A stretch of 64,000 nt of DNA from Myxococcota bacterium. Its GTDB lineage: Bacteria; Myxococcota_A; UBA9160; UBA4427. The position numbers and the translations under genes were made by a program. Shown one piece after another: positions 1-64,000 of this stretch. The stretch lies in NCBI GenBank assembly GCA_050618075.1, contig JBNLVL010000026.1, forward strand, positions 58,558 through 122,557. Direction: 5' to 3'. The notes under the pieces are model-generated. The model did not search any database, had not been told where the DNA came from, and worked only from the letters and a program-made list of their open reading frames with translations. Each line of letters begins with the position of its first letter. Within the stretch, counting starts at the first letter, position 1.

Positions 1-4
1 CCCC

Positions 5-1540
5 ATGAACACGGCAACGAAGCTCGCCGGCATCGAGCTCGAGGACTGGCAGGGTCGACGGGAGACCCTGGGACATCTGTGGCGCGATCGAACGGTGGTG
101 CTGGTCTTCATCCGCCACTTCGGCTGACTGTTCTGCCGAGAGCAAGTCGCGCAGTTGCGCGACCACATCGACGCGATCCGCGAACGAGGGGCCGAGCTGG
201 TCATCGTCGGCAACGGCGCCCGGCACTTCGCGGCGGCCTTCCGAGAGGACTTCGAGCTCGACACGCCGCTGTTCGTCGACCCCGAGCTGCGGGCCTACCG
301 CGCCGCGGGGCTGCGCCGGGGCCGGGTCGAGATCCTGTCGCCGCGGGTTCCGCTCAATGCGTTCCGCGCCCTGCGCAAGGGGTTCGTGCAGCAGTCGGTC
401 GAAGGCGATCCGTGGCAGCTGGGAGGGGTCTTCGTGATCCGTCCCGGGGGCTCGCTCCGGTATCGCTACGTCAGCCGGGAGGCCGGCGATCATCCGCCCG
501 TGGCCGACGTGCTCGCGGCGCTGGGAGAGGAGACACCGGAGGTGGTGGAAGGGGAGAATCCGTCGGCTGCACAGGTGTGGGTCGGAGAGCTGCTGGGCCG
601 CCTGGTCGACCCCTTCATCGTGTCTTCCTTCGACCGCACCGGCTTCCGGATCCACTCGCTCACGTTCCAGCCGGACGACCTGGACGTCGACCTCTCGGGC
701 CGGCGCTGCCTGGTCACCGGCGCGAACTCGGGCATCGGCTTCGAGACGGCGCTGGGCCTGGCGGATCTCGGGGCGGAGGTGGTCCTTTTGTGCCGCAGCC
801 TCGAACGCGGCGAGGAGGCGGCGGCGCGCATCCGGGAGCAGACGGGCAACGCGCGGGTGACGGTCGAGCGGGTCGACCTGTCGGACCTCGACTCGGTCCG
901 GGAGGCCGCGGCGCGCCTGGCAGCGGGTCCCGTGGACGTGCTGGTCCACAACGCCGGCGTGCTCCCCGACCAGCGGGTCGAGACGGCGGACGGCCTGGAG
1001 CTGACCTTCGCGACCCACGTCGTCGGTCCGTTCCTGCTGACGCGGCTCCTCGAGGAGGCGCTCGGCCGGTCGGAGGACGCGCGTGTGGTCTGGGTCTCGT
1101 CGGGCGGCATGTACACCCGGAAGCTCGACCTCGCCGACCCCGGCTGGACCGATCGCGAGTACGACGGCGTCACGGCCTACGCCGAGACCAAGCGCGCCCA
1201 GGTCGTCCTGGCCGAGCTGTTCGCCGAAGCCCTGGGCGGTCGGGGGGTGGCCGTGTACGCCATGCATCCGGGCTGGGCCGACACCCCGGCCGTCGCCTCC
1301 TCGCTGCCGCGCTTCCATCGACTCACCCGCAGCATCCTGCGGACACCGGCCGAGGGGGCGGACACGGTCATCTGGCTGGCCGCGTGTTCGAGCCCGCGCC
1401 CCGAGACCGGCGCGTTCTTCTTCGACCGGCGGCCCCGCCGCACCCATCTCCTTCCCTGGACCCGGGAGTCGGAGGCCGAGCGCCGCAAGCTCTGGGCGCT
1501 GTGCGAGGAGCGGATCTCGGAGCCGGGCCATGGCCGCTGA
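5..1540 (+). CDS. Candidate selenoprotein: Prx-like2 (AhpC/TSA_2-type) thiol-redox domain with UxxC motif fused to a classical short-chain dehydrogenase/reductase; TGA 125-127 read as Sec
   Basis: ATG at 5 is in the same frame as track ORF 155..1540. The only interruption is TGA 125-127, which aligns with the first Cys of the paralog motif FLRHFGCIFCR (gene 2478..3020); here it reads FIRHFG-TGA-LFCR. The C-terminal half has SDR motifs VTGANSGIG and YAETK. The body 155..1540 is secure; read-through of the TGA is inferred. Confidence 0.7.
137..170 (+). promoter_or_regulatory. SECIS-like hairpin downstream of the in-frame UGA
   Basis: Perfect 7-bp stem GTCGCGC (146-152) / GCGCGAC (157-163) with 4-nt loop AGTT containing GU, starting 18 nt after the TGA. 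A possible 3-bp lower helix pairs 137-139 with 168-170. Confidence 0.5.
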
Positions 1541-2468
1541 GGCGGGCGCCGGCTCGCGGCGAGCCCACGGGCCGGCCCGCGCCCGTCGCTTCCGGCTCCC
1601 CGTCGGCCTGGCTCTCGCGGTCCTGTGCCTGGCCCCGCCGGCCCGGGGCGAGCTCCTGGCCCGGGCCGACGCGGCCTGGGCCGACCGGGCCCTGGGCGCC
1701 CGGGACGGTGTCGCGCTTCCAGGACCCGTCGGCGAGGCGATCGAGGCCTACGAAGCCGCGCGCGCCGCGCGCCCGCAGGCGCTCGAGCCCGAATGGAAGC
1801 TGCTGCGCGCCCTCCACTTCGCGGCGGCCTTCACGTCGCCGCAGGAGTCCGAGGCGGCCGAGCTCCATGCGCGGGCGACCCGGGTGGCGGAGCAGGCGAT
1901 GGAGCGTCTGGCCCGCCGGGTCGGCTCGGGTACGCGCCTGGACCGGCTCGACCCCGGGCAGGTCGAGGCCCGGATCGAGGGCACCGGGGTGACACCGCGC
2001 GATGTGGCCCGGCTCCACTTCTGGGCCGCGATCCACTGGGGGGCCTGGAGCCGGACGGTGGGTCTCGTCTCCGCGGTGCGCCGGGGCGTCGCCAGTCGGC
2101 TCCACCGCTACACCACCCTCGCCGTCTCCCTCGAGCCCGGCTATGAAGAAGGGGGCGCCCTGCGACTCCTGGGACGGCTCCACTCCGAGCTGCCGAGGGT
2201 CCCGTTCCTGACCGGCTGGGTCGACCGCGACCGGGCGATCCCGCTGCTCGCGAGGGCGCTCGAGCTGGCGCCGCAGCATCCGGGGAATCGACTGCTCATG
2301 GGACTGACCCTGCTGGACCTCGAGCCCGAGCGAAGCCGCGAAGCCTGGGAGCTGATCGGCGAGGTCGCGCGCGGGGAGCCGCGGCCCTCGATGCGGATCG
2401 AAGATCTCGCCCTGCGGCGCGCGGCCCGGGACCTGCTGGCCCAGGCGCCCGAGGCGGGCCGCTCGTGA
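1530..2468 (+). CDS. Secreted TPR-like / TatT-family-like helical repeat protein (hypothetical)
   Basis: ATG 1530 overlaps the upstream stop (ATGGCCGCTGA). The N-terminus RRFRLPVGLALAVLCLAPPARG looks like a signal peptide. The Ala/Leu-rich helical body (GGALRLLGRLHSELP...ARALELAP) resembles TatT/TPR proteins by recall. Confidence 0.7.
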   Translation: MAAEAGAGSRRAHGPARARRFRLPVGLALAVLCLAPPARGELLARADAAWADRALGARDGVALPGPVGEAIEAYEAARAARPQALEPEWKLLRALHFAAAFTSPQESEAAELHARATRVAEQAMERLARRVGSGTRLDRLDPGQVEARIEGTGVTPRDVARLHFWAAIHWGAWSRTVGLVSAVRRGVASRLHRYTTLAVSLEPGYEEGGALRLLGRLHSELPRVPFLTGWVDRDRAIPLLARALELAPQHPGNRLLMGLTLLDLEPERSREAWELIGEVARGEPRPSMRIEDLALRRAARDLLAQAPEAGRS

Positions 2469-2477
2469 GCAGGCACC

Positions 2478-3020
2478 TTGAAGCCCGGTGAGCGCATTGC
2501 CGACGACCTGCTGGCGCGACCCGTCAACGGTCTGAACCTGGTCCCCGGAACCCTGGGCGACCAGCTCGGCCAGGAGCTGAGCCTGCTGGTCTTCCTGCGG
2601 CACTTCGGCTGCATCTTCTGCCGCGAGACCCTGGCCGACATGCGCGCGGTGGCGGAGAGCGACGCTCGCTTCCCCAGGCCGCTCTTCTTCTTCCAGGGCA
2701 GCGCGACCGAGGGCAGGGCGTTCCTGCGCCGGTACTGGCCGTCCCTGCGCGCGGTCGCCGACCCCGAGGCCGAGATCTACGAGGCGTTCGGGATCGCCCG
2801 TGGCCACGTGGTCCAGATGCTCCGGCCGGCGGTGTGGTCGGCCCGGTCCCGGGCCGAGGCGAAGGGGCACCGCAACGGGGAGCGCAGCGGCGACATCTGG
2901 CGCATGCCCGGCGTCTACCTCGCCCGCGGACCCGAGATCGTGTGGGCCCACGAGTACCGGCACGTCGCCGACCACCCGGACTACGGCGTCATCTGCGAGC
3001 TGGCGGCCGAGGCGTCCTGA
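2478..3020 (+). CDS. Prx-like2 (AhpC/TSA_2-type) thiol-disulfide oxidoreductase, Cys version (CxxC)
   Basis: 180-aa ORF with motif VFLRHFGCIFCRE. TTG start lies 9 nt after the upstream stop. It is a paralog of the N-terminal domain of gene 5..1540. Confidence 0.85.
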   Translation: MKPGERIADDLLARPVNGLNLVPGTLGDQLGQELSLLVFLRHFGCIFCRETLADMRAVAESDARFPRPLFFFQGSATEGRAFLRRYWPSLRAVADPEAEIYEAFGIARGHVVQMLRPAVWSARSRAEAKGHRNGERSGDIWRMPGVYLARGPEIVWAHEYRHVADHPDYGVICELAAEAS

Positions 3021-3038
3021 GCCGGGCTTCGCGCGCCC

Positions 3039-3971
3039 TCACTCCTCGATGAACACGCGGACTTCGTCCACGCGGTCGCGGGGCACGGCCATCACGTTGT
3101 AGCTGTAGAGGTCGGGTCGCGGGCGGTGGGGAACCAGGCGACCCTCTTCGATGATGAAGAGGACGTAGCCGTAGCCCTCGAGCTCGGCGGCGAGCTCGGC
3201 GCACGAGAAGTCGAAGATCTGCTGGCGGGTCTCCTCGAACTCGACCATGAGGATCGGTGGGTTCGCGCCCCCGAGCAGGGACTTCGCGCCCTGGAACACC
3301 GCGTGCTCCGCGCCTTCCACGTCCATCTTGATGAGGTCGACCTTCTCGATGCCGTGCTCCCGGAGGTAGTCGTCCAGGGGGATGCAGCGCACGTCGTGGA
3401 CCTGTCCGGAGAAGCGCCGAGGCTCGCGCAGGGAGTTGGAGCCGATGTCGTTGATCTTGGAGATGTAGAACTGCAGGGTGCCGGGCTCGCCGGCCAGGGC
3501 CATCTGGTTGGTGGTGATGTTGCGCAGTCCGTTGCGCTCGATGTTCGAGCGCAGCCAGCGGTAGGTCTCCGGATCGGGCTCGAAGGCGTGGACGGCGCCG
3601 GTGTCGCCCACCTGCTCGCTTCCCACCAGCGCGTACTGCCCGATGTGGGCTCCGATGTCGATGAAGGTCATGCCGGGCTTCAGCAGGCTCTGGACCAGCC
3701 GCACTTCGTCGGGCTCGTAGTAGCCGAAGCGGATGATCTTGCCTCCCACGTGGTCGTGGAGGTGCACCTTCACCTTCATGCCGTTTCCCAGCCGGGTCAT
3801 GACCGGGATCCGGTACTGCACGATGTCGGCGACGTAGTCGATCAGCCAGTGGCGGCGGTCGAGGATGTTTCGGCCCAGGAGCAGGGAGATCCGGCACCAC
3901 AGCCACAGAAACGCCCGTGTGAGGGGAGGGAAGCGCTTCGCGAGCGCGATGATGGGATCGGAGCGGTTCAT
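3039..3971 (-). CDS. FkbM-family SAM-dependent methyltransferase
   Basis: 310-aa ORF with FIDIGAHIGQY, AFEPDPETY and DLIKMDVEGAE motifs, typical of FkbM methyltransferases. Confidence 0.9.
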   Translation of the reverse strand: MNRSDPIIALAKRFPPLTRAFLWLWCRISLLLGRNILDRRHWLIDYVADIVQYRIPVMTRLGNGMKVKVHLHDHVGGKIIRFGYYEPDEVRLVQSLLKPGMTFIDIGAHIGQYALVGSEQVGDTGAVHAFEPDPETYRWLRSNIERNGLRNITTNQMALAGEPGTLQFYISKINDIGSNSLREPRRFSGQVHDVRCIPLDDYLREHGIEKVDLIKMDVEGAEHAVFQGAKSLLGGANPPILMVEFEETRQQIFDFSCAELAAELEGYGYVLFIIEEGRLVPHRPRPDLYSYNVMAVPRDRVDEVRVFIEE

Positions 3972-4019
3972 GGGACCTCGAGTGAGTCACGAACGACTCG
4001 CGCGGCCCCGAGCGGGCGG

Positions 4020-5120
4020 TCAGCTCGGTCCGTCCTCCCGCCCCGAGGCCGTCACCGGACCCGACCCGGGCTCGTCGATGCGCTCGAGCCAATTCTCGCG
4101 GAAATACGAGTAGATTGCACGGGGGCAGGCGATGCGTCCCCGATCGCTGAAGCGCGACGGGCAGACTCCGCCCTCGAGGATGATGCACGGATTGGAGAAC
4201 TGCATCATGCGCCCGGTCTTCTCGTTGATGATCTGGTCCACCGAGGAGTGGACCACCATCTCCTGGCCGCAGTAGTTCACCATCTCCCAGTCGAACCGCA
4301 TGCCGCGGTTCTTCTGGCGGGCATCGATGGTCTTCTCGATCTCCGCCAGGCTCTTCACACGCACGCGCTCGCCCGGCTGGAGGCCCAGCACTTCCTTGGG
4401 GGTGCGGCCTTTTACCCGGCCCCGGATCACCGGGTAGGGCACTCCGCCCCACAGCTTCTGGACCTGGTTGTAGAGGCCGATCAGCAGCCGGTAGCCGATG
4501 TGCTGGATGGTGTTGGAGACGAACCGGAAGAAGAGGGCGTTCGCGAGCTCGCCCGCGGACACGTTGCCCGAGCGGAGGTCGCGCCAGTAGGGCCGCGGGT
4601 CCCGGGGGTCGACCGGGAAGCTCGCCTCGACGAGCTGGGTGGCCTGGCAGGAGTAACAGGTCTCCCCCTCGTGGTCGACGTGCGAGGTCGCCTGGAACAG
4701 GCGCTCCTCGCTGCAGCCGGCCCCGCCGGACACCGTGGCCCCCGCCGTCCGCCCGCTGCCCGCGTCGGATGCGCGCTTCAGCCAGGCCTCCTTCCAGAAC
4801 AGCAGGCACTCCGCCTGGCAGCCGCCGTGGTGCTGGCCGCTGCAACGCAGGTCCTCGAGGTGCACGGTGTCTTCCATGCGCCGGGCGCCGCTGTGGTCCA
4901 CGGTGTCGCAGGTCTTGTGGGCGCTGGCGCGGACCCGGAACTGCCGGCCGCAGTGCTCGAGCATCTCGGGCATGAACGGTTGGGCGTCCAGCCGGCCGTC
5001 GGCATCGAGGGTGGAGAGGATCTCCTCCCGGCTTCGCACCTCGACGAGCTCGCCCGCGCGCAGTCCCAGGGAGCGGGGGATGCCCGCTCCGGATCCAGTC
5101 GACATCTCGGAATCTCCCAT
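4020..5120 (-). CDS. Cys-rich hypothetical protein with an internally duplicated module
   Basis: 366-aa ORF with protein-like composition. The N- and C-terminal ~110-aa modules align to each other: LRAGELVEVRSREEILSTLDA...CG...FWKEAWLKR versus LQPGERVRVKSLAEIEKTIDA...CG...YFRENWLERI. Confidence 0.8.
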   Translation of the reverse strand: MGDSEMSTGSGAGIPRSLGLRAGELVEVRSREEILSTLDADGRLDAQPFMPEMLEHCGRQFRVRASAHKTCDTVDHSGARRMEDTVHLEDLRCSGQHHGGCQAECLLFWKEAWLKRASDAGSGRTAGATVSGGAGCSEERLFQATSHVDHEGETCYSCQATQLVEASFPVDPRDPRPYWRDLRSGNVSAGELANALFFRFVSNTIQHIGYRLLIGLYNQVQKLWGGVPYPVIRGRVKGRTPKEVLGLQPGERVRVKSLAEIEKTIDARQKNRGMRFDWEMVNYCGQEMVVHSSVDQIINEKTGRMMQFSNPCIILEGGVCPSRFSDRGRIACPRAIYSYFRENWLERIDEPGSGPVTASGREDGPS

Positions 5121-5282
5121 CCTCGGACTCTCCCGCGGGTTCGCGTTCCTGCGGAGCAGGAGGTCCGGGGTCCATGGCCTTCATCGGTCCGCCCGCTGTC
5201 GGACTTCACGTCCCGCCCGGCCCCGGGCCTTCCCGGGGCTCGGCCCTCGGGGGCGCTTGCGCGCCGGGCCGGTGCTTCGCTC

Positions 5283-6251
5283 TCAGCCCGGCCGCAGCCG
5301 CCGGACCAGCGGCCCCAGCATCACCCGCAGCGACCAGTCGTAGTCGGTCCAGAGGGACCGCCGGTGGCGCCAGGCCCAGTCCAGCATGATCCGGTGGCAG
5401 GCCCTCCGCTGGTCGGATCGCAGCGGCACCTTGGCGATCGATCGCAGGTACTCGAACAGCTGCCGGTGGAAGGGGAAGGCCAGCCGGGTCTTCTGTTGCG
5501 TGTTCATCCACAGCTGACGCTCGTGGCGCGAGGGGTGCGAGCGGATCGATCGGTCGGCGTGGTCGCGGCGATAGAAGAGGATCTCCGGGAGTCGGCGGAA
5601 CGGGCCCCGCAGACCCATCTCGGCCAGGAGCACCCGGTCGGAGTCGGGATACAGCCCGTGGGCTCCGGTGGCGCGCAGCGCGCTGGTCCGGAACAGCCCC
5701 ATCACCGGCTCCAGCCGGTAGTCCATGCGGATGAGGCTCCGGAAGCGCGCCACCGGGTCCGGGTTCTCGCAGTCCACCCGCCGCTCCGTGGCCTCGATCG
5801 CGGCCCCGCTCTCGTCGATCACCTGGATCGCCGTGTAGCAGATCACGACATCGGGCTCGGCGTCGAGCACCGCGACGCACTTCTCGATGAAGGTGGGCGC
5901 GCGGATGTCGTCGTCGGCCGCCCAGAAGAAGAACTCGCCGGTGGCCAGCGAGAAGCTCTTGGCGTGGTTGCCGAAGACCCCGAGGTTGGTGGGGTTCCGG
6001 TGATACCGGACGCGGCGATCGCGGGCCTCGTAGCCGCGGCAGATCTCCTCGGTCCGGTCGGTCGAGCCGTTGTCGCAGATGATCAGCTCGAAGTCCTGGA
6101 AGCTCTGGCCCAGCAGCGAGTCGATCGACTCGACGATGTAGCGCTCGCCGTTGTAGACGGGCAGCCCGATGGATACGCGGGGGGCGGCGGCGTCCCGGCG
6201 CTTCTTCCGCGGCTTCCGCCGCCCTGCTTCCGGGCTCGTCTCCAGGGTCAT
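5283..6251 (-). CDS. Family 2 glycosyltransferase
   Basis: Trimmed from track ORF 5283..6647 to ATG 6251 (MTLETS...). Motifs VSIGLPVYNGERYI, ICDNGSTD and WAADDD are typical of GT2. The upstream in-frame stretch is Arg/Pro-rich junk. Confidence 0.9.
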   Translation of the reverse strand: MTLETSPEAGRRKPRKKRRDAAAPRVSIGLPVYNGERYIVESIDSLLGQSFQDFELIICDNGSTDRTEEICRGYEARDRRVRYHRNPTNLGVFGNHAKSFSLATGEFFFWAADDDIRAPTFIEKCVAVLDAEPDVVICYTAIQVIDESGAAIEATERRVDCENPDPVARFRSLIRMDYRLEPVMGLFRTSALRATGAHGLYPDSDRVLLAEMGLRGPFRRLPEILFYRRDHADRSIRSHPSRHERQLWMNTQQKTRLAFPFHRQLFEYLRSIAKVPLRSDQRRACHRIMLDWAWRHRRSLWTDYDWSLRVMLGPLVRRLRPG

Positions 6252-6496
6252 CTCCGCTCTCCAATGTCCGCGCCGGCCCTCGCTCCGGGCCGAGGTCGAA
6301 AGTAGCTCGCGCCGCGGCCGGTCCCCAGCGACGGCACCGGCCCGATGGGCGCATCGGCCGACCGGAGGGCCCGCTTGAGGCGGCGGGATCCGATCGCTCG
6401 GGCCGGATCGGCTACCGTCCGAATGGGGGACGGGATCTGTGGGTCGCCGCCAGCGGCTGGAAGGTGCGCCCGAATCCGACGCCTCGACGCGCAGAC

Positions 6497-6670
6497 GAGA
6501 TCCCGGGCGAGATCCCGCGCAAGGTCCCGCGCGAGAGCGCGGGCGGAGTGGACGAGTGGGCGGAGTGGACGAGTGGGCGAGTAGGCGGAGTGGACGAGTA
6601 GGCGGAGTGGTCGAGTGGTCGAGTGGACGAGTGGTCGGAGTGGGCAAGAGGGTGAGAGGGCGAGGGGGGA
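6497..6670. repeat. Two abutting tandem-repeat arrays in a divergent intergenic region
   Basis: The first array is 12-nt x4 (GAGATCCCGGGC, GAGATCCCGCGC, AAGGTCCCGCGC, GAGAGCGCGGGC) at 6497-6544. The second is a 17-nt unit GGAGTGGACGAGTGGGC (exact copies at 6545-6561 and 6562-6578) that degenerates into GAGTGGNC octamers up to 6670, 7 nt before GTG 6677. Confidence 0.9.
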
Positions 6671-6676
6671 TGGGCT

Positions 6677-7618
6677 GTGAGCGCCAGTGAGGAGAGGCCG
6701 GCCGGCCCGGACGCGGGGGGGCAGCCGGCCGGCGCCACGGTGCTCGTGACCGGAGGCAGCGGATTCCTCGGCTCGAGCCTGTGCCGGCGGCTGGCGCACG
6801 ACGGAGCCGACGTGCACGCCACCTCGCGCAGCGCCCGGACGGGCCCGCCCACCTGGTGGCAGCCCGATCTGGAGGACATCGAGGGCGTCCGCGCGCTCTT
6901 CTCGAGCATCCGCCCCGAGGTCGTCTACCACTTCGCGGGTCACGTCACCGCGGCGCCCGACCGCGACCTGGTCCTGCCCCTCTACCACAGTCTCCTCACC
7001 AGCACCGTCAACGTGATGCTGGCCGCCTGTGAGATCGGCTGTCGCAGGGTGGTGCTGGCCGGCTCCCTCACCGAGCCTGCGAACCCCGGCGACGTCCCGG
7101 CCTCCCCCTACGCCGCCGCCAAGTTCGCCTGCAACGGCTACGCGAAGATGTTCCACGCCATCTACGACCTGTCGGTGGTCATCACGCGTCCGTTCATGGC
7201 CTACGGACCCGGCCAGAACCCCGGAAAGGTCGTTCCCTACGTGGCGGCGGCGCTGTTGCGCGGAGAGACGCCCACGCTGTCGTCGGGGCGCCTGGAGTCC
7301 GACTGGATCTACATCGACGACGTGACCGACGGGCTCGTGCGCGCGGGCTTCGTCGGCGGAGTCGGCGGCCTGGAGATCGACCTGGGGACCGGGACGCTCG
7401 TCTCCCTGCGAACCGTGATCGAGAAGCTGGCGGCCCAGATCGGCGGGCCCGCGTCCCCGGAGTTCGGCTCCCGGACCGAGCGGCCGCTGGAGCGTTCCCG
7501 GGTCGCCCGGCTGGACGAGGCGACGCGCCTGCTCGGGGGCTGGCGCCCCCGGGTCGATCTGGACGAGGGCCTGCGGCGCACGATCGAGGCCCTGCGCGAG
7601 CAGGGGGCCGGCCGATGA
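6677..7618 (+). CDS. NAD-dependent epimerase/dehydratase (extended SDR)
   Basis: 313-aa ORF with VLVTGGSGFLGS Rossmann motif and YAAAK catalytic motif. GTG start. Confidence 0.9.
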   Translation: MSASEERPAGPDAGGQPAGATVLVTGGSGFLGSSLCRRLAHDGADVHATSRSARTGPPTWWQPDLEDIEGVRALFSSIRPEVVYHFAGHVTAAPDRDLVLPLYHSLLTSTVNVMLAACEIGCRRVVLAGSLTEPANPGDVPASPYAAAKFACNGYAKMFHAIYDLSVVITRPFMAYGPGQNPGKVVPYVAAALLRGETPTLSSGRLESDWIYIDDVTDGLVRAGFVGGVGGLEIDLGTGTLVSLRTVIEKLAAQIGGPASPEFGSRTERPLERSRVARLDEATRLLGGWRPRVDLDEGLRRTIEALREQGAGR

Positions 7619-9705
7619 GCTGGCGGCTCGCGGGGCTCGCCGCGATCGCGGCGCTCGTGGTCGGCGCGGGCGTGCTGGTGCTCTCGGTGCCGCCCATCCA
7701 GTGGCGCGCCCAGCTGATCGTCCTCCAGGCCCGGGGCGAGATCTACGACCTCTCGTGGTCCGAGCTGCTGCGCATGATCGTGCCGCGAAGCGGCTACTAC
7801 CTCGAAGACCTGGTGGAGACCCGGAATCCGTTCGGCACCATCGAGAACCCCTACGAGACGCCCGAGGACGTCGAGGCCGGCGAGGCCGTGTTCCGCACCC
7901 ACTGCGCGAACTGTCACGGCACGGCCGGCACCGGCGGAGTGGGGCCGGCCCTCGACAGCGCCGACCTCAAGCACGGCGACACCGACTGGTGGCTCTACCG
8001 GGCGATGACCCGCGGCATCCCCGGCACGGCCATGGTGGGCCGCGACCTCGACGACCGCGAGGCCTGGCAGGTGGTCGCGTACATCCGCTCCATCGAGAAG
8101 AAGGACCCGAGCCTCGCCGAGCTCGAGGGGCCCGAGGTCGAGGTCGCGCCCGTGGGCTACGACCGTCTGCTCGCCGGCCGCGCCGAGGCCCGCAGCTGGC
8201 TCACCTACTCCGGCGACTACGACGGCAAGCGCTACAGCGACCTCGCGGAGATCGACGCCGCCAACGCCGGCGACCTGAAGCTGCTCTGGATGCACCAGAC
8301 CGACGCGGTCGACGAGTACCTCGAGACGTCGCCCATCGTGAACGACGGCGTCATGTACATCACCGACTCGCCGGGCGGTGTCCACGCCCTCGACGCCGCG
8401 ACCGGGGTCGTGCTGTGGTCGTTCAACCGGCCCGTGCCCGAGAGGCTCTCCCTGTGCTGCGGCCACGTGAACCGCGGCGTGGCCATTCTCGGCGACACCG
8501 TCTACTGGGCCACCATCGACTCCCACCTGCTGGCCCTCGACGCGAGGACCGGCGAGGAGCGCTGGCAGGTGGAGGTGGCCGAGCACGAGGCCGGCTACAC
8601 GATCACCTCGGCGCCCCTGGTGGTGAAGGACCTGGTGCTGATCGGCGTCTCCGGGGGCGAGTACGGCATCCGGGGCCACCTGGACGCCTACCGCGCCTCC
8701 ACCGGCGAGAGGGTCTGGCGCTTCTACACCATTCCGGCGCCCGGTGAGCCCGGAAGCGAGACCTGGAGCGGAGACTCCTGGAAGACCGGCGGCGCCGGTG
8801 CGTGGCTCACGGGCTCGTTCGACCCCGAGCTGAACCTCCTCTACTGGGGGACCGGCAACCCGGGCCCCCTGTACCACGGCGACACCCGACTCGGAGACAA
8901 CCTCTACGCCAACAGCGTGGTGGCGCTCGACGTCGACACCGGGGAGATGCGCTGGTACTTCCAGTTCACCCCCCACGATCTCCACGACTGGGCCGCGAAC
9001 CAGATTCCCGTGCTGGTGGACCGGCCCTGGGAAGGCGAGGAGCGGTCGCTCCTGCTGACGGCCAACCGCAACGGCTTCTTCTACGCCCTCGACCGCGAGA
9101 CCGGCGAGTACCTGATGGCCGAGCCGTTCGTGAAGCAGAACTGGGCGGTGGAGATCGACGCCGACGGTCGGCCGGTCCTCGACGACAACGCCATCCCCAC
9201 GCCGGAGGGGACGATCACCTGGCCCTCGCCCCACGGCGGGACCAACTGGCAGTCGCCCGCCTACAGTCCGCGCACGGACCTCTTCTACGTGCCGGCCCTC
9301 GACGGCGGTCGCATCGTCTACAAGCAGGGCGACACGCCGCGCTACGAGCGGGGCGAGTTCTACATCGGAAGCATGCACCAGATGATCTCGCGCAATCACC
9401 CGCTGGTGGCCAAGCTGCGGGCCATCGACCCGGACACCGGCGAGGTCGTCTGGTCCTACGACAATCCGCCGCGGGACACCCTGTGGCGGACCGGCGGCGT
9501 GCTGGCGACCGCGGGAGACATCGTGGTCGGCGGGGACTTCACGTCGCTCTACGCCCTCGACGCCCGCGACGGCCGGGAGCTCTGGCGCATGAACGTCGGG
9601 GGCTACGTGAACGCGGCGCCCATCACCTACGAGGTGGAGGGGCGCCAGCAGATCACGGTCGCGGCCGGCCGCTCGATCCTCACCTTCGGCCTGCCCACCC
9701 GCTAG
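7615..9705 (+). CDS. PQQ-dependent dehydrogenase (quinoprotein beta-propeller) with N-terminal TM anchor and cytochrome c domain
   Basis: ATGA overlap with the epimerase stop. An N-terminal hydrophobic helix is followed by a CANCH haem-binding motif. The vicinal Cys pair LSLCCGHVNRG and repeated W/propeller motifs are typical of PQQ alcohol/glucose dehydrogenases. Confidence 0.9.
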   Translation: MSWRLAGLAAIAALVVGAGVLVLSVPPIQWRAQLIVLQARGEIYDLSWSELLRMIVPRSGYYLEDLVETRNPFGTIENPYETPEDVEAGEAVFRTHCANCHGTAGTGGVGPALDSADLKHGDTDWWLYRAMTRGIPGTAMVGRDLDDREAWQVVAYIRSIEKKDPSLAELEGPEVEVAPVGYDRLLAGRAEARSWLTYSGDYDGKRYSDLAEIDAANAGDLKLLWMHQTDAVDEYLETSPIVNDGVMYITDSPGGVHALDAATGVVLWSFNRPVPERLSLCCGHVNRGVAILGDTVYWATIDSHLLALDARTGEERWQVEVAEHEAGYTITSAPLVVKDLVLIGVSGGEYGIRGHLDAYRASTGERVWRFYTIPAPGEPGSETWSGDSWKTGGAGAWLTGSFDPELNLLYWGTGNPGPLYHGDTRLGDNLYANSVVALDVDTGEMRWYFQFTPHDLHDWAANQIPVLVDRPWEGEERSLLLTANRNGFFYALDRETGEYLMAEPFVKQNWAVEIDADGRPVLDDNAIPTPEGTITWPSPHGGTNWQSPAYSPRTDLFYVPALDGGRIVYKQGDTPRYERGEFYIGSMHQMISRNHPLVAKLRAIDPDTGEVVWSYDNPPRDTLWRTGGVLATAGDIVVGGDFTSLYALDARDGRELWRMNVGGYVNAAPITYEVEGRQQITVAAGRSILTFGLPTR

Positions 9706-9724
9706 CTCGGCGAGCGCGATCGAC

Positions 9725-9771
9725 GCCGCTTCGCTGCTCCTGCGCTGCTCGGGGCCCCCTGCTCCCCCGAC
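9725..9771. repeat. Partial copy of the dispersed GCCGCTTCGC-type repeat family
   Basis: GCCGCTTCGCTGCTCCTGCGCTGCTCGGGGCCCCCTGCTCCCCCGAC lies in a convergent intergenic gap. It shares the terminal module and an identical 21-mer (GGGGCCCCCTGCTCCCCCGAC) with 46238-46258. Confidence 0.7.
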
Positions 9772-9874
9772 TCGGGACCGGGCAGCCGGCGGTCGGGCGG
9801 GATGGCGAGGCGGCTCGAACCCCGGTGGCTGGCCGGCCTGGCTCGAGGAGCGCAGCTGCAGCGGAGCGGCGCGC

Positions 9875-12049
9875 TCAGCTCGGGGGTTGGGGAGGTTCGT
9901 TCCAGGAGAGGTCGTGGGAGGCGATGGGGAGGGTGCGGACCCGGTGGCCCGTGGCGCGGGCGATGGCGTTGCACAGGGCCGGGGCCAGGGGCGGCAGGCC
10001 GGGCTCGCCGATGCCACCCCACTTGTCGCCTCCCGAGAGCGCCAGGTGGGTCTCCATCACCGGCGTCTCGGCGAGCGTGAGGACCCGGTACGAGTCGAAG
10101 TTGCCCTCGCGGACGCGACCGTCCTCGAGGGTCATCCGGCCGTAGAGGGCGGCGGTCAGGCCGAAGACGATGGCGCCCTCGATCTGCTCCTCGATGGTGA
10201 GCGGATTCACCGCGTGGCCGCAGTCCAGCGCCGAGACCACCCGCTCGACCCGGAGCCGGCCTTCCCGGGAGACCTGCACCTCGACCACCTGACCGACGAT
10301 GGTCCCCATGGCCTCGTGGACGGCCATGCCCTGGGCCCGGCCCTCGCCGAGGGGCCGGCCCCAGCCCGCGCGCTCGGCCAGCACGTCGAGCACCCGGACG
10401 AAGTCGGGCCGGTGGGCCAGGAGCGAGCGGCGCAGCGCCAGGGGATCGCGCTCCGCGGCCAGGGCGACCTCGTCCAGGAACGACTCGAGGGCGAAGGCGT
10501 TCTGGGAGTGTCCAACCGAGCGCCAGATGCCCACCGGCACCGGGGTGCGGCGCATGCGGTGCTCGAGCCGCTTCGACGGGATGGCGTGGGGCAGCTCCGC
10601 GAGCCCCATGATGGAGGTCTTGTCGAGGCCGTCGACCAGGTGCTTGGGGCTGTCGGCGAAGATGGGGTGGGCGACCGAGCGGCCATGGATGGACGTGGGC
10701 GCACCCGCGTCGTCCAGGGTGGCTCGGAAGCGGAAGGCCGCCGTCGGGCGGTAGAAGCCCTGGCGGGTGTCCTCCTCCCGGCTCCAGACGAGCTGCACCG
10801 GGACGCCCGCCGCCATGGCGACGCGCACGGCGTCGGCCACGGGGCGGTCGTCGCTGCGGCGGCCGAAGGCGCCTCCCACCAGCTGGCCGTGGACGTGGAC
10901 CTCCTCGGGGTCGCGGCCGGTCAGGCGCGCCGCCGTGCGCAGGGCGCTCTCCTGGTTCTGGGTGCCCACCCAGACGTCCACGCGGTCGTCGGCGATGGCG
11001 ACCGTGCAGTTCTGCGGCTCCATGCACGCGTGGGCCAGGTACGGCACCTGGTATTCGGCCTCGACCGCCCGGGCCGGGTCGTCGGGCGCGGCGGGACCTT
11101 CTTCGAGGAACACCTGCCCCGGCTCGTCGAGCGCGGCGCGGAAGGCGTCGTCGATCTGGTCGCTGGAGAGCCGCTCGACGCCTCGGGTGTCCCACTCGAC
11201 GGGCAGGGCGTCGAGGGCGGTGCGCGCCCGCCAGGTCGAGTCGGCCACCACCGCCACCGCGTCGTCCAGGGCGACCACGGCGACGACGCCCGGGCGACCG
11301 CGCACCGCATCGGCGTCGTGGGACGCCAGCCGGCCCCCGAAGACCGGGCAGTGGAGGATGGCCCCGTAGCGCATGCCCGGGATGCGGACGTCGATCGCGT
11401 AGCGGGCGGAGCCGTCCACCTTCGAAGGCACGTCCAGGCGTGGGGTGGGCGTGCCGAGGAGGGTGAAGGCCTCGGGGGCCTTCAGGGTCAGGGGCTCGTC
11501 GCCCAGCTCGACCCGTGCCGCCTCGGCCGCCAGCTCTCCATAGGAGAGGGAGCGCCCGCCTCCGCGCTCGGAGATGCGACCCATGCGGGCTTCGCAGGCG
11601 GAGACCGGCACCTGCCAGCGCGCCGCGGCCGCGCGGCGCAGGCGCTCGCGGGCGTTGGCGCCGGCTTCCTGGAGGTAGTGGCGCGAGTAGCGCACCGCTC
11701 CGCTGCCGCCGGTGTTGAAGCTCCGGTAGGTCCCGCCGTTGCGAATGCTGCGATTCACGTCCGCCACCTCGAACGTGACCCGCTGCCAGTCGCACTCGAG
11801 CTCCTCGGCCACGATCATGGGCAGCGAGGTGAGCACGCCCTGGCCCAGCTCGGAGCGGGCGACCCGGACGGTGATGGTGTCGTCGGGGTCGATGGTGAGC
11901 CAGGCGTTCACCTCCCCCTCGATGGCGAGATCGGGCGCGAAGAGGTCGTCCTCCTTGCGGCCGCAGGCCGGAAGGTGGAAGGCCAGCACGAGTCCGCCGG
12001 TCGCTCCGACCGTGGCCTCGAGGAAGCGGCGCCGGGTGAGGGGGGCCAC
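9875..12049 (-). CDS. Molybdopterin-binding oxidoreductase large subunit (IorB / aldehyde oxidase family), Tat-exported
   Basis: 724-aa ORF with GTG start. Twin-arginine N-terminus TRRRFLEATVGATGG. The body is typical of isoquinoline 1-oxidoreductase beta / xanthine dehydrogenase family subunits. Confidence 0.9.
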   Translation of the reverse strand: MAPLTRRRFLEATVGATGGLVLAFHLPACGRKEDDLFAPDLAIEGEVNAWLTIDPDDTITVRVARSELGQGVLTSLPMIVAEELECDWQRVTFEVADVNRSIRNGGTYRSFNTGGSGAVRYSRHYLQEAGANARERLRRAAAARWQVPVSACEARMGRISERGGGRSLSYGELAAEAARVELGDEPLTLKAPEAFTLLGTPTPRLDVPSKVDGSARYAIDVRIPGMRYGAILHCPVFGGRLASHDADAVRGRPGVVAVVALDDAVAVVADSTWRARTALDALPVEWDTRGVERLSSDQIDDAFRAALDEPGQVFLEEGPAAPDDPARAVEAEYQVPYLAHACMEPQNCTVAIADDRVDVWVGTQNQESALRTAARLTGRDPEEVHVHGQLVGGAFGRRSDDRPVADAVRVAMAAGVPVQLVWSREEDTRQGFYRPTAAFRFRATLDDAGAPTSIHGRSVAHPIFADSPKHLVDGLDKTSIMGLAELPHAIPSKRLEHRMRRTPVPVGIWRSVGHSQNAFALESFLDEVALAAERDPLALRRSLLAHRPDFVRVLDVLAERAGWGRPLGEGRAQGMAVHEAMGTIVGQVVEVQVSREGRLRVERVVSALDCGHAVNPLTIEEQIEGAIVFGLTAALYGRMTLEDGRVREGNFDSYRVLTLAETPVMETHLALSGGDKWGGIGEPGLPPLAPALCNAIARATGHRVRTLPIASHDLSWNEPPQPPS

Positions 12050-12052
12050 GGC

Positions 12053-12526
12053 CTAGGGCTCCGGCTCGGGGTCCGCCGCGCCGACCGCCCGGTGGATGGC
12101 CAGCCGGATCCTCGCGTAGGTCCCGCAGCGGCAGAGGTTGGTCATGGCGCGGTCGATGTCGGCGTCGCTGGGGCTCGGCACGTCGGCGAGCAGGGCCACG
12201 GCGGCCATGATCTGCCCCGACTGGCAATAGCCGCACTGGGGCACGTCCTCGGCGATCCAGGCCTGCTGCACCGGGTGGAGGCGCTCGCCCTCGGCCAGCC
12301 CCTCGATGGTGGTCACCTCCTGATCGCCCACGGCGGACACCGGGTAGACGCACGAGCGCACGAGCTTTCCGCCCACGTGCACGCTGCAGGCGCCGCAGCG
12401 CGCGATGCCGCAGCCGTACTTCGTGCCCGTGAGGTCGAGGTGGTCGCGCAGGGCCCACAGGAGCGGGGTCTCGGGTTCGACGTCGAGACTGTGGACACGT
12501 CCGTTGACGGTGAGCTGGATGGTCAT
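12053..12526 (-). CDS. (2Fe-2S)-binding small subunit of molybdenum hydroxylase (IorA-like)
   Basis: Trimmed to ATG 12526 (MTIQLTVNG...). Motifs [13 protein letters not shown] and CGYCQSGQ...CRCGTY. The stop lies 3 nt before the large-subunit start. Confidence 0.9.
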
Positions 12527-12716
12527 GCCGTGGTGCGCGGAGGTTCCCGTTTCGGCGAAGATAGCAGCTCGCACCACCGGGGCCGGCGGGCGCGCGCGGC
12601 GATTGACGGTCCGATGTGCATTCGCGAGTGTGCCCAGGCGGCGGTGGCAGCCGCGGGGCGACGGGCGCCTGCGGGCGGAGCGTCGCGGAGGGCGAGACCA
12701 TGAGCGGCGGTTTCGG

Positions 12717-13955
12717 GTGAAGGGCGCTTCCGGAGCGGGGCGGCGGTCGCGCGGTCGGACCGCGCTCTTCGTCGTGCTGGCCGCGTTGCTCTCGATCGCG
12801 ATCGTCGAGGTGTTCGCGCGGGTGGTCGTCCCGCCGCAGTGGCTCCACGACACCTACCCCGACGAGGACGCTCTGCTGGCCGAGCACCCCCAGCGCGGCT
12901 ACGGACTGCGCCGCGACCTCGTGCGCAGCTGGGCCCAGCACGACGGCGACTTCGAGGTCGAGGTGCGGCTCAACTCCGACGGGCAGCGCGACGCCGAGGC
13001 GGCCCTGGCGCGGCGGGCGGATCTCCGGATCCTGGCGGCCGGCGACTCGTTCACGTTCGGGATCGGGGTCGAGGGCGACGAGCGCTGGAGCGAGGTCCTG
13101 GAGGCGAGCCTCGCCCGGCGCTTCGCGGGGCAGGCCACGGTCTCCGTCTACAACGCCGGGGTGCCCGGCTACAGCGCCACCCAGATCCGACAGGTCATCG
13201 AGGAGTGGGTGCCCCGGCTCGAGCCCCGGCTCGTCGTCTTCGGGGCCTACGCCAACAGCTACTGGCGCGTGGAGACGCCGTACGAGCTGCTGGGCGGCAC
13301 CCTCGTCTCCTCCCGGGTGTCGAGCTACGTGCACGTGAGCCCCGAGGGCGACCTCATCGCCTCGGCCTTCGAGCCCGGCTGGCTGCGCCGTCTCGACGTC
13401 GGCCTGAAGCGCTTCCTGCACGTTGGAGCCCACCTGCTCTCGAGCGTGAACCGGTTCCGGCACTGGCCGCGCATGTCGGCGCGGCCGCTGGACGAGCCCT
13501 CGGTGCGGCGCGACTACGTCGCCGCGTCCCGCGAGATCGCGGCGGCCAACCGCTTCGTCGTGGAGCACGGCGGGCGCATGCTGCTGCTGGCGATCAACGG
13601 CCAGCAGAGAGACGGCTCGTTCCTCCCCATCGAGTCGGTCTACAACGACGTGCTGCGCCAGACCGCCGAGCGCGAGGGCATCCTCTTCGTCGAGTCGCTG
13701 CCCGAGCTCGCCCGGCTCGCCGATGGGCGCCGGATCTACCGCTTCGAGCACGACATCCACTGGACGCCCGCGGCCCACGAGGCGGCGGCGCGCCTGCTCG
13801 AGTCGCGGCTGGACCAGGCGGGGCTGCTGCCCGACGCGGGGCGCGGCGGGGATGCGGCCGGAGCCGGACGATCGAGCACGGGGCCGGGTCGCCCGGTGGA
13901 GGCGCGCAAGGGGCCGGGGCGCTTCGCCACGGCAGAAGCCGCCGCAAACCACTGA
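12717..13955 (+). CDS. Membrane-anchored SGNH/GDSL-family hydrolase
   Basis: GTG 12717 is chosen as the first in-frame start before the TM helix [22 protein letters not shown] block [11 protein letters not shown] and C-terminal DIHW..AH block. The exact start is uncertain. Confidence 0.75.
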
Positions 13956-14273
13956 GTCCCGCGCGTCCCCGAGCTCTCTCCCGGACCTCTCCCGGACGGC
14001 CTCACTTTGGGCGATCCCATTCTGGAAAAGTCCGCGGAATCGGTAGATCATGTGTCACCGGACTCCCGTCTCACGCCACCTACGTGCCGGGATGCTCCGG
14101 CCGAGAGTCCTCGTCGATCACCGACGACCGCGGTCGCCTGCACCGCGGGCTCCGCTCTCGGCGGAAACGAGCTGACCATCCGCAGGGATGTTGCCTTGGT
14201 TGCCCTTGTTGCCCCGGAGGGAAGATTGCGGACCCTGTCTCCTCACTGTGAGCGCGCGCCCGGACGTCGAGCC

Positions 14274-17200
14274 GTGAGCCGACGAGCGCTCCGGAGCGTG
14301 CTGCCGGCCGTGCTGGCGCTGCTCTGTCTCGGGGCCGGCCCGGCCCGGGCCCAGCTCGATCCCCACGTGGGTGGCCAGTGGAGCGGGATCCTGCCCTGGC
14401 CCCACATCGCGGTCTCCATGGCCAGCCTGCCCGACGGCCGCATCCTGACCTTCTCCTCCAACGAGCGGGACAGCTTCCCGGTGGACGTCGAGTTCACCTA
14501 CGCGGCGGTCTGGGACCCGGAGACCGGCGTCCACTCCGAGATTCCGCACCCCTCCCACGACATGTTCTGCGCCTCGCTGGTGACGCTCGAAGACGGCGAA
14601 GTGTTCGTGACCGGCGGCCGCAACAAGGGGCTGAGCCCGTTCACCAGCATCTTCGACTTCCGCACGGACTCCTGGATTCCCATGGAGGACATGAACCGGG
14701 GCCGCTGGTACCCGACCAGCATCGCGCTCCCCAACGGCCAGGTGTTCGTGGCCGTGGGCACGGGCGGTCAGCAGTATCCGGAGATCTGGACGCCCGGGTC
14801 GGGCTGGCAGCTGCTCACGGGAATCGACCTCACCGACCCCATCCTGCAGTACGGCTCGATCAACGGCGGCGATCAGTGGCCGCTGATGCACCTCGACCTC
14901 GACGGCAACATCCTCCACTACGGCGCCACGCCGATCATGCACTCCCTGGACCTCACCGGCCTGGGCAGCATCACGACGATCGGCCCCCACAACGCGCCCT
15001 GGCACGCCAAGGAAGCCGTCGCAGTGATGTACGACGAGGCGAAGCTGCTCGTCGCCGGCGGCGCCACCGCGATGACCGACGTCACGAGCGTGGCCAACGC
15101 GATGACCATCGACATCAGCGGGCCGGCGCCGGTCATCACCCAGATCGCGCCCATGAACTCGCCCCGGCAGTACCACAACGAGGTCATCCTTCCCGACGGC
15201 CGGGTGATCGTGATCGGCGGCAACACCAACGGCGAGAAGTTCGTGGACACCAGCGCGGTCCTCGCCCCCGAGGTCTGGGACCCGGACACCGGCGTCTGGA
15301 CGCTGTGGAACCCCCAGCAGGTGCCGCGGGTGTACCACTCGACGGCCATCCTCATGACCGACGGCCGGATCATCTCGGCGGGCGGCGGTCTCCGGAACCT
15401 CGGCAGCGAGGGCGACCATCTCGACGCCGAGATCTTCTCGCCGCCCTATCTCTTCGACGCACTCGACCAGCCCGCGGTGCGGCCCGTCATCACCGACGCC
15501 CCGGGTCTGCGGCGGATCGGGACGTCGTTCGGGGTCGAGGCCACGGCCGGGCTCTCGCGCTTCACGCTGATCAAGATGTCGGCCACGACCCACACGCAGA
15601 ACACCGACCTCCGGTTCCTGGAGGTGCCGTTCAGCGAGGACGCCCCCGGCGAGTACACCCTCACCCTCCACTCCGACGAGAACGTCCTCACCCCGGGCTA
15701 CTGGATGCTGTGGGCGCTCGACGCCCAGGACGTCCCCAGCGAGGCCCACGTCATCCAGATCGTGACCACCGGCCGGCCTCGGGCGCCGATTCCGGCCGAT
15801 CCGCGCAACCGCGTGGGAGACGTGGTCTCGCTCCAGATCGAGGCGGCGGACCCCGACGGCGATCCCTTGAACTTCGGCGCCAGCGGTCTGCCCGACGGCC
15901 TCGCGATCGATCCGGCCACCGGGCTCGTCACCGGCGTTCCCACCACGCCCGGCATCTTCAACGTCGACGTGCTGGTGGACGACGGCGTCGACTCGGTGGC
16001 GGTCGCCTTCCGCTGGTTCGTGGCGACCCCGCAGGTCCACAGCGAGATCGGCTCGGTCACGGTCGCCCAGGCGGATTCCGACGAGTGGCACGCGGTCTCG
16101 TTCGGCGACATCTTCGTCGACCCCATCGTGGTGATGGGGCCGCCCACGCGCAGCGACTCCGCGCCGGTGACGGTCCGCGTGCGCGACGTCACGCCGACGG
16201 GCTTCGAGTTCCAGATCGACGAGTGGGACTACCTGGACGGCGCCCACGGCTCGGAGACCCTGGCCTGGATGGCCGTCGACGCCGGCGCCCACGTGCTCGA
16301 CACCGGCGAGGCGCTCGTGGCCGGCGTCACCGAGTTCGTCGATCACGACTGGAAGACCCAGGACCTCCCGGCGGGCGCCTTCTCGGTCACGCCCCTGGTG
16401 CTGGCCCAGATCGTGACGTCCGGGCATCCCGAGGCGGCGGTCGACCGGCTCCAGAACGTCGGATCCGGCTCCTTCGAGGTCAAGCTCCAGGAGCAGGAGA
16501 AGGAAGACGGGCTGATCGGCGCGGAGAAGATCCACTGGATCGCCATCGAGCCCGGAGTGGACTCCGGAGGCGTGGTGGCCGACCTCACCGGGCCGGCCGT
16601 CGACCACGATCCCTACACCCTCGACTGGACGCCCGACTTCTCCGGAGCGCCCCAGCTGCTGGCGACCGCCCAGACCTACCTCAGCTACAACCCGATGGCC
16701 ATGCGCATGATGTCGACCAGTGCCGCGAGCACCGACATCTTCTGCGAGGAGGAGACCTCCAAGGACACGGAGCTCGCGCACTCCCAGGAGGACATCGGCT
16801 ACCTGGCTGCGGACCCGACGGTGTCCGGCCTCTCGCTCTCGCCGCTGTTCAACGACCCGCCGACCATCGACGACCCGGGCGACCAGACCAGCGAGCAGGG
16901 CACGGCGATCGCGCCGCTGATGCTGGTGGTGAACGACCTCGACGGCGATCCGGTCACGTTCGGCGCGGCGGGGCTGCCCGACGGCCTCGCCATCGATCCG
17001 CTCACCGGCGTCATCAGCGGTACGCCGACCACGCCGGGCGTCTCGACGGTGACCGTGACCGTGACCGACCAGCCCGGCGCGAGCGCCGACGCCGTGTTCG
17101 ACTGGACCATCAACGAGGAGCTGAGCCTCGCCCAGACCGCGGCGCCGCCCCAGGCGGCCGGCGACTCCGTCTCGCTGTCGGTCGTCCCGAGCTGGCCGGG

Positions 17201-19355
17201 CGCCTTCGAGTACGTGTGGGACTTCGGAGACGGCACGCCGCCCACCGATCCGTCGCCCCTGGCCTCGGCGACCCACACCTACGCCGGTCCCGGACGCTGG
17301 GTGGTGACGGTGACCGTGACCGACCCGTCCTCCGGCGCCAGCGACGTGCTGCAGTTCGAGCAGGTCATCCATCCGGTGGCGGCGGGCACGCCGCCCGCGC
17401 AGTCGAGCTCGATCGTCTACGAGGCCGCGGCGGACCGCGTCTGGACCGTGAACCCCGACAACGACAGCGTGAGCGTCTTCGACGCGACCACCGACCTGAA
17501 GGTCGCCGAGGTTCCGCTGGGTGACGAGCCGTCCAGCCTGGCCATCGCCAGCGACGGCTTCGTCTGGGTGGTCGAGAAGGGGGCGGCCCGCATCAGCCTC
17601 ATCGATCCGGTGGGGCCGACCCTCGCGCGCCACATCGAGCTGCCGCGGGCCTCGAGGCCCGACTCCCTGGTGTTCTCCCACGACGGCCTGCTGGCCTACG
17701 TGTCGCTCGAGGCCACGGGCGAGCTGCTGGAGATCGACGCCCTGGGCGAGGTCGTCCTGGCCTCGGTCGACGTGGGCCCGAACCCCAGGGCCCTGGCCCT
17801 CACGCCCGACGGAGCCACCCTGCTGGTCTCGCGATTCGTGACGCTCCCGCTTCCGGGCGAGTCGACCGACAGCCCTGCGACCGAGGACCTGGGCCAGCCG
17901 GTGGGCGGCGAGGTGATTCCGGTGGACACCGCGACCCTGGTGGCCGATCCGTCGATCGTCCTGGAGCACAGCTACGCCGCGATCACGCAGTCCTCGGGCC
18001 CCGGCGTGCCGAACTACGTGGGTGTGGCCGCCATCGCGCCCGACGGCGCCAGCGCCTGGGTGCCCTCGAAGCAGGACAACATCCTGGGCGGGGCCGCGCG
18101 CAGCGGAATCGATCTCGGCCACGATTCCACGGTCCGGGCCGTGTCGTCCCACGTCGACCTCACCACGCTCACGGAGAGCCTGGTCGACCGGGTCGATCAC
18201 GACGACGCCAGCGTGGCCAACTCGGCGCGCTTCGACGCCACGGGCGCCTACGTCTTCACCACCCTCGAGAGCACCCGCGCGGTGGCCGTCATCGACCCGT
18301 TCGGGAAGGCCGAGCTCGGCCGCTTCGCCGCCGGACGCGCGCCGCGGGGCACCGCGCTCTCGCCCGACGGGCGCACGCTCTACGTCCACAACTTCATGGA
18401 CCGCACGGTCACGGTCCACGACCTGTCCCAGCTGCTCGACTACTCCACGGTGGTCGTGCCCACCGTGGCGACCTGGTCGCTGGTCGCCAGCGAGTCCCTG
18501 GCCGCCGACGTGTTCGCCGGCAAGCAGTTCTTCTACGACGCCTTCGATCCGCGCCTGGCGCTCCAGGGCTACATGTCCTGCGCCTCCTGCCACAACGGCG
18601 GGGGCCACGACGGACGCACCTGGGACTTCACGCAGTTCGGCGAGGGGCTGCGCAACACGATCGACCTGACCGGCCACGGCCAGGGCCACGGTCCGCTGCA
18701 CTGGACGGCCAACTTCGACGAGGTGCAGGACTTCGAGGGGCAGATCCGCATGTTCGCCGGCGGGACCGGACTCATGGCGGACGTGGACTTCTACACCGGC
18801 ACGCGCTCCGATCCGCTGGGCGACCCGAAGGCGGGCATCAGCGCGGACCTGGATGCGCTCGCGGCCTACGTCCAGTCGCTGACCTCGGCCTACGACAGCC
18901 CGTATCGCATGTCCGACGGGTCGCTCACCGCCGAGGCCCAGGAGGGCCGGACGCTCTTCCTCTTCGAAGGCTGCGCCGACTGCCACAGCGGGACGGCCTT
19001 CAGCGACAGCGGGACGCTCGCGATCCACGACGTCGGCACCTTGACGCCGGCCAGCGGCCCCGTGGTCGGGCTCGACACGCCGACCCTGCGCGGACTGTGG
19101 TACGGCGCTCCCTATCTCCACGACGGGTCCGCGGCGACCCTCGAGGAGGCCGTGGCCGCCCACTCCGGCGTGGCCCTCGACGCCTATCAGCTGGGCCTGC
19201 TGGCCGCCTATCTCGAGCAGATCGACGACGACGAGACCCAGGCGCCCAGCGTGGGAGCACCGTCCAAGTGCGGTCTCGGCTCGGAGCTGGCGATCGCGCT
19301 GCCCGGACTGCTGTGGCTCCGCCGCCGCCGCCAACGCGCAAGGGCCCGCGGCTAG
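14274..19355 (+). CDS. 1693-aa secreted multidomain protein: galactose/glyoxal-oxidase-like Kelch + DUF1929-like, cadherin-like repeats, lectin-like repeats, PKD, YVTN beta-propeller, di-haem cytochrome c peroxidase-like domain, C-terminal sorting tag
   Basis: GTG 14274 precedes the signal peptide SRRALRSVLPAVLALLCLGAGPARAQ. RFTLIKMSATTHTQNTDLRFLEV (DUF1929-like). Two DPDGDP..GLPDGLAIDP.TG..G.PTTPG repeats. WDFGDGT (PKD). CASCH (18579-18593) and CADCH (18972-18986). Tail is KCGLGSELAIALPGLLWLRRRRQRARARG. Confidence 0.9.
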   Translation: MSRRALRSVLPAVLALLCLGAGPARAQLDPHVGGQWSGILPWPHIAVSMASLPDGRILTFSSNERDSFPVDVEFTYAAVWDPETGVHSEIPHPSHDMFCASLVTLEDGEVFVTGGRNKGLSPFTSIFDFRTDSWIPMEDMNRGRWYPTSIALPNGQVFVAVGTGGQQYPEIWTPGSGWQLLTGIDLTDPILQYGSINGGDQWPLMHLDLDGNILHYGATPIMHSLDLTGLGSITTIGPHNAPWHAKEAVAVMYDEAKLLVAGGATAMTDVTSVANAMTIDISGPAPVITQIAPMNSPRQYHNEVILPDGRVIVIGGNTNGEKFVDTSAVLAPEVWDPDTGVWTLWNPQQVPRVYHSTAILMTDGRIISAGGGLRNLGSEGDHLDAEIFSPPYLFDALDQPAVRPVITDAPGLRRIGTSFGVEATAGLSRFTLIKMSATTHTQNTDLRFLEVPFSEDAPGEYTLTLHSDENVLTPGYWMLWALDAQDVPSEAHVIQIVTTGRPRAPIPADPRNRVGDVVSLQIEAADPDGDPLNFGASGLPDGLAIDPATGLVTGVPTTPGIFNVDVLVDDGVDSVAVAFRWFVATPQVHSEIGSVTVAQADSDEWHAVSFGDIFVDPIVVMGPPTRSDSAPVTVRVRDVTPTGFEFQIDEWDYLDGAHGSETLAWMAVDAGAHVLDTGEALVAGVTEFVDHDWKTQDLPAGAFSVTPLVLAQIVTSGHPEAAVDRLQNVGSGSFEVKLQEQEKEDGLIGAEKIHWIAIEPGVDSGGVVADLTGPAVDHDPYTLDWTPDFSGAPQLLATAQTYLSYNPMAMRMMSTSAASTDIFCEEETSKDTELAHSQEDIGYLAADPTVSGLSLSPLFNDPPTIDDPGDQTSEQGTAIAPLMLVVNDLDGDPVTFGAAGLPDGLAIDPLTGVISGTPTTPGVSTVTVTVTDQPGASADAVFDWTINEELSLAQTAAPPQAAGDSVSLSVVPSWPGAFEYVWDFGDGTPPTDPSPLASATHTYAGPGRWVVTVTVTDPSSGASDVLQFEQVIHPVAAGTPPAQSSSIVYEAAADRVWTVNPDNDSVSVFDATTDLKVAEVPLGDEPSSLAIASDGFVWVVEKGAARISLIDPVGPTLARHIELPRASRPDSLVFSHDGLLAYVSLEATGELLEIDALGEVVLASVDVGPNPRALALTPDGATLLVSRFVTLPLPGESTDSPATEDLGQPVGGEVIPVDTATLVADPSIVLEHSYAAITQSSGPGVPNYVGVAAIAPDGASAWVPSKQDNILGGAARSGIDLGHDSTVRAVSSHVDLTTLTESLVDRVDHDDASVANSARFDATGAYVFTTLESTRAVAVIDPFGKAELGRFAAGRAPRGTALSPDGRTLYVHNFMDRTVTVHDLSQLLDYSTVVVPTVATWSLVASESLAADVFAGKQFFYDAFDPRLALQGYMSCASCHNGGGHDGRTWDFTQFGEGLRNTIDLTGHGQGHGPLHWTANFDEVQDFEGQIRMFAGGTGLMADVDFYTGTRSDPLGDPKAGISADLDALAAYVQSLTSAYDSPYRMSDGSLTAEAQEGRTLFLFEGCADCHSGTAFSDSGTLAIHDVGTLTPASGPVVGLDTPTLRGLWYGAPYLHDGSAATLEEAVAAHSGVALDAYQLGLLAAYLEQIDDDETQAPSVGAPSKCGLGSELAIALPGLLWLRRRRQRARARG

Positions 19356-20815
19356 CCCGCCCGCGATTCCTCGTCGAGGGAGACGGCCCGCTGCCAGCGG
19401 GCCAGGCGCTCCCGCGCCTGGTCGGGATGGATCCGGGGCTCGAAGGTGCGGTCGGTCTTCGCGAAGCGGTCGAGGTCGTCGCGGCCCAGCAACCCACAGC
19501 CCAGCGCGGCGCCGAGGCACGCGCCCAGGCCCGTCGCCTCCGGGTCGGCGTGCCGCTCGATGGGGCGACCCAGCAGGTCGGCGTGGATCTGCAGGAACAG
19601 GTCGTTGGCCGTGAGCCCGCCATCCACCCGCAGAGCCGTGGGGACCTCGAGGTCCGGGCTCGCCTCCACGGCGTCGGCGATCTCGCGCACGCGAAAGGCG
19701 ATGCTCTCGAGGGCCGCCCGGGCGATCTGTCCCTTGCCCGACGCCCGCGACAGACCGACGACGGCCGCGCGCGCCTCCGGGTCGTGGTGGGGGGCGCCCA
19801 GCCCCTGGAGCGCCGGTCGGATCGCCACGCCCCCGGAGTCCTCGACCCGCGCGGCCAGGTCGGTCAGCTCCTCCACCGACGACAGCAGGCCCAGGTCCCC
19901 GATCAGCCAGTCGAGCAGCGCGCCGGCCGAGTTCACCATGCCTTCGGCGGCGAACAGCAGCTGCTCGCCCCGGGCGAGCTGGAGCAGGGGAAGCAGCCCG
20001 GGGATCAGTCGCGGCGCCGGGCCGGTGCACACCATCAGCGCGGCCGAGGTGCCGTAGGTCGCCTTCCAGCCGCCCGGCGACCACAGGCCGTGGGCCAGCA
20101 TGCCGCTCTGCTGGTCGGCCACGATGGCGCCGATCGGCACCTCGGTCCCCAGCGCCGAGGCCGCGGTGCGACCCAGCCGGCCGATCGTGTCGCACAGCGC
20201 CGGAAACATCCGGGGCTCGAGGCCCTGATGCTCGATGAGCTTCGCGTTCCAGCGGTGGACGTCCCGCATGTCCAGGTAGCAGGTGGGCCAGGCGTTCGAG
20301 AGATCGGTGACGTGGAGCGCGCCGCCGGTGAGCCGGTGCACCAGGTAGCTGTCGATGGTTCCCCAGCAGAGACGGCCGGCGGCGGCGCGCGCGCGGCCGT
20401 CCGGCACGGCGTCGAGGGCGGCTTCGAGCTTCGAGACCGCGGCCAGCGGGGGGGCGAGGAAGCCGGCGTCGCCCAGCTCGCGGGCGCGCTCGATGCCGCG
20501 CAGGTCGCTCCACAGGACCATCGGGGCCGCGGGCTCGCCGCTCTCACGGTCCCACAGCACCACGCTCGCCCGCTGGGTCGCGAGGCCCAGGGCGCCCACG
20601 TCCGACAGGCGGCGGCCGGCCTCGGCCAGGGCTCCGTCGATCGACGCCCGGGAGGATTCCCAGACCTCGTTCGGGTCCTGCTCGGTGCGCCCGGGCGCCG
20701 GGTGCCGCGATCGGAGCCGGCGCCCCGCGCTGCCCAGCAGCCGGCCCTCGAGGTCGACGACCCGCGCGCGCACGCTGGTCGACCCGACGTCGAGCCCCAG
20801 CAGCAGCTCAGGCAT
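19352..20815 (-). CDS. FGGY-family carbohydrate kinase, glycerol-kinase-like
   Basis: 487-aa ORF. N-terminus LLGLDVGSTSVRARVVD and C-terminus LRVDGGLTANDLFLQIHADLLGRPI are typical of FGGY kinases. It sits in an operon with glpD. Confidence 0.85.
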   Translation of the reverse strand: MPELLLGLDVGSTSVRARVVDLEGRLLGSAGRRLRSRHPAPGRTEQDPNEVWESSRASIDGALAEAGRRLSDVGALGLATQRASVVLWDRESGEPAAPMVLWSDLRGIERARELGDAGFLAPPLAAVSKLEAALDAVPDGRARAAAGRLCWGTIDSYLVHRLTGGALHVTDLSNAWPTCYLDMRDVHRWNAKLIEHQGLEPRMFPALCDTIGRLGRTAASALGTEVPIGAIVADQQSGMLAHGLWSPGGWKATYGTSAALMVCTGPAPRLIPGLLPLLQLARGEQLLFAAEGMVNSAGALLDWLIGDLGLLSSVEELTDLAARVEDSGGVAIRPALQGLGAPHHDPEARAAVVGLSRASGKGQIARAALESIAFRVREIADAVEASPDLEVPTALRVDGGLTANDLFLQIHADLLGRPIERHADPEATGLGACLGAALGCGLLGRDDLDRFAKTDRTFEPRIHPDQARERLARWQRAVSLDEESRAG

Positions 20816-22214
20816 CGGGGATGAGGTTGCCCGGATTCATGATGCCGTCGGGATCGAGGGCGTCCTTCAGGGTACGCAGGATGCCCACGCCCGACTCCCC
20901 GAGGTCGTGGGCGAGGTAGGGCTTGCGCAGGCGACCGGCGCCGTGGTGGTGGGCGATGCCTCCGCCGTGGCGGGCGGTGGCCTCCATGACCCGCTTCCAG
21001 CACTCGAAGTAGGTCGCCTCCATGTCGTGGGGGTCGTCGTGCTTCGCCACGAACGTGAAGTACAGGTTCAGGCCGGTCCGATAGACGTGGGAGCTGTGGG
21101 CCGAGGCGACCACCACCGGCTCGAGCTCGCGCAGGCGGGCGGTGGCGTCGTCGTAGATGGCCTCGATGCGGGTCCAGGGCGCCGAGATCTCGATGGTGTC
21201 GGCGACGAGCCCTCCCTCCAGGAGCTGCTGCCACGACGGCACGTGGTTGCGCTTCTCCATCCAGAGCTCGCCGATCTCCGACGGCGCGGCGGTGAGCCCC
21301 GCGCGCTCCGCGCACTGCGCGACCGCCTCGAGCTCCGCCTCCACGCGCGCGGCCGGGCCCTCGTGCACCATCAGCAGCAGCCCGGCGTCGCCGGACGCGT
21401 AGTCCCGGAAGTTGCGCTTGACCTCCGCGGCGTCGTACTGGCGCATCACCGGCGGGAGCCACTCCGACTGCACGATGTCCCGCTGGGCGGCGAACCCGGC
21501 GGCCAGCGACGGCGTGTAGAAGGCGGTGTAGGCGCGCCTCTCGGGCTGGCGGTGCAGCGCCAGGGTGACGCCGGTGATGATGCCCAGGGTGCCCTCGGCG
21601 CCCATCAGCAGGTGTCGGAGGTCGGGGCCCGCGGCCGCCCGGGGCGCCTTGCCGAGCACGGCGAGCTCGCCGTCGGGCAGCACGGCCTCGATCGAGTAGA
21701 CCATGTCCTCGATGTTCCCGTAGGCGGTCGAGAACTGGCCGGCCGCGCGGGTCGAGACCCAGCCGCCCACGCTGCTGATCGCCACGGACTGCGGCCAGTG
21801 TCCGATGGTGAGCCCCTGGGCGGCCACCGCCTCCTCGGCCTCGAGGCCGTTGGCGCCGGCGTCGAAGGACCCGAGCAGGTTCACGGGGTCGATCTCGCGC
21901 ACCCGGTTCATCCGGCTCATGTCCACCAGGACCACCGACGGGTCCGGGCTGATGCCCCCGCAGACGCCACTCCCCAGGCCGTACGGAACGAGCGCCGTCC
22001 GCTCCTGGCGCGCGATGCGCACGATGGTCTGGACCTCGTCGGTCGACTCCGGCTGGACCACCACGCCCGGCGCGGGAAGCGTGTCTCCGCGGAAGTGGCG
22101 CAGGTGCTTCAAGACCCAGTAGTCGAAGCGCCGGTCGTCCACCAGCGCGCCTTCGGTGTGGACCCGGTCGTCGCCGAGGGCCTCGCGGAGTCTCTTGGGG
22201 GTCGCTGCGTTCAT
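20808..22214 (-). CDS. FAD-linked oxidase, alkyl-DHAP synthase (AGPS)-like flavoprotein
   Basis: Trimmed to ATG 22214 (MNAATPKRL...). FAD-binding PCMH-type motifs (VVQPESTDEVQTIVRIA, PYGLGSGVCGG) and C-terminal HHHGAG...DPDGIMNPG. Confidence 0.85.
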   Translation of the reverse strand: MNAATPKRLREALGDDRVHTEGALVDDRRFDYWVLKHLRHFRGDTLPAPGVVVQPESTDEVQTIVRIARQERTALVPYGLGSGVCGGISPDPSVVLVDMSRMNRVREIDPVNLLGSFDAGANGLEAEEAVAAQGLTIGHWPQSVAISSVGGWVSTRAAGQFSTAYGNIEDMVYSIEAVLPDGELAVLGKAPRAAAGPDLRHLLMGAEGTLGIITGVTLALHRQPERRAYTAFYTPSLAAGFAAQRDIVQSEWLPPVMRQYDAAEVKRNFRDYASGDAGLLLMVHEGPAARVEAELEAVAQCAERAGLTAAPSEIGELWMEKRNHVPSWQQLLEGGLVADTIEISAPWTRIEAIYDDATARLRELEPVVVASAHSSHVYRTGLNLYFTFVAKHDDPHDMEATYFECWKRVMEATARHGGGIAHHHGAGRLRKPYLAHDLGESGVGILRTLKDALDPDGIMNPGNLIPDA

Positions 22215-22265
22215 GGGTCCGCTCCTGGGTCGACCCCCGGGTCCGGTGCCCGGCGGGTCGAGCAA

Positions 22266-23864
22266 TCAGTGGAAGAGCGCGTTGCTCTTCTCGTGGAGGC
22301 TCCGGCACGCCTCCACCTGGTCCTGCCGGGTGGCCTCGTCCCAGCCGAGCTCCTGCGCCATCTCGATGGAGGCCGGCTCGAGGGTCGAGAGGCCGCCGTC
22401 GCGCTCGAACCAGGCGCGCGCGCCGCGCCGCACCCAATAGTCCTCGAGCCGCAGGGCCCCCTCCCGGCGCACCGCCTGGCGGACCTCCGCCGCGAGGTCC
22501 GCTCCGTCCGAGGCCACCTGCAAGGCCTCCGAACCATAGAGCGAAACCAGGCGCCGGGCGGCGGGCTCTCCGAATTTCGCCGCCAGCCGGAGGGCCAGGG
22601 CCTCGGGATCGACGTCGCCCCCGACCAGCGGCTGCTGGTCCGAGACCTCGGGACCGCGGGAGCCGCCCAGGCGTTCCACCACCCTATCCACCACGCGCAC
22701 CGCCATCGTCCGGTAGGCGGTGAGCTTGCCGCCGGCGATGGACAGCACGCCGGCGGGCCCCGTCCAGACCTCGTCGCGACGGGAGATCTCCGAGGGCGTC
22801 TTGCCCTGCTGGTCGATCAGCGGGCGGACGCCGGTCCAGGAGGCCACGACGTCGGGGCGCTTCAGCGGGTCGATCCGGAAGGAGCGGTCGACCGCCTCGA
22901 AGAGATAGTCGACGTCCTCGGGGCCGATCTCCGGCCAGTAGTCGGTGCGGGGGAAGAAGGTGTCGGTCGTGCCGATGTACGTGACCTCGCCGCGGGGCAC
23001 CGCGAACACCGGACGCCGGTCCGCGGCGTTCATCAGCACGGTGCGCGAGATGGGGAGCCTCTCGTGGGGCACCACGAGATGGATGCCCTTCGTGAGCGAG
23101 AGGCGCGGGGGCTCTCCGTCCGCTTCGAGGGCGCGCAGGGCGTCGACCCAGGGGCCCGCCGCGTTGACCACGACCCGGCCGCGGATCTCCGCCCCGAGGT
23201 TCTCGCCGGGGAGCGCGCCCTGGCAGCGGACCCCCGTGGCGCGGCCGTCCTCGACCCGGATCCCGACCACCGGCGCGTAGGTGACGACGTCGGCGCCCGC
23301 AGCGCGGGCGGAGCGGACGTTGGCGAGGGTGAGCCGCGCGTCGTCGGTCAGGAACTCGTAGTAGAGGACGGCTCCGGTCACGCCGTCGGGCGCGGCCACC
23401 GGCTCCCGCGAGGCGGTCTCCCGGGCCGTCCACACCTCGTGGCGCTCGTCCTCGGGCACCTGCCCCAGCTTCTCGAACGCCCACATGGCCGCGCGGAACT
23501 TCGTCAGGCCGGCCAGCGATCGCACGGGGAGCAGGAAGGGCGACCTGCGCGCCAGGTGGGGAGCGATCCGTCGCAGGATCTGGCGCTCCGACGCGGCCTC
23601 GCGCACCAGTCCGACGTCGCCCTGGGCGAGGTAGCGGAGACCGCCGTGGATCATCTTCGAGCTGCGGCTGCTGGTGCCCGCCGCCACGTCCCGGGCTTCC
23701 ACCAGGGCGACCGCGAGCCCGCGCTGGGCCGCCGAGCGCGCGATGCCCGCCCCGGTGATGCCCGCCCCGATCACGATCAGGTCGTATTGGCGCTGCTCGA
23801 GGGAGGAGAAGAGGGCGGGGCGGTCTCGGTAGTGCAGGGCTCCCGCCCCGTCTCGGCTGGTCAT
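22266..23864 (-). CDS. glpD: FAD-dependent glycerol-3-phosphate dehydrogenase
   Basis: 532-aa ORF. YDLIVIGAGITGAGIA dinucleotide fold, SSRSSKMIHGGLRYL motif, C-terminal GlpD-type helical domain. Confidence 0.9.
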   Translation of the reverse strand: MTSRDGAGALHYRDRPALFSSLEQRQYDLIVIGAGITGAGIARSAAQRGLAVALVEARDVAAGTSSRSSKMIHGGLRYLAQGDVGLVREAASERQILRRIAPHLARRSPFLLPVRSLAGLTKFRAAMWAFEKLGQVPEDERHEVWTARETASREPVAAPDGVTGAVLYYEFLTDDARLTLANVRSARAAGADVVTYAPVVGIRVEDGRATGVRCQGALPGENLGAEIRGRVVVNAAGPWVDALRALEADGEPPRLSLTKGIHLVVPHERLPISRTVLMNAADRRPVFAVPRGEVTYIGTTDTFFPRTDYWPEIGPEDVDYLFEAVDRSFRIDPLKRPDVVASWTGVRPLIDQQGKTPSEISRRDEVWTGPAGVLSIAGGKLTAYRTMAVRVVDRVVERLGGSRGPEVSDQQPLVGGDVDPEALALRLAAKFGEPAARRLVSLYGSEALQVASDGADLAAEVRQAVRREGALRLEDYWVRRGARAWFERDGGLSTLEPASIEMAQELGWDEATRQDQVEACRSLHEKSNALFH

Positions 23865-23982
23865 ATCAATACAATACCCTCATGAATCAACATCTAGTCA
23901 TGCAATGCAGTTATGATTACATGAGACGGTCGCCCGATCCGGGCCCAGGGGCTCGCCCATCGCCACCGGGAGGACGCTGCCC
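23865..23982. promoter_or_regulatory. AT-rich divergent promoter/operator region between glpD operon and LysR gene
   Basis: A striking AT-rich island (atcaatacaataccctcatgaatcaacatctagtcatgcaatgcagttatgattacatga) in a GC-rich genome. It carries dyads ATGA-N12-TCAT (23882-23901), TGCAATGCA (23901-23909), and TCATGAATC...GATTACATGA (23880-23922). Confidence 0.55.
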
Positions 23983-24996
23983 GTGCAGCTCAAGCAGCTC
24001 CAGCACTTCGAGACGCTCTACCGCCTGCAGAGCTTCGTCCGGGCGGCCGAGGAGCACCGGATCACCCAGCCCGCCCTCAGTCGCAGCATCAAGAACCTCG
24101 AGGGCGAGCTCGGACAGCGGCTCTTCGATCGCACCACCCACGCCGTCGAGCCCACGGACGCGGCCCGCGGCCTCATCCAGTCGGCGCGCGACGTCCTGAG
24201 CGCGCTCGCCAGCTTCGAGGAGGAGGCCGGTCGCCTGCGAGGCGGCGCCACCGGCCACGTGCGGATCGGGACCGGTCCGTACCCCGCGCAGCCCCTGCTG
24301 ACCCGCGCCATTCGCCGGCTCTCGGCCAGCCACCACGGCATCCAGGTGAGCGTGGTGGCCGGCACGTCACGCGACCTGCTCGCCGCGCTGCTGGGCCGCG
24401 AGCTCGAGTTCGTCGTGTGCGACATGAGCAAGTACGAGGACTCGCCCGCGGCCGAGGACATCGAGGTCATCCCCCTGCCGTCGGAGGCGCTGGTCGCCGT
24501 GATGGCCGACGACCACCCCCTGGCGACGGGCTGGGCGGCGCTCGACGAAGTGGCGAGCTTTCCCTGGGCCATGCCCACCCCGGCGCCGATCGGCACCCGG
24601 GAGCTCCCGGCTCCCTTCGACGAAGCGTTCGAGGCCGGTCGCTTCCCGTTCTATCGCCTGGAGAACACCGCGGCCTGCCTCGAGCTGGCGCGCGCCGGCC
24701 GCGCGGTCACCCTGGTGCCCCACTCCCTGGCCGAAGAGGCCTGCGCCCGGGGCGGGCTGGTCCAGCGTCCGGCGCTGCCGTCGCTCCGCACCAACGACGG
24801 CATCCATCTGGTGCGCAACCGCACGCGTTCGCCCTCGGTGCGGGTCCTCATCGACGAGATCCGGGACGTCGCCGAGTCCATCGCGCGCTCGCCGGGAGCG
24901 GCGCCGGCCGGCCCCGAGTCCCGTCAGCCCGCCTCGGGCTCCGCGACCTCGCCGTCCTCGACCGCCGCCTCGAGCCAGGCGACGAAGAGCTCGTAG
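23983..24996 (+). CDS. LysR-family transcriptional regulator
   Basis: GTG start. N-terminal HTH LKQLQHFETLYRLQSFVRAAEEHRITQPALSRSIKNLE. The low-complexity C-terminal tail overlaps the convergent gene by 73 nt. Confidence 0.85.
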   Translation: MQLKQLQHFETLYRLQSFVRAAEEHRITQPALSRSIKNLEGELGQRLFDRTTHAVEPTDAARGLIQSARDVLSALASFEEEAGRLRGGATGHVRIGTGPYPAQPLLTRAIRRLSASHHGIQVSVVAGTSRDLLAALLGRELEFVVCDMSKYEDSPAAEDIEVIPLPSEALVAVMADDHPLATGWAALDEVASFPWAMPTPAPIGTRELPAPFDEAFEAGRFPFYRLENTAACLELARAGRAVTLVPHSLAEEACARGGLVQRPALPSLRTNDGIHLVRNRTRSPSVRVLIDEIRDVAESIARSPGAAPAGPESRQPASGSATSPSSTAASSQATKSS

Positions 24997-26042
24997 CCGA
25001 GACACAGCACCACGGAGCCCAGGAACAGGCCGACGATGCCCATGGTGAGCATCCCGCCGATGGCGCCCAGGAAGATCACCAGGGTGGGCACCTTCACGCC
25101 GCGCCCGAACAGGATGGGCTTGAGCACGTTGTCCAGCAGCGAGATCGCCAGACACCAGACCGTGAAGGCGACGGCGGCGGCCGCACCCAGGGACGAGAAC
25201 GCGAGGAAGATGGGCGGCAGCATCACCAGCGCCACGGGGAGCTGGACCACGGCCGCGATCAGGACGAGCAGCGCCCAGAGCCCCGCCGCCGGGATGCCCG
25301 CCACCATGAAGCCCACGCCGGCCAGCAGCGACTGGATGAGCGCGACGCCGAGGATGCCCTGCACCACGCTCTGCACCGTGGCGTTGGCCAGCTGCGCGAA
25401 CTCCGGTCCCCGGGTGCCGCCGGCCAGTCGGGTCGCGACGCGCTCGATGGCGTTGCGCCGTCCCTCGCTGCGCGCGAGCATGACTCCGGCGATCACGAGC
25501 GAGGCGAGGAGCTGCAGGATGCCGGCTCCCGCGCTCCCCGCCGCGCCGAGCAGCCAGCGGGAGACGGCCTCGAGCTGGGGGCCGAGTCGCGAGACCGCCT
25601 CCTCCAGGTTCTCCGACGAGAGCTGCCAGAAGTCGTGGATGCGCTTGCCCACGACCGGCCAGTCCGCGATCCCGTCCGGCGGCGGAGGAATCTCGAGGGT
25701 TCCGCCCGAGATCTGCGCCGCGAAGTTCGAGGCCCCGGAGACGAGGGTCTCCGACAGCAGCACGATCGGCACGGCGATCGCCACGACCACGACGCTGACG
25801 GCGATGCCCGCCGCCAGGCCGCGGCGGCCACCGCACAGGGTCGCCAGCCGGTCGAACGGCGCGTCGGTCGCGATCGCGATGATGCCGGCCCAGATCACGA
25901 TGCCCACGAACGGGGCGATGATCTGCAGGCACCAGCCCACGATCAGCAGGATCACGCCCAGGCGGATCGCGATCTCGACCGCCGTCCGGATGGCTTGACT
26001 CGACGCCTCGTAGGGGCGGTCAGGGGCGCTCGGTTCGCTCAT
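24924..26042 (-). CDS. AI-2E family (PerM/YhhT-like) transporter
   Basis: 372-aa polytopic membrane ORF. The conserved C-terminal block DNVLKPILFGRGVKVPTLVIFLGAIGG is typical of the family. Confidence 0.9.
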   Translation of the reverse strand: MSEPSAPDRPYEASSQAIRTAVEIAIRLGVILLIVGWCLQIIAPFVGIVIWAGIIAIATDAPFDRLATLCGGRRGLAAGIAVSVVVVAIAVPIVLLSETLVSGASNFAAQISGGTLEIPPPPDGIADWPVVGKRIHDFWQLSSENLEEAVSRLGPQLEAVSRWLLGAAGSAGAGILQLLASLVIAGVMLARSEGRRNAIERVATRLAGGTRGPEFAQLANATVQSVVQGILGVALIQSLLAGVGFMVAGIPAAGLWALLVLIAAVVQLPVALVMLPPIFLAFSSLGAAAAVAFTVWCLAISLLDNVLKPILFGRGVKVPTLVIFLGAIGGMLTMGIVGLFLGSVVLCLGYELFVAWLEAAVEDGEVAEPEAG

Positions 26043-26191
26043 GGGAGCCTCCTGTTCGGGGTCGATCCGCCCCGCTGATCGCCACCGGCCGTTTCCACGC
26101 CGGCTCTCCCGGGCAGCCTATCCGCGACGCTCCCGATCCGACACCCTTCGCGAGCCCCGGCCCGGTAGAATCCCCGCGAAGGGGGACACCC

Positions 26192-28081
26192 ATGAGCGCA
26201 GCCGCCGGCCGCATCGGCCTCCTGGTCACATTCCTCTGTCTGTCGGGAGCAGCGCCGGGTGTGGGCCCCGCCCGGGCCGACGGAGGGGAGCGGCAGCTCC
26301 TGTGGGGCGACACCCATGTCCACACGTCGTACTCGTTCGATGCGTTCCTGAACGGCAACCAGAGCGCCGACCCCGACGTGGCGTATCGCTACGCGAAGGG
26401 CCAGCCGGTCATCCATCCCTACAACCGCACCCGCGTGCGCATCCAGACGCCCCTCGACTTCCTCGTGGTGTCCGACCACGCCGAGTTCTACGGGGGCATC
26501 CGCGACATCTACCTGGAAGGCGTCCAGGACCCGGACGCGAACTTCCTGCGCAAGCTCGTCTACTGGTACTACGTCCGGGACGTGCGCAAGGCCATCGACG
26601 AGGGGCGGGGACCGGAGTACTTCGCGGGCCTGCTGCCCGTGGCCGAGGACCCGGTCGAGGCGGCCGCGAGGTGGAGCGAGGAGACCGGCGCGAAGACGCC
26701 GCCCGGTGCGGAGACGTCGGCGCGCAATGCCTGGGAGCGCCTGCGCGCCGCGGCCGACCGCCACCACGAGCCGGGCCGCTTCACTACCTTCCTGGGCTGG
26801 GAGTGGAGCTCGGTGCCCGGCGGCGCCAACCTGCATCGCGTCGTCGTGAGCGACGCCGACGGCGAGAGCGCGCAGGGCTTCCTCCCGTTCTCCTCGAGCG
26901 ACAGCCCCTACCCCGAGGATCTCTGGGCCTGGCTCGGGAAGACGTCGGCCGAGACCGGAGTCCGCTTCCTCGCCATCCCCCACAACTCGAACATCTCGAA
27001 GGGGCAGATGTTCGCCGAGAAGACCCTGCGCGGCGAGGCGATCGGCGCCGACTACGCGCGCCTGCGCAGCCGCTGGGAGCCGGTCGTCGAGACCACCCAG
27101 ATCAAGGGCGACTCGGAGACCCACCCGGACCTCTCGCCCGAGGATCCCTTCGCCGACTTCGAGATCTACCCGTGGTACATCCAGCAGCACCGAGGCGGCT
27201 ACCGCGCCCAGCCCGGCGACTTCATCCGCTCGGCGCTGCGCACCGGCCTGGCTCTCGAGTCGAAGGTCGGCGTGAACCCCTACCGGTTCGGGGTGATCGG
27301 CTCCACCGACACCCACACGGCCCTGGCATCGGCCGAGGAGCCGAACTTCTGGGGCAAGATGGCCTACGACTCGGTGCCCGAGAACAAGCAGGGCAAGACC
27401 ATCGCCGACGGCCCGGTCGGCTGGTCGATGTCCGCCTCGGGAATCGCCGCCGTGTACGCCGAGCGCAACGATCGCAGCTCCATCCTGGACGCCTTCGAGC
27501 GCCGCGAGGTCTATGCGACCACGGGCCCGCGCATCCGGGTGCGCTTCTTCGGGGGCTGGTCCTTCACGCCAGGCGACCTCGCGGCGGACCCCGCGCGCGT
27601 GGGCTACGCGAAGGGCGTGCCCATGGGCGGCGTGCTGGCGCCCGCCGCCTCGAAGGCCGGGGCTCCGACCTTCCTGGTGACGGCGCAGAAGGACCCGAAG
27701 TCGGCGAACCTGGACCGGGTGCAGATCGTGAAGGGCTGGCTGGACGCCGCGGGCGAGACCCACGAGCGGGTGTTCGACGTGGCCTGGTCCGAGGGCCGCG
27801 AGGTCGGGGCGGACGGCGTCCTCGAGCCCGTGGGCAACAGCGTCGATCTCGCCCGCGCCACCTGGACCGACGACATCGGAACGCCGGAGCTCTCCGCCGT
27901 CTGGGCGGATCCCGAGTTCGATGCCTCGCAGTCGGCGTTCTACTACGTGCGGGTCCTGCAGATCCCCACGCCGCGGCACGCGCTCTACGACGCCGTGGCC
28001 CTGGGGCTCGAGGCTCCGACCGTGGGGCCCAGCGTGATCCAGGAACGGGCCTACACCAGCGCCATCTGGTACGCGCCCTAG
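26192..28081 (+). CDS. DUF3604 domain protein (secreted, PHP-like metal site)
   Basis: 629-aa ORF with signal peptide, WGDTHVHTSYSFDA and LVVSDHAEF motifs characteristic of DUF3604. Confidence 0.85.
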   Translation: MSAAAGRIGLLVTFLCLSGAAPGVGPARADGGERQLLWGDTHVHTSYSFDAFLNGNQSADPDVAYRYAKGQPVIHPYNRTRVRIQTPLDFLVVSDHAEFYGGIRDIYLEGVQDPDANFLRKLVYWYYVRDVRKAIDEGRGPEYFAGLLPVAEDPVEAAARWSEETGAKTPPGAETSARNAWERLRAAADRHHEPGRFTTFLGWEWSSVPGGANLHRVVVSDADGESAQGFLPFSSSDSPYPEDLWAWLGKTSAETGVRFLAIPHNSNISKGQMFAEKTLRGEAIGADYARLRSRWEPVVETTQIKGDSETHPDLSPEDPFADFEIYPWYIQQHRGGYRAQPGDFIRSALRTGLALESKVGVNPYRFGVIGSTDTHTALASAEEPNFWGKMAYDSVPENKQGKTIADGPVGWSMSASGIAAVYAERNDRSSILDAFERREVYATTGPRIRVRFFGGWSFTPGDLAADPARVGYAKGVPMGGVLAPAASKAGAPTFLVTAQKDPKSANLDRVQIVKGWLDAAGETHERVFDVAWSEGREVGADGVLEPVGNSVDLARATWTDDIGTPELSAVWADPEFDASQSAFYYVRVLQIPTPRHALYDAVALGLEAPTVGPSVIQERAYTSAIWYAP

Positions 28082-28116
28082 CCCCGAACCCGCGAGCGAG
28101 CGCCAGGCGTCGCCGG

Positions 28117-29991
28117 CTAGCGCGACCGGCTGCCGTGCTGGCGCACGAGGTCGAGGATGTCGTCGCCGAAGCGTTCGATCTTCGCGGGGCCGAGCCCGGG
28201 AATGCGCGCCAGGTCGTCGCGGCTGCGGGGCTCGGCGCGGTCGATGGCGAGCATCACGCTGCGCTGGAAGACCATGTAGGTCTTCCACTTGAGCGCCCGC
28301 GCCGTGCGCCGCCGGTAGTTGTCGAGGGCGCGGGCGATGGGGCCGCCGTGGCGGGCGCTGCGCCGGGGCCGCGCCGCGGGCTCGCCGTCCTCGGAGCCCG
28401 TCCGCGTCGGACTCCGCACGGGCTTGCCCGGGATCCACACCGTCGGGTACTTGCGGCCGGTGCGCGCCAGGCGGCCCTCGCTCAGCATGGCCTCGATCGT
28501 CGCCACGATCTCCGCTTCGCCGTGCTCCGACAGCTTTCCGTACTCGGGCAGCATCAGCAGACCGCCGCGGGCGAGAGACTTGCCGCGCCCCCCGCGCAGG
28601 GCCTTGGCGAGGTTCGTCTTGCCCACCGGTCGGTTCAGGCGGTCGACGGCGCGGACGATGAGCGCCCGCACGTCCTCGCCGAGGGGCTCCACGGCGGAGG
28701 TCGTGGGCTCCGCTTCCCGCTGCGCTTCGCGGACGGCTCCGGGGTCGGCGCAGACGTCGCAGCGCCCGCAGGCCGGACCATCCTGCTCGCCGGTGAAGTG
28801 CGCCACCAGGGCCTGCTGCCGGCAGCGGATCTCCCGGGCGTAGCGCTCGACCGCGGCCAGCGCGGCGTCCTTCCGCTGCTGGAGCGCGGCCGAGGTCGTC
28901 CCGCTCGACGAGAGCCGGCGCTGGGTGGCGAGGTCGCCCGGACCGAAGAAGAGCAGACAGCGCGCGGGCTCGCCGTCGCGGCCGGCGCGCCCGGCCTCCT
29001 GGTAGTAGGCCTCGAGGCTGCCCGGCGCCTGGAAGTGGACGATCAGCCGGATGTCGGGCAGGTCGATGCCCATGCCGAAGGCGTTGGTGGCCACCAGCAC
29101 CCGGGTGCGGCCGGCCTCGAAGGCCCGCTGGCTGCGCTCCCGAGCCCCCTTGGTGCGGCCGGCGTGGTAGTGCCCGGCGGCGATGCCCGCCGCCCGCAGC
29201 GCCCGGGCCACGGTCTCGGTGGTCTTGCGGGTGCTGCAGTAGACGATGGCGCGACCGCGCCGGCCCCGGCCGCCGAGCTCCGCCGCCTCGAGGGCCTGCT
29301 GCAGCGCCGCGAGGCGCGCCGCCTGGGTGCGCAGGGCGCGGACCTCGAAGCGCAGGTTGGGGCGGTCGAAGCCCGTGCGCACCACCACCGGGTCGTGGAG
29401 CTCGAGCTGGCTCTCGATCTCCCGCATCACGATGGGCGTGGCGGTGGCGGTGAGCGCGAGCACCGGTGCATCCACGACCTCGCGCAGCTCGTGGATGCGC
29501 AGGTAGTCCGGGCGGAAGTCGTGGCCCCACTGACTGACGCAGTGGGCCTCGTCGACGGCCAGGAGCGAGATCGGCGTCCGACCCAGCATCCGCCGGAAGC
29601 TCGCCCGGGCGGCGCGCTCGGGCGACACGTAGAGGAGGTCGAGCCCGCCCCCCAGAAAGTCGGCGACGGCTTGCCTCTGCTCGTCGGCCTCCTGGTGGCT
29701 GTGGAGCGCCGCGGCGCGGATGCCGCGGGCGGTGAGGGCGCCCACCTGGTCCTGCATCAGGGCGATGAGCGGCGAGAGCACGAGGGTCGTTCCCCGGCCG
29801 CAGCGGCGGTTCGCCAGCGCCGGGACCTGATAGCAGAGGGACTTGCCCGAGCCCGTGGGCAGCAGCACCACCGCGTCGCGTCCGGCGATCGCGGCCTCCA
29901 CCGCCTCCGCCTGGCCCGGTCGGAAGTCTTCGTAGCCGAACGTCTCGCCCAGGATCGCTCGGGCCGCGTCGGAGTTCGGGCGATCGCTCAT
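28117..29991 (-). CDS. recQ: ATP-dependent DNA helicase RecQ
   Basis: Trimmed to ATG 29991 (MSDRPNSDAARAILGETFGYEDFRPGQ). Motifs LLPTGSGKSLCYQ, DEAHCVSQWGHDFRP and Zn-binding CRxxxLxxxFGE..C..CDVC, with a C-terminal HRDC-like region. Confidence 0.9.
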   Translation of the reverse strand: MSDRPNSDAARAILGETFGYEDFRPGQAEAVEAAIAGRDAVVLLPTGSGKSLCYQVPALANRRCGRGTTLVLSPLIALMQDQVGALTARGIRAAALHSHQEADEQRQAVADFLGGGLDLLYVSPERAARASFRRMLGRTPISLLAVDEAHCVSQWGHDFRPDYLRIHELREVVDAPVLALTATATPIVMREIESQLELHDPVVVRTGFDRPNLRFEVRALRTQAARLAALQQALEAAELGGRGRRGRAIVYCSTRKTTETVARALRAAGIAAGHYHAGRTKGARERSQRAFEAGRTRVLVATNAFGMGIDLPDIRLIVHFQAPGSLEAYYQEAGRAGRDGEPARCLLFFGPGDLATQRRLSSSGTTSAALQQRKDAALAAVERYAREIRCRQQALVAHFTGEQDGPACGRCDVCADPGAVREAQREAEPTTSAVEPLGEDVRALIVRAVDRLNRPVGKTNLAKALRGGRGKSLARGGLLMLPEYGKLSEHGEAEIVATIEAMLSEGRLARTGRKYPTVWIPGKPVRSPTRTGSEDGEPAARPRRSARHGGPIARALDNYRRRTARALKWKTYMVFQRSVMLAIDRAEPRSRDDLARIPGLGPAKIERFGDDILDLVRQHGSRSR

Positions 29992-30354
29992 CGCCCCCTT
30001 GGTATCACGGGCCCGAGGTCTCCGCATCGATGCGCAGGAGCTGCTCGCGCAGGTTCGGGCGCGCTTCGACGAGCGCGCGCCGGCCGTCTTCCCCCAGCCA
30101 ACCCATGGCCGCGAGCGGGCCGACGCCCGCTTCGGACTCCCGGGCGCCCGGGCTCGGCGCGCCCTCGCGGCCGGCCCGCTGCTGCCTGGCCCGCGCACGA
30201 GACAGAAGCCGAAGGTCTCGCCGATCCAGGTCTCGAGCCGCCGCCGCTCCCGCGCCCGCCGCGGGTTCGCGGACTGCAGCGGAGGGTCGGGATGGAGCTC
30301 GTCGAATCAAGCGGGGAGTGGAGTCGGCGAAGCAGAGCGTGATCTTCGCTCTCC

Positions 30355-31758
30355 TCATGCCAGGGCGAGCACCTCGTCGAGCCCGGCCTCCAGGCACTCG
30401 GTGAACCGCTCCGAGTCGGGGATGGCCGCACGGTCGCCGTTGACGCCGATCCAGGCCGCGCCGTCGTAGCTGAACAGCGCGATATTGGCGGCGGCGCCGC
30501 TGGTCGGCCCGAACGGGATCATGGCGGTGATGCGCGCTCCCGACAGGTGGACCGGGAAGGGGGGCCCCGGGACGTTGGTGGTGATGAAGTCCACGGTCTT
30601 CAGCATGGAGCCGAAGGCCGCGGTGGAGGCGGCGCCGGGGAGCCGGTTGAGCGCCCCGGCGAGCACGTCGAGGGCGGGCAGCGACGGCTCCTTGCGCTCG
30701 GCCGCCACCCGCTCGTGGATCGCGGTGATGCGCTCGCGCGGGTCGTCGAGGGTCATCGGGACGCCGAAGCGCACCGGTGCGAACTGGTTGCCGGCCCGGC
30801 GCCCCTTCTCCCCGTGGCGCAGATTGATGGGCATGCTCATGCGCAGGGACTCGACCCGGTGCCCGTGGAGGCGGTGGTAGCGCGAGAGGCCGCCCGCCAT
30901 GCCGGCCACGAAGGCGTCGTTCACGGTGCCGCCGGCCGTGGCCGCCGCCTTCTTGAAGGCGTCGAGGGGGCGGGCGAAGCCGTCCAGGCGTCGGGCCAGG
31001 GAGCGCTCGACCATCAGCGGACTCAGGGGCTCGGAGGCCGGGGCCAGCAGCCGCCCGGCCGAGGACGCGAGCTCCGCCGCGTCCTGGAGGGTCTCCTGGG
31101 GATGCCGCAGCAGCTTCCCCAGGCCCGATGCCAGGGACGAGGCCGCCGAGCGGCCCTGCTCGATGCGCCGACTGGCCTGGTAGCGAAGGGCCTCCAGGCT
31201 CTCGTCGATGGGACTCCACGGCGTGGGGACGGGATCCGCCGTAGTGGGCAGGGCTTCGTGGTGCGGCTCGGGCTCCCGGGTGCGCTCGACCAGGCCGGCG
31301 GTCATGCGCACGAGTCCCACGCCGTCGGACATGGCGTGGTGGAGCTTCATGATCACCGCGGCGCCGCCGTTCTCGAGCCCTTCCACCAGGGTCAGCTCCC
31401 AGAGCGGCCGGTCGCGGTCGAAGGCCTGCATGGCCAGCGGGGCCGCCAGGTCGAGCAGGTCGCGCAGGCTGCCGTGACCGGGGACGCCGACCGAGCGGAG
31501 GTGATAGGAGAGGTCGAAGCTCGGGTCCTCGGCCCAGCGCGGCGGCGCCACGCCCAGGGGATCCTCCACGACCCGCTGGCGCAGGCGGGGTATCGTCCGG
31601 GCCGCATCGGAGAGCTTCTCGGCCAGGCGCTTCGGATCCGGGGGGCGATCGAGGACGAGCACCGAGACGATGGTGGAGCGCAGCAGCGGGTCGCGCTCGA
31701 TGGTCCACATCAGCGCGTCGCTGTCGCTCATCCGGTCGTCGAACCGGGGCTCGGCCAT
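30355..31758 (-). CDS. Wax ester synthase / diacylglycerol acyltransferase (WS/DGAT) family
   Basis: Trimmed to ATG 31758, preceded by GGGAGGTG. Catalytic HHAMSDGVG (HHxxxDG) motif and C-terminal NVPGP block. Confidence 0.9.
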   Translation of the reverse strand: MAEPRFDDRMSDSDALMWTIERDPLLRSTIVSVLVLDRPPDPKRLAEKLSDAARTIPRLRQRVVEDPLGVAPPRWAEDPSFDLSYHLRSVGVPGHGSLRDLLDLAAPLAMQAFDRDRPLWELTLVEGLENGGAAVIMKLHHAMSDGVGLVRMTAGLVERTREPEPHHEALPTTADPVPTPWSPIDESLEALRYQASRRIEQGRSAASSLASGLGKLLRHPQETLQDAAELASSAGRLLAPASEPLSPLMVERSLARRLDGFARPLDAFKKAAATAGGTVNDAFVAGMAGGLSRYHRLHGHRVESLRMSMPINLRHGEKGRRAGNQFAPVRFGVPMTLDDPRERITAIHERVAAERKEPSLPALDVLAGALNRLPGAASTAAFGSMLKTVDFITTNVPGPPFPVHLSGARITAMIPFGPTSGAAANIALFSYDGAAWIGVNGDRAAIPDSERFTECLEAGLDEVLALA

Positions 31759-31956
31759 CGTCACCTCCCGCCCGCCGTCCGGGCCCGGACCCGGCGGCTG
31801 GATCGTCTCGTAGGGTAGTTCCCGGGGCGGCGGTGCGCTCCGGTCCCGCGGAGACGGCCGGACCGCAGAGCGGCTCAACCGGGGTGCGCCGCCGGCCGAT
31901 CCTCTCCCCAGGCCCGATCACCGATTCGAGGAAGAGAGGGGAGAGAGAACATCTCC

Positions 31957-33318
31957 ATGAACCGATGGCCCGACATCCTGCGCTGCCCCGGCTGTCGGGG
32001 GGCCCTCCGGGACGGGGCCGGCGGCGCCCTGGCGTGCGACTCGTGCGGGGCCAGCCATCCGGTCCACGACGGCATCCCCTGGCTGTTCCGCAACGGCGCG
32101 AGCGCCCGCGCCCAGTGGTCGGCCAAGCTCCAGCACCACGTGGCCAGCGTCGAGCAGGAGATCCGGCAGCTCGCTTCGGCCTCCCAGGGCTCGAGCTGGC
32201 TGCCGGGCACGGCGCAAAGGCTCGAGCGCCTCCGCGCCGGCAAGCGGGCCCAGCTCTCCCGGGTCGTCGAGCTGCTCGCGCCCTTCGGTCTGGACGAGGC
32301 CGCGCCCGAGAGCGGGCTTCCCGAGGATCGCATTCCCAGCGTCCAGCACCTGGGCAGCTATCTCGACACCGCCTTCCGCGACTGGTGCTGGGGGGAGGCG
32401 GAGGTGCGCGACGCCGTGGCGTGGCTCGCCGCCCAGCTGGAGGCGGGGGAGGGCGACCGGGCCGGCCGGCACGCGGTCGTCCTGGGCGGGGGCGCCGGCC
32501 GGCTCACCTGCGAGCTCGCCGCGCTCGGACCCTGGGCGAGCGTCGTTCAGCTCGACGTCAATCCGCTGCTCAGTCGGATCGCCGCGCTCGCCTGCCGGGG
32601 CGAGTCGGTCGAGCTCACCGAGCTGCCCGCGATTCCCCTGGGCCTCGAGCACGTGGCGGTGGAGCAATCGCTGCGCGGGGTCGTCGAGGCGCCCGAGCCC
32701 GCGCCCCGGTTCTGTCTGGGGGACGTCTTCGCGCCGCCGTTCGCCGAGGCGTCCATCGACGTGATCGTGACGCCCTGGTTCATCGACGTCCTGCCCGAGG
32801 GCTTCCGCGCCCTCTCCCGGCGGATCAACCGGCTGCTGAAGCCGGGCGGCACGTGGATCAGCTTCGGCCCCCTGAGCTTCGAGTCGTTGCCCGAGGCGGC
32901 GCGCTATACGCCGGAAGAGGTGTTGGAGGCGCTGGTCGAGGCGGGCATGGGGGTCGAGAGCCACGAGATCCGCCGGGTTCCCTACCTGCATTCGCCCCAC
33001 GCCATGGCCCGCCGCCACGAAGAGATCCTCGGGTTCCGGGCGACCCGCCGGACCGAGGCCGCCGACCCCGGTCCCTTCCGTTACTACCCGGCCTGGATGA
33101 CCGATTCCACGCGTCCGATTCCCGCGCTGCCGATCTGGACCCAGCAGCAGCGCCAGAAGGTCTTCGACGTCCAGATCCTCGGGCTGATCGACGGCCGCCG
33201 CTCCATCGACGATGTGGTGTCACGCCTCGCCACGGAGTTCGAGCTGCCCCCCGACCGCTGCCGCGCCGTGGTCGACCGCTTCTTCTCGTCCATCATCGAA
33301 GAGTCCCGAGGCGGCTAG
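31957..33318 (+). CDS. Trm112-like zinc-ribbon + SAM-dependent methyltransferase + C-terminal PqqD-like (RRE-type) domain protein
   Basis: N-terminus RCPGCRGAL...CDSCGASHPVHDGIPWLF. Central VVLGGGAGRL and LKPGGTWISFGPL. C-terminus ILGLIDGRRSIDDVVSRLATEFELPPDRCRAVVDRFFSSII matches the PqqD pattern by eye. Confidence 0.8.
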   Translation: MNRWPDILRCPGCRGALRDGAGGALACDSCGASHPVHDGIPWLFRNGASARAQWSAKLQHHVASVEQEIRQLASASQGSSWLPGTAQRLERLRAGKRAQLSRVVELLAPFGLDEAAPESGLPEDRIPSVQHLGSYLDTAFRDWCWGEAEVRDAVAWLAAQLEAGEGDRAGRHAVVLGGGAGRLTCELAALGPWASVVQLDVNPLLSRIAALACRGESVELTELPAIPLGLEHVAVEQSLRGVVEAPEPAPRFCLGDVFAPPFAEASIDVIVTPWFIDVLPEGFRALSRRINRLLKPGGTWISFGPLSFESLPEAARYTPEEVLEALVEAGMGVESHEIRRVPYLHSPHAMARRHEEILGFRATRRTEAADPGPFRYYPAWMTDSTRPIPALPIWTQQQRQKVFDVQILGLIDGRRSIDDVVSRLATEFELPPDRCRAVVDRFFSSIIEESRGG

Positions 33319-33361
33319 ACCGTCCCGCGCCGCACGGTCCTCGACCTCCCTCCCCCCCGGA

Positions 33362-34048
33362 GCCGCTTCGCTTCTCCTGAGGTCCTCCGTTGCCCCGACC
33401 GGGGGATGGGTTGCGACTCCGTCTCCCTCCGCTCCTTCTCTGCCGAGGCTGGCGGCCGCGGGGAACACGACGCCTGCGCTCGTCCACACGCGGCCGCCAT
33501 CGGTCGTAGGAGCACTTCGAGTGCGAGCGCAGCGTACACGCCTCGGCGGTCGCTCCGCTGCCAACCCTTCCCCCGGTCTCGCACTGGATGGCCAACGGCC
33601 CTCGCTCGAGCCTCCGAGGACATGCGAACCGGAGTCGTTGGCTGCCCCGTCCCGGGTCGGGGGGGGCAGGGGGGTGCCGGGGGTAGGGGGGGGGCTTCGC
33701 GCTGGGGTTCCCGCCTGCGGAACTGGGCGGGGGCCCCCCCTGCACCCCCCGCCCCGGGCCGGGGCAGCCAACGACTCTGGTTCGAGCTGCCTCGAAGGAT
33801 CGCGCCTGCCGTTGGCTGCCCAGTGCGAGACCGGGGGAAGGGTTGACAGCGGAGCGACCGCCGACGCGAGAAGGGCGCTCTTGCCCTCGAAGCGCTTCTG
33901 CAACGCGTGGCGGCCAGCGTCGGCCTGAGCTGGAGCGTCGTGTTCCGTGCGGCCGCCAGCTGGCGCGCTGGCGTCAGGGGAGGGAGACGGAGTCGCAACC
34001 CTTCCGCCGGTCGGGGCAACGGAGGACCTCATGAGAAGCGGAGCGGAA
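33362..34048. repeat. About 685-bp imperfect palindrome: two inverted ~340-bp copies of a dispersed structured element, with G-run/C-run centre
   Basis: The left arm (33362-~33705) and the reverse complement of the right arm (~33706-34048) share blocks TGAGGTCCTCCGTTGCCCCGACCGG, GGGTTGCGACTCCGTCTCCCTCC, GGCGGCCGC.GGAACACGACGC, TCGGCGGTCGCTCCGCTG.CAACCCTTCCCCCGGTCTCGCACTGG and GAGTCGTTGGCTGCCCCG. Conserved blocks fall in different reading frames in the two copies, so the element is non-coding. Confidence 0.9.
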
Positions 34049-34068
34049 CCGGTTGGAGAAGAGGGGGG

Positions 34069-36447
34069 TCAGAGGCGGAAGCGGACCAGGGTGGCGGGGA
34101 GGAGGACGAGGTCGGTCAGCAGGCAGATCAGCATGGTGAGCGCCGTGAGCGCGCCGAACTCGCGGAGCGTGGCGAACTCCGAGAACACGATGACCCCGAA
34201 GCCCGCGACCAGCATCAGTGAAGTCATCGCGATGGGCCGACCCACGGCGCGCACCGTCGCCAGCGCGGCGGCCTCGGGCGCCGCCCCGGCCTGGCGCTCG
34301 CGCCGGTAGCGCACCATGAAGTGGGCGGTGTCGTCGACGGCGATGCCCAGGGCCACGCTTCCGATCAGGCTCGTGGGCAGGGAGAGCGGAGCGACGCCCA
34401 GGCCGAGCAGCCCGAAGAACACCACCACCGGCACGACGTTGGGCACCATGGCCACCAGCCCCAGGCGCGCCGAGGACAGCCCGAACGCGACCAGCCCGAA
34501 GATGGTGAGCGCGGCGATGCCGATGGTAAGGGGCTGGCCGCTGGCGATGCCGTCGGCGCTGCGCGCCAGCAGGATCGCGTTTCCCGTGAGCGCCGGCCGG
34601 CTCGCGTCCGGCCAGGGCCCCTGGGCGATCGCGGCGCGGATCTCCCGGGTGAGCTGGCGGATCGCCGCCGAGCCGACCTCCCCCGTGCGCACGATGACGT
34701 TGGCCTGGCCGTGGTTCACCGTGGCGAAGCGCTGCAGGTCCGTCTTGGGGATCATGAACAGCAGCTCGGAGACCCCGGAGCGGGTGTCGGGCACCCGCTC
34801 CGCGTCGGGGTCGTCCTCCTCGAAGGCCCGGTTGAGCACGCGGATCGTGTCCACGAACGACAGGGTCCGGCTGACCCCGTCGATCCGGTCGAGCCGCGCC
34901 TGGAGCGCCTCCAGCGCGCGCAGGCGCTCGGGCTCTCGCAGTCCGCCGCGCCCTCCCCCGTCGATGACCACGTACAGCGGGACCGCGCCGGCCAGCAGCC
35001 GGTTCACGGCCTCGAAGTCCGTGCGCACCGGATCCCGGGCGTCGAAGTTCGTGAGGTAGTCGGTGTCGACGACGATGTCGGGGATCGCCGCCGCCGCGAG
35101 CCCCGTGAGCAGCGCGGCCGCCGCCACGATCGCCCCGGAGTGCGCCACGACCCGGCGGGCCAGCCCGTCGAGGGCGGCCTCCAGGGCCCGGTCGAAGCGC
35201 CGTTCGGCCGCGGCCCGCACCGGCAGCAGCGCGAGGGCCGCCGGCACCGCGACCAGGGACAGGACGGTGATCGAAGCGACGCCCAGCGCCGCGAAGGCGC
35301 CCAGCTCGAGCACCGCGGGCACGTCGCTCACCAGCAGCGCCGCGAAGCCGGCCATGGTGGTGAGGCCGGCGATGCACACCGGCGCGCGCAGGTGGCGCAG
35401 CGCGGCCTCGGCGGCATCGGCGGGCGAGCCCGCGCCCGCCGCCGCGTCCTCCTCGTAGCGGGCGAAGACGTGGACGCCGTAGACGCTCCCCATGGCCACG
35501 AGGGTGGGCCCGAGCAGGCCCGTCAGGATCGTGAGCGCGTGCCCCAGGAAGGCCATCGCCGCGAAGGTCCACAGGTTCGCCACCAGGGCCACGCCCAGGG
35601 GCAGCACCACGCCGCGGCGGCGTCCGGTGGCCAGCCCGATCACGAGGGCCGCGACCGCGATGCCCAGGGGAATGAGGGCGCGCAGGTCCGAGACCATCCC
35701 GGCGTAGACCCGCGCCTTGATGTGGGGACGCCCGGAGACGTAGAGGGCCAGGTCCTCGGAGGCCTCGCCGGCGAGGATGCTCGCGATCCGGGAGTCGAGA
35801 CCGCTGGCGATGAACTCGTCGTCCCCCATGTCGCGAAAGCGCACGTTGATGGCCGCGGCCCGACCGTCCTCGGCCACCCAGGTGCGCCGGTAGATGGGGT
35901 CGGCGAGGGCGCGGTCGCGCAGCGCCCGCAGCGCGGCCGGGTCCTCGGGGATCTCCTCGATGAAGGGTCGCACCTCGACCCACTGCTCCTCGGCCACCCA
36001 GCGAAACGAGGTGACGTCGAGCAGGCTCCTCACCGAGCGCACGCCCTCGAGGTGGGCGATCCGATCCGAGACCCGTCCCAGGGTCGAGAGGCAGCGGACC
36101 GTGAAGACGTCCTCGCACTCGAGGGCGATCACGAAGACCTCGTCGTCGCCGAAGGTGCGCACGGCCTGGTCGTAGAAGGCGCGGGCGGGATCTCCGGAGG
36201 GAAGCAGGGGCTCCGTGGAGGCATCGAAGCGCAGGCGCAGGGCGCCCGATGCCGGGTCGAAGAGCGCCGCGGCCGCGAGGGCGACCGTGATCCCCACCGC
36301 GACGGCCACCGACCAGGGGTGCTCCACGACCTGACGCGGCCGGGCCAGGGCCCAGCCCACGGCCCCCGCCCACAGCAGCGCGCACCCGAGCGCGAACGCG
36401 AGCGCCAGCGGGTCGCCCGCCGCGCTCTCCCCCGTGGCTCCCGGCAT
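34069..36447 (-). CDS. MMPL / RND-superfamily exporter (HpnN-like lipid transporter)
   Basis: 792-aa ORF with two 6-TM bundles separated by soluble domains, an architecture typical of MMPL-type exporters. Confidence 0.85.
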   Translation of the reverse strand: MPGATGESAAGDPLALAFALGCALLWAGAVGWALARPRQVVEHPWSVAVAVGITVALAAAALFDPASGALRLRFDASTEPLLPSGDPARAFYDQAVRTFGDDEVFVIALECEDVFTVRCLSTLGRVSDRIAHLEGVRSVRSLLDVTSFRWVAEEQWVEVRPFIEEIPEDPAALRALRDRALADPIYRRTWVAEDGRAAAINVRFRDMGDDEFIASGLDSRIASILAGEASEDLALYVSGRPHIKARVYAGMVSDLRALIPLGIAVAALVIGLATGRRRGVVLPLGVALVANLWTFAAMAFLGHALTILTGLLGPTLVAMGSVYGVHVFARYEEDAAAGAGSPADAAEAALRHLRAPVCIAGLTTMAGFAALLVSDVPAVLELGAFAALGVASITVLSLVAVPAALALLPVRAAAERRFDRALEAALDGLARRVVAHSGAIVAAAALLTGLAAAAIPDIVVDTDYLTNFDARDPVRTDFEAVNRLLAGAVPLYVVIDGGGRGGLREPERLRALEALQARLDRIDGVSRTLSFVDTIRVLNRAFEEDDPDAERVPDTRSGVSELLFMIPKTDLQRFATVNHGQANVIVRTGEVGSAAIRQLTREIRAAIAQGPWPDASRPALTGNAILLARSADGIASGQPLTIGIAALTIFGLVAFGLSSARLGLVAMVPNVVPVVVFFGLLGLGVAPLSLPTSLIGSVALGIAVDDTAHFMVRYRRERQAGAAPEAAALATVRAVGRPIAMTSLMLVAGFGVIVFSEFATLREFGALTALTMLICLLTDLVLLPATLVRFRL

Positions 36448-36553
36448 GGGCTGGGGTGTAGTCGCGGCGCCTCGCGGGCGCCAGCCCGGCCCCGGGAACC
36501 GGCCCCGCTGCGCTTGCGGCGAAGAGGGAACTCGTCATAATCGGGCCGGGTTT

Positions 36554-36630
<77 letters not shown>

Positions 36631-36788
36631 CCCTCCCTCTCTACTCTGCGTCCGCCGTCGCGTCCCCGGGCGCGTCCACCCGCATCCGCGATCCCTTGGG
36701 GACCGCTGGGGCGCCGGGCCGGTCCGGCGCGGCATACTCGGGTCCCAGGCCGGCGCCATGCGGGCGCCGCCCGCGAGAGGGATCGCCC

Positions 36789-37319
36789 ATGCGAACGGCT
36801 CCCATCCTCCCCCTGATGACCCTGACGACGGCTCTGGCGTCCGGCCTCTGCGGCGCCTGCGGCCCGGCCTCCGATCCGGGACCGGAACCCATCGAGGTCC
36901 GCGTGGGAGGCATCGGGCTGGACCCCCGGACCGATTCACCGGTGGTGGTCCTGCGCGAGCGAGACGGCGCCCGCAGCCTGCCCATCTGGATCGGCACCGC
37001 GGAGGCCCGCTCCATCGCCATCGGGCTCGAGTCCCTCGAGCTGCCGCGCCCCAACACCCACGACCTGGCCAAGCGACTGCTCGCGAGCCTCGACGCACGC
37101 CTGGACCGCAGCGTGGTGACGAGCCTGCTGGACGGCACCTACTACGCCGTCATGGTGCTCGAGACCGGCGATCGGCACCTGGAGATCGACGCCCGCCCCA
37201 GCGACGCCATCGCCATCGCCCTGCGCATGGGCGCGCCCCTCTACGTGAGCGAAGGCCTGCTGGAGCCGCCCCCGGACCGCGGCGAGGCCCCCGAAGAAGG
37301 CGAAGAGCTCTCCCTCTAG
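36789..37319 (+). CDS. Bifunctional nuclease (DNase/RNase, BFN/DUF151) family protein with lipoprotein-like signal
   Basis: Trimmed from ORF 36570..37319, which overlaps the tRNA, to ATG 36789. Motifs PVVVLRE..G.R.LPIWIG..EA.SI and [13 protein letters not shown] are typical of the family. Confidence 0.85.
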
Positions 37320-37646
37320 ACGGCGCGGCAGGGCGTGTGCAACTCGGCCCCGATCGCATCGGAAACCATGGGCAATGGCGGGACCGTCGCAGGCTCGCGC
37401 CTGCCGACACACGAACATGTAGTCCGCAGGGACCTGCTCGCGGTCCGTTGACAAGGGTCTGGGCCGGTGTCAGGATCGCTTCGTTCCCGACGCTGTGGCC
37501 GGCATCACGGCGGTCCTTCAAGCGTCTCTCCCGGCCGCTGCGGCGCGACCCACCGAGAATCCGAGACCGGTTTCCGTCCATGTGACGCGGTGGGAAGCGC
37601 AGAGACGGAGACGGAGAGGGAGACGGGGACGAGAGAGGAACCGTCG

Positions 37647-37901
37647 ATGACGTTCGAAGAGTTGGCCTGGGAGTTCGTCGAGGTCTTCGACGAGCTGGAC
37701 GTGGCCGACATCAACACGATGCTCGCCAAGAACGTTCCGATGGAGAAGCTCGAGTTCTTCAACGCCTTCGCCGAGCAGTTCGCCAAGCAGGAAGGGCTGG
37801 TCGGGGACACCGGCCGCCGTCTTCCCAACCTCATGCTCATCGGTTACATCCTCCGCATTCTCGAGGAGCGTCTGCCCGTCAGCGAGCCGACGGGCGACTG
37901 A
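37647..37901 (+). CDS. Small acidic helical hypothetical protein (84 aa)
   Basis: ATG 37647 follows a purine-rich leader. The sequence MTFEELAWEFVEVFDELDV... has protein-like composition and locally lower GC. No family is recognised. Confidence 0.55.
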   Translation: MTFEELAWEFVEVFDELDVADINTMLAKNVPMEKLEFFNAFAEQFAKQEGLVGDTGRRLPNLMLIGYILRILEERLPVSEPTGD

Positions 37902-37927
37902 CGCCGCCTCCCTTCGTGGAGACCGCG

Positions 37928-38323
37928 ATGTCCAGCGAGTCGCCCATCGAGGTGCGGGCCGCCACCGCGCCCGAGCCGGTCGGACCCTATTCCCAGGCCA
38001 TCCAGTACGACGGGCTGATCTTCTGCTCGGGCCAGATCCCCCTCGACCCCGCCACGGGCGAGCTCGTGGGCGGCGAGATCGAGGACCAGGCGCGGAGGGT
38101 CATCGCCAACCTCTCGGCGGTGCTCGAAGCCGCGGGCTCGAGCCTCGACCGGGTGATCCGGACCTCGGTCTACCTGGTGGACCTGTCGCTGTTCCCGCGC
38201 GTCAACGCGGTCTACGCCGAGGCCTTCACGGGAGCCCCCGCGCCCGCCCGCTCGACGGTGCAGGTGGCCGCGCTGCCGCTGGGCGCGGAGATCGAGATCG
38301 ACCTCATCGCCCGGGCCGGCTGA
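37928..38323 (+). CDS. RidA/YjgF-family reactive intermediate deaminase
   Basis: APEPVGPYSQAI..DGLIFCSGQIPLDP.TGELV and ARSTVQVAALPLGAEIEI motifs. The start could instead be GTG 37916. Confidence 0.9.
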   Translation: MSSESPIEVRAATAPEPVGPYSQAIQYDGLIFCSGQIPLDPATGELVGGEIEDQARRVIANLSAVLEAAGSSLDRVIRTSVYLVDLSLFPRVNAVYAEAFTGAPAPARSTVQVAALPLGAEIEIDLIARAG

Positions 38324-39014
38324 CGCCGCTCCCGTACTCCCGCACCAGCTTCGGCAGGTTGACCCCGTTCACCAGCGTGTGGGCGACCACGGGCGCCGTC
38401 AGGTTGCCGGTCCACTGGTAGAGCCCCCCGAAGAGCAGCCCCGCCCCGATGGCAAAGACCGTCCAGGGCGCGAACTCGCGCCGGGGGACGAAGTGCAGCA
38501 CCCCGAAGAGCAGGCTGGCCCACAGCCAGCCCACGACGGGCTGCAGGGCGCCCCGGAAGAGGAGTTCCTCGGCCAGCCCGCTGGCGGTCGCCAGCAGCAG
38601 CGCATCGGGCACCGAGAGCGGCCCCAGCGCCCCGGCCAGCGAGCGGGCCAGGTCCTCGCCCCAGCGCGTCCGCCGGGTGGCGAGGCTCGACAGGCCCAGC
38701 AGCACGCCACCCACCGCCACCCCGAGACCGAGGTCGCGAGCGAAGGTGGAGAGCGCCGCGCTGGCCGGCCCGGCGAAGGTCCAGATCGCCTGGCCCTGCC
38801 AGCCCACCCGCCACAGCACCGCCACGGCCGCCATGGCCCCGTAGAAGACCAGTCCGAAGCGGACGAAGACCTCGGGCGGGGGCGGTCCGGCCTCGCTCCC
38901 CCCGGCGTCGTCGCGCAGCGGTCCGCCTCCCCCGCCCGGCTCGCCTCGCCCCTCGTCCACTCTCGCGTCCCCTCGATGCGCGAACGGATCGCGCTCATTT
39001 GACCCTTTGGACAC
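38304..39014 (-). CDS. CPBP-family (CAAX/Abi) intramembrane metalloprotease
   Basis: Motifs LAEELLFRGALQ, FGVLHF and APVVAHTLVN. GTG start is uncertain (atypical N-terminal 40 aa). The 3' end overlaps the RidA gene by 20 nt. Confidence 0.8.
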   Translation of the reverse strand: MSKGSNERDPFAHRGDARVDEGRGEPGGGGGPLRDDAGGSEAGPPPPEVFVRFGLVFYGAMAAVAVLWRVGWQGQAIWTFAGPASAALSTFARDLGLGVAVGGVLLGLSSLATRRTRWGEDLARSLAGALGPLSVPDALLLATASGLAEELLFRGALQPVVGWLWASLLFGVLHFVPRREFAPWTVFAIGAGLLFGGLYQWTGNLTAPVVAHTLVNGVNLPKLVREYGSGVSRPGR

Positions 39015-39159
39015 GCACGGTTAGCTTCCAACAGGGGCCTGGTTCCCGTGGGGCCGCAGGTGGCCCGCTCGGGCCGCCCGAGCCCTCTCCGGCGCGATCG
39101 GGGCCCATACGGCCCGATCGGGGCCGGGCAGTTTAACGTCCAGACCCGGAAGAGCATCC

Positions 39160-39636
39160 ATGTCCGATCGAGTGCCCATGACGCCCGGTGGCTACCAGAA
39201 GCTCAAGGACGACCTGCACCAGCTGAAGACCGTGGAGCGATACGAGAACGTCAAGGAGATCGAGGAGGCGCGAGCCCACGGCGACATCTCCGAGAACGCG
39301 GAGTTCCACGCGGCGAAGGAGAAGCAGGCCCACATCGAGGGCCGGATCCGCATGCTCGAGGACAAGATCGCCCGGGCCCAGATCATCGACCCGAGCCAGC
39401 AGGGCTCGGACAAGGTCCGCTTCGGGACCACCGTGGTGCTGAGCGACACCGAGAGCGGCGAGGAGGTCACGTACCGCATCGTGGGCGAGGACGAGTCGGA
39501 CGTGGCCGAAGGCCTCATCTCCATCACCTCGCCGGTGGCCCGTGCGCTGCTCGGCAAGGAGGTGGACGACGAGGTGAAGGTCCGGGTGCCCAAGGGCACC
39601 CGGGAGTTCGAAGTCCTCGAGATCCGGGCGGAGTAG
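39160..39636 (+). CDS. greA: Transcription elongation factor GreA
   Basis: 158-aa ORF. GDISENAEFHAAKEKQ and ISITSPVARALLGK motifs. Confidence 0.95.
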   Translation: MSDRVPMTPGGYQKLKDDLHQLKTVERYENVKEIEEARAHGDISENAEFHAAKEKQAHIEGRIRMLEDKIARAQIIDPSQQGSDKVRFGTTVVLSDTESGEEVTYRIVGEDESDVAEGLISITSPVARALLGKEVDDEVKVRVPKGTREFEVLEIRAE

Positions 39637-39737
39637 GCCGCCCCGCGGCCCCACCGCGCCGGCGTCCGGGCGGCCCCTCGGCCCGGAGCGACGAATTGAT
39701 TTTCGGGCGGGAGCCCCTAGACTCCCGCCCGCGCCGT

Positions 39738-39813
39738 TCCCCGGTAGCTCAGCTGGCAGAGCAAGCGGCTGTTAACCGCTGGGTCGTAGGTTCGAGTCCT
39801 ACCCGGGGAGCCA
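39738..39813 (+). tRNA. tRNA-Asn (anticodon GUU)
   Basis: Acceptor TCCCCGG/CCGGGGA, D-arm GCTC-AGCTGGCA-GAGC, anticodon arm AGCGG-CTGTTAA-CCGCT, T-arm GTAGG-TTCGAGT-CCTAC, encoded CCA. Confidence 0.95.
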
Positions 39814-39948
39814 CGCTTCCCCCGCCGCGCGAGGCGCGCGAAACGCGCCGCCGCCGGCTTCTTGCCCGATGCGTCCTCGATCTTCGCGCCCGTCGCGGCG
39901 CGTCCATCGGCCCTGCGCGCGCCGACCTCGCGTGGGTTCGCGAGGCGC

Positions 39949-42900
39949 TCAGGAGCGCGCCGCGATCCTCGGCGGCGTCCCGTCCCCGGTGTCGCTCACG
40001 GGAGTGAGGGTCCGCCGGCGGGCCCTCGGGTTCAGGTCCTCCAGGACGAGATACGCCGACGGCACCAGGAAGAGCGAGATCACCGTCGCGAACGCCACCC
40101 CGAAGGCGAGGCTCGTGGCCATGGGAATGAGGAACGCCGCCGAGACGCTGCGCTCGAAGAGCAGCGGTGTCAGCCCCGCGAAGGTCGTCAGCGACGTGAG
40201 GACGATGGGCCGGAAGCGCGCCACGCCGGCGTTGTGGACCGCGACCTCCAGGGGGTCGCCGGCCTCGCGCCGGGTGTTGACGTAGTGCACCAGGACCAGG
40301 CTCGCGTTGACCACCACGCCCGTCAGGGCCACCACGCCGAAGACCGACATCATGCTGAGGTTCATCCCCATCAGCAGGTGGCCTGCGATGGCGCCCACCA
40401 GCCCGAACGGGATCACGGCCATGATGATGAGCGGCTGGAAGTAGGAGCGCAGCGGAATCGCCAGCAGGGCGTAGATCACGACCAGGGCGAAGCCGAAGTT
40501 CCGGATGAGCGCGCCCATGGTCTTCTGCTGCTCGCGCTGCTCGCCCTCGAGGTCGTAGGAGAGGCCGGGGAAGTCGGCCAGCAGCCGGGGAATGAACTCC
40601 GCGCGCAGCGCCCGCAGCACCTCGTTGGAGGTGGTGACGGTCTCGTCGAGCTTCGCCGTCACGTTGATCACCCGCTGGCGGTCGGCGCGCTTGATGTTGG
40701 CGTAGCCGCGGGTGCGCTCGGCGCGGGCGACGGCGTAGAACGGGACCTCGCCCCCGTCGGCCGTGCGGATGCGCAGGTTGTCGAGGTCGGCCAGGCTCCG
40801 GCGCTGGCTCTCGGGATAGCGGACCATGACCCGGACGTCGTCGCGCCCGCGCTGGATGCGCTGGGCCTCGGCGCCGTAGAACGCCTGACGCACCTGGCGC
40901 GACAGGTCCTCGAGGGTCAGCCCCAGGCTCTCCGCGGCGGGCAGGATGTCCAGGCGGATCTCCTCCTTGCCCTCGCGGAACGAGTCGTTCACGTCGAAGA
41001 CCCCGGGATAGGTCCGGAGCTTCTCCTTCATCCGCTCCGCCGCCACCAGCAGCATGTCGACGTCGGAGGACTGGAGGCGCACGTCGATGGGGTCGCCCAC
41101 GGAGAAGAGCGCGGAGCTGAAGGTCAGCTCCTCGGCGCCGGGCACCGGCGGCGAGAGCGCGCGCCAGCGGTCCTCGACGCTCTTGGCGCTGATCGGGCGC
41201 GCGTCGCCGGAGCGCAGCTCGAGGCTCACCTCGCCCAGGTGGCTGCCGCCGCCTCCCGCGCGCGAGAGGCTCGGTGGGCCGTTGCTGACCGAGGGCTGCT
41301 GTCCCACCGAGGCGAGGACGTGCAGGATCTGCTCCTCCTCGTGGGCCGCGTCCAGCTCCCGCTTCAGGCGCCAGGCCGCCTGCTCGATCTGCTCGATCGC
41401 CGCCGCCGTCACCTCCTCGGGAGTCCCGTCGGGCATGGTGAGGCGCGCGGTCACGTAGTCCGCCTCGACCGCCGGGAAGAAGCTGAACTTGAGACGCCCG
41501 GAGCCCACCACCGAGATCGTCACCACGAAGATCGCGATCCCGAGCGCCAGCGTGGCGTAGCGCCATTCGAGCGCGCGCGTGAGCACCGGCCGGTAGACGT
41601 CGCTGGCCAGCCGCTCGAGGCTGCCGGACATCCGGCTCTGGAAGCGCTGCCAACGGGCCTTGACGCCGTCGCCGGTGGGCTCGGCCTCGAGGTGGCGGGG
41701 CCCGATGCGCATGTGGCCCAGGTGGGCCGGCAGGACGAGCTGCGATTCGACCAGCGAGAAGAACAGGCACAGGATCACGACCATCCCGATGGCGCCGAAG
41801 ATCTGTCCCATGGGACCGGGCGAGACGATCAGCGGGAAGAACGCGGCGACGGTGGTGAGCACGCCGAAGACCACCGGGATCGCCACCTCCTGGGCTCCGC
41901 GGATGGCCGATTGCAGCGGGTCCTCGCCCTGCTCCTGGTGGCGGTGGACGTTCTCGCCCACCACGATGGCGTCGTCGACGAGCAGGCCCAGCACCAGGAT
42001 GAACGCGAACAGCGAGATGACGTCGATGGAGATGCCGATCATCGGGAACAGGGCCAGCGCGCCCAGGAACGCGATGGGGACGCCGATGGCCACCCAGAAG
42101 GCCAGCCGCAGCCGCAGGAAGAGCGCCAGCAGCAGGAAGACCAGGATGAACCCGCCGCGACCGTTGCGGATGAGGATGTCCAGGCGGTCCCGCAGGACCT
42201 GGGAGCCGTCCCGCCACACGGTCACCGCGAGGCTCTCGGGCAGGCGCGCGGTCGCCTCCCCGGTGTACTCCTTCACGCGCTCGACCAGGTCGAGGACCTT
42301 CTGCTCGCCGACGCGAAACACCTTGATCAGGACCGCACGGCGGCCGTCGAAGCGGGCGTAGCTCGGGTCCTCCTCGAAGCCGTCGCGCACGCTCGCGATC
42401 TCGCCGAGCAGGAGCCGCGTGCCGTCCTCCCGGGTCAGCACCACCAGCTGCTCGAACTCCTCTCCCCGATAGGCCTGGCCCACCGTGCGCAGCCGCACCT
42501 CGCCGGACTCCGTGCGGATCGAGCCGCCGGGACGGTCGAGGGACCCCCGGCGGACCGCCGCGACCACCTGGTCGAAGGTGAGCCCGTGGCGGCGCAGGGT
42601 CTCCTCGGAGACCTCGATGGAGATCTCGTAGGGGCGCACGCTGGCCAGCTCGACCTGGGTCACGTCGGGCAGGGAGGAGATCTCGTCGCGCACGCGCTCG
42701 CCGATCTCCTTCAGGGCGCGCTCCGAGGCGTCGCCCGACAGCGCGATCTGCATGGCGTTGCGCCGGACGGTGAGGTGGCTCACGACGGGCTTCTCGGTGT
42801 CCTCGGGAAACGTGTCGATCGCGTCCACCGCGTTCTTGATCTCGGACAGCGCCCGGTCGACCGGGTAGCCCTCGAGCAGCTCGGCCGAGACCCCGCAGTT

Positions 42901-43164
42901 GCCCTCGGCGGCGGTGGAGCGGATCTTCTCGATCCCCTCGATGCCCTGGATCTCCTCCTCGACCCGCACGCAGACCGACTCCTCGACCTCCTCGGGCGTG
43001 GCGCCCAGGAACGGCACGCCGATCTGGATCACCTCGGTCTGGATGTCGGGGAAGGACTTCTGGTTGATCGCGGGCAGCGCCGCGATGCCGCCGAAGACGA
43101 TCAGGATCATCAGCAGGTTCGCGGCCACGTGGTTGCGGGCGAACCACGCGATGGGCCCGCTCAC
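39949..43164 (-). CDS. Efflux RND transporter permease subunit (AcrB family)
   Basis: Trimmed to GTG 43164 (VSGPIAWFARNHVAANLLM...), which overlaps the MFP stop as GTGA. It has 12-TM RND topology and conserved LVDDAIVV block. Confidence 0.9.
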   Translation of the reverse strand: MSGPIAWFARNHVAANLLMILIVFGGIAALPAINQKSFPDIQTEVIQIGVPFLGATPEEVEESVCVRVEEEIQGIEGIEKIRSTAAEGNCGVSAELLEGYPVDRALSEIKNAVDAIDTFPEDTEKPVVSHLTVRRNAMQIALSGDASERALKEIGERVRDEISSLPDVTQVELASVRPYEISIEVSEETLRRHGLTFDQVVAAVRRGSLDRPGGSIRTESGEVRLRTVGQAYRGEEFEQLVVLTREDGTRLLLGEIASVRDGFEEDPSYARFDGRRAVLIKVFRVGEQKVLDLVERVKEYTGEATARLPESLAVTVWRDGSQVLRDRLDILIRNGRGGFILVFLLLALFLRLRLAFWVAIGVPIAFLGALALFPMIGISIDVISLFAFILVLGLLVDDAIVVGENVHRHQEQGEDPLQSAIRGAQEVAIPVVFGVLTTVAAFFPLIVSPGPMGQIFGAIGMVVILCLFFSLVESQLVLPAHLGHMRIGPRHLEAEPTGDGVKARWQRFQSRMSGSLERLASDVYRPVLTRALEWRYATLALGIAIFVVTISVVGSGRLKFSFFPAVEADYVTARLTMPDGTPEEVTAAAIEQIEQAAWRLKRELDAAHEEEQILHVLASVGQQPSVSNGPPSLSRAGGGGSHLGEVSLELRSGDARPISAKSVEDRWRALSPPVPGAEELTFSSALFSVGDPIDVRLQSSDVDMLLVAAERMKEKLRTYPGVFDVNDSFREGKEEIRLDILPAAESLGLTLEDLSRQVRQAFYGAEAQRIQRGRDDVRVMVRYPESQRRSLADLDNLRIRTADGGEVPFYAVARAERTRGYANIKRADRQRVINVTAKLDETVTTSNEVLRALRAEFIPRLLADFPGLSYDLEGEQREQQKTMGALIRNFGFALVVIYALLAIPLRSYFQPLIIMAVIPFGLVGAIAGHLLMGMNLSMMSVFGVVALTGVVVNASLVLVHYVNTRREAGDPLEVAVHNAGVARFRPIVLTSLTTFAGLTPLLFERSVSAAFLIPMATSLAFGVAFATVISLFLVPSAYLVLEDLNPRARRRTLTPVSDTGDGTPPRIAARS

Positions 43165-44432
43165 GGGTCTTCTCCCGGGGTCGCGTCGAGGCGCGCGACC
43201 GGCGCCTGGGCGCGGTGCACCCGCACCGCCATGCCGTCCACGACGCCGCGCAGGGGCGAGACGACCACCTCCTCTCCGGGCAGGAGGCCGCCTCCGAGCA
43301 CCACGCGGTCGCGCTCCACCCGCAGCACGTCCACGTCCCGGAAGGTCAGCCGGCCGTCGCCGTCGACCACCCAGACCACGTGGTCCTCGCCCTGCTCCGC
43401 GCGGCGCAGGGCGGTGCGCGGGAGCACGATGGCGCGATCCACCGACCGGCCTTCGATCTCCGCCTCGACGAACAGCCCCACCGCCAGCGGAGCCATCGAC
43501 TCCTCGCTGCGACGACCGTAGGGGTCGGGCACGCGCGCGATCACGTTCACCATCCGGCTGCGCGGGTCGATCTCGCCCTCGGTCCGCACGATCCTGCCCT
43601 GCCACGCGTGGGACCGGCCGGCGAACTCGGCGCGCAGGGTCACCTCGGGCGTGTTCCCTGGGGCGTCGGCCGGAGGCGGAGCCCCGGCGGCCTCGGGATC
43701 GGGCGTCGGGGTGCGCGTGGGACGCAGGGAGAGGTCGAGGAACCGCAGCTCGCGGTCCGGGAGCGGCAGCCTCACTTCGGCGAAGTCCACCGCGTACAGG
43801 CGGGCGATGGTCTGGCCGCGGGCCACGAACTGCCCGACGTCGACGCTCTCGCTGCGAACGCGGCCTTCGTACGGTGCTTGCAGCTCGGTCCGCTCGAGGT
43901 CCCGCTGCGCGCGCGTGAGGCGGGCCTGCGCCTCGCGCAGGGTGGCCTGGGCCACCGCGTGGGCATTCTCGGCGTCGTCGATGCGCGATTCGGCGGCGAC
44001 CGAGCGGTCGGCCAGGCGCCGCTGGCGCGCCAGCTCCTTCTCCGCGCGAGCGAACTCGCTGCGCGCGCGGGCCAGCATCGCCCGCGCCTCCTCGAGCGCG
44101 GCCTCGTAATCGGCGCGCTCGATGCGCAGCAGCGGCTCCCCCTCCTCGAAGAAGCCACCGGCCACGAGGTCGGGGGAGACCCAGACGACCTCACCGGAGA
44201 CCTGGGGCACCAGGTCTCCCTCGGAGCGCGGGACCACGACTCCGTTGCCGTAGACGTGGAAGCGCACCGGTCCGAGCGAGGCCTCTACCACCTCGACGAG
44301 CGGCGCGGGCTGGGCCCGCTTCTCGGGCTCGAGCTCGGGACGCGTCGCCACCACCACCGCGGCGACGAGGAACCCGCCGAGGAGGATCGCGATGGGAGCC
44401 CAGACCCTGGGCGACCCGATCTTCGGGTTCAT
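43161..44432 (-). CDS. Efflux RND transporter periplasmic adaptor (MFP) subunit
   Basis: 423-aa ORF with N-terminal TM, coiled-coil hairpin (ARAEKELARQRRL...AQARLTRAQRDLERTELQAPYEGRV) and beta-barrel domain. Confidence 0.9.
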   Translation of the reverse strand: MNPKIGSPRVWAPIAILLGGFLVAAVVVATRPELEPEKRAQPAPLVEVVEASLGPVRFHVYGNGVVVPRSEGDLVPQVSGEVVWVSPDLVAGGFFEEGEPLLRIERADYEAALEEARAMLARARSEFARAEKELARQRRLADRSVAAESRIDDAENAHAVAQATLREAQARLTRAQRDLERTELQAPYEGRVRSESVDVGQFVARGQTIARLYAVDFAEVRLPLPDRELRFLDLSLRPTRTPTPDPEAAGAPPPADAPGNTPEVTLRAEFAGRSHAWQGRIVRTEGEIDPRSRMVNVIARVPDPYGRRSEESMAPLAVGLFVEAEIEGRSVDRAIVLPRTALRRAEQGEDHVVWVVDGDGRLTFRDVDVLRVERDRVVLGGGLLPGEEVVVSPLRGVVDGMAVRVHRAQAPVARLDATPGEDP

Positions 44433-45169
44433 CGAGTCACTCCCTGGGGCGAGCGGAGCCCGGCCGCTGCGTAGGCGATCATGCGCACCAGGATCTCCTC
44501 TTCGGAGAGCGCGACGCCCGCGCCCTCGTCCCCCTCTCCGAGAGCCGGGGCGTCGTCGAGGTGCCCGGCCATCACGTGGACCATCAGCCCCACGGTGAAC
44601 TGGAAGGACAGCGCGAGGTCGTCCCTGGACTGATCCGGGAGAGCCCGCCCCAGGGCGCTCAAGAACCGGTCCACCAGGTCGTGGAAGAGCTCGCGCTTCA
44701 GCACGGCCACCAGCTCCGGCGGGTCCGCGAACAGCCGAGCCGCCACCTGGCGGACGGCGCGGCGGGCCTCGTCGCTGGTGGCCCGGTACTCGAAGCTCGG
44801 GCGCAGGAAGGCCTCGAGCACCTCTTCCACGGTGACGGCGCGGCCCTCCTGGTCGGCGCGGCCCAGCACCTGCTCGAGGGAGCGCAGCCGATGGCGATTG
44901 ACGGGCTCCAGGCGCCGCTGGATCACCGCACGCAGCAGGCTCTCCTTGCTGCCGAAGTGGTAGTTGGCCGCGGACACGCTCGTCCCGGCGCTCCGGGTGA
45001 TGGCTCGCATCGAGGCGCCCTCGAATCCGCGCTCGCCGAACTGCCGCTCGGCCGCGTCGAGCAGCCGCTCCTTGGTGCGGCGGCGGTCACCGGCCGAATC
45101 GCTCGGAGGGCTCGGGTCACTGGAAACGGCGGGGTCCGCCAGACGATCGGAGACGGGGTGGCTGCTCAT
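44429..45169 (-). CDS. TetR/AcrR-family transcriptional regulator
   Basis: Trimmed to ATG 45169, preceded by GAGGGAGG. HTH RLLDAAERQFGERGFEGASMRAITRSAGTSVSAANYHFGSKESLL. ATGA overlap with the MFP start. Confidence 0.9.
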   Translation of the reverse strand: MSSHPVSDRLADPAVSSDPSPPSDSAGDRRRTKERLLDAAERQFGERGFEGASMRAITRSAGTSVSAANYHFGSKESLLRAVIQRRLEPVNRHRLRSLEQVLGRADQEGRAVTVEEVLEAFLRPSFEYRATSDEARRAVRQVAARLFADPPELVAVLKRELFHDLVDRFLSALGRALPDQSRDDLALSFQFTVGLMVHVMAGHLDDAPALGEGDEGAGVALSEEEILVRMIAYAAAGLRSPQGVTR

Positions 45170-45345
45170 GGGCCTCCCTCGAACGCGCGTTCGGAACATA
45201 CGTTCGACGGTCCGGGTTTGCAATGGTCGAGTCTGCCAACCGGGGCCGGATCCGTCTCGCGATCCGCAGGTGGGAGTCCAAGTGGCCGTTTTTCCGTTAC
45301 GATCCGGCCAATCCGGGCCTCGCTGACGCCCGGGCCAGCAAGGGG

Positions 45346-45948
45346 ATGGTGATGGCGGTGGTGAAGACGGCGACGAAACCCGCGAACCGGTGGGTCGCCC
45401 CGATGGCGGCGGCGATCGCCGCGCTCGTGACCTTGGCAGCCGCGGCGCCGGCCGCAGCAGAGACCGGCTGGGTACGCGACGAGGTCCGGCTCAACCTCCG
45501 CACCGGACCCGGCACCCAGTACCGCATCGTGGGCGTCCTCAAGACGGGGGACGACGTGACCATCCTCGATCGCGGGGACAGCTGGACCCAGGTCCGCCTC
45601 GACGACGGCAAGTCCGGCTGGATTCCCCTCGGCTTCCTGCAGCCGACGCCGCCGGCCGCGGTGCGCATCGACCGGGTCCAGGCCCAGCTCGCCGAGCTCC
45701 AGGCGAAGCTCGACGAGACGGGCGCCGAGGCCGCCCGCCTGCGCGAGGAGAATACACAGATCGGCGGTCGCGACGGCGAGCAGCGCGAGGAGATCGAGCG
45801 GCTCACCCTCGAGAACTACGAGCTGCGCGCCGGTGCGCGCTGGCCCGAGTGGATCACCGGCGCCTCGATCCTCGTGGTCGGCATGATGGTGGGCGCGCTC
45901 CTCCACCGCAACGCGACCCGCCGCCCGAGTACGCGCATCCGCATCTAG
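45346..45948 (+). CDS. SH3b domain membrane protein (YgiM/TIGR04211-like)
   Basis: Signal peptide, SH3b block VRLNLRTGPGTQYRIVGVLKTGDDVTILD..DSWTQVRLDDGKSGWI, coiled coil, and C-terminal TM. Confidence 0.85.
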   Translation: MVMAVVKTATKPANRWVAPMAAAIAALVTLAAAAPAAAETGWVRDEVRLNLRTGPGTQYRIVGVLKTGDDVTILDRGDSWTQVRLDDGKSGWIPLGFLQPTPPAAVRIDRVQAQLAELQAKLDETGAEAARLREENTQIGGRDGEQREEIERLTLENYELRAGARWPEWITGASILVVGMMVGALLHRNATRRPSTRIRI

Positions 45949-45966
45949 GCCCCACCTCCCGGCGGC

Positions 45967-46291
45967 GGCCGCTTCGCTCCAATCGTGCGGGCCGCTTCGC
46001 ATGCACAGCGCCGCTTCGCTTCACCTGAGCGCCTCCGTTCCCCCGGTCTCGCACTGGGCAGCCAACGGCCGCGACGGTCCTGCGAGGCAGCGCGACCGGG
46101 AGTCGTTGGCAGCCCGGCTTCGCGTCGGGGGAGCAGGGGGTCCCGCGCGCAGATTCCGCAGGCGCCGAGGCCAGCGCGAGGCAGCCCGGTTACCCCGGGA
46201 AGCAACCCCGTCCGTTCGCCGAGGACTGTTTGAGCACGGGGCCCCCTGCTCCCCCGACCCGTCCCGAGCAGCGCATGAGGAGCGAAGCGGC
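45967..46291. repeat. Short (about 325 bp) MITE-like copy of the dispersed repeat family with inverted termini
   Basis: Three direct GCCGCTTCGC motifs (45969, 45991, 46010) on the left and AGCGAAGCGGC (46281-46291) on the right. Internal 14-bp inverted repeat GGGGGAGCAGGGGG / CCCCCTGCTCCCCC. The 30-mer CCCCCGGTCTCGCACTGGGCAGCCAACGGC (46040-46069) is identical to the reverse complement of 33808-33837. Confidence 0.85.
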
Positions 46292-46297
46292 CTGTCT

Positions 46298-46344
46298 GGG
46301 GGGGGGGGGGGGGAGGGAGAGCGGGGGGGGGGAGGGGAGGGGGG
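46298..46344. repeat. Homopolymeric G-run cluster (G16, G3, G10, G4, G6), G-quadruplex-prone
   Basis: G16 at 46298-46313, G10 at 46323-46332, G6 at 46339-46344. The cluster directly abuts the trkA stop codon (46345-46347, minus strand). Confidence 0.9.
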
Positions 46345-47709
46345 TCAGGAGCCGAGGAAGTCGGTCAGCTTGGGCGCGACATCGGTGGTGGTGATCAGCA
46401 GGACGCGGTCCCCTGCCTCCACCGTGTCCGAGCCCCGCGGCACCAGCAGCTGCTGACCGCGCCGGATGGCCACCACCAGCACACCCCGAGGCAGCTCGAC
46501 CTCCGAGAGCGGCCCGGCCGACAGCCGGCCGCCGCCGGTGGCCTCCACCTCCACGATCTCCACCTGGTCCTCGAGCAGGGCCGCGCCGCTGCGCACGGTG
46601 CGCCCGCGGATGTGCTGGAGCGTCATCCCGATGGTGATCGAGCGGGGACTGATGATGGCGTCGATGCCGATGTCGCCCACCATCGCGACCAGGGCGGGGT
46701 TGTCGACGAGGGCGATGGCCCGCTGGGCCCCCAGTCGCCGGGCCAGCAGTCCGGCGACCAGGTTCGACTCGTGGTCCCCGGTCGCGGCCACGAAGGTCGA
46801 GACCGTCTCGATCTCCTCGTCGTCGAGCAGCGTCTGGTCCGTCGCGATCCCGTGGATGACGGTGACGTCGTCGAGCTCCTCGGCGGCGCGCTCCGCCCGC
46901 TTCCGATCCGCCTCGAGCAGGACCACCCGCTCGTCGCTGGAGCGAAGCCTTCGGGCCAGCCCCAGGCCAATGGGTCCGGCGCCGGCGATCATCACCCGGC
47001 GGGTGCGCCGATGCTCGACTCCGACCAGGGAGAGCACGTCCGAGAGCTCCTCGCGGGCGATGGCGAAGTAGACCAGATCGTCGACCTCGATGGCCTCGCT
47101 GCCGTGGGGAATCAGCCAGTCGGCGCCGCGGTGGATCGCAACCGCCAGCGTGGGGGTCGCCGCGAACAGGAGGTTCAGGTCGGAGACGTGGAGCCCCGCG
47201 AAATCGGAGCTCGGGCCGATCCGGAAGCCGGCCACCAGCAGCTCGCCGTCGAAGAAGTCCACCACGTCCAGGGCGCCGGAGACCTCGAGCAGGCTCGCAA
47301 TCCGGTCGACCGACGCGAGGTCGGGGTTGACGGTCACGTGCTCGGTGGGATGGTCGGCGCCGATGAGGGCGAAGCCTTCCTCGTGGCCGGGATCGCGCAC
47401 CCGGACGACGATCCTCGGGACGCGGAAGATCTCGGCCGCCAGGAAGCCCACCACCATGTTGGACTCGTCGGAGTCGGTCGAGGCGACCACCAGACCGGCG
47501 TTGGCGGCGCCGGCGCTGCGCAGGACGGGGGTCGTCGCCCCGTTGCCCACGACGACCTGGACGTCCAGGGTGTCGGCGAGGTTCGCGACCTTCTCCGCGT
47601 CGGTCTCGATGACGGTGACGTCGTAGTTGTCCCGCGAGAGCCGGTCCGCCAGGGTCTGGCCGACCAGGCCTCCGCCGACGATGACGATGTTCCGGAGCGT
47701 CGTGGCCAA
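46345..47709 (-). CDS. trkA: Trk potassium uptake system NAD-binding protein TrkA (two RCK units)
   Basis: Trimmed to TTG 47709 (ATTLRNIVIVGGGLVGQ...). Second Rossmann motif VMIAGAGPIGLGLA. Tandem TrkA-N/TrkA-C organisation. Confidence 0.85.
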   Translation of the reverse strand: MATTLRNIVIVGGGLVGQTLADRLSRDNYDVTVIETDAEKVANLADTLDVQVVVGNGATTPVLRSAGAANAGLVVASTDSDESNMVVGFLAAEIFRVPRIVVRVRDPGHEEGFALIGADHPTEHVTVNPDLASVDRIASLLEVSGALDVVDFFDGELLVAGFRIGPSSDFAGLHVSDLNLLFAATPTLAVAIHRGADWLIPHGSEAIEVDDLVYFAIAREELSDVLSLVGVEHRRTRRVMIAGAGPIGLGLARRLRSSDERVVLLEADRKRAERAAEELDDVTVIHGIATDQTLLDDEEIETVSTFVAATGDHESNLVAGLLARRLGAQRAIALVDNPALVAMVGDIGIDAIISPRSITIGMTLQHIRGRTVRSGAALLEDQVEIVEVEATGGGRLSAGPLSEVELPRGVLVVAIRRGQQLLVPRGSDTVEAGDRVLLITTTDVAPKLTDFLGS

Positions 47710-47735
47710 GCGATCTTCTCTGGCTCTCCGCCGTT

Positions 47736-47795
47736 CTCTGCTCTTCCCGGCTCTGCTCTTCCCGGCTCCGCGCTGCCCGGCTCTGCACCGGCCGG
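47736..47795. repeat. 15-nt tandem repeat x4 in the trkA leader
   Basis: CTCTGCTCTTCCCGG (47736-47750), CTCTGCTCTTCCCGG (47751-47765), CTCCGCGCTGCCCGG (47766-47780), CTCTGCACCGGCCGG (47781-47795). Confidence 0.9.
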
Positions 47796-47861
47796 TCGGG
47801 CGGTCGGCCGGTCGGATGCTCGCGGGCCCGCGCGCCGCCCCATGGGCGCCGGGCGGTGGCG

Positions 47862-49241
47862 CTACAAGGTGGGCGACATCAGGAACATCGCGATGGCGCT
47901 CACAGCAAAGCAGGCGATCGCCACGAGGAAAGTGTAGCCGACCACGTCTCCGAACCGCATGCGCGTGACCGCGAGGATGGGAATCGCGAAGAAGGGCTGG
48001 ATCAGGTTGGTCGTGGAGTCCCCGTAGGCGTAGGCCAGCAGCACGCTGACCGGCGAGACGCCCAGGCTCTCGCCGGCGGGCAGCAGGAAGGGCGCCTCGA
48101 TCAGCCACTTCGACCCGGCCGAGGGAACGAACAGGTTCATGATGCCCGAGTAGACGTAGACCACGAAGGGATAGGTGGCGGTGGTCGCGAAGCGCGCGAA
48201 GAGCTCCCCGAGCCACGCTCCGAGCTGGGTGTTCTGCATCAGGCCGAAGATGCCCGCGTAGAACGGGAACTGGATGATGATCCCCCAGGCCGAATCGACT
48301 CCGGCGCGACAGGCCCGCAGGAACGAGAGCGGCCGTCCGTGGAGCAGCAGCGCCAACGCGAGGAAGACGACGTTGTAGGCGTTGATGGTCCAGCTCTCGC
48401 CGAAGCCGCGCCGGGCGATCGAGTGGCCCAGGGGATAGGCGAGGAGCAGGACGGCCAGCGCGACCCAGCCGGGGAAGGCGTCGACCCGGCCCGCCGGCGT
48501 CTCCGGACGCGGGGGCCTCTCGGGCGGCGACGGCATGATGCGCTCCACCTGATCGGGCGTCAGCACCTGGGGGTCGCGGCGCGGATGCAGCAGCGTGACC
48601 GCCAGCAGGGCCACGGCTCCGACCACCACCAGGTAGACCAGGTTGAAGGGGTGGAAGAGGGTCTCGGTCACCGGGTAGAGGCGGTCGACGATGGGGGCGC
48701 CGCTCTCGGGCGCGAGGATCGGGTTGCCCGGCGTCGCCAGGATGAGGGGCGCCGACCCGGAGAGGCCCCCGTGCCAGACCGTGCCGAGCCCCAGGTACGA
48801 GGCGGCGACGAGGACGCGCACGTCGGTCTTCGGGTTGCGGCGACACAGGAAGGGGACGAAGAGGGCGCAGGCCACGAGGCACAGCGCCCAGTTGAGGTAG
48901 CCGGTGACCAGGGAGAAGACCCCGGCGAGCCAGACGGCCTGCAGGGGCCGGTCGGGGTCCGGCCAGGCCGCGAGCCGGTCGAGCAGGGCGAAGACCGGCC
49001 GCGACGACACGCAGGCGTGGGCGGCGACCATGGCGATCGTGAACTGCATGGCCAGGGCCAGCAGGTTCCAGACCCCGTCGCCCCAGGCGAGCAGCGCCTC
49101 CTCCACCCCGGCCCCGGCCCCGAACAGGGCGAGCGCCAGGGCGAGCACCGTGAGGAACATGCAGATGACCCAGGCGTCGGGGACCCAGCGCTCGGTGACG
49201 CGCGACAGACCCGCACCCAGGTCGCGGAACGCGTCGAGCAC
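47862..49241 (-). CDS. Short-chain fatty acid transporter (AtoE family)
   Basis: 459-aa polytopic ORF with GTG start. Blocks GGLSGSAPL and NLFVPSAGSKW are reminiscent of AtoE/TIGR00366 proteins. Confidence 0.8.
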   Translation of the reverse strand: MLDAFRDLGAGLSRVTERWVPDAWVICMFLTVLALALALFGAGAGVEEALLAWGDGVWNLLALAMQFTIAMVAAHACVSSRPVFALLDRLAAWPDPDRPLQAVWLAGVFSLVTGYLNWALCLVACALFVPFLCRRNPKTDVRVLVAASYLGLGTVWHGGLSGSAPLILATPGNPILAPESGAPIVDRLYPVTETLFHPFNLVYLVVVGAVALLAVTLLHPRRDPQVLTPDQVERIMPSPPERPPRPETPAGRVDAFPGWVALAVLLLAYPLGHSIARRGFGESWTINAYNVVFLALALLLHGRPLSFLRACRAGVDSAWGIIIQFPFYAGIFGLMQNTQLGAWLGELFARFATTATYPFVVYVYSGIMNLFVPSAGSKWLIEAPFLLPAGESLGVSPVSVLLAYAYGDSTTNLIQPFFAIPILAVTRMRFGDVVGYTFLVAIACFAVSAIAMFLMSPTL

Positions 49242-49345
49242 GAAGCGCGCCTCCCCGAGGGTTCTGGCGCCCTACCCTATCCGCCCGCGGCTCACCGGTG
49301 CAAGCGCGCTGTCGCGCTGTCGCGGCACTTTCCGGTCGCTGGGCG

Positions 49346-51379
49346 ATGCGTCACCATGGACGCGGGGTGGCGCCCGAAAGGCCGATGCAGCGAAGAGAAG
49401 CGTCCGGAGCGCCCCCGGCTGGTCAGGCCGGCCCCGCTCCTCACACAGCACTTGGAGCCCTCGGCCATCTCGGGGATGGCGGCGAGCGCGATCGTCTCGA
49501 CGGACGGCTGATCCTGCAGCTGCTCCGGCGCTGCCTGCGGCTGCTGGTCCCCGTGCGCGCCCACATCATCGCCCTGTGCGCGGGCTTCGCCGGGCTCGCG
49601 GTGCTGTTCGTCCCGCCGGTGCTGCTCGGCTTCGACCTGTTCTGGACCCGCGTCCTCCAGGGCGAAGCGCTCACCGGGTTCCAGGTCGGGCTGCTGGGCC
49701 TGGACCCGGGCACCTGGGGCCCGGGCGCCGAGCTCGGGGTGGCCCAGCGCCAGCAGCTCGCACGCTGGATCGCCCTGTGGGCGCTCCCGGTGACCGCCGT
49801 GCTCTTCCCGATCGGAGCCGGGCTCTACTACTACCAGGTGTGGATCCTGCAGCGCATCAACCAGGACCTGCGGCTCGACCTCCTCGGGCGACTCCAGGCC
49901 CTGTCGCTCCGCTTCCACGCCGACAGCCGGGTGGGCGATGCGCTCTACCGGCTCTACCAGGACAGCGCCATGGTCACCCAGCTGATCGAGGTGATGATCC
50001 TGGTCCCGCTGGCCGCCATCGGCCGCCAGCTCTTCTGCCTCGCCGTGGTGGCGGCCTTCGACCCGGGCCTGGCGGGCGTGCTGGCGATCGGCTGGCCGCT
50101 CTCCCTGTGGATCGCCCACCGCCTGACCCGCCCCATGCGGGTCGCCTTCCGGCGGGCCCGGGAGTCCAACAGCCACCTCACCTCGCGCATCCAGGAGACC
50201 CTGGTCGGCATCCGCGTGATCAAGGCCTACGGAGCCGAGCGCTACGAGCAGGCGCGCTTCGACGAGAGCAGCCTCTCCGCCTTCGCCGCCGCGTTCCGCG
50301 CGCGAAACCTGTTCGCCTTCTTCCAGGTCGCCGTCTTCTGGGTGATCGGCACGGCGGCGCTGGTCGCCACCGCCATGGCCACCCTCGACTCCCGCGACGG
50401 CGTTCCGGTGGCCGTCGCGGTGGCCGGGTTCACGGCCTGGAACCTGGGGCTCTACAGCTACTTCAAGGTCCGGGTGGGCGACGCCACCAACTCCGCCCGC
50501 GATCTGTTCAAGACCTGGGGGCGCATCCAGGACGTCACCATCGGACTCGACCGGGTCTTCGAGATCCTCGACCTCGAGCCCGAGGTCCAGGACGCAGCGG
50601 ACGCGGTCGACCTCGAGAGCGTCCGGCAGGGCGTGGCCTTCCGGAACGTCTCGTTCGCCTACGCCGCCGGGCATCCGGTGCTCCAGAAGGTGGACTTCGA
50701 GGCCGGGACCGGGACCATCACCGCCATCGTCGGCCCCACCGGGTCCGGCAAGACCACCCTGCTGTCGCTGCTGCTGCGGCTCTTCGATCCCAGCGAGGGA
50801 GAGGTGCGCGTCGACGGCCGCGACCTGCGCGAGTTCACCACGGCGAGCGTGCGCCGCCAGGTGGCCGTGGCCCTGCAGGAGAACCTGCTCTTCGGGGACA
50901 CGGTGCGCGAGAACATCCGCTACGCGGTCCCCGACGCGAGCGAGGCGCGCGTCCGCGCCGCCGCCCGGGTGGCCTGCGCCGACTCCTTCATCGAGCAGCT
51001 GCCCGACGGCTACGACACGCTCCTCGGCGAGCGCGGGACCAAGCTCTCGACGGGCCAGCGCCAGCGGCTGTCCATCGCCCGGGCGGTGCTCAAGGACACG
51101 CCCGTCCTGATCCTCGACGAGCCCACGGCCTCCCTGGACGCCGCCACCGAGCTCGCCGTGCTCGACAACCTGGCGGAGTGGGGTCGCGAGCGGACCATCT
51201 TCCTGATCACCCACCGGCTCTCCACCGTTCGGCGCGCCGACCGCATCGTCTTCCTGCGAAACGGCCGCATCGAGGAGCAGGGCTCCCACGACGAGCTGAT
51301 GAACCGGCCGGGCGGCCTGTACCGGAGGCTCGTCGAGAGCGAGATGGCCCCGCTCGCGGCCGCGGAGGCGGCGTCGTGA
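49346..51379 (+). CDS. ABC exporter, fused permease/ATPase subunit (type I exporter)
   Basis: Six-TM domain, then Walker A GPTGSGKTT, signature LSTGQRQRLSIARA and Walker B ILILDEPT. The start is uncertain (ATG 49346 or ATG 49385). Confidence 0.85.
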   Translation: MRHHGRGVAPERPMQRREASGAPPAGQAGPAPHTALGALGHLGDGGERDRLDGRLILQLLRRCLRLLVPVRAHIIALCAGFAGLAVLFVPPVLLGFDLFWTRVLQGEALTGFQVGLLGLDPGTWGPGAELGVAQRQQLARWIALWALPVTAVLFPIGAGLYYYQVWILQRINQDLRLDLLGRLQALSLRFHADSRVGDALYRLYQDSAMVTQLIEVMILVPLAAIGRQLFCLAVVAAFDPGLAGVLAIGWPLSLWIAHRLTRPMRVAFRRARESNSHLTSRIQETLVGIRVIKAYGAERYEQARFDESSLSAFAAAFRARNLFAFFQVAVFWVIGTAALVATAMATLDSRDGVPVAVAVAGFTAWNLGLYSYFKVRVGDATNSARDLFKTWGRIQDVTIGLDRVFEILDLEPEVQDAADAVDLESVRQGVAFRNVSFAYAAGHPVLQKVDFEAGTGTITAIVGPTGSGKTTLLSLLLRLFDPSEGEVRVDGRDLREFTTASVRRQVAVALQENLLFGDTVRENIRYAVPDASEARVRAAARVACADSFIEQLPDGYDTLLGERGTKLSTGQRQRLSIARAVLKDTPVLILDEPTASLDAATELAVLDNLAEWGRERTIFLITHRLSTVRRADRIVFLRNGRIEEQGSHDELMNRPGGLYRRLVESEMAPLAAAEAAS

Positions 51380-53343
51380 GCACCCGTCCGTCGCCGGAGA
51401 TCAGCCACCGCGAGACCCTGGGCATCCTGGTTCGCGCGCTCCGCTACGTCGGTCCCTTCCGCTGGCAGTTCGCGGTGAAGGCGGGGCTGCTGTTCGCCAG
51501 CGTGGTGCCGATGCTGCTGGTCCCCTGGCCCATCAAGATCCTGATCGACCACGTCATCGAGAAGATCCCGATCGAGGGCGCCCTGGACGGCTACCCGACC
51601 CTCCTGCGACCCCTGGTCGCCCAGCTCGCCCCGCTCGACACGACGGGCATCCTGGTGGCGCTCTTCGTGTTCCTGATCGTGCTGCTGCTCGTGGGAGGCG
51701 CCTTCGGCAGCGCCGGGGGCGAGCGCGACCGGGCCGACGCGCGCATGGCCAACGGCTACGACACGGCCACCCGCACCGAGAACGAGGCCAACGAGGGCTG
51801 GAGCTTCGCCGGCGGCCTGCTGGGCCTGCTGGACTTCCGGTACACCCTGCGGCTCACCCAGGCCTTCAACCACCACTACCGCCGCGCGCTGTTCGAGCGC
51901 ATCCAGGCGCTGCCCATCACGGCCTTCGACGACGAGAAGATCGGCGATGCGGTGTACCGGGTCATGTACGACACCCCGGCCATCACCAACGCCTGCTACC
52001 GCATCATCCTGACGCCCCTGGCGGCGCCGCTGCTCATCGTGCTGGTCGCCCTGTTCCTGCGCTCCGCCTACGGCGATCATCCGGTGCTGTACTGGAGCGC
52101 GCTGGCCTTCATCCCCCTCGCGCTCTGCGTGTCGCTGCCCATGGCCGGGCTGGTGCGCCGCCGGGCCGCCCGCAGCCGCCACGCCGGGGCCGTGACCACC
52201 AGCACCGCCGAAGAGGGCATGGCGAACATCCTCGCGGTCCAGAGCCTCGGCGGAGAGGCGCGCCAGCGCGGCCGCTTCGACTCGGACAGCTGGGACTCGT
52301 TCGGCGCCTACCGGTCGTTCCTGCTGGCGGGCATCGCCACCTTCCTGCTCGCCGCCATCCCCGGGATCGTCCTGGTGGGCTATGCCTTCCTGTACGTCAC
52401 CGACCTGGTCACCGAAGGCGTGCTCACCCGCGGCGACTTCGCGCTGCTCTTCGGCTACTACCTGCGCATCGCCTTCACCGCCGTCGACCTCGGCGGACTC
52501 TGGTTCAGCGTCCAGGGCAACGCCGCCGGACTCCAGCGCGTCTTCTTTTTGATGGACCTGCCCGGGGAGCGGGACCGCGACGGGGGCGAGGTCCTCGAAG
52601 GCGTGAACGACGGGGTGCGGATCGAAGGCGTGGAGTTCGACTACCCCGACGGCTCTCCTGCGCTGCGGGACGTGGACCTCGAGGCCCGGGTCGGCGAGAT
52701 GGTGGCCTTCGTGGGCCCGGCGGGAGCCGGCAAGACCACGCTGGCCTATCTGATCCCGCGCTTCCTCGAGCCCCGCCGCGGGAGCGTGCGCATCGACGGC
52801 CGCGACGCCTCGCGGCTCACCCTCGACTCCCTGCGCGCCCAGGTCGCCTTCGTCTTCCAGGAGACGGTGCTCTTCGACGCGACCGTGGAGGAGAACATCC
52901 GCATCGGCCGTCCGGAGGCCAGCGACGCCGACGTCGAGCGCGCGGCCCGGCTGGCGGGAGCCCTCGAGTTCATCGAGCGCCTGCCGCAGGGCTTCCAGAC
53001 CCCGCTGGGCCGCTCGGGCGGCAAGCTCTCCACCGGACAGAAGCAGCGGCTGGCGATCGCCCGGGCCCTCGTCCGCGAGGCCCCGATCCTCATCCTGGAC
53101 GAGCCCACCTCGGCGCTCGACCCGGACACCGAGCAGCAGCTCGTGCGGACCCTCGACGCCATCCGCGGCGAGCGCCTGATCATCGTGATCGCCCATCGCC
53201 TGTCGACGGTGCTGGCCGCCGACCAGATCGTGTTCCTCGAGGACGGACGCATCGTCGAGCGCGGTCGCCACGACGATCTGGTGGCCCGGCCCCAGGGCGC
53301 CTACCGCCGATTCATCGAGCTGCAGACCCGGGGCGCCGCCTGA
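51376..53343 (+). CDS. ABC exporter, fused permease/ATPase subunit (partner of upstream gene)
   Basis: GTG 51376 overlaps the upstream stop (GTGA). Walker A GPAGAGKTT, signature LSTGQKQRLAIARA, Walker B ILILDEPT. Confidence 0.9.
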   Translation: MSTRPSPEISHRETLGILVRALRYVGPFRWQFAVKAGLLFASVVPMLLVPWPIKILIDHVIEKIPIEGALDGYPTLLRPLVAQLAPLDTTGILVALFVFLIVLLLVGGAFGSAGGERDRADARMANGYDTATRTENEANEGWSFAGGLLGLLDFRYTLRLTQAFNHHYRRALFERIQALPITAFDDEKIGDAVYRVMYDTPAITNACYRIILTPLAAPLLIVLVALFLRSAYGDHPVLYWSALAFIPLALCVSLPMAGLVRRRAARSRHAGAVTTSTAEEGMANILAVQSLGGEARQRGRFDSDSWDSFGAYRSFLLAGIATFLLAAIPGIVLVGYAFLYVTDLVTEGVLTRGDFALLFGYYLRIAFTAVDLGGLWFSVQGNAAGLQRVFFLMDLPGERDRDGGEVLEGVNDGVRIEGVEFDYPDGSPALRDVDLEARVGEMVAFVGPAGAGKTTLAYLIPRFLEPRRGSVRIDGRDASRLTLDSLRAQVAFVFQETVLFDATVEENIRIGRPEASDADVERAARLAGALEFIERLPQGFQTPLGRSGGKLSTGQKQRLAIARALVREAPILILDEPTSALDPDTEQQLVRTLDAIRGERLIIVIAHRLSTVLAADQIVFLEDGRIVERGRHDDLVARPQGAYRRFIELQTRGAA

Positions 53344-53359
53344 GCCGCACCCTCGGCGC

Positions 53360-53830
53360 TCAGCCCCCGGCGCGGCCGATCATGCCGGCCAGCACGAAGG
53401 CCGCGGAGACCAGTCCGGCCAGCGCCCCGACGACCGCCACGCGGCCGGCCAGCCGATGGGCCCGAAGCACCCGGGGCGGCGCCGGCGGCGCCGCGGGGTC
53501 GCCCAGGACCTGGCGGCTGTGGCGCATGCGGCGGGCGCGCTGGAGCGCGACCCCGCCTCCCAGCAGCATGGCCAGCACGCAGGTCTCGTGGAAGCGCAGG
53601 GTGTTGATCGCCGCCGGGGACCAGGCGCTGAAGTCCTCGCGGCCGAGCACGGCCAGCTTCACCAGGTAGGAGCCCACGAAGACCAGGACCAGCGCGCAGG
53701 CCGCGAGCATGGAGCGCCGGTGACGCGCCACCTCTCCCGCACGGGCCTGCCGCACCCCGGCGATCGCGAAGCCGGCCATCAGGGCCATGTTCAGCAGGGC
53801 TCCGGTCCAGAACCAGGTCTTGGCGTCCAT
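53360..53830 (-). CDS. DUF420-like small integral membrane protein
   Basis: 156-aa ORF with four predicted TM helices. The pattern resembles DUF420 by recall. Confidence 0.7.
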   Translation of the reverse strand: MDAKTWFWTGALLNMALMAGFAIAGVRQARAGEVARHRRSMLAACALVLVFVGSYLVKLAVLGREDFSAWSPAAINTLRFHETCVLAMLLGGGVALQRARRMRHSRQVLGDPAAPPAPPRVLRAHRLAGRVAVVGALAGLVSAAFVLAGMIGRAGG

Positions 53831-53840
53831 CGGCCCATCC

Positions 53841-55190
53841 TCACTCCTCGTCGGAGATGTCTTCGAGCTCCCGGCGCGCCGTCTCGGGAACCATCAACGC
53901 GACCCCGCCCGCGATCAGGGTCAGGAACACGATGACGCTGGCGGCCGGGGCGTAGCTCGCGCCTTCGGCGGTGAGCAGGCTGACCGCCGCCAGGCCGCTG
54001 GCCGCGCCCAGGGTCTCGAAGAGGCTGAGGGACCCCGACGCGGTGCCCCGGGACGACGTGGGGAACAGCTCGGTCGAGAGCGCGCGTACGACGGTGTTGC
54101 CGCCGGTGGTGACGAAGACCATGGGAATCCACACGGCGGGGATCCAGAAGGTCGGGACGTTGTAGAAGGCGCAGGCGAAGACCGGGAACAGTCCGAGGAT
54201 GAGGAACCCCACCACGCGGCGCCCCAGGCGGTCGGCGAAGCGCCCCACGGCGGTGTTGCCGATGATCCCGACCGCGCCCCCGAGGATCACCATGGTGCTG
54301 TACTGCCCCTTGGTGAACCCGTGGTCCGTCAGCACGAAGTCGCCCACCAGCTGGTGCGCCATGCCGTGGCCCGCGGCCGCGAGGGAGCCGATCGAGGCGA
54401 GCGCCAGGGAGCGGCCGGGGTAGCGCTTCGCGAGGGTCGCGAAGGGCCTCCACCAGCCCAGGAGCCACGAGCCCGTGGCCCGCACGTCCCGACTGCGGGT
54501 GAACCGGTGGGTCTCCGGAACCCGGCGGTGGAACATCGGGAGCAGGAAGAGCGGTATGGCGCCGAACACGTAGAGAGCGCGCCAGCCGTAGGGCAGGTGG
54601 TCGGACAGGGGAAAGACGAGGGCGCCGAGGCCGAAGCCCACGGCGCCGAGCGCCCCGAGGATGCCCACCGCCCAGCCGCGGTGCCGGGCCGGGAACTCCT
54701 CGGCCACGATCACGAACGCCACGGCGGATCCGGCGATGAGAAAGGTGCGCGCCAGCATCTGGATGGCCACGAACTGCGCGGCGGACTGGCTGAAGGCCGT
54801 CAGCAGCGTCGCCAGGCTGGTCCCGGCGACGGACACGAGGAACAGCCGGCGTCGCCCGATGCGGTCCGCGAAGGGGACCAGGAGGACCGCCGGCAGCGCT
54901 CCCAGTCGGACCAGGGCGGTGAGCCCACCCAGGTCGGACTGGGGGATGTCGAAGGAGGCCCGGATGTCCCGGGCGGCGGCGGTCAACATCGAGATGTCGT
55001 AGTGCTCGAAGAGCAGGGCCAGGGCGATGACACCCAGCAGGCCGAGCTGGGCGGGCGTGACCTCGGGCGGCACCCGACCCAGGAAGGGCGGAATCCACCA
55101 GGGCTGACGCGCGGGAAGCGGCTCCGAACGCGGGTCGGCCCGGCCGGAAGCGGCGTCTTTCGAAGACGAATCTCGAGGCGGCTCGCTCAC
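53841..55190 (-). CDS. MFS transporter
   Basis: 449-aa ORF with 12 TM-like segments and MFS signature-like DRIGRRR / DRLGRR loops. Confidence 0.9.
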   Translation of the reverse strand: MSEPPRDSSSKDAASGRADPRSEPLPARQPWWIPPFLGRVPPEVTPAQLGLLGVIALALLFEHYDISMLTAAARDIRASFDIPQSDLGGLTALVRLGALPAVLLVPFADRIGRRRLFLVSVAGTSLATLLTAFSQSAAQFVAIQMLARTFLIAGSAVAFVIVAEEFPARHRGWAVGILGALGAVGFGLGALVFPLSDHLPYGWRALYVFGAIPLFLLPMFHRRVPETHRFTRSRDVRATGSWLLGWWRPFATLAKRYPGRSLALASIGSLAAAGHGMAHQLVGDFVLTDHGFTKGQYSTMVILGGAVGIIGNTAVGRFADRLGRRVVGFLILGLFPVFACAFYNVPTFWIPAVWIPMVFVTTGGNTVVRALSTELFPTSSRGTASGSLSLFETLGAASGLAAVSLLTAEGASYAPAASVIVFLTLIAGGVALMVPETARRELEDISDEE

Positions 55191-55236
55191 GGCCCGGCCA
55201 CGTTAGCGCCCCGTCCAGGGCGCCGCATCGCGAGCG

Positions 55237-56280
55237 TCAGCCCCGCCCCTTCCAGATGCCGCGCAGCAGCGCAGCCTTCCAGTCGAGATCCGCTCCGGGC
55301 TCGTTCGACCGGCGCACCTCGGCGGGCGGCGTCGGCGTGGCCTCGGCCTCCGCGGCTCCGAGAGGCCTCTCGATGCGCAGCTCGGTCATGACCTCGAGGG
55401 CGAGGTCCCGCATCTGCCGGTGGATCTCGGTGCCGCGCGCGGCGTGCAGGATCGATCGCGGCTGGCCTTCGGCCGACTGCAGGGCCTCGACCCTCGGGCT
55501 CCGGGAGAGCGTGGTGCGGTAGCGCGGCCAGCCGCGCCGGGCGATCTCGTCGGCGAGCACGTCGATGAGGCCGTCGCCGGCCTCGGCGCCCCGGCTGCGC
55601 CGGTCGACGAGGGTCAGCAGGATGCGCGCACGGCCCGCGCCCAGCTGCGCGCGGTCGAGCAGGCGGAACACCTTCTCGGCCTCGATCAACGACGCGCGAT
55701 CGGCCACGGGGACGATGACGCGGTCCGCCGCGTAGTAGGCGTTCTGGGTGAGCGACTCGAGATCGCTCTTGGTGTCCAGGATGACGACACCGGGCCAGTC
55801 GGTCGCGGCGAGGATGCGACGCAGGATCTGCGGGTCCTCGGCCCTTCCCTTGAGCATCGCCGTGTCGGGCGGGGAGGGAACGTAGTGGACGCCGTACTGA
55901 CCCATCTGGATCACCCGGGTCAGGCTGCGCTGGGCCCAGCCGTGCTTCAGGTTCTCGAGGTGGGCCCGGTCGTCTCCCAGACCGAACATGCGATCGATGG
56001 TGTCCTGGTCGTCCAGGCCGACCATCAGGATCGGCAGGTCCTCTCGCAGGGCGCGCAGATAGACGGCCAGGTTCGTGGAGACCGTCGTCTTCCCGACTCC
56101 GCCCTTGTTGGACGAGACGGCGATCACCCGGCTGCGTCCCACCACGCCACTGCGCGGATCGAAGCCGTCGAAGGGACGCCCGCTGCCGCCGGGCGCGAAC
56201 GGACCGGCCGCCGGGACCGGTCTGGAGGGCCGGGCTTCGGGGGGGCCGTGGTCCGTGGATGCATCGGCTCGGGAGGACAC
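55237..56280 (-). CDS. ParA/MinD-like P-loop ATPase with disordered N-terminal extension
   Basis: Deviant Walker A SSNKGGVGKTT, then ILDTKSD and VIVPV blocks. The roughly 50-aa Pro/Gly-rich N-terminus makes the start uncertain. Confidence 0.8.
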   Translation of the reverse strand: MSSRADASTDHGPPEARPSRPVPAAGPFAPGGSGRPFDGFDPRSGVVGRSRVIAVSSNKGGVGKTTVSTNLAVYLRALREDLPILMVGLDDQDTIDRMFGLGDDRAHLENLKHGWAQRSLTRVIQMGQYGVHYVPSPPDTAMLKGRAEDPQILRRILAATDWPGVVILDTKSDLESLTQNAYYAADRVIVPVADRASLIEAEKVFRLLDRAQLGAGRARILLTLVDRRSRGAEAGDGLIDVLADEIARRGWPRYRTTLSRSPRVEALQSAEGQPRSILHAARGTEIHRQMRDLALEVMTELRIERPLGAAEAEATPTPPAEVRRSNEPGADLDWKAALLRGIWKGRG

Positions 56281-56306
56281 GACAGCAAGGGTACCCTTCG
56301 GGTAGG

Positions 56307-57314
56307 ATGGCTTCCATGGATACCCGGGGCGGCGAGGCGGGGGCGGCGGTCGACCCGCCCCGGCCGACGGTCACGGCCGAGACCGTGCGCGAGTGGGGGC
56401 GCCGCTACTCGAACTGGGGCCGCTGGGGCGAGGACGACCAGCGCGGGGCCCTGAACTTCATCATCCCCGAGCGCGTGCGCGCCGCGTGCGCCCTTCCGCA
56501 CACCGGACGGGTCGTCTCCTGCGCCCTGCCCTTCGACGATCGCGGCCCCCAGACCGGCGGCGGAGCGCGCCACAACCCCATCCACTTCATGCTCGCCGAC
56601 GGCGGCGACGCCCTGTCCGGCGCCCAGGACCGGATTCCCGGCGGGTTCCGCTACGCCGACGACGCCGTGACCATGCCCCTCCAGTGCGGCACCCAGTGGG
56701 ACGCGCTGTCCCACGTCTTCTACGACGGGAAGATGTACAACGACCGCGACATCCGCCTGGTGACCAGCCGTGGCGCGCGCGCCAACGGCATCGAGCAGCT
56801 GGCCAACGACGTCGTGGGACGCGGCGTGCTGCTCGACCTGCCGCGACATCGCGGAGTGGACTGGCTCGCCGACGGCACCCCCATCCTGCCCGAGGAGCTC
56901 GACGCCTGTGCCGAAGCCAGCGGCGTGGCCGTCGAGTCGGGAGACATCGTCCTGGTGCGAACCGGCATGCTGACCCGCTGCCTCGCCGAGAAGAGCTGGG
57001 CCGGATACTGCGGCGGGCCCGCCCCCGGCCTGTCGATCCACTGCGCCCACTGGCTCTACGAACGGGAGATCGCGGCGGTGGCCACCGACACCTGGGGAGT
57101 GGAGGTCCTGCCGAACGAGACACCCGACTGCTTCCAGCCCCTGCACATGGTCTCCCTGCGCAACACCGGAGTGACCTTCGGCGAGATCTTCCATCTCGAC
57201 CGCCTGGCCGAGGCGTGCGCCGAGGACGGCCGCTACGCCTTCCTGTTCAGCGCGCCGCCGCTGCCCATCACCGGCGCGGTCGGGTCCCCCATCAACCCCC
57301 TGGCCATCAAGTAG
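56307..57314 (+). CDS. Cyclase-family protein (kynurenine formamidase-like fold)
   Basis: Trimmed to ATG 56307. Blocks GTQWDALSHVFYDG, GRGVLLDL and GDIVLVRTG are typical of putative cyclases. Confidence 0.85.
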   Translation: MASMDTRGGEAGAAVDPPRPTVTAETVREWGRRYSNWGRWGEDDQRGALNFIIPERVRAACALPHTGRVVSCALPFDDRGPQTGGGARHNPIHFMLADGGDALSGAQDRIPGGFRYADDAVTMPLQCGTQWDALSHVFYDGKMYNDRDIRLVTSRGARANGIEQLANDVVGRGVLLDLPRHRGVDWLADGTPILPEELDACAEASGVAVESGDIVLVRTGMLTRCLAEKSWAGYCGGPAPGLSIHCAHWLYEREIAAVATDTWGVEVLPNETPDCFQPLHMVSLRNTGVTFGEIFHLDRLAEACAEDGRYAFLFSAPPLPITGAVGSPINPLAIK

Positions 57315-57317
57315 GCC

Positions 57318-59891
57318 TTGGCCTCCCGAGCGCCCGCGCCTCCGCTGTGGCCCCTCGCCTGCCTGTTCGCGCTCTCGGGCGCGGGCGCCCTGGTGGTGGA
57401 GACCACCTGGATGCGCTGGCTGCGGGACCTGCTGGGCGCCACCGCTCCGGCCGCGGCCGCCACCACCGTCGCCTTCTTCGCCGGCGGCGCGCTCGGCGCC
57501 GGGCTCGGCGGGCGCCTGGCCGGGCGCCTGGCCGACCGCGGGCGCGCGCTGCGCGCCTACGCGGGGATCGAGCTGCTGGCCGTCGCCGGCGCCCTCGCCA
57601 CCCCCGCGCTCCTGGCCCTGGGAACGCACCTCATGGGCGCCCTCTACCCCTTCCTCCAGGACGCACCGGCGACCCTGCTGGCCCTCCGCTTCGGACTCGC
57701 CCTGCTGGCCACACTCCCGGCCGGGGTGGCCTACGGCGCGACGTTTCCGGTGATCGGCGCCGCGGCGCTGCCCGACCCCGGCTCGCTGGGGTCCCGCGGC
57801 AGCGGGCTCTACGCGACCAACACCGCCGGGGCCGCCCTGGGCGCGGGCGCGGCCGCCTGGTGGCTGCCCCCGCACCTGGGCGTCGTCGGCACCTACGGCG
57901 TCGGTGTGGCGCTGGCGCTGGCGGCCGCCGCGGGAGCGGCGGGGCTGGCCTTTCGCACGGCGACGCCCGCCGCGAGGCCCTCGGCCGCGCCTCCGGCCGC
58001 GGAGGACGCGGCCATGGCCGCGAGCCCCCTCGCCCTGGCCGCCCTGTCGGGATTCGTGGCCCTGGCCGCCCAGGTGCTGCTGGTGCAGGCCTTCGCCCAG
58101 GTGGTGAACCAGTCCGTGGTGGCCTTCGGCGCCGTCCTGGTCACCCTTCTCGGCGGCCTCGCTCTGGGCGCCTACGGGGTGGCGGCCCTGCGCCGGCGCG
58201 GCCTCGCTCCCCCCCGCACGCTCCTCGCCTGGGCGCTGGTCGCGTCGGCGCTGGGACTCGCGGCCTTTCCGGCCCTGCTGTTCCGCGCCACCGGCGGCCT
58301 CGGCTACATCGGGGGCGGCGGCGGCCCCTACGCCCTGGCCGTGGTGCTCACGGTGGTGGGGACGGCCGGTCCGGCCCTGCTGGCCTCGGCCTGCGTCTGG
58401 CCCGCGACCCTGGCGCTGGCCGGGCAAGCCCCGGAGCCCGCCCGGTCGGACGCGGCCCGGCGGTCCGGCGGCGCGGCAGCGGGCGCGCGGATCGGGCGTC
58501 TGGCCGTGGCCAATACGCTGGGAGCCATCGCCGGCGCGATCGCCGCGCCGTTCGTCCTGCTCCCGGTCTGTGGGCTCTGGGGCGCGTTCGCCGGGCTCGC
58601 CGCGATCTGCGGGGCGGGCGCGCTGGTCCTGGCCTTCGCCGCGGGCGCCCGGCGCTTGCGCGTGGCCGCGGCCGTCGCGGCGGGCGCCCTCGCGGTCGGG
58701 GTCGTCGCCGACCCCCTCGCCCTTCCCCTCACGGCGACGGCCTCGGGCGAGCGCGTGGTCGACCAGCGCGCGACGGCCGCCGGGGTGGTCTCCGTGGTCG
58801 AGCGCGACCGCGAGCGCCTCATCCGCATCGACAACCACTACGCCCTGGGCGGCACCTCCGAGCGGCGCCACGAGGAGCGCCAGGGGCACCTGCCGCTGGT
58901 CCTCCACGGCTCCGCCCGGCGCGTGGCCTTCGTCGGGACGGCCACCGGAATCACCGCCGGCGCCGCGCTCGCCCACGACGTCGAGCGCATCCAGCTCGTG
59001 GAGATCGTCCCCGAGGTGGCGCGCATGGCGGGCCTCCACTTCGAGCGGGCGAACCGCGGCGTCTATGACGATGGGCGCAGCCGCGTCGCCCTGGACGACG
59101 CGCGCAACTACTTCCGCCAGGCGCAGGACCGGTTCGACGTGATCGTGGCCGACCTGTTCGTCCCGTGGCGGGCCGGGACCGGCGCGCTCTACACCCGGGA
59201 GCACCTGGAGGCCGTGCGCGATCGCCTCGCACCGGGCGGGCTCTTCTGCCAGTGGCTCCCGCTCTACCAGCTCTCCGACGACGAAGTCTCGGTCATCGTC
59301 GCCACCTTCGGCGACGTCTTCCCGACGGCCGGGGTCTTCCGCGGCGACTTCTACGGTGCCTTTCCGATCCTCGCCCTGGTCGGCTGGGGGGATCGCCCGG
59401 CGGCGGCCCGTACGATCGAGACCGCCGCCCGCGGCCTTGCGCGCGCGGGCGTCGAGGACCGCTGGGTGACCGATCCGCTGGCGATCTGGTCCCTTTACGT
59501 GGCCCCTGCGCCCGCGGACCCGGAGCGCCGGGTTCCGAGGAACCTGGACGCCTGGCCCCGCATCGAGTTCATGGCCGCCCGCCGTCACGCCGGGGGCCGC
59601 CACGGCAAGCTCGATCCCCTGGTGGGCTCGGCCTGGATGCGCCGCGCCGCGGCGTGGCAGCGCGCGGCGCCGTCGCCGGATCCCCTGTTCCCGGGCCTGT
59701 CGCCCGAGGCGCTGCGGGCCCGGCGCGCCGGCGACGCGCTCCAGCTGGCCGGCGCCCTGTTCGCCGAAGGGCGCACGGGCGAGTCCTCCCGCGCCCTGGC
59801 CGTGGGCGCGGAGCTGCTGCCCCGCCGACTGCTCCTGGACGCGCCCGCGGACCCCAGCGCTCTCGAGGTGTGGTTCGAGCCGGAGCGCTGA
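57318..59891 (+). CDS. Fused polytopic membrane domain + spermidine-synthase-like (class I methyltransferase fold) protein
   Basis: 857-aa ORF with TTG start 3 nt after the upstream stop. The N-terminal ~480 aa are Ala/Gly/Leu-rich TM helices. The C-terminus has VAFVGTATGITAG, FDVIVADLF and GGLFCQWLPLYQ, typical of spermidine-synthase-like modules. Confidence 0.8.
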   Translation: MASRAPAPPLWPLACLFALSGAGALVVETTWMRWLRDLLGATAPAAAATTVAFFAGGALGAGLGGRLAGRLADRGRALRAYAGIELLAVAGALATPALLALGTHLMGALYPFLQDAPATLLALRFGLALLATLPAGVAYGATFPVIGAAALPDPGSLGSRGSGLYATNTAGAALGAGAAAWWLPPHLGVVGTYGVGVALALAAAAGAAGLAFRTATPAARPSAAPPAAEDAAMAASPLALAALSGFVALAAQVLLVQAFAQVVNQSVVAFGAVLVTLLGGLALGAYGVAALRRRGLAPPRTLLAWALVASALGLAAFPALLFRATGGLGYIGGGGGPYALAVVLTVVGTAGPALLASACVWPATLALAGQAPEPARSDAARRSGGAAAGARIGRLAVANTLGAIAGAIAAPFVLLPVCGLWGAFAGLAAICGAGALVLAFAAGARRLRVAAAVAAGALAVGVVADPLALPLTATASGERVVDQRATAAGVVSVVERDRERLIRIDNHYALGGTSERRHEERQGHLPLVLHGSARRVAFVGTATGITAGAALAHDVERIQLVEIVPEVARMAGLHFERANRGVYDDGRSRVALDDARNYFRQAQDRFDVIVADLFVPWRAGTGALYTREHLEAVRDRLAPGGLFCQWLPLYQLSDDEVSVIVATFGDVFPTAGVFRGDFYGAFPILALVGWGDRPAAARTIETAARGLARAGVEDRWVTDPLAIWSLYVAPAPADPERRVPRNLDAWPRIEFMAARRHAGGRHGKLDPLVGSAWMRRAAAWQRAAPSPDPLFPGLSPEALRARRAGDALQLAGALFAEGRTGESSRALAVGAELLPRRLLLDAPADPSALEVWFEPER

Positions 59892-60065
59892 GCCGCCCGC
59901 GAGATGACCCCAGCCGACCGGGTGCGAAGTGCAGAGACGCGGTGCGCCGGCTCCGTGTCCCGCCCGCATCCACTTCGCAACGATCGTCGAAGTCAGGAGT
60001 CGGACGGCAACGTCCGCCGTCCCCGAACCGCTCTCGCCGCGGGCGAGACGAAGGAGATCTTCCAG

Positions 60066-60794
60066 ATGACCCTGTGTTCCAGCCGGCGCGTCGCCGGAAC
60101 GACCCGAGCGACGCTCGCGACCCTCGCCAGCTTCACCCTTTCGTTCGCTCTCGCCGGGGCCGCCGGCGCGGCCGACGTCTACGTGGTCCACGGCATCGAC
60201 GGCACCGACCTCGGCCTCGACCAGGCCCTCGCCGTGGACATCGAGGTCGACGGCAGCTGCGACCTCAGCGCGGTCGAGTTCGGAGACGTGGCCGGCGCGG
60301 TGGCGATCGAGACCGGAGAGGTCGAGATCGACGTCTACCTGTCCGACGGCACTTGCGGCAGCACCCAGGCGATCTCCGGCACCTTCGACCTGGCGATCGG
60401 GGAGACCGCGATCCTCGTGGCCCACCTCGACCAGAACGGAACGCCCACGCTGTCGAAGTTCACGGCCGATACGACGGCCCTCGCCGAGGGCCGCTTCCGG
60501 ATCAGCGTGGCCCACGCCGCGGCCGCACCGGGCGTGATCGTCAAGCTCCAGAACCAGGACAAGAAGAAGCAGAGGGCGACGACCGAGGCCATCCGCAACG
60601 GCCAGCAGAGCTTCGCCGCCGTCCTGAAGGAAGGCACCTACAAGGCGAAGATCTCGGCGGCGGCGGGCGGCGCGAACGTCGCGACCCTGAAGGACGTGCC
60701 CCTGGCGGGCAACCTGGTGTTCGTGGCGGTGGGATCCCTGGCGGGAGACACCCTGGACGTGATCCCGGTGGAGATCGGAGCCGGCCCGATCTAG
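60066..60794 (+). CDS. DUF4397-like secreted protein
   Basis: ATG 60066, preceded by GAAGGAGA. Signal peptide ATLATLASFTLSFALAGAAGAAD. Beta-rich repeats resemble DUF4397 by recall. Confidence 0.75.
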   Translation: MTLCSSRRVAGTTRATLATLASFTLSFALAGAAGAADVYVVHGIDGTDLGLDQALAVDIEVDGSCDLSAVEFGDVAGAVAIETGEVEIDVYLSDGTCGSTQAISGTFDLAIGETAILVAHLDQNGTPTLSKFTADTTALAEGRFRISVAHAAAAPGVIVKLQNQDKKKQRATTEAIRNGQQSFAAVLKEGTYKAKISAAAGGANVATLKDVPLAGNLVFVAVGSLAGDTLDVIPVEIGAGPI

Positions 60795-60822
60795 TCGCAG
60801 TCTCCGTGGGCACCCGAGCCGC

Positions 60823-60852
60823 CCCCACCGGCGTCCCCCGGCGCCGGTGGGG
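60823..60852 (+). terminator. GC-rich hairpin downstream of DUF4397 gene (possible intrinsic terminator without U-tract)
   Basis: 11-bp perfect stem CCCCACCGGCG (60823-60833) / CGCCGGTGGGG (60842-60852) with 8-nt loop. No T-run follows. Confidence 0.35.
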
Positions 60853-60985
60853 TGCGGGGCCCGGACCTCGCTCGTCTCCCCCGGCGATGTCGATACCATG
60901 GCACCGGTCGATCGATCCAGGCATCGAAACCGGAACCATCCGGCCGGGGGAGTCCGGCGGATCCGCATTGGAGAGAAGCAATCCC

Positions 60986-61369
60986 ATGGCCGCCTTCATG
61001 AAGCCCTACGAGAACCAGACCTACGCCCTGCTGCGCATCGTGGCGGGCCTGCTGTTCCTCTGGCACGGAACGCAGAAGCTGTTCGGCTTTCCGGTTCCCG
61101 CCCACGAAGGAACGCCGGCCTTCATCACCTACATCGCGGGACCGATCGAGCTCTTCGGAGGCGTGCTCGTCATGATCGGCCTCCAGACCCGCTGGGCGGC
61201 CTTCCTCTGCAGCGGGCTGATGGCCGCCGCCTACTGGATGGCCCACGGCACCAAGGCGCTCTTCCCCATCGCCAACGGCGGAGAGATAACCATCCTCTAC
61301 TGCTTCGTCTTCCTGTTCATCGCCGCGAAGGGCTCGGGCGCCTGGAGCGTGGACGACGCGCGCGGCTAG
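60986..61369 (+). CDS. DoxX-family membrane protein
   Basis: Trimmed to ATG 60986. LLRIVAGLLFLWHGTQKLFG and ELFGGVLVMIGL motifs. Confidence 0.9.
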   Translation: MAAFMKPYENQTYALLRIVAGLLFLWHGTQKLFGFPVPAHEGTPAFITYIAGPIELFGGVLVMIGLQTRWAAFLCSGLMAAAYWMAHGTKALFPIANGGEITILYCFVFLFIAAKGSGAWSVDDARG

Positions 61370-62172
61370 CGACCGCCGCCGGGACGCCCGCGACGCTCGG
61401 CGGTCGGGTCGCGCCGCCGGCCGAACGGCCCGGAGATGAGCTGCAGACCGACGTAGGCGCGCCAGTGGAGGCGGTCGTCGGAGCCCCGGCGGACGCGCCG
61501 TCCCCAGGAAGCGAGCAGATGCAGTCGCTGGTGGACGGCCCAGTGGAGCCCGGCGGTGAAGGCGACGTCGGTGTCGGAGAGGTCGTGCCCGGACTCGGTG
61601 GTGAGCTCGGCCAGCAGACTGGCCCCGCCGAAGACCTCGCGGCTCACGGCGAGGCCCGTGAGCCACACATCCGGGCCCGTCGGGCGCCACAGGAAGGTGA
61701 GATCCAGTCCCACGTCGAACCCCGCGATGGAGGACTGGGCCAGCAGGGGCGCCAGCAGCGTGAACCCGTCCTGGGACGCGCCGCGGTCCACGTCGCTCTC
61801 GGCCGTATCGAAGAGCAGGGCCGGCGCCGCCGCGGCCTGCAGCGTCGCGTCGGAGGTCTTCCAGAAGCGCCACTTGGCATGGGCCGCCAGGTGGCCGAAC
61901 CCGGTGTCGGAGCCCGTGCCGGGCTCGTCGCTCACGTACCAGGGGACCAGCGCGCCGACCTCGAGGTCCGGCACCAGGCCGTAGGAGAGGTCGAGCAGCG
62001 GCAGCTGGTACCACTGGCCCGACGCGCGGCGCTCGACGGTGAACGTGAGGATCGATTCCAGGGTGCGGGGGGCGGCGGGAACGGGGTCGTCGGTCAACAG
62101 GGGTGGGCCGGCGTGGCCCGCCCCCGCTGCGAAGAAGCCGAGCACGGAGCTGGCGGCGTGTCGCCAATTCAT
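61366..62172 (-). CDS. Putative outer-membrane beta-barrel protein (MetA-pathway/transporter-like family)
   Basis: 268-aa ORF. Signal-like N-terminus, PLLTDDP motif and alternating beta-strand pattern. The Arg-rich C-terminal tail is atypical. Confidence 0.7.
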   Translation of the reverse strand: MNWRHAASSVLGFFAAGAGHAGPPLLTDDPVPAAPRTLESILTFTVERRASGQWYQLPLLDLSYGLVPDLEVGALVPWYVSDEPGTGSDTGFGHLAAHAKWRFWKTSDATLQAAAAPALLFDTAESDVDRGASQDGFTLLAPLLAQSSIAGFDVGLDLTFLWRPTGPDVWLTGLAVSREVFGGASLLAELTTESGHDLSDTDVAFTAGLHWAVHQRLHLLASWGRRVRRGSDDRLHWRAYVGLQLISGPFGRRRDPTAERRGRPGGGR

Positions 62173-62190
62173 CCGCTCCGGTCCCCTCTC

Positions 62191-62250
62191 TCACGCTCCA
62201 GGGTTTCACGCTCCAGGGCTTCGCGCTCCAGGGGCTTCACGCTCCATGTG
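62191..62250. repeat. 15-16-nt tandem repeat x4 immediately upstream of the outer-membrane protein start codon
   Basis: TCACGCTCCAGGGTT (62191-62205), TCACGCTCCAGGGCT (62206-62220), TCGCGCTCCAGGGGCT (62221-62236), TCACGCTCCATGTG (62237-62250). The start codon is at 62172. Confidence 0.9.
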
Positions 62251-62507
62251 CGGTGGGTCTGGAGGCCCGGGCATGAAAGACCCCGGGAGCGGGACCTCGC
62301 GACGGGGGCGTGAGCCCTCCGCGGCTGCGATCCCCATGGCGGCTACGGCATCCGCGCTCCCGGGGGCGGTGGCGCTGGGAACCCGTTGCGTCCCTTGCAG
62401 CGCCGACATCGATTGGCGATTCGGTCTGGCGTCAGGACGCCGCCACCTCACTCGCCGTAGTGCTACGTTGATCCAATGTGTCACCTCCATGTCGGCATCG
62501 AGACTTC

Positions 62508-62532
62508 GGCGAGGCCCAGACCTCGCCTTTAT
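62508..62532 (+). terminator. Orphan intrinsic-terminator-like hairpin with T-tract
   Basis: GGCGAGG (62508-62514), loop CCCAGA, CCTCGCC (62521-62527), then TTTAT. No annotated plus-strand gene lies upstream within the 590-bp gap. Confidence 0.4.
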
Positions 62533-62760
62533 CCCGGGTTCTGGGCCGGCGCCGTTCCCGCCCCTCCGGGTCGCCCCACCGCACGAATCCCCCATTGGTT
62601 CCGCGGGCAGGACTCGGGGATGAGTGAGATCCCCTCACTTCGAAAGTAGAGTACGCGCCCAGGACGGTCCACGTCCGCAACGCAATCTCCGAACCGGGGC
62701 GCCCGGGCCCCACCCACGGCGCCTGGGCCATTCCCGCGGGTCGGCTAGAATCCGGCGGCG

Positions 62761-63636
62761 ATGGCGAGCCCTGCGAACCGCGAATCCCAGGAGATGACGC
62801 TCCTGGTCTGCTGCCCCGACCGACGGGGCCTGGTGGCCGCCCTCGCCCAGCTCCTGTACGGCCACGGCGCCAACATCCTCGACGCCGACCAGCACACCGA
62901 CGCCATCGCGGGCCAGTTCTTCCAGCGGATCCACTTCGACGCCGCCGAGATCCACACGGACCGGCTGGCCCTCGAGCGGGCCATCGCGGAGGTGGCCGAG
63001 CGCTTCGAGATGCGCTGGGCCCTGCACGAGGCCCGGACGCGCAAGCGCGTCGCGCTCTTCGTCTCGAAGTTCGATCACTGCTTCTACGACCTGCTCATGC
63101 GCCACCGCGCCGGGGAGCTCCCGTGCGAGATCCCCCTGGTCGTCAGCAACCATCCGGACCTCGAGAGCATCGCCGCCCAGTTCGACATTCCCTTCCACGT
63201 CTTCCCGATCACCCGCGACGACAAGCGGGAGCAGGAGGAGCGGGAGCTGGCGTTGTTGAAGGAGAGCGAGATCGACCTGGTGGTGCTCGCCCGCTACATG
63301 CAGGTGCTGTCCAACGAGTTCATCGAGCACTACCCGGCGCGCATCATCAACATCCACCACTCCTTCCTGCCCGCCTTCATGGGCGGACGTCCCTACCACA
63401 AGGCCCACGAGCGCGGGGTGAAGCTGATCGGCGCCACCGCCCACTACGCCACCGCCGACCTCGACGAGGGACCGATCATCGACCAGGACGTGATCCGGGC
63501 GTCCCACCGCGACTCCGTGTCGGACCTGGTGCGCAAGGGGCGCGACGTGGAGCGGATCGTGCTCGCCCGGGCCGTCCGCTGGCACCTCGAGGATCGGGTG
63601 CTGGTGTACGGCAACAAGACGGTCGTGTTCGACTGA
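62761..63636 (+). CDS. purU: Formyltetrahydrofolate deformylase
   Basis: 291-aa ORF. N-terminal ACT domain (LLVCCPDRRGLVAALAQLL), then INIHHSFLPAFMG and GATAHYAT.DLDEGPII motifs. Confidence 0.95.
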   Translation: MASPANRESQEMTLLVCCPDRRGLVAALAQLLYGHGANILDADQHTDAIAGQFFQRIHFDAAEIHTDRLALERAIAEVAERFEMRWALHEARTRKRVALFVSKFDHCFYDLLMRHRAGELPCEIPLVVSNHPDLESIAAQFDIPFHVFPITRDDKREQEERELALLKESEIDLVVLARYMQVLSNEFIEHYPARIINIHHSFLPAFMGGRPYHKAHERGVKLIGATAHYATADLDEGPIIDQDVIRASHRDSVSDLVRKGRDVERIVLARAVRWHLEDRVLVYGNKTVVFD

Positions 63637-63637
63637 C

Positions 63638-64000
63638 ATGAACGCACGCCTGGCCATCTACGCTGCCGTGTTCGGGGTGCTGATCCTGAGCTGGGTCGCC
63701 TCGTTCGTCATCTACCGCGCGGCCGAGATGGGCGACCTGATCGCCCCCGTCGAGCTGCGCCGCTTCGAGCAGCTCACGCTGGTCGCGGTGGGCACCGGCA
63801 ACGAGTTCGAGAACCCCGCGCGCATGGGCCCGAGCCTGGCCGTGGGGCTCGCCGACGACCTCTACCTGGTGGACGCCGGCCGGGGCGTCGCCGAGGCGCT
63901 GCGAAACGCCGCGATCCCCGTGGAGCAGGTGGAGACCCTGCTGCTCACCAGCCTGCAGCTGGAAGCGACCCTGGGCCTGGACGACCTGTGGCTCACCGGC
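63638..64000 (+). CDS. MBL-fold metallo-hydrolase-like protein with N-terminal TM helix, 3'-truncated by window end
   Basis: ATG 63638 lies 1 nt after the purU stop. The frame stays open to the window end (MNARLAIYAAVFGVLILSWVASF...LTLVAVGTGNEFENPARMGPSLAV...LYLVDAGRG). Not in the track because no stop is reached. Confidence 0.65.
   Translation, partial: MNARLAIYAAVFGVLILSWVASFVIYRAAEMGDLIAPVELRRFEQLTLVAVGTGNEFENPARMGPSLAVGLADDLYLVDAGRGVAEALRNAAIPVEQVETLLLTSLQLEATLGLDDLWLTG

Follow-up and report, generated by a model that had tools for sequence, protein, structure and literature searches.

A candidate selenoprotein joining a SelL-related UxxC redox domain to an SDR domain in a Myxococcota bacterium

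The eukaryotic SelU/PRXL2 proteins employ a 3'-UTR SECIS element when selenocysteine (Sec) is present, and in some SelU proteins from outside the mammals Sec occupies the position that aligns with the UGA codon described here. Selenoprotein L (SelL) contains two Sec residues, which are arranged as UxxU and form a diselenide, and it is not fused to an SDR domain. Shchedrina and colleagues reportedly described it in 2007 in PNAS as a selenoprotein with a Prx-like thioredoxin fold that occurs in aquatic animals and in some marine bacteria. For prokaryotes, an inventory of 2026 lists 119 selenoprotein families and subfamilies (PMC13188914). Its Prx-like entries comprise a 'Prx-like thiol:disulfide oxidoreductase' (PF00578, UxxC/UxxU), a 'Redoxin family protein' (PF08534, UxxC) and a 'Peroxiredoxin-like family protein' (cd02970) with the motif UxxS (PMC13188914). 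On the SDR side, PME6630 of Pseudomonas mendocina is encoded beside phrB, an FAD-dependent oxidoreductase and ufaM, in a light-inducible photolyase/furan-fatty-acid cluster (PMC9758184).

Here, we analysed a stretch of 64,000 nucleotides from a Myxococcota bacterium (referred to as the window), at the start of which a first-pass annotation had noticed a candidate UxxC selenoprotein with a SECIS-like hairpin. We found that this interpretation is supported by the TGA column of related loci, by Cys counterparts at the same position and by covariation within the hairpin. As an explanation of positions 5-1540 as a whole, a single selenoprotein of 511 residues consisting of a Sec redox domain and an SDR domain is very likely. 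All features described below are located on the + strand.

Reading frame and conservation of the UGA codon

The complete selenoprotein gene would begin at ATG-5 and end with the TGA stop at 1538-1540 (positions 5-1540, 511 codons including Sec). When we checked the sequence, we found that ATG-5 and the open reading frame 155-1540 lie in one frame, as had been claimed, and that the sole interruption is the TGA at 125-127, which is followed by CTG TTC TGC (U-L-F-C when read through). In orthologues, the counterpart of ATG-5 is a Met or Val start, and several of them have an in-frame stop a few codons 5' of it. ATG-5 is preceded by just 4 nucleotides in the window, and the only other copy retrieved (L137) begins within the gene.

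The first-pass annotation had also predicted that gene callers would begin at TTG-155, and the public record bears this out. The frame 155-1540 corresponds to a GenBank protein of 461 amino acids (P0001) with the public name 'SDR family NAD(P)-dependent oxidoreductase'. Its start, TTG at 155-157, is probably a false one, a Leu codon located in the loop and 3' arm of the putative SECIS element. Neither this location of TTG-155 nor the presence of an SDR domain in the protein had been noticed in the first-pass annotation. Among the best 120 database matches, 119 entries lack the N-terminal 41-50 residues, including the predicted catalytic Sec; this figure was obtained in each of two best-120 listings. 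When aligned to the read-through protein, all 120 best matches start at residue 42 or later. Any functional or structural conclusion drawn from GenBank entries that lack residues 1-50 misses the redox centre.

The predicted Sec (125-127) is residue 41 and occupies the first position of the redox motif U-L-F-C. Column comparison revealed TGA at this position in 35 related loci, which include 31 fused genes, one unfused arrangement with the SDR gene first and three standalone genes. These loci are independent contigs from samples other than that of the window, and their identity reaches down to about 49% (some lie at 49-59%). In all 35, the stop at this column is TGA and never TAA or TAG, and the frame never shifts across it among orthologues. 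The first-pass annotation had raised the question of whether orthologues carry Cys or UGA here, and both were found: Cys is present in one fused orthologue (P0241, TGC, loci L084/L142), in nine standalone homologues with the motif RHFGC[LIV][FL]C and in a paralogue at 2478-3020. The nearest relatives of P0241 (77-81% identity) are shortened calls with the same start point. The UxxC motif is completed by TGC at 134-136, which encodes the resolving Cys; this residue is Cys in 27/27 aligned orthologues, with TGC or TGT as codon.

In 26 sequences, no in-frame stop interrupts the codons 5' of the UGA. At codon positions 1/2/3, pairs of sequences diverged by 0.276/0.244/0.469 upstream of the UGA and by 0.195/0.163/0.497 downstream of it. 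This pattern indicates translation of the codons upstream of the UGA and purifying selection to either side of it. It had been suggested that the 40 upstream codons form the genuine N-terminus of the domain, and the AhpC-TSA and NF040769 profile matches, both of which span the TGA, agree with this suggestion. An unconserved or frameshifted region 5' of TTG-155 had been named as a finding that would speak against it; we found the region conserved, free of stops and diverging like coding sequence.

These data bear on two other readings of the interruption. As the window is represented by just one sequence from a MAG, an error of sequencing or assembly might be suspected, or else a pseudogene of recent origin. 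However, the identical TGA is present at the equivalent of 125-127 in L137, which Logan assembled independently from run SRR30568139, the codon is common to the 35 independent contigs from other samples, and purifying selection flanks it on both sides. The probability of this reading is negligible, and we consider it effectively refuted. Alternatively, the TGA may be a true stop, which would yield a 40-residue peptide and a separate protein starting at about TTG-155, with the hairpin serving, for instance, translational coupling. Every gene caller returns this output, but termination here would separate strand 1 of the thioredoxin fold from helix 1 and would remove the active-site residue. Moreover, it is at odds with the exclusive use of TGA in 35/35 loci with an unshifted frame, with the existence of full-length Cys forms, with the lack of a start codon right after the TGA in many orthologues (CTG/CTC) and with the location of the 'start' TTG inside a stable stem-loop. 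We regard termination at 125-127 as highly improbable.

A putative SECIS hairpin and the probable decoding of the UGA

The candidate bacterial SECIS hairpin covers positions 146-163 and consists of a 5' arm (146-152), the loop AGUU (153-156) and a 3' arm (157-163). It is the perfect 7-bp hairpin GUCGCGC-AGUU-GCGCGAC that had been reported to start 18 nucleotides past the UGA, and our analysis agrees. The loop had been placed inside the range of bacterial SECIS elements, which is correct, but the distance given (about 29 nucleotides) was slightly off: the loop begins 25 nucleotides after the UGA. The bSECIS model involves a loop of 3-9 nucleotides, a stem of 4-16 bp and a G as the first or second base of the loop (PMC13188914). 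Further limits are a UGA-to-loop distance of 16-37 nucleotides and an MFE of -7.5 kcal/mol or lower (PMC13188914). In the hairpin, the loop AGUU has G as its second base, followed by U, the stem comprises 7 bp, the distance is 25 nucleotides and the folding energy is -12.1 kcal/mol, and all of these values fall within the model. It can be seen from the alignment of 35 sequences that 99.2% of the cells in the stem are paired and that the loop AGUU is invariant (35/35). Compensatory changes occur in 4 of the 7 pairs (L065, L078, L138), and this level of covariation was attained by none of 500 shuffles. With these properties the strongly covarying element could seed a search model.

Constraint was also apparent at synonymous sites. 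Third-position divergence was 0.038 in the hairpin versus 0.34-0.50 in its flanks, and codon use within it is frozen among the Sec orthologues (GTC 26/26, CAG 27/27, TTG 27/27); Leu columns other than the hairpin TTG are mostly CTC or CTG. These data indicate that constraint at the RNA level is confined to the hairpin. When the folding stability of longer segments was compared with that of shuffled sequences, the 48-nucleotide stretch from the UGA folded better than 198/200 shuffles (z = -2.5), and the 71-nucleotide stretch 120-190 was unexceptional (z = -1.08). The stem is short and GC-rich, and the genome has a GC content of 72%. An Rfam scan of positions 1-400 (E <= 10) yielded no family match save one chance sRNA hit.

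ViennaRNA also proposed a second hairpin directly after the UGA (135-150 region), which we rejected. Pairing is limited to 85.7% of its cells, compensatory changes are absent, and of its pairs one is disrupted in 9 and another in 14 of the 28 sequences.

In forms that carry Cys the picture is different. The fused Cys orthologue has the loop AGCU with CTG for Leu, the peptide EQVAQLR varies among the standalone Cys homologues, and the paralogue at 2478-3020 shows no hairpin past its TGC (z = +0.53). These comparisons indicate that the Cys forms have lost the SECIS signal.

We propose that UGA 125-127 would be read as Sec during translation and that hairpin 146-163, which lies within the coding sequence, would act as SECIS element. 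As suggested by sequence evolution, SelB loaded with Sec-tRNA(Sec) might be recruited via the invariant AGUU loop and the 7-bp stem. We looked for the corresponding machinery (selA, selB, selD, tRNA-Sec) and detected none of it in the 64-kb window and about 0.85 Mb of relatives' loci. With E. coli SelA, SelB and SelD as queries, tblastn of these sequences returned just weak GTPase-type matches for SelB, and ARAGORN and Rfam found no tRNA-Sec in them. For a stretch of 64 kb, such an absence carries no information on the genome as a whole.

This outcome is compatible with readthrough that does not involve Sec, in which Trp, Cys, Arg or Gly would be delivered by a tRNA that is near-cognate or a suppressor, and the hairpin would be a general stimulator; moreover, the identity of the inserted amino acid is not distinguishable from sequence alone. 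However, the UGA occupies the place of the catalytic first Cys in a CxxC motif, where only Cys or Sec would keep the chemistry, and Cys-inserting readthrough gives no reason for the use of TGA over TGC in 35 lineages. The hairpin matches SelB-type bSECIS elements in loop content and spacing, with an invariant loop and a covarying stem. In addition, UGA is an ordinary stop in the window, where it terminates 20/32 open reading frames. For these reasons, readthrough without Sec appears very unlikely, and the decoding of TGA 125-127 as selenocysteine is highly probable on the sequence evidence.

A crude scan of the window for in-frame TGA codons flanked by high-GC3 coding sequence returned 19 candidates, and no redox motif was found among them except at TGA 125-127.

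Domain structure, gene neighbourhood and possible role

The N-terminal part of the protein (positions 29-520, residues 9-172) is a SelL-related/Prx-like2 (AhpC-TSA_2) thioredoxin-fold domain. It matched the NCBIfam profile NF040769 ('SelL-related redox protein') with 151.3 bits versus a cut-off of 120 (residues 9-172, profile positions 5-172 of 173), Pfam PF13911 (AhpC-TSA_2) with 59.9 bits versus a cut-off of 27, and Pfam PF00578 (AhpC-TSA) with 39.4 bits over residues 9-128. Despite the latter match it does not resemble a canonical peroxiredoxin, as the segment VFIRHFG-U-LFC lacks the PxxxT/SxxC peroxidatic motif. The best solved relative was PRXL2B, prostamide/prostaglandin F synthase (PDB 9us9, E = 3.1e-12, residues 18-174), and this result upholds the earlier suggestion that SelU/PRXL2 is related. 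In the alignment, the predicted Sec matches the first Cys in the PRXL2B motif CVVC, and TGC 134-136 matches the second (RHFG-U-LFC-R vs RRFG-C-VVC-R). These two positions were evidently of interest to the depositors of 9us9, since Ser is present at both in the double mutant 9usa.

For structural orientation we used an AlphaFold model of the natural Cys orthologue P0241 (pLDDT 88.5), in which residue 41 sits between strand 30-36 and helix 42-53. A Foldseek search of this model against the PDB returned SDR domains only and no two-domain match. Located just before the first helix, Sec would be the attacking residue of the U-x-x-C motif and could form a selenenylsulfide with Cys44. Because prostamide/PGF synthase is the nearest relative of known structure, the N-terminal domain is most likely a reductase of O-O or S-S bonds, and its substrate is plausibly a lipid hydroperoxide or endoperoxide.

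The C-terminal part is a classical, DHRS12-like SDR domain (positions 689-1360, residues about 229-452), which matched Pfam adh_short with 94.7 bits. It carries the cofactor motif TGANSGIG (238-245), HNAG (315-318) as NNAG-type motif, and the catalytic Ser (SS, 365-366) and YxxxK residues (YAETK, 392-396, with Y392/K396) of classical SDRs, and these motifs are invariant in the orthologue alignment. The C-terminal domain is apparently an active NAD(P)H-dependent SDR. The JGI product name of many orthologues is 'SDR family member 12'. To our knowledge, no SDR recycles a selenenylsulfide. In one related locus (L004, on CAYRCM010000027) an SDR gene is followed by a separate Sec gene, and in another (L144) a standalone Sec gene is divergent from an SDR gene whose product is 66% identical to the window SDR domain. 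Since the redox part and the SDR are encoded by separate adjacent genes in these relatives, the two probably act in one pathway. The fused family has so far been attributed to Myxococcota-type MAGs.

Downstream, a conserved neighbour of 312 amino acids (1530-2468) has no Pfam match and is of unknown function; it shows weak similarity to BstC (43 bits versus a cut-off of 350), and homologues lie 3' of the Sec gene in six related loci (L001 on JAKSBN010000070, L064, L065, L076, L083, L111). It is followed by the Cys-containing standalone paralogue (2478-3020), a SelL-related redox protein (NF040769 146.5 bits, RHFG-C-IFC) that shares 29% identity with the N-terminal domain. Its motif reads VFLRHFG-C-IFCRET, with the Cys matching the TGA as the first-pass annotation had noted; the Cys is residue 45, and 44 residues precede it, not 45.

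In relatives, genes of a photolyase, a CarH/LitR-like regulator, a DUF1722 protein, a GST and a glutathione peroxidase are often found near the locus, and genes of the furan-fatty-acid type also occur there. Relatives of the window SDR domain adjoin genes of photolyase, amine-oxidase-type FAD enzymes, DUF1365 proteins, CFA-synthase-like proteins and CarH/LitR-type regulators. Near the window gene we found no photolyase, no CarH/LitR-like gene and no match to the relatives' GST or GPx. Therefore, the stress-regulon context derives from the relatives only.

On the basis of these neighbourhoods, we tentatively suggest a role in repairing or detoxifying lipids damaged by photo-oxidation (singlet oxygen), a possibility that falls somewhat short of even odds. 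It offers a testable lead, namely that some bacteria may use selenium against light-driven lipid oxidation. A more far-reaching proposal, which we consider rather doubtful, would see the protein as a Sec endoperoxide/hydroperoxide reductase, a counterpart of prostaglandin F synthase in bacteria, fused to the SDR of a conserved light-inducible photolyase/furan-fatty-acid regulon, and as the first described member of a widespread but as yet unrecorded family. The two domains would then act sequentially on membrane lipids damaged by singlet oxygen and might, for instance, reduce endoperoxides or dioxo-enes that arise when furan or unsaturated fatty acids are oxidised. If the domains did act sequentially, this would be the first biochemical role for an orphan light-regulon SDR and would imply a selenium requirement in bacterial photo-oxidative defence. 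In any case, the fusion is a lead to the function of a conserved light-regulon SDR.

Comparison with known systems

The SDR domain is likened to PME6630 on the gene neighbourhood of its relatives and to human DHRS12 on the product names of its orthologues, and neither PME6630 nor RSP1087 is fused to a selenoprotein domain. RSP1087 of R. sphaeroides, which we take to be the SDR of the sigma-E singlet-oxygen operon, was kept as a lead only: the literature gives RSP1091-RSP1087 as being of unknown function, and RSP1087 is 245 amino acids long. Its deletion left furan fatty acid synthesis unaltered (PMC7380195).

The putative SECIS element shares with E. coli fdhF-type elements the location of the stem-loop in the open reading frame just past the UGA, the G followed by U and the small apical loop, which lies at a set distance from the UGA. 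It differs from them in sequence and in having a plain 7-bp stem with a 4-nucleotide loop, no bulged U and no Rfam match.

With SelU/PRXL2 (PRXL2B), the N-terminal domain shares significant similarity and a redox motif that aligns residue for residue. However, the identity is only about 25-30%, and PRXL2B lacks an SDR domain. The relation to SelL is evident from the NF040769 profile, for which the N-terminal domain and the paralogue both score above the cut-off (151 and 146 bits versus 120). In contrast to the UxxU of SelL proper, the second position is Cys in 27/27 sequences here, and SelL lacks the SDR fusion.

The inventory entry nearest by name, cd02970, is presumably the PRX_like2 model. 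It has UxxS where the present family has UxxC, in a comparison made by name and domain identifier. With the Prx-like families of the inventory, the protein shares the thioredoxin fold, Sec in place of the first Cys of a CxxC motif, a coding-region SECIS just downstream, abundant Cys homologues and prediction from Sec/Cys pairs. New thioredoxin-fold selenoproteins turn up regularly, and in kind the present one is unsurprising. No entry of the inventory has the identifiers PF13911/NF040769 or an SDR fusion (PMC13188914). As a predicted Prx-like2/SelL-related UxxC protein fused to an SDR, it is absent from the 119 entries and would add a family to them.

Reading frame and domain structure

The window opens with cccc followed by ATG-5, from which a single frame runs to the TGA at 1538-1540, and it can be seen that TGA 125-127 is the sole break in this frame. 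It is directly followed by CTG TTC TGC, and the read-through peptide is ...VFIRHFG-U-LFC-REQVAQLRD.... The mechanical ORF list splits the gene into a 40-codon piece (5..127, plus strand) and an ORF with a TTG start (155..1540, plus strand). The latter is exactly the GenBank protein P0001 (461 aa, 'MAG: SDR family NAD(P)-dependent oxidoreductase [Myxococcota bacterium]', contig of 323,950 bp), as anticipated by the first-pass annotation, according to which gene callers begin at TTG-155 and lose the active site. TTG 155-157 is a Leu codon that forms part of the loop and 3' arm of the SECIS hairpin described below, and its rarity among Leu codons is imposed by RNA structure.

When Cys was put in for the TGA, Pfam matched AhpC-TSA to residues 9-128, AhpC-TSA_2 to residues 50-158 and adh_short, the short-chain dehydrogenase (SDR) domain, to residues 235-432. 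The NCBIfam family NF040769 ('SelL-related redox protein') covers residues 9-172 with 151.3 bits (cut-off 120). Since the AhpC-TSA and NF040769 matches span the TGA, the 40 upstream codons are part of the redox domain and not a leader, which agrees with their earlier description as its genuine N-terminus. Among 26 orthologues, the gene frame is free of stops over the 33 codons that precede the TGA, compared with 2 and 8 stops in the two alternative frames. Pairwise divergence at codon positions 1/2/3 was 0.276/0.244/0.469 upstream and 0.195/0.163/0.497 downstream, which is the same coding pattern, and invariant residues (for example Leu -19 and Val -9) are each encoded by four different codons. 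The orthologous frames begin with Met or Val at the corresponding position, and in several an in-frame stop lies a few codons further up. Taken together, these comparative data indicate that the upstream codons are translated; an unconserved or frameshifted upstream region, named in the first-pass annotation as evidence against selenocysteine (Sec), was not seen.

Conservation of the TGA and its hairpin

The best 120 database matches to the read-through protein (72-78% identical, about 455-475 aa) cover only 88-92% of it. When 28 of these were aligned, 13 opened with M/V-FCREQVAQLRD at the first codon past the TGA (residue 42), and the remaining 15 started downstream at residues 49-68, mostly at residue 51. 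Orthologue DNA was drawn from one genome collection and one metagenome collection. Here, we found TGA at this column in 35 loci, the window not counted (L001, L004, L055-L062, L064-L075, L077-L081, L085, L097, L118, L127, L138, L140, L141, L143, L144), some of them only about 49-59% identical (L004, L075, L077, L078, L080). Neither TAA nor TAG occurred at the column among these 35 loci, and the same TGA was present in a separate assembly of run SRR30568139 (L137). The question of whether orthologues carry Cys or UGA here, left by the first-pass annotation, was thus answered by TGA in 35 loci and Cys in the Cys homologues. Because UGA terminates 20 of the 32 confident ORFs of the window, this codon is not reassigned in the organism.

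Bacterial SECIS elements have an apical loop of 3-9 nt, an upper stem of 4-16 bp, a G at loop position 1 or 2, mostly with G or U after it, a UGA-to-loop distance of 16-37 nt and a minimum free energy of -7.5 kcal/mol or lower (PMC13188914). The element at 146-163, with its 4-nt AGUU loop, 7-bp stem, spacing of 25 nt and -12.1 kcal/mol, lies within all these published limits, and its stem covaries, so that its earlier placement in the bacterial SECIS range held. The strings and coordinates for TGA, frame and hairpin were also correct except for two trivial counts: the loop starts 25 nt after the UGA, not about 29, and 44 residues, not 45, precede the Cys of the paralogue.

The hairpin codons +7 to +12 (V-A-Q-L-R-D) are frozen at synonymous sites (GTC 26/26, GCG 24/25, CAG 27/27, CGC 23/25), and the hairpin Leu is TTG in 27/27 sequences, whereas other Leu columns are mostly CTC or CTG. 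Third-position divergence was 0.038 in the hairpin, 0.344 in the six codons before and 0.497 after it. Over 35 sequences 99.2% of the stem cells are paired and the AGUU loop is unchanged in every one. Four of the seven pairs show a compensatory double change: G-C to A-U occurs in L065 and likewise in L078, and the standalone gene of L138 has C-G to G-C and C-G to U-A (stem GUGGUGC/GCACCGC). Eleven more stem changes are one-sided (wobble). The observed pairing and covariation values were reached neither in 500 column shuffles nor in any slid register. On this comparative evidence hairpin 146-163 can be regarded as a SECIS element, and TGA 125-127 is very probably a real, conserved Sec codon with a SECIS of its own. 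No selA, selB, selD or tRNA-Sec was found in the 64-kb window or the fetched loci, a result that carries no weight for a genome of several Mb; because the Sec machinery was seen in neither, the inserted residue is inferred, not observed. The old-sense Deltaproteobacteria are described as selenoprotein-rich, a statement not specific to this MAG (PMC5029168).

A smaller hairpin predicted right after the UGA was rejected as unsupported. In L118, the Sec member that diverges most, the small hairpin downstream is a different one (GGGC-GGUC-GCCC, L118:768-815; 17 nt after the UGA, about -7.4 kcal/mol), whose GGUC loop resembles that of E. coli fdhF, and a glutathione peroxidase gene lies just upstream of its Sec gene.

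Sec/Cys pairs and protein identity

One fused orthologue carries TGC at the column, namely L084, which encodes the full-length 509-aa protein P0241 on L142. The nearest relatives of P0241 (77-81% identity) are shortened calls with the same starts as the Sec forms, and one of them, P0243, was confirmed as TGA-bearing (L140). In L084:1548-1595 (= L142) six of seven stem pairs are kept, the closing pair is lost and the loop is AGCU, via TTG to CTG (Leu); this has the look of a SECIS in decay, following a recent switch from Sec to Cys. Because of the TGA-type close relatives and the leftover stem, P0241 itself looks like a recent Sec-to-Cys replacement. The Sec form L140:8859-12050 and this sole fused Cys form (L142:8995-12318) are syntenic, with a divergent GST and a downstream glutathione peroxidase.

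Nine standalone homologues (48-56% identity) read RHFGC[LIV][FL]C; NCBI gives one of them the name 'SelL-related redox protein [Myxococcota bacterium]'. The paralogue at 2478-3020, with the sequence RHFG-C-IFC, is likewise an NF040769 match. Thus, the TGA does fall on the first Cys of the CxxC motif, as proposed, with Cys in P0241/L084, the nine homologues and the paralogue. No hairpin was found in the paralogue, and the EQVAQLR peptide varies among the standalone Cys homologues; from their sequences, the Cys forms have lost the SECIS signal. The standalone Sec forms L138:9875-10414 and L143:5878-6417 each appear in the ORF calls as two pieces, one of 40-41 aa and then one of 137-138 aa. The L138 pair comes after an aldehyde dehydrogenase gene, and the shortened L143 product is named 'peroxiredoxin-like family protein' in its NCBI record.

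The best solved relative of the N-domain is the prostamide/prostaglandin F synthase PRXL2B (9us9, E = 3e-12), in line with the suggested link to the SelU/PRXL2 group. RHFG-U-LFC-R aligns over RRFG-C-VVC-R, with Sec over the first Cys; in the mutant entry 9usa, both of these Cys are replaced by Ser. When the Cys orthologue was modelled with AlphaFold (pLDDT 88.5, pTM 0.79), residue 41 fell between strand 30-36 and helix 42-53, the predicted classical redox position of the thioredoxin fold. Since the canonical peroxiredoxin motif PxxxT/SxxC is absent, the N-domain is of the Prx-like2/SelU/SelL type and not a true peroxiredoxin. SelL proper has the motif UxxU; the second position here is Cys in 27/27 sequences (UxxC), and the domain is therefore not SelL proper. 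The C-domain is a classical SDR (TGANSGIG, HNAG, SS and YAETK are invariant in the family), and its nearest folds are SDRs, LPOR included.

Gene neighbourhood, putative mechanism and known systems

The two domains belong together. In L004 (Myxococcales MAG) the SDR gene comes first, followed by a separate Sec-containing gene, and in L144 an orthologous SDR, with 66% identity to the SDR domain of the window, lies next to a standalone Sec gene in divergent orientation. L138 and L143 hold standalone Sec forms without an adjacent SDR. The window neighbours are a 312-aa protein (1530-2468, plus strand), the Cys paralogue, an FkbM methyltransferase and a GT2 glycosyltransferase, and no photolyase or CarH-like gene was found in this neighbourhood. 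The 312-aa protein has no Pfam match and a weak similarity to BstC (43 bits, cut-off 350), a sterol transporter outer-membrane protein. It is also downstream of the Sec gene in six relatives and sits between Sec gene and photolyase in L001, L076 and L083.

Further along the window, ARAGORN calls an 82-nt tRNA-Pro(GGG) at 17103-17184 (minus strand), and the Rfam gathering-threshold search gives only two other tRNAs (36554, 39738). The ORF at 13956-19355 (plus strand) encodes an unusual large multidomain protein of 1799 aa with galactose-oxidase/kelch, He_PIG, PKD, beta-propeller and di-haem cytochrome c peroxidase-like segments. At 7033-9705 (plus strand) and 9875-12853 (minus strand) a PQQ-dependent dehydrogenase with a cytochrome c domain adjoins a molybdopterin hydroxylase large subunit and a [2Fe-2S] subunit.

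Among the relatives, a photolyase is directly downstream in L001, L055, L062, L063, L071, L076, L082 and L083. A MerR/B12-binding regulator with CarH as best NCBIfam match (L057, L059, L061, L062, L071, L080, L081, L097, L144) lies upstream of the selenoprotein gene and divergent from it. DUF1722 and NmrA/DUF2867 genes recur around the Sec genes, and this setting suggests a light-controlled operon; the window is without this set of genes. A GST is upstream in L070, L084, L140 and L142, and a glutathione peroxidase is downstream in L140 and L142. L144:199-10296 carries amine-oxidase-type, DUF1365 and CFA-synthase-like genes, which resemble the furan-fatty-acid genes ufaO, ufaM and ufaD, together with a CarH-like regulator and a photolyase near the Sec gene and SDR; actinobacterial standalone SDR homologues have the same neighbours.

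On strong comparative evidence, the AGUU hairpin would place SelB and Sec-tRNA(Sec) when the ribosome arrives at the UGA, 18 nt upstream of the hairpin; Sec would be inserted and translation would run on to 1540. By homology, Sec41 may attack an oxidised substrate, for which a lipid hydroperoxide or endoperoxide is the most plausible candidate; Cys44 would then form a selenenylsulfide to resolve the intermediate, and thioredoxin, glutathione or a comparable system would reduce it. Hypothetically, the SDR domain could act with NAD(P)H on this same substrate or product derived from lipid, and the redox and SDR pair might serve photo-oxidative damage control.

In Pseudomonas, LitR controls a light-inducible cluster made up of photolyase, SDR, FAD oxidoreductase and ufaM (PMC9758184). 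A related operon of R. sphaeroides is part of the sigma-E regulon for singlet oxygen and is responsible for furan fatty acid synthesis (PMC3546557, PMC7380195). The likeness to these clusters is one of gene content, their particular SDRs being candidate orthologues. A 2026 inventory comprises 119 prokaryotic selenoprotein families and subfamilies, many of them thioredoxin-fold UxxC proteins (PMC13188914). It holds no PF13911 or NF040769 entry and no SDR fusion, and a selenoprotein of either sort goes unmentioned in the deep-Sep, BSepDB, GOS and Olavius papers. Within the literature searched, the UxxC motif together with the SDR-fusion architecture and gene context appears to be unrecorded. The kind of selenoprotein is itself familiar, and these genes are systematically mis-annotated. 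The inventory lists a 'Peroxiredoxin-like family protein (cd02970, UxxS)' (PMC13188914), whereas the N-domain of the window has UxxC.

Follow-up and report, generated by a model that had tools for sequence, protein, structure and literature searches.

In the 64-kb window, the whole stretch of DNA that was analyzed, a methyltransferase fusion gene on the plus strand and an MMPL gene on the minus strand converge, and the gap between them is occupied by a large imperfect palindrome. The features of this locus, in order along the DNA, are as follows.

31957 to 33318, plus strand: gene for a Trm112-like/SAM-methyltransferase (CARME-like)/PqqD-like fusion protein, identical (100%) to a protein (P0001) assigned to a Myxococcota bacterium MAG; its stop codon lies 38 nt before the palindrome
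33346 to 33356, plus strand: outer polypyrimidine tract CCTCCCTCCCC, read from the sequence; outermost pairs of the predicted fold
33357 to 34052: the complete imperfect palindrome; no other family member in the window is as long
33357 to 33700, plus strand: left arm, long form (arm alignments)
33362 to 33379, plus strand: terminal motif T at the left end, GCCGCTTCGCTTCTCCTG (motif search and nhmmer T profile)
33397 to 33578, plus strand: stem-loop of ~182 nt inside the left arm; its stem is GACCGGGGGATGGGTTG / CAACCCTTCCCCCGGTC (94% complementary)
33565 to 33678, plus strand: H1-G hairpin module of the left arm (module search and fold comparison)
33679 to 33730: central spacer, asymmetric and G-rich, with its own small hairpin GTTCCCGCCTGCGGAAC (sequence and alignments)
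33710 to 34052, minus strand: right arm, long form, with the modules in the same order as in the left arm (arm alignments)
33731 to 33843, minus strand: H1-G hairpin module of the right arm, with its inner stem within 33767 to 33816 and its G-rich module at 33731 to 33753
34030 to 34047, minus strand: terminal motif T at the right end, inverted, TCCGCTCCGCTTCTCATG (motif search and nhmmer T profile)
34069 to 36447, minus strand: gene for an MMPL/RND-type transporter; its stop codon lies 16 nt from the palindrome

Structure of the palindrome

Inverted-repeat analysis placed the palindrome at 33357 to 34052 (~700 bp, 696 nt), with its center near 33704, and no other local inverted repeat of the window comes close to it in strength. 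The earlier note had described an imperfect palindrome of ~685 bp at 33362 to 34048, made of two inverted halves of ~340 nt; the palindrome and its halves are there, but these bounds were slightly narrow. The reported inverted-repeat arms measured 77 nt (91%), 108 nt (81%), 71 nt (83%), and 26 nt (92%). In alignment, the two arms are 78% identical (257/328 columns) and differ by indels of 1, 1, and 2 nt. Just outside them, the polypyrimidine tract at 33346 to 33356 pairs imperfectly with a purine tract at 34053 to 34068, and on both sides of the palindrome the outer tract, read in the direction of the adjacent gene, is rich in C.

The left arm consists of T, block A/B, block C, block D, the hairpin module H1, and the G-rich module, in that order. 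The stem-loop at 33397 to 33578 has a mirror copy at 33829 to 34012. Within the left H1-G module, CCCTTCCCCCGGTCTCG pairs with the G-rich module at 33656 to 33678, and the inner stem is formed by GCCAACG (33591 to 33597) with CGTTGGC (33636 to 33642). This internal hairpin, which had been noticed before, is present in both arms and again in a third copy at 46061 to 46110, so that the pattern GCCAACG-N(25-45)-CGTTGGC occurs three times with 0 expected. The string CAGTTCCGCAGGCG (minus strand) of the central spacer is likewise common to the copy at 46 kb. Separately, we observed that CCCTTCCCCCGGTC can pair with an upstream or with a downstream partner and that the two pairings are mutually exclusive.

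The mismatches between the arms are clustered, as judged from 10,000 shuffles (P = 0.0008 for the bases in runs of ≥20 and P < 0.0001 for the number of runs), and the conserved blocks quoted in the earlier note each have exactly two occurrences, one in either arm, where chance predicts 0. The described alternation of blocks and spacers is therefore borne out as clustering, but the blocks are not perfect over 20 to 45 nt: those without a mismatch are 12 to 26 nt long, and the 45-nt block has one mismatch. Nor do the spacers all merit the term unrelated. By sequence comparison, at least some are diverged homologous sequence, and in the hairpin loop the right arm is closer to the 46-kb copy than to the left arm. 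The mosaic conservation of the arms is real, and, in line with the earlier note, the palindrome is not a recent duplication.

The whole gap is predicted to form a single hairpin of ~340 bp (dG of −617.8 kcal/mol versus −407 ± 10 for shuffled sequence; z = −21.9), which agrees with the long hairpin of >300 bp proposed previously. For the isolated arms, the predicted folds are only slightly better than those of shuffled sequence (z = −2.3 and −1.3). The palindrome is noncoding. A protein-coding reading was ruled out by the 1-, 1-, and 2-nt indels, which shift the frame between conserved blocks and had already been taken to mean that selection is not on a protein, and by the GC3 periodicity of the flanking genes (0.9+/0.4), which is lost between about 33320 and 34070.

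A family of related elements at convergent junctions

BLASTN, repeat, and profile searches located at least four related palindromic elements, including that at 33357 to 34052, in ~70 kb of one MAG (the 64-kb window and a further 5.8 kb). The copy count suggested in the earlier note thus yielded three more elements in or beside the window, all of them at convergent junctions.

9725 to 9870: short related palindromic element of ~146 nt that has T at one end, inverted T at the other, and a minus-strand G-rich module at 9751 to 9771
45950 to 46344: related element with its core at 46010 to 46291, between a convergent SH3-domain gene and trkA
L007:9784-9993: fourth related element, just beyond the window end

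Two genes converge on the short element, one for a PQQ dehydrogenase, whose stop is at 9705, and one for a molybdopterin oxidoreductase, whose stop is at 9875. The core of the 46-kb element is made of T, a short-form H1 plus G (46010 to 46148), a loop of ~90 nt, an inverted G (46238 to 46258), and an inverted T (46274 to 46291). Two extra direct T motifs lie outside this core, at 45968 and 45991, making T a triple direct repeat at 45968 to 46027, and a poly-G tract occupies 46298 to 46344.

The modules common to the family are the terminal motif GCCGCTTCGCT..C.CCTG in inverted orientation, the H1 hairpin, and the G-rich GTCGGGGGAGCAGGGGG; the shared hairpin module of ~110 nt reads CCCCCGGTCTCGCACTGG...GCCAACG/CGTTGGC. 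The T motif is inverted at both ends of three elements, and the T profile recovered all six ends with nhmmer E-values of 7e-9 to 2e-6. The H1-G profile recovered four copies (E-values of 5e-29 to 3e-23). Terminal modules come in two subtypes, and a single element combines both. The 10-mer GCCGCTTCGC occurs eight times in the window with 0.82 expected, six of these occurrences being in three elements, and GTCGGGGGAGCAGGGGGNCCC occurs three times with 0.10 expected. Since every member is itself palindromic with inverted terminal motifs, the natural unit is the whole palindrome and not the 340-nt element that the halves had suggested.

The H1-G modules of the two arms are 81% identical to each other and 77% and 73% identical to the copy 12 kb away. 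Each arm is thus barely more similar to the other arm than to the 46-kb copy, which argues against a one-off local inverted duplication. The family comes in size variants of about 146, 282, and 696 nt, and comparison of their sequences showed that they differ by whole hairpin modules gained or lost. In the 46-kb element, the short arm equals the long arm minus a stem-loop segment, almost exactly 33392 to 33567. The endpoints of this missing segment share TTnCCCCG, as would be expected for hairpin-mediated slippage.

In gene maps of the window and the adjoining contig stretch, family elements lie at 4 of 12 convergent junctions, and the tandem and divergent junctions, about 37 in number, have none (P of about 0.002 by the hypergeometric test). 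Every convergent gap of >100 nt without a tRNA carries an element, the elements occupy their gaps from stop codon to stop codon, and the flanking genes are unrelated between loci.

Searches beyond this genomic region returned no relatives. With Rfam, two tRNAs and nothing else passed the gathering thresholds in the whole window, and at an E-value of ≤10 the best match in 33200 to 34200, a chance similarity to a microRNA model, reached 26.9 bits where the threshold is 71. Exact-pattern scans of genome contigs for block D and for the G module gave 0 matches. Among metagenome contigs, block A had 0 matches and the H1 pattern had one (L003), which we rejected as chance because it lies within lower-G+C coding sequence without a partner arm. 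Scans of viral contigs gave 0 matches, plus one in another scan (L009) that was also set aside as chance, being in a collagen-like repeat gene, and plasmid BLASTN gave no match. The nearest relatives of the methyltransferase (54 to 65% amino acid identity) have different downstream neighbors, with no synteny and no long gap; the family motifs were not found at these homologue loci, and no long local palindromes were present in the contig of one relative (L006). Our literature search found no described repeat for Myxococcota that is comparable to this family. Fujitani, Komano, and Inouye reportedly described a repetitive sequence in Myxococcus xanthus in 1991.

Based on these results, we consider the palindrome to be, probably, the longest member seen of a lineage-specific family of modular, nested-hairpin intergenic repeats that resembles REP, BIME, and ERIC sequences and that likely serves as a bidirectional hairpin in 3′ untranslated regions (3′ UTRs).

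Relation to known repeats and mode of spread

Enterobacteria, pseudomonads, neisseriae, and streptococci are well known to carry interspersed palindromic repeats, and this family is a new example of a familiar phenomenon that alters no major concept. What sets it apart is a ~700-bp member, far above the typical unit length of a REP, ERIC, or MITE sequence, and the combination of nested hairpin modules with a location, in the sequence examined, at convergent-gene junctions only.

The REP/BIME sequences of Escherichia coli, Pseudomonas, and Stenotrophomonas are the closest parallel. Both groups are extragenic, G+C rich, and hairpin forming, both are mosaics of modules in alternating orientation without a target-site duplication, and for both a role in 3′ UTRs as a bidirectional terminator or a block to RNA decay has been proposed. 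The copies found here are extragenic mosaics of inverted modules at convergent junctions (four loci in about 70 kb), and the strong bias to convergent gaps is shared. In E. coli, convergent gaps house about 60% of REPs, a REP is found at about 30% of convergent junctions (compared with 4 of 12 here), and REPs work as bidirectional terminators or decay blocks (bioRxiv 10.64898/2026.03.23.713779). However, the REP unit is about 35 to 40 nt long (about 20 to 40 nt in the general definition) with a conserved 5′ GTAG, whereas the elements described here span 146 to 696 nt, contain nested hairpins, and have no GTAG-type head, their conserved ends reading GCCGCTTCGCT... instead. REPs are also linked to a RAYT (TnpA-REP) transposase, and none was present among the window genes scanned. 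The sequences of the two groups are not similar, and the host here is an uncultured Myxococcota lineage.

The ERIC/IRU, Correia, RUP, BOX, and SPRITE repeats are similar in being imperfect palindromes in transcribed intergenic regions at 3′ ends; repeats of the ERIC/IRU type form long RNA hairpins that affect mRNA stability, and BOX is modular. According to Wilson and Sharp in 2006, ERIC length variants reportedly arose from internal insertions or deletions. Co-transcription at 3′ ends, long hairpins, and a bias to convergent genes have been described for other intergenic repeats as well (PMC3184786). Repeats of the ERIC/IRU type differ in their length of about 100 to 160 bp (MITEs reach about 400 bp), compared to 696 bp for our palindrome, and in having target-site duplications such as TA, which were not found here; the ends here fall into two subtypes.

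These features raise the question of whether the family is a nonautonomous MITE or foldback transposon that is mobilized in trans through its GCCGCTTCGCT... terminal inverted repeats. Such an origin would account for the size variants as internal-deletion derivatives and for the convergent gaps as the least harmful insertion sites; it overlaps with our preferred reading on what the elements are and differs in how they spread and in implying no host function. The terminal T motifs, inverted and conserved at all six ends of three elements, are what a MITE would carry, and the element is predicted to fold as a whole into a long hairpin, a shape characteristic of MITEs (PMC3184786). Other fitting features are the length variants, whose ends are shared, the unrelated flanking genes at the different loci, and the breaking of the short-read assembly at elements. 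However, at the three elements we found no direct repeat at the inverted-repeat boundaries, and hence no target-site duplication, even when the ends were allowed to vary by ±8 nt, and no transposase or RAYT was found among the window genes scanned. A search for both kinds of evidence had been proposed in the earlier note. At 696 nt, the palindrome is also longer than MITEs usually are (<200 to about 400 bp; PMC3184786), two terminal-module subtypes are mixed within one element, and extra direct T motifs lie outside the 46-kb element. We therefore regard a MITE origin as possible but doubtful. For the REP/ERIC-like family that we favor, spread by a trans-acting transposase and spread by recombination between copies are both possible.

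Possible roles at 3′ ends and the remaining explanations

By analogy with these repeats, the element is probably co-transcribed into both 3′ UTRs, where it would terminate transcription or block RNA decay. In this proposal, both convergent genes would be transcribed into the element, and each 3′ UTR would consequently start with the same arm in the sense orientation. The arm in the 3′ UTR would fold into highly stable GC-rich hairpins that may act as a bidirectional, U-tract-free terminator, as a barrier to 3′-to-5′ exonucleases, or as both, and that could hold the two convergent transcription units apart. The mosaic conservation would then arise because the conserved blocks are family-wide stems and terminal motifs, with loops and linkers left to drift.

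A bidirectional intrinsic terminator is similar in that one palindrome between convergent stop codons offers a stable hairpin to either transcript. The canonical form, however, is a stem of 5 to 20 bp followed by a U-tract, whereas the structure here is a branched stem of ~340 bp, and no T-run (U-tract) follows the hairpins of the palindrome. Since this T-run is missing, a role in termination is proposed by analogy. A consensus scan of 33000 to 34400 found no promoter-like or terminator-like site. Efficient termination without a U-tract has been reported in high-G+C bacteria, namely, mycobacteria and Streptomyces. If the convergent bias holds genome-wide, the family would offer a natural case for how high-G+C bacteria without U-tract terminators end convergent transcripts and for how a palindrome with ~340-bp arms is tolerated.

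A more far-reaching version of this role is that the elements are host-adopted, genome-wide 3′-end modules of 150 to 700 nt with nested hairpins that mark convergent junctions, where they may act as bidirectional, U-tract-free terminators or insulators, give rise to double-stranded or processed RNAs, and have their terminal motif bound by a dedicated protein. We consider this version speculative and rather unlikely.

Another explanation is a dedicated structured RNA, with each arm specifying a 3′-UTR-derived small RNA or a cis-regulatory RNA and the blocks being selected for structure or protein binding; the earlier note had similarly favored a functional RNA or an array of protein-binding sites. 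The block-wise conservation, with its significantly clustered mismatches, fits such an RNA, as do the mutually exclusive pairings of CCCTTCCCCCGGTC. The H1-G hairpin is kept in four copies, with 91.9% of cells paired versus 36 to 57% in slid controls, and contains several G-U pairs. The covariation check that had been proposed, in contrast, gave no significant signal, the four H1-G copies not rising above shuffle controls. Folding energies were also inconsistent: the sense strand folds better in three of four H1-G modules, but the asymmetry is opposite in the fourth copy. Nothing in Rfam matched beyond chance even at an E-value of ≤10, no homologue was found outside the host genome in the genome and metagenome scans, no promoter-like site was found, and the module content varies freely among copies, unlike in a conserved RNA gene. 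Because the genes beside the copies are functionally unrelated and the Rfam, genome, and metagenome scans found no homologue outside the lineage, a REP/ERIC-like repeat is more likely than a specific structured regulatory RNA, and we think such an RNA improbable.

A one-off local inverted duplication or assembly chimera of no wider significance is very improbable: the lack of a match to the palindrome interior in an independent short-read assembly would be in keeping with it, but artifactual palindromes are near perfect, whereas these arms are 78% identical with indels, show scarcely more similarity to one another than to the 46-kb copy, and are accompanied by related elements at three other loci. 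The independent assembly was that of the same sample in Logan (SRR30568139). Its contigs match the outer ends of the palindrome at 100% identity, one reaching 33391 (L001) and the other starting at 34011 (L002), and both end 35 to 45 nt into the arms; a look-up of an interior open reading frame for an independent contig across the interior gave no match. With 22% divergence between the arms and both outer ends reproduced, an assembly artifact was rejected.

The family elements disrupt short-read assemblies of the host organism. Short-read contigs break inside elements at four of nine breakpoints, while elements make up about 2% of the window, and contig breaks also occur at sites without elements, which makes them a poor proxy for copy number. 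An identical 32-mer, longer than the k of the assembler, is present in both the right arm and the 46-kb copy. Gene callers may also misannotate family elements as open reading frames.

The palindrome and its flanking genes

A repeat search placed the strongest local inverted repeat of the window, an imperfect palindrome, at 33357-34052, slightly wider than the 33362-34048 reported in an earlier note made from the sequence alone. Pfam identified the genes on either side, which are convergent.

Features of the main palindrome locus
31957-33318, + strand: Trm112-like/methyltransferase/PqqD-like fusion, left neighbor
33357-33700, + strand: left arm
33710-34052, - strand: right arm
34069-36447, - strand: MMPL transporter, right neighbor

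The inverted arm pairs measured 77 nt (91%), 108 nt (81%), 71 nt (83%), and 26 nt (92%), all centered near 33704. In a MAFFT alignment, the left arm matched the reverse-complemented right arm over the full ~340 nt, with 78% identity (328 aligned columns) and indels of 1, 1, and 2 nt. These indels confirm the claim that conserved blocks change reading frame between the copies, and coding periodicity, marked in the flanking genes by codon-position G+C of ~0.93/0.4, is absent from ~33320 to ~34070; together, these results rule out a protein-coding reading. A separate short-read assembly from this sample (Logan SRR30568139) recovered both outer ends at 100% identity (contig L001 to 33391, contig L002 from 34011), and a technical chimera is excluded because the arms are 22% divergent. 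The main palindrome is noncoding and is no artifact.

Conservation between the arms is mosaic. The identical runs are 26, 25, 23, 18, 18, 12, and 12 nt long, shorter than the perfect 20- to 45-nt blocks originally described, and the 45-nt block carries one mismatch. The clustering of mismatches is nevertheless significant, with 74 bases in runs of ≥20 nt versus 10.7 ± 14.7 in shuffled alignments (P = 0.0008) and fewer runs than in every one of 10,000 shuffles. The blocks quoted in the earlier note occur exactly once per arm, where chance predicts none, and the arm-conserved blocks largely coincide with family-wide stems and the terminal motif. Some of the spacers, called unrelated in the earlier note, are simply diverged homologous sequence when an arm is compared with the copy at 46 kb. 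The observation itself was upheld, and the interpretation given in the earlier note was partly supported.

NCBI lists a protein with 100% identity to the methyltransferase, encoded on a contig of 323,950 bp and labeled "MAG: Myxococcota bacterium." The architecture of the methyltransferase is unusual, joining a Trm112-like zinc ribbon to a CARME-like SAM methyltransferase, with a PqqD-like (RiPP-recognition) domain at the C terminus. It has >100 mostly unnamed homologs in metagenomes and may be a peptide-modifying methyltransferase.

Dispersed copies, modules, and folding

The whole-window repeat search also returned a shorter relative at ~46010-46148 and a fragment at ~9725-9787, each of which proved palindromic itself by sequence reading and sensitive BLASTN. 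A more degenerate fourth copy lies directly past the window end, on short-read contig L007. The copy count that the earlier note had proposed, done by BLASTN and profile search, thus gave three further elements in the window and the L007 tail.

Elements and the genes that they separate
9725-9870: 9-kb element, convergent junction of PQQ-dehydrogenase and molybdopterin oxidoreductase
33357-34052: main palindrome, convergent junction of methyltransferase and MMPL
46010-46291 (core): 46-kb element, convergent junction of SH3-domain protein and TrkA
L007:9784-9993: fourth element, convergent junction of metallo-beta-lactamase-fold protein and rhomboid

Modules of the elements
T, terminal motif: GCCGCTTCGCTnCnCCTG, at both element ends in inverted orientation
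H1, hairpin module: CCCCCGGTCTCGCACTGG-nnn-GCCAACG-(35-38 nt)-CGTTGGC, 3 copies versus 0 expected
G, G-rich module: GTCGGGGGAGCAGGGGGnCCC, 3 exact copies versus 0.10 expected

The H1 count bears out the internal GCCAACG/CGTTGGC hairpin proposed earlier. G-module variants GTCGGGGGGGGCAGGGGGG and GGCGGGGGGTGCAGGGGGGG are located in the main palindrome. The 10-mer GCCGCTTCGC was counted 8 times in the window (0.82 expected), 6 of these within the window's three elements. In the window and L007 tail, nhmmer profiles matched the combined hairpin module H1-G four times (E = 5e-29 to 3e-23) and a T end six times (E = 7e-9 to 2e-6), with no additional matches to either profile. The T ends form two subtypes, one continuing as ...TGAGG/CG.CCTCCGTT and the other as ...TGCGCTGCTCGGG, and the 46-kb element has one of each. 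Its short arm equals the long arm minus 33392-33567, a segment nearly coextensive with an internal stem-loop (stem GACCGGGGGATGGGTTG / CAACCCTTCCCCCGGTC), and TTnCCCCG is common to both deletion endpoints; this pattern is consistent with slippage adding or removing an entire hairpin.

Over 108 columns, H1-G identity was 81% between the two arms, 77% between the right arm and the 46-kb copy, and 73% between the left arm and the 46-kb copy, and these groupings were supported by 15, 11, and 6 sites, respectively. Judged by this module, the arms of the main palindrome are therefore about as diverged as dispersed copies.

The whole gap folds as one hairpin (dG -617.8 kcal/mol versus -407 ± 10 for shuffled sequences, z = -21.9); single arms, folded alone, are only a little more stable than their shuffles (z = -2.3 and -1.3). 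RNAalifold of the four H1-G copies gave a ~110-nt hairpin, with the G module paired to the C-rich 5' stretch (CCCTTCCCCCGGTCTCG) and CGTTGGC to GCCAACG. Standard pairs fill 91.9% of cells on this structure versus 36-57% when partners are shifted by 1-3 columns. Covariation among these four sequences did not exceed that of shuffled controls, 92 of 500 of which scored at least as high, and both-side changes were limited to two pairs. Folding favors the sense over the antisense strand in three of four modules and the reverse in the fourth. The hairpin modules are retained across copies. CCCTTCCCCCGGTC has two mutually exclusive partners, upstream GACCGGGGGATGGGTTG or the downstream G module; we read these alternative pairings as incidental to the C-rich and G-rich composition of the modules rather than as evidence of an RNA switch.

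Three direct GCCGCTTCGC copies (45968, 45991, and 46010; spacing 23 and 19 nt) occupy 45968-46027, just upstream of the 46-kb element, and resemble an iteron array or putative protein-binding sites. The center of the fourth element (L007:9936-9959) is a small near-perfect hairpin of two T-like motifs (GCGCGAAGCGG-CA-CCGCTTCGGGC), and a T-like motif stands in unexpected direct orientation beside the rhomboid stop codon.

Convergent junctions and a probable role

We mapped genes in the window and L007 tail from GC3-scored ORFs, Logan gene calls, and Pfam, giving ~49 junctions, 12 of them convergent. Every one of the four elements is at a convergent junction, and none is at a tandem or divergent one (hypergeometric P ~0.002). 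Since the remaining convergent genes overlap or are separated by ≤35 nt, with one exception holding a tRNA-Asn, the elements occupy practically every long convergent gap, filling each from stop codon to stop codon. The neighboring genes are functionally unrelated from locus to locus. The element is thus multicopy, modular, palindromic, and noncoding and, among the junctions mapped, confined to convergent ones.

Transcription of both convergent genes would run into the element; each 3' UTR would therefore begin with the same arm in sense orientation and form very stable hairpins. We infer by analogy that, approached from either side, these would halt RNA polymerase, 3'-to-5' exonucleases, or both. 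A terminator scan found no T-run after the hairpins of the main palindrome, which counts against a canonical terminator. On balance, the best explanation, and a probable one, is a lineage-specific family of palindromic repeats at convergent junctions; each would probably act as a hairpin that serves the 3' ends of both neighboring genes in either direction.

They would in this respect work like REP/BIME or ERIC-type repeats. In Escherichia coli, ~60% of REPs lie between convergent genes, ~30% of convergent junctions (207/704) carry a REP, and convergent pairs with a REP show higher expression, in line with a role in terminating transcription from both directions or in blocking decay (bioRxiv 10.64898/2026.03.23.713779). 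The elements described here lack the 20- to 40-nt unit with a GTAG head that defines REPs; the target-site duplication that defines MITEs, which the earlier note had suggested looking for, was not found at any of three elements; and at up to 696 bp they are much longer than either. We therefore class them as interspersed palindromic intergenic repeats outside any named family. No transposase turned up among the window genes scanned.

Rfam gave no relevant match, exact-pattern scans of 185,579 representative genomes, JGI metagenomes, and IMG/VR gave zero or chance matches, and PLSDB plasmids gave none. The loci of the nearest methyltransferase homologs (≤65% identity) are nonsyntenic downstream, with neither family motifs nor a long palindrome. 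These searches place the family, as far as can be seen, in this lineage only, a pattern usual among REP-like repeats. No equivalent from Myxococcota came up in the literature searched; a repetitive element was reportedly described in Myxococcus xanthus in 1991.

Logan short-read contigs from the same sample break at nine places in the window (~100, 9758-9784, 33391, 34011, 36604, 41952, 46067, 47739, and 54874-54903), four of them inside elements, and the right arm and 46-kb copy have a 32-mer in common. These hint only weakly at further copies, because breaks also occur elsewhere. Outside the elements, one break falls in tRNA-Pro and the rest in ordinary genes, where they may reflect strain variation in the metagenome.

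Other tracts and repeats

A 47-nt, almost pure G/purine tract (GGGGGGGGGGGGGGGAGGGAGAGCGGGGGGGGGGAGGGGAGGGGGG; 46298-46344) that separates the 46-kb element from the trkA stop codon could form G-quadruplexes. Read in the trkA sense, the tract is C-rich and directly follows the stop codon; similar, shorter tracts follow the methyltransferase, MMPL, and SH3-domain stop codons, and these C-rich tracts might be Rho-loading sites. ARAGORN called a tRNA-Pro(GGG) at 17103-17184 (- strand) within a 1782-aa Kelch/PKD/Ig-domain ORF (14007-19355); the call is absent from Rfam results at gathering threshold and is probably a false positive. The same ORF contains a 135-nt direct repeat (15849-15983 and 16935-17069; 73% identical, 1086 nt apart) that probably reflects repeated Ig/PKD-type domains. 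A tandem array of 8- and 17-nt units (GGCGGAGT/GGACGAGT...) at 6525-6658 lies within the 425-nt divergent gap between glycosyltransferase and epimerase genes.

Follow-up and report, generated by a model that had tools for sequence, protein, structure and literature searches.

The feature at 46 kb of the window, by which we mean the whole 64-kb stretch of DNA analysed here, is probably a copy of an old, lineage-restricted, non-autonomous and non-coding palindromic (foldback) repeat family of uncultured Myxococcota. The members of this family are repeated with inverted termini, differ in size as a deletion series, do not encode protein and lie between convergent genes, and a relative has an empty site at the junction that the 46-kb copy fills. 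The family itself is new and belongs to a familiar, MITE- or REP-like kind rather than to a new kind of system; some of its traits are atypical, namely the absence of a TSD, a foldback member of 686 bp, modules built on G tracts and a strictly convergent placement.

Termini, copies and internal order

The region examined comprises the window, with a G+C content of 72%, and a further 5.8 kb walked via Logan contigs of window genes, 69.8 kb in all. Alignment of the element ends yields a 26-nt terminal signature, GCCGCTYCGCTNCNNNTGMGNNNCTC, which, scanned with up to 2 mismatches allowed, has 6 matches in 64 kb against 0.06 expected (5 sites exact, 1 with a single mismatch); the six sites form three inverted pairs that bound elements A, B and C (Table 1), and within these pairs 20-23 of the 26 positions agree. 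The original prediction had proposed a dispersed modular non-coding family with inverted termini, and this is what is found, with three TIR-bounded elements in the window and a degenerate fourth, D, just outside it; the short terminal module that it described is present in all TIR-bounded elements, at a length of 26 nt rather than 10-11.

The internal order common to the elements runs from the terminus through a core hairpin with a conserved CCCCCGGTCTCGCACTGG box to a G-tract hairpin. A profile of the part common to five arms recovers five homologous arms at four loci (E 1e-18 to 5e-33) and, weakly, their inverted partners, with no further match in the window or in the relatives' loci; the core 18-mer is present 3 times, and the four known copies all lie within 70 kb of one contig. 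Runs of G or C of at least 8 nt occur in the window only in the centre of A and in the right flank of B. Exact repeats of at least 20 nt in the 69.8 kb all come from the A-D family, except for one tandem repeat at 6.5 kb. This array (6525-6658) consists of 8-nt units, also with a 17-nt period (GGCGGAGT / GGACGAGT / GGTCGAGT), and lies in a divergent gap just upstream of the epimerase gene at 6677-7618.

Element B was said to begin with three direct motifs and to end on an inverted one, and these are in place: GCCGCTTCGC, with 8 matches in the window against 0.82 expected, stands at 45968, 45991 and 46010 (+) and, inverted, at 46282-46291, and the outermost solo terminus pairs with the right end of B in the predicted fold. 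The 14-bp internal inverted repeat reported for B is exact (GGGGGAGCAGGGGG at 46127-46140, its complement CCCCCTGCTCCCCC at 46242-46255) and forms part of a longer, 31-nt inverted repeat with 87% complementarity. Two further identities had been given slightly too short: the 30-mer held in common with the 33.8-kb copy is exact over 32 nt (46038-46069 equals the reverse complement of 33808-33839), and the 21-mer held in common with the 9.7-kb locus is exact over 22 nt (9750-9771 equals 46237-46258) and lies in the 3' arm of the G-rich hairpin of B. The approximately 170 bp reported as missing from B are indeed absent, CCTCCGTT abutting CCCCCGG in B where the A-like copy has 180 nt. On both strands alike, the predicted RNA fold of B is much more stable than that of shuffled sequence (z -4.5 on the + strand, -4.3 on the - strand). 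The G tract to its right (46298-46344) is complementary to a C-rich tract at 45952-45962 and is missing from the relative's empty site; its exact length is that of the MAG assembly alone, as no retrieved independent contig spans 46068-46344.

Table 1. Coordinates of the repeat elements and their parts (window positions, except for element D)
Feature	Position	Strand	Length	Description	Flanking genes
Element A	33362-34047		686 bp	TIR pair	methyltransferase-PqqD / MMPL transporter, convergent
A TIRs	33362-33387; 34022-34047	+; -	26 nt	right terminus with one mismatch	
A outer flank, C-rich	33343-33361	+		CCTCCCTCCCCCCCGGA; pairs with G-rich flank 34048-34068, ACCGGTTGGAGAAGAGGGGGG	
Element B	46010-46291		282 bp	TIR pair; palindrome reaches 45967-46292 with solo termini	SH3-domain protein / TrkA, convergent
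B whole palindrome	45967-46292			outer 14-bp perfect inverted ends GGCCGCTTCGCTCC / GGAGCGAAGCGGCC	
B full TIR pair	46010-46035; 46266-46291	+; -	26 nt		
B extra solo left termini	45968-46000	+		GCCGCTTCGC at 45968 and 45991, outside the full left TIR	
B core module	46038-46118			CCCCCGGTCTCGCACTGG, then hairpin GGGCAGCCAACGG...TCGTTGGCAGCCC; contains the exact 32-mer common to A	
B G-rich hairpin	46121-46261			arms 46121-46151 and 46231-46261, 31 nt, 87% complementary	
G16...G10...GGGGAGGGGGG tract	46298-46344	+		between B and the trkA stop codon	
Element C	9725-9870		146 bp	TIR pair	PQQ-dehydrogenase / molybdopterin oxidoreductase, convergent
C TIRs	9725-9750; 9845-9870	+; -	26 nt	second terminus GCCGCTCCGCTGCAGCTGCGCTCCTC, inverted	
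Element D	about 9795-9960 of Logan contig L108, 0.7 kb past the window end			degenerate fourth copy	hypothetical protein / rhomboid protease, convergent

What had been taken for two long copies near 33 kb is one 686-bp foldback, element A, with two arms. These flank a 60-nt centre of G and C tracts (33675-33734), match each other block by block at 81-94% complementarity, and each contain about 180 nt missing from B; as RNA, A has a predicted fold of -618 kcal/mol (z -33). The locus at 9.7 kb, described as a fragment, proves to be a complete 146-bp element whose second terminus is inverted, and it fills the convergent gap between the PQQ-dehydrogenase and molybdopterin-oxidoreductase genes. Element D lies in the next convergent gap beyond the window, and its fold is no better than that of shuffled sequence (z +1.5).

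Aligned to A in reverse complement, B keeps the same order throughout: one terminus, a 180-nt deletion, 172 nt at 70-85% identity (from the core hairpin across the G tract to the centre of A) and the other terminus; the reverse complement of C equals B minus B positions 131-251. Judged from these alignments, A, B and C make up a nested series of internal deletions, from A to B to C. The copies are old, identity between arms being no more than 56-82% across the 118 columns that they share; exact 18- to 32-mers are kept in these otherwise diverged arms, which suggests inter-copy recombination or else constraint that acts on certain modules. Of the 13 bp of the core stem, 12-13 pairs are retained in A and B, 10 of 13 in C and 8 of 13 in D, and the alignment of the A-D copies contains no compensatory double changes in it; given this absence and the decay of the stem in C and D, a selected RNA role is unproven. 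The left arm of A has two transitions that preserve wobble pairs, a number short of significance, and a strand-specific RNA was set aside on this ground and on the equal folding of B on both strands.

Convergent junctions, relatives and assembly support

The copies had been placed in gaps between convergent or divergent genes; all four are in convergent gaps and none is in a divergent one. Roughly 12 of the approximately 46 junctions in the 69.8 kb are convergent, and the elements occupy 4 of these, a placement that random hits on junctions would give with a probability of about 0.005. The eight element-free convergent junctions are mostly short: six are at most 35 bp or overlap, one is 138 bp and lies beside a tRNA, and one is an unannotated 984 bp. 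The last of these (37319-38304, between a bifunctional-nuclease gene and an Rce1-like gene) has no family element inside and, like 12053-12853, is a stretch with no confident gene or Pfam match. At 5 of the 8 gene ends that flank the elements a C-rich tract directly follows the stop codon, with a G-rich partner across the element. The 14 kb from 33000 to 47000 contain no canonical intrinsic terminators (hairpin plus U run), which makes hairpins that lack a U run plausible as 3'-end structures in this genome. By eye there is no T run 3' of any element, which rules out an intrinsic terminator of the SPRITE type, where a U/T run comes after a GC-rich hairpin.

The junction that B occupies can be compared with its counterparts in relatives. 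Only 15 bp separate the stop codons of trkA and SH3 in the nearest relative, which has a TrkA of 87% identity and was seen in two JGI samples, compared with 396 bp in the window, so that the test for insertion polymorphism suggested along with the original prediction, run at B against this relative, gives an empty site; the empty site (L020) holds no alignable target sequence. Three contigs of an outgroup (TrkA about 70% identical) keep the convergent order and have unrelated fillers of 120-127 bp at the trkA/SH3 junction. Since relatives have either an empty gap or unrelated fillers, the filler of the B junction is lineage-specific, and the presence of the same material at three other, unlinked junctions implies spread by some form of transposition or recombination. 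At the A site the relative's methyltransferase gene has another downstream neighbour, and the junction is not orthologous.

Two observations concern the neighbourhood of this junction. A different, AT-rich perfect palindrome (GGACGTTGATTAAGAAGTTGCAGAATCGCC...GGCGATTTGCTTAACTTCTTAATCAACGTCC, L104 5400-5470) fills the orthologous trkA/SH3 gap in one of the more distant relatives, and the junction seems to gather unrelated hairpin elements across lineages. GreA and the SH3 gene are close neighbours in relatives (L102, L104); in the window they are separated by a tRNA gene (39738-39810) together with an RND efflux operon (AcrB, MFP, TetR; 39949-45169), which suggests an insertion beside the tRNA.

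Wherever Logan contigs from SRR30568139 overlap the window, the identity is 100%; they enter C, B and both sides of A by 30-100 nt, so the sequence has independent support outside the element interiors. Five of the 11 Logan contig ends within the window fall inside A, B or C, which make up about 2% of the sequence, and an in-window exact repeat of at least 31 nt explains one of these five. Such assembly breaks inside the elements hint at further copies in the genome, with coverage loss in strong hairpins as the alternative. The other contig ends are at 36604 (in the tRNA gene 36554-36627), 41952 (in the AcrB gene), 47739 (just upstream of trkA) and 54874-54903 (in an MFS gene, where two Logan contigs overlap by exactly 30 nt), and point to more repeats or to strain variants in the sample.

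Coding capacity, mobility genes and database searches

The elements are non-coding: GC3 across the frames of A and B is flat at 0.67-0.79, compared with 0.84-0.96 in real genes. Searches with translated A against 5.8 billion and 1.84 billion proteins found no homologue, the one match being a spurious Cys-rich repeat protein at E = 5e-4. The earlier statement that the window contains no transposase is borne out by Pfam for the genes checked, which include no transposase, integrase or HUH enzyme, nor a RAYT or Y1 transposase; by the same analysis the window genes are ordinary housekeeping, transport and redox genes. The window also contains a candidate selenoprotein at 5-1540 (+), in which an ATG at 5 leads through an in-frame TGA (125-127) into an AhpC-TSA_2 / short-chain dehydrogenase ORF; in alignment with the paralogue at 2478-3020 this TGA takes the place of the first Cys in the paralogue's RHFGCxxCRE motif, and a perfect 7-bp hairpin, GTCGCGC-AGTT-GCGCGAC (146-163), about 20 nt 3' of the TGA is a possible SECIS.

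No direct-repeat TSD of at least 2 nt flanks A, B or C. The flanks are instead mutually complementary, GAGCGC/GCGCTC at C and C-rich/G-rich at A and B, so that either the outer C/G module belongs to the element or the element lands in pre-existing hairpins. We know of no IS with these ends and of no parent IS.

Public collections returned little. The core 18-mer has 18 singleton matches in GTDB species genomes, none extending past the seed and hence attributed to chance, and the core 20-mer has 0 matches in JGI metagenomes. The TIR pattern yields 81 singletons in metagenomes, none with an inverted partner or extended similarity; IMG/VR viral contigs give 2 single matches to the TIR pattern and 0 to two other modules, and BLAST against PLSDB plasmids gives no match. 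Short-read MAGs often lose such repeats, which weakens the negatives of the pattern scans, and the genome set scanned is one without the source MAG, so that copies in the source genome itself fall outside these counts. The negatives in public collections thus indicate that the family is not widespread and are silent on its copy number in the source genome. An Rfam search had also been suggested at the outset; at the gathering score the window has only two tRNAs, and a relaxed scan of A and B gives only far-sub-threshold matches to miRNA hairpins, so that neither element has a match at either setting.

A literature search on myxobacterial MITEs or REPINs, and on the motifs themselves, returned nothing relevant. 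Matches to GCCGCTTCGC in papers on attC presumably reflect the attC(aadA7) stem, and we take them as coincidence. An integron attC site was rejected: AGCCAAC and GTTGGCT/GTTGGCA of the core hairpin each miss RYYYAAC / GTTRRRY at one position, and the flanks are convergent housekeeping genes rather than co-oriented cassettes near intI.

Known systems, rival explanations and significance

The description of the elements as MITE-like holds for their inverted termini, their non-coding nature and their size variants by deletion; it does not hold for the TSD, which is a defining feature of MITEs (PMC3184786) and is absent here. With bacterial MITEs such as Correia/NEMIS, ERIC/IRU, RUP and Nezha (PMC3184786) the family has in common that it is non-coding, intergenic and about 100-700 bp long, with TIRs, long stem-loops and size variants that arise by internal deletion, and its enzyme would likewise be supplied in trans. 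Unlike them, it lacks a TSD and an identified parent IS, its flanks are complementary rather than direct repeats, its longest member is an almost complete 686-bp foldback, and the four copies seen are all convergent.

The resemblance to REP, BIME and REPIN sequences (PMC3116915, PMC3337134; bioRxiv 10.64898/2026.03.23.713779) lies in GC-rich extragenic palindromes, inverted doublets, clusters with solo units, the absence of a TSD and enrichment between convergent genes; the solo and back-to-back termini in B and D resemble REP singlets or BIME clusters more than MITEs. REPs are reported to terminate transcription partially in a Rho-dependent way, to stabilise mRNA and to accompany convergent gene pairs (bioRxiv 10.64898/2026.03.23.713779; PMC3184786), and a 3' UTR function as terminator or stabiliser is, for the present family, inferred from this likeness. 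Unlike REPs, which are about 25-40 nt long and typically present in hundreds of copies, the units here measure 140-340 nt, four copies are seen, no RAYT is in the window, and there is no sequence similarity to known REPs. The short palindrome of about 20-40 nt that defines a REP or REPIN (PMC3337134, PMC3116915) has no counterpart here, the unit of doublet A being about 340 nt and the core hairpin about 65 nt. The SPRITE and BOX elements of Streptococcus pneumoniae (PMC3184786) differ in another way, SPRITE mimicking an intrinsic terminator with a U run that this family lacks. Their host, base composition and sequence are also unrelated. As a lead only, we mention the RMX repeats of Myxococcus xanthus, reportedly described by Fujitani, Komano and Inouye (J Bacteriol, 1991) as an intergenic repeat family of a myxobacterium, located in the spacers next to gene ends.

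These likenesses frame the competing explanations. If the family were of the REPIN type, which we regard as unlikely, the mobile unit would be the single arm (terminus, core hairpin and G tract), the inverted two-arm element A would be a replicating doublet, and a RAYT or an IS200/IS605-type HUH transposase, encoded once elsewhere, would move it by a single-stranded DNA route, which would explain the missing TSDs. The doublet structure of A is consistent with this, its arms being about as diverged from each other (82% identity) as the right arm is from B (78%), as are the separate hairpin in each arm, the solo termini and terminus clusters that recall REP singlets or BIMEs, and the extragenic placement between convergent genes known for REPs (PMC3184786); yet the arms, at 140-340 nt, are about ten times the length of a REP, the window has no RAYT or Y1 transposase, and no conserved tetranucleotide cleavage motif can be defined from four loci. 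Quite improbable is a reading in which the elements are host-selected structured modules of 3' UTRs, acting as bidirectional Rho-assisted terminators or RNA stabilisers, with mobility incidental: on both transcripts a C-rich leader would precede the long hairpin and a G-rich tail would follow it, and selection at convergent junctions would keep this arrangement. The strictly convergent placement, the symmetry of the C-rich and G-rich tracts about the elements, the equal folding of both strands, the region devoid of canonical terminators and the exact 18- to 32-mers that persist in diverged copies argue for such modules. Against them stand the 15-bp gap of the nearest relative at the B junction, the many convergent junctions here of at most 35 bp with no element, the fold of D at shuffled level, the uncompensated decay of the core stem in C and D, the lack of an Rfam match, and sizes that range from 146 to 686 bp.

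We consider it doubtful, too, that an undescribed type of element targets convergent junctions or terminators, leaves no TSD and is used by the host as a bidirectional terminator. A long foldback unit with G-tract modules capable of forming G-quadruplexes would then insert into, or build, the hairpin between convergent genes, moving by a single-strand, hairpin-dependent mechanism or by template switching, and the elements found in every substantial convergent gap examined would result from targeting and not only from purifying selection. Least credible by far, at a very low probability, is the view that the feature arose in assembly or that the MAG merely has a local segmental duplication. All copies do lie within 70 kb, and none of the retrieved independent contigs covers the G16 tract or the interior of A or of B; nevertheless, contigs of SRR30568139 identical to the window reach into A, B and C, the arms of A are imperfect, unlike chimeric-read palindromes, and the copies are diverged and stand in four different gene contexts, and we reject both on these grounds.

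In the reading that we prefer, a non-autonomous family of palindromic repeats, the elements most likely originated as MITE-like or REPIN-like mobile DNA that was formerly spread by an enzyme encoded elsewhere, the candidates being a DDE transposase that recognised the 26-bp ends or a single-strand HUH enzyme that recognised the hairpins. The copies would now be old and decaying, with deletion and inter-copy recombination eroding the family, and recombination among them may have produced the mosaic of exact shared modules and solo ends. We propose that copies survive only at convergent junctions because those sites hold no promoter. Once inserted, an element would join the 3' UTRs of both convergent genes and would probably be co-transcribed with them, and its very stable GC-rich hairpins could plausibly reduce read-through and shield the 3' ends, in the manner of E. 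coli REP elements. A REP-like role in 3' UTRs is plausible on this comparison, and a region without hairpin-plus-U terminators leaves room for it.

We see no sign of a new biological principle in these results. Confirmation across the genome would make this a first interspersed palindromic repeat family described for this uncultured Myxococcota lineage; it would also be a family that breaks short-read assemblies at gene ends, a marker for strain typing and insertion polymorphism, and a candidate for the origin of 3' UTR structure where, as in this high-GC genome, canonical terminators are lacking. With no TSD and a strictly convergent placement, the family would make a reasonable test case for how such repeats spread.
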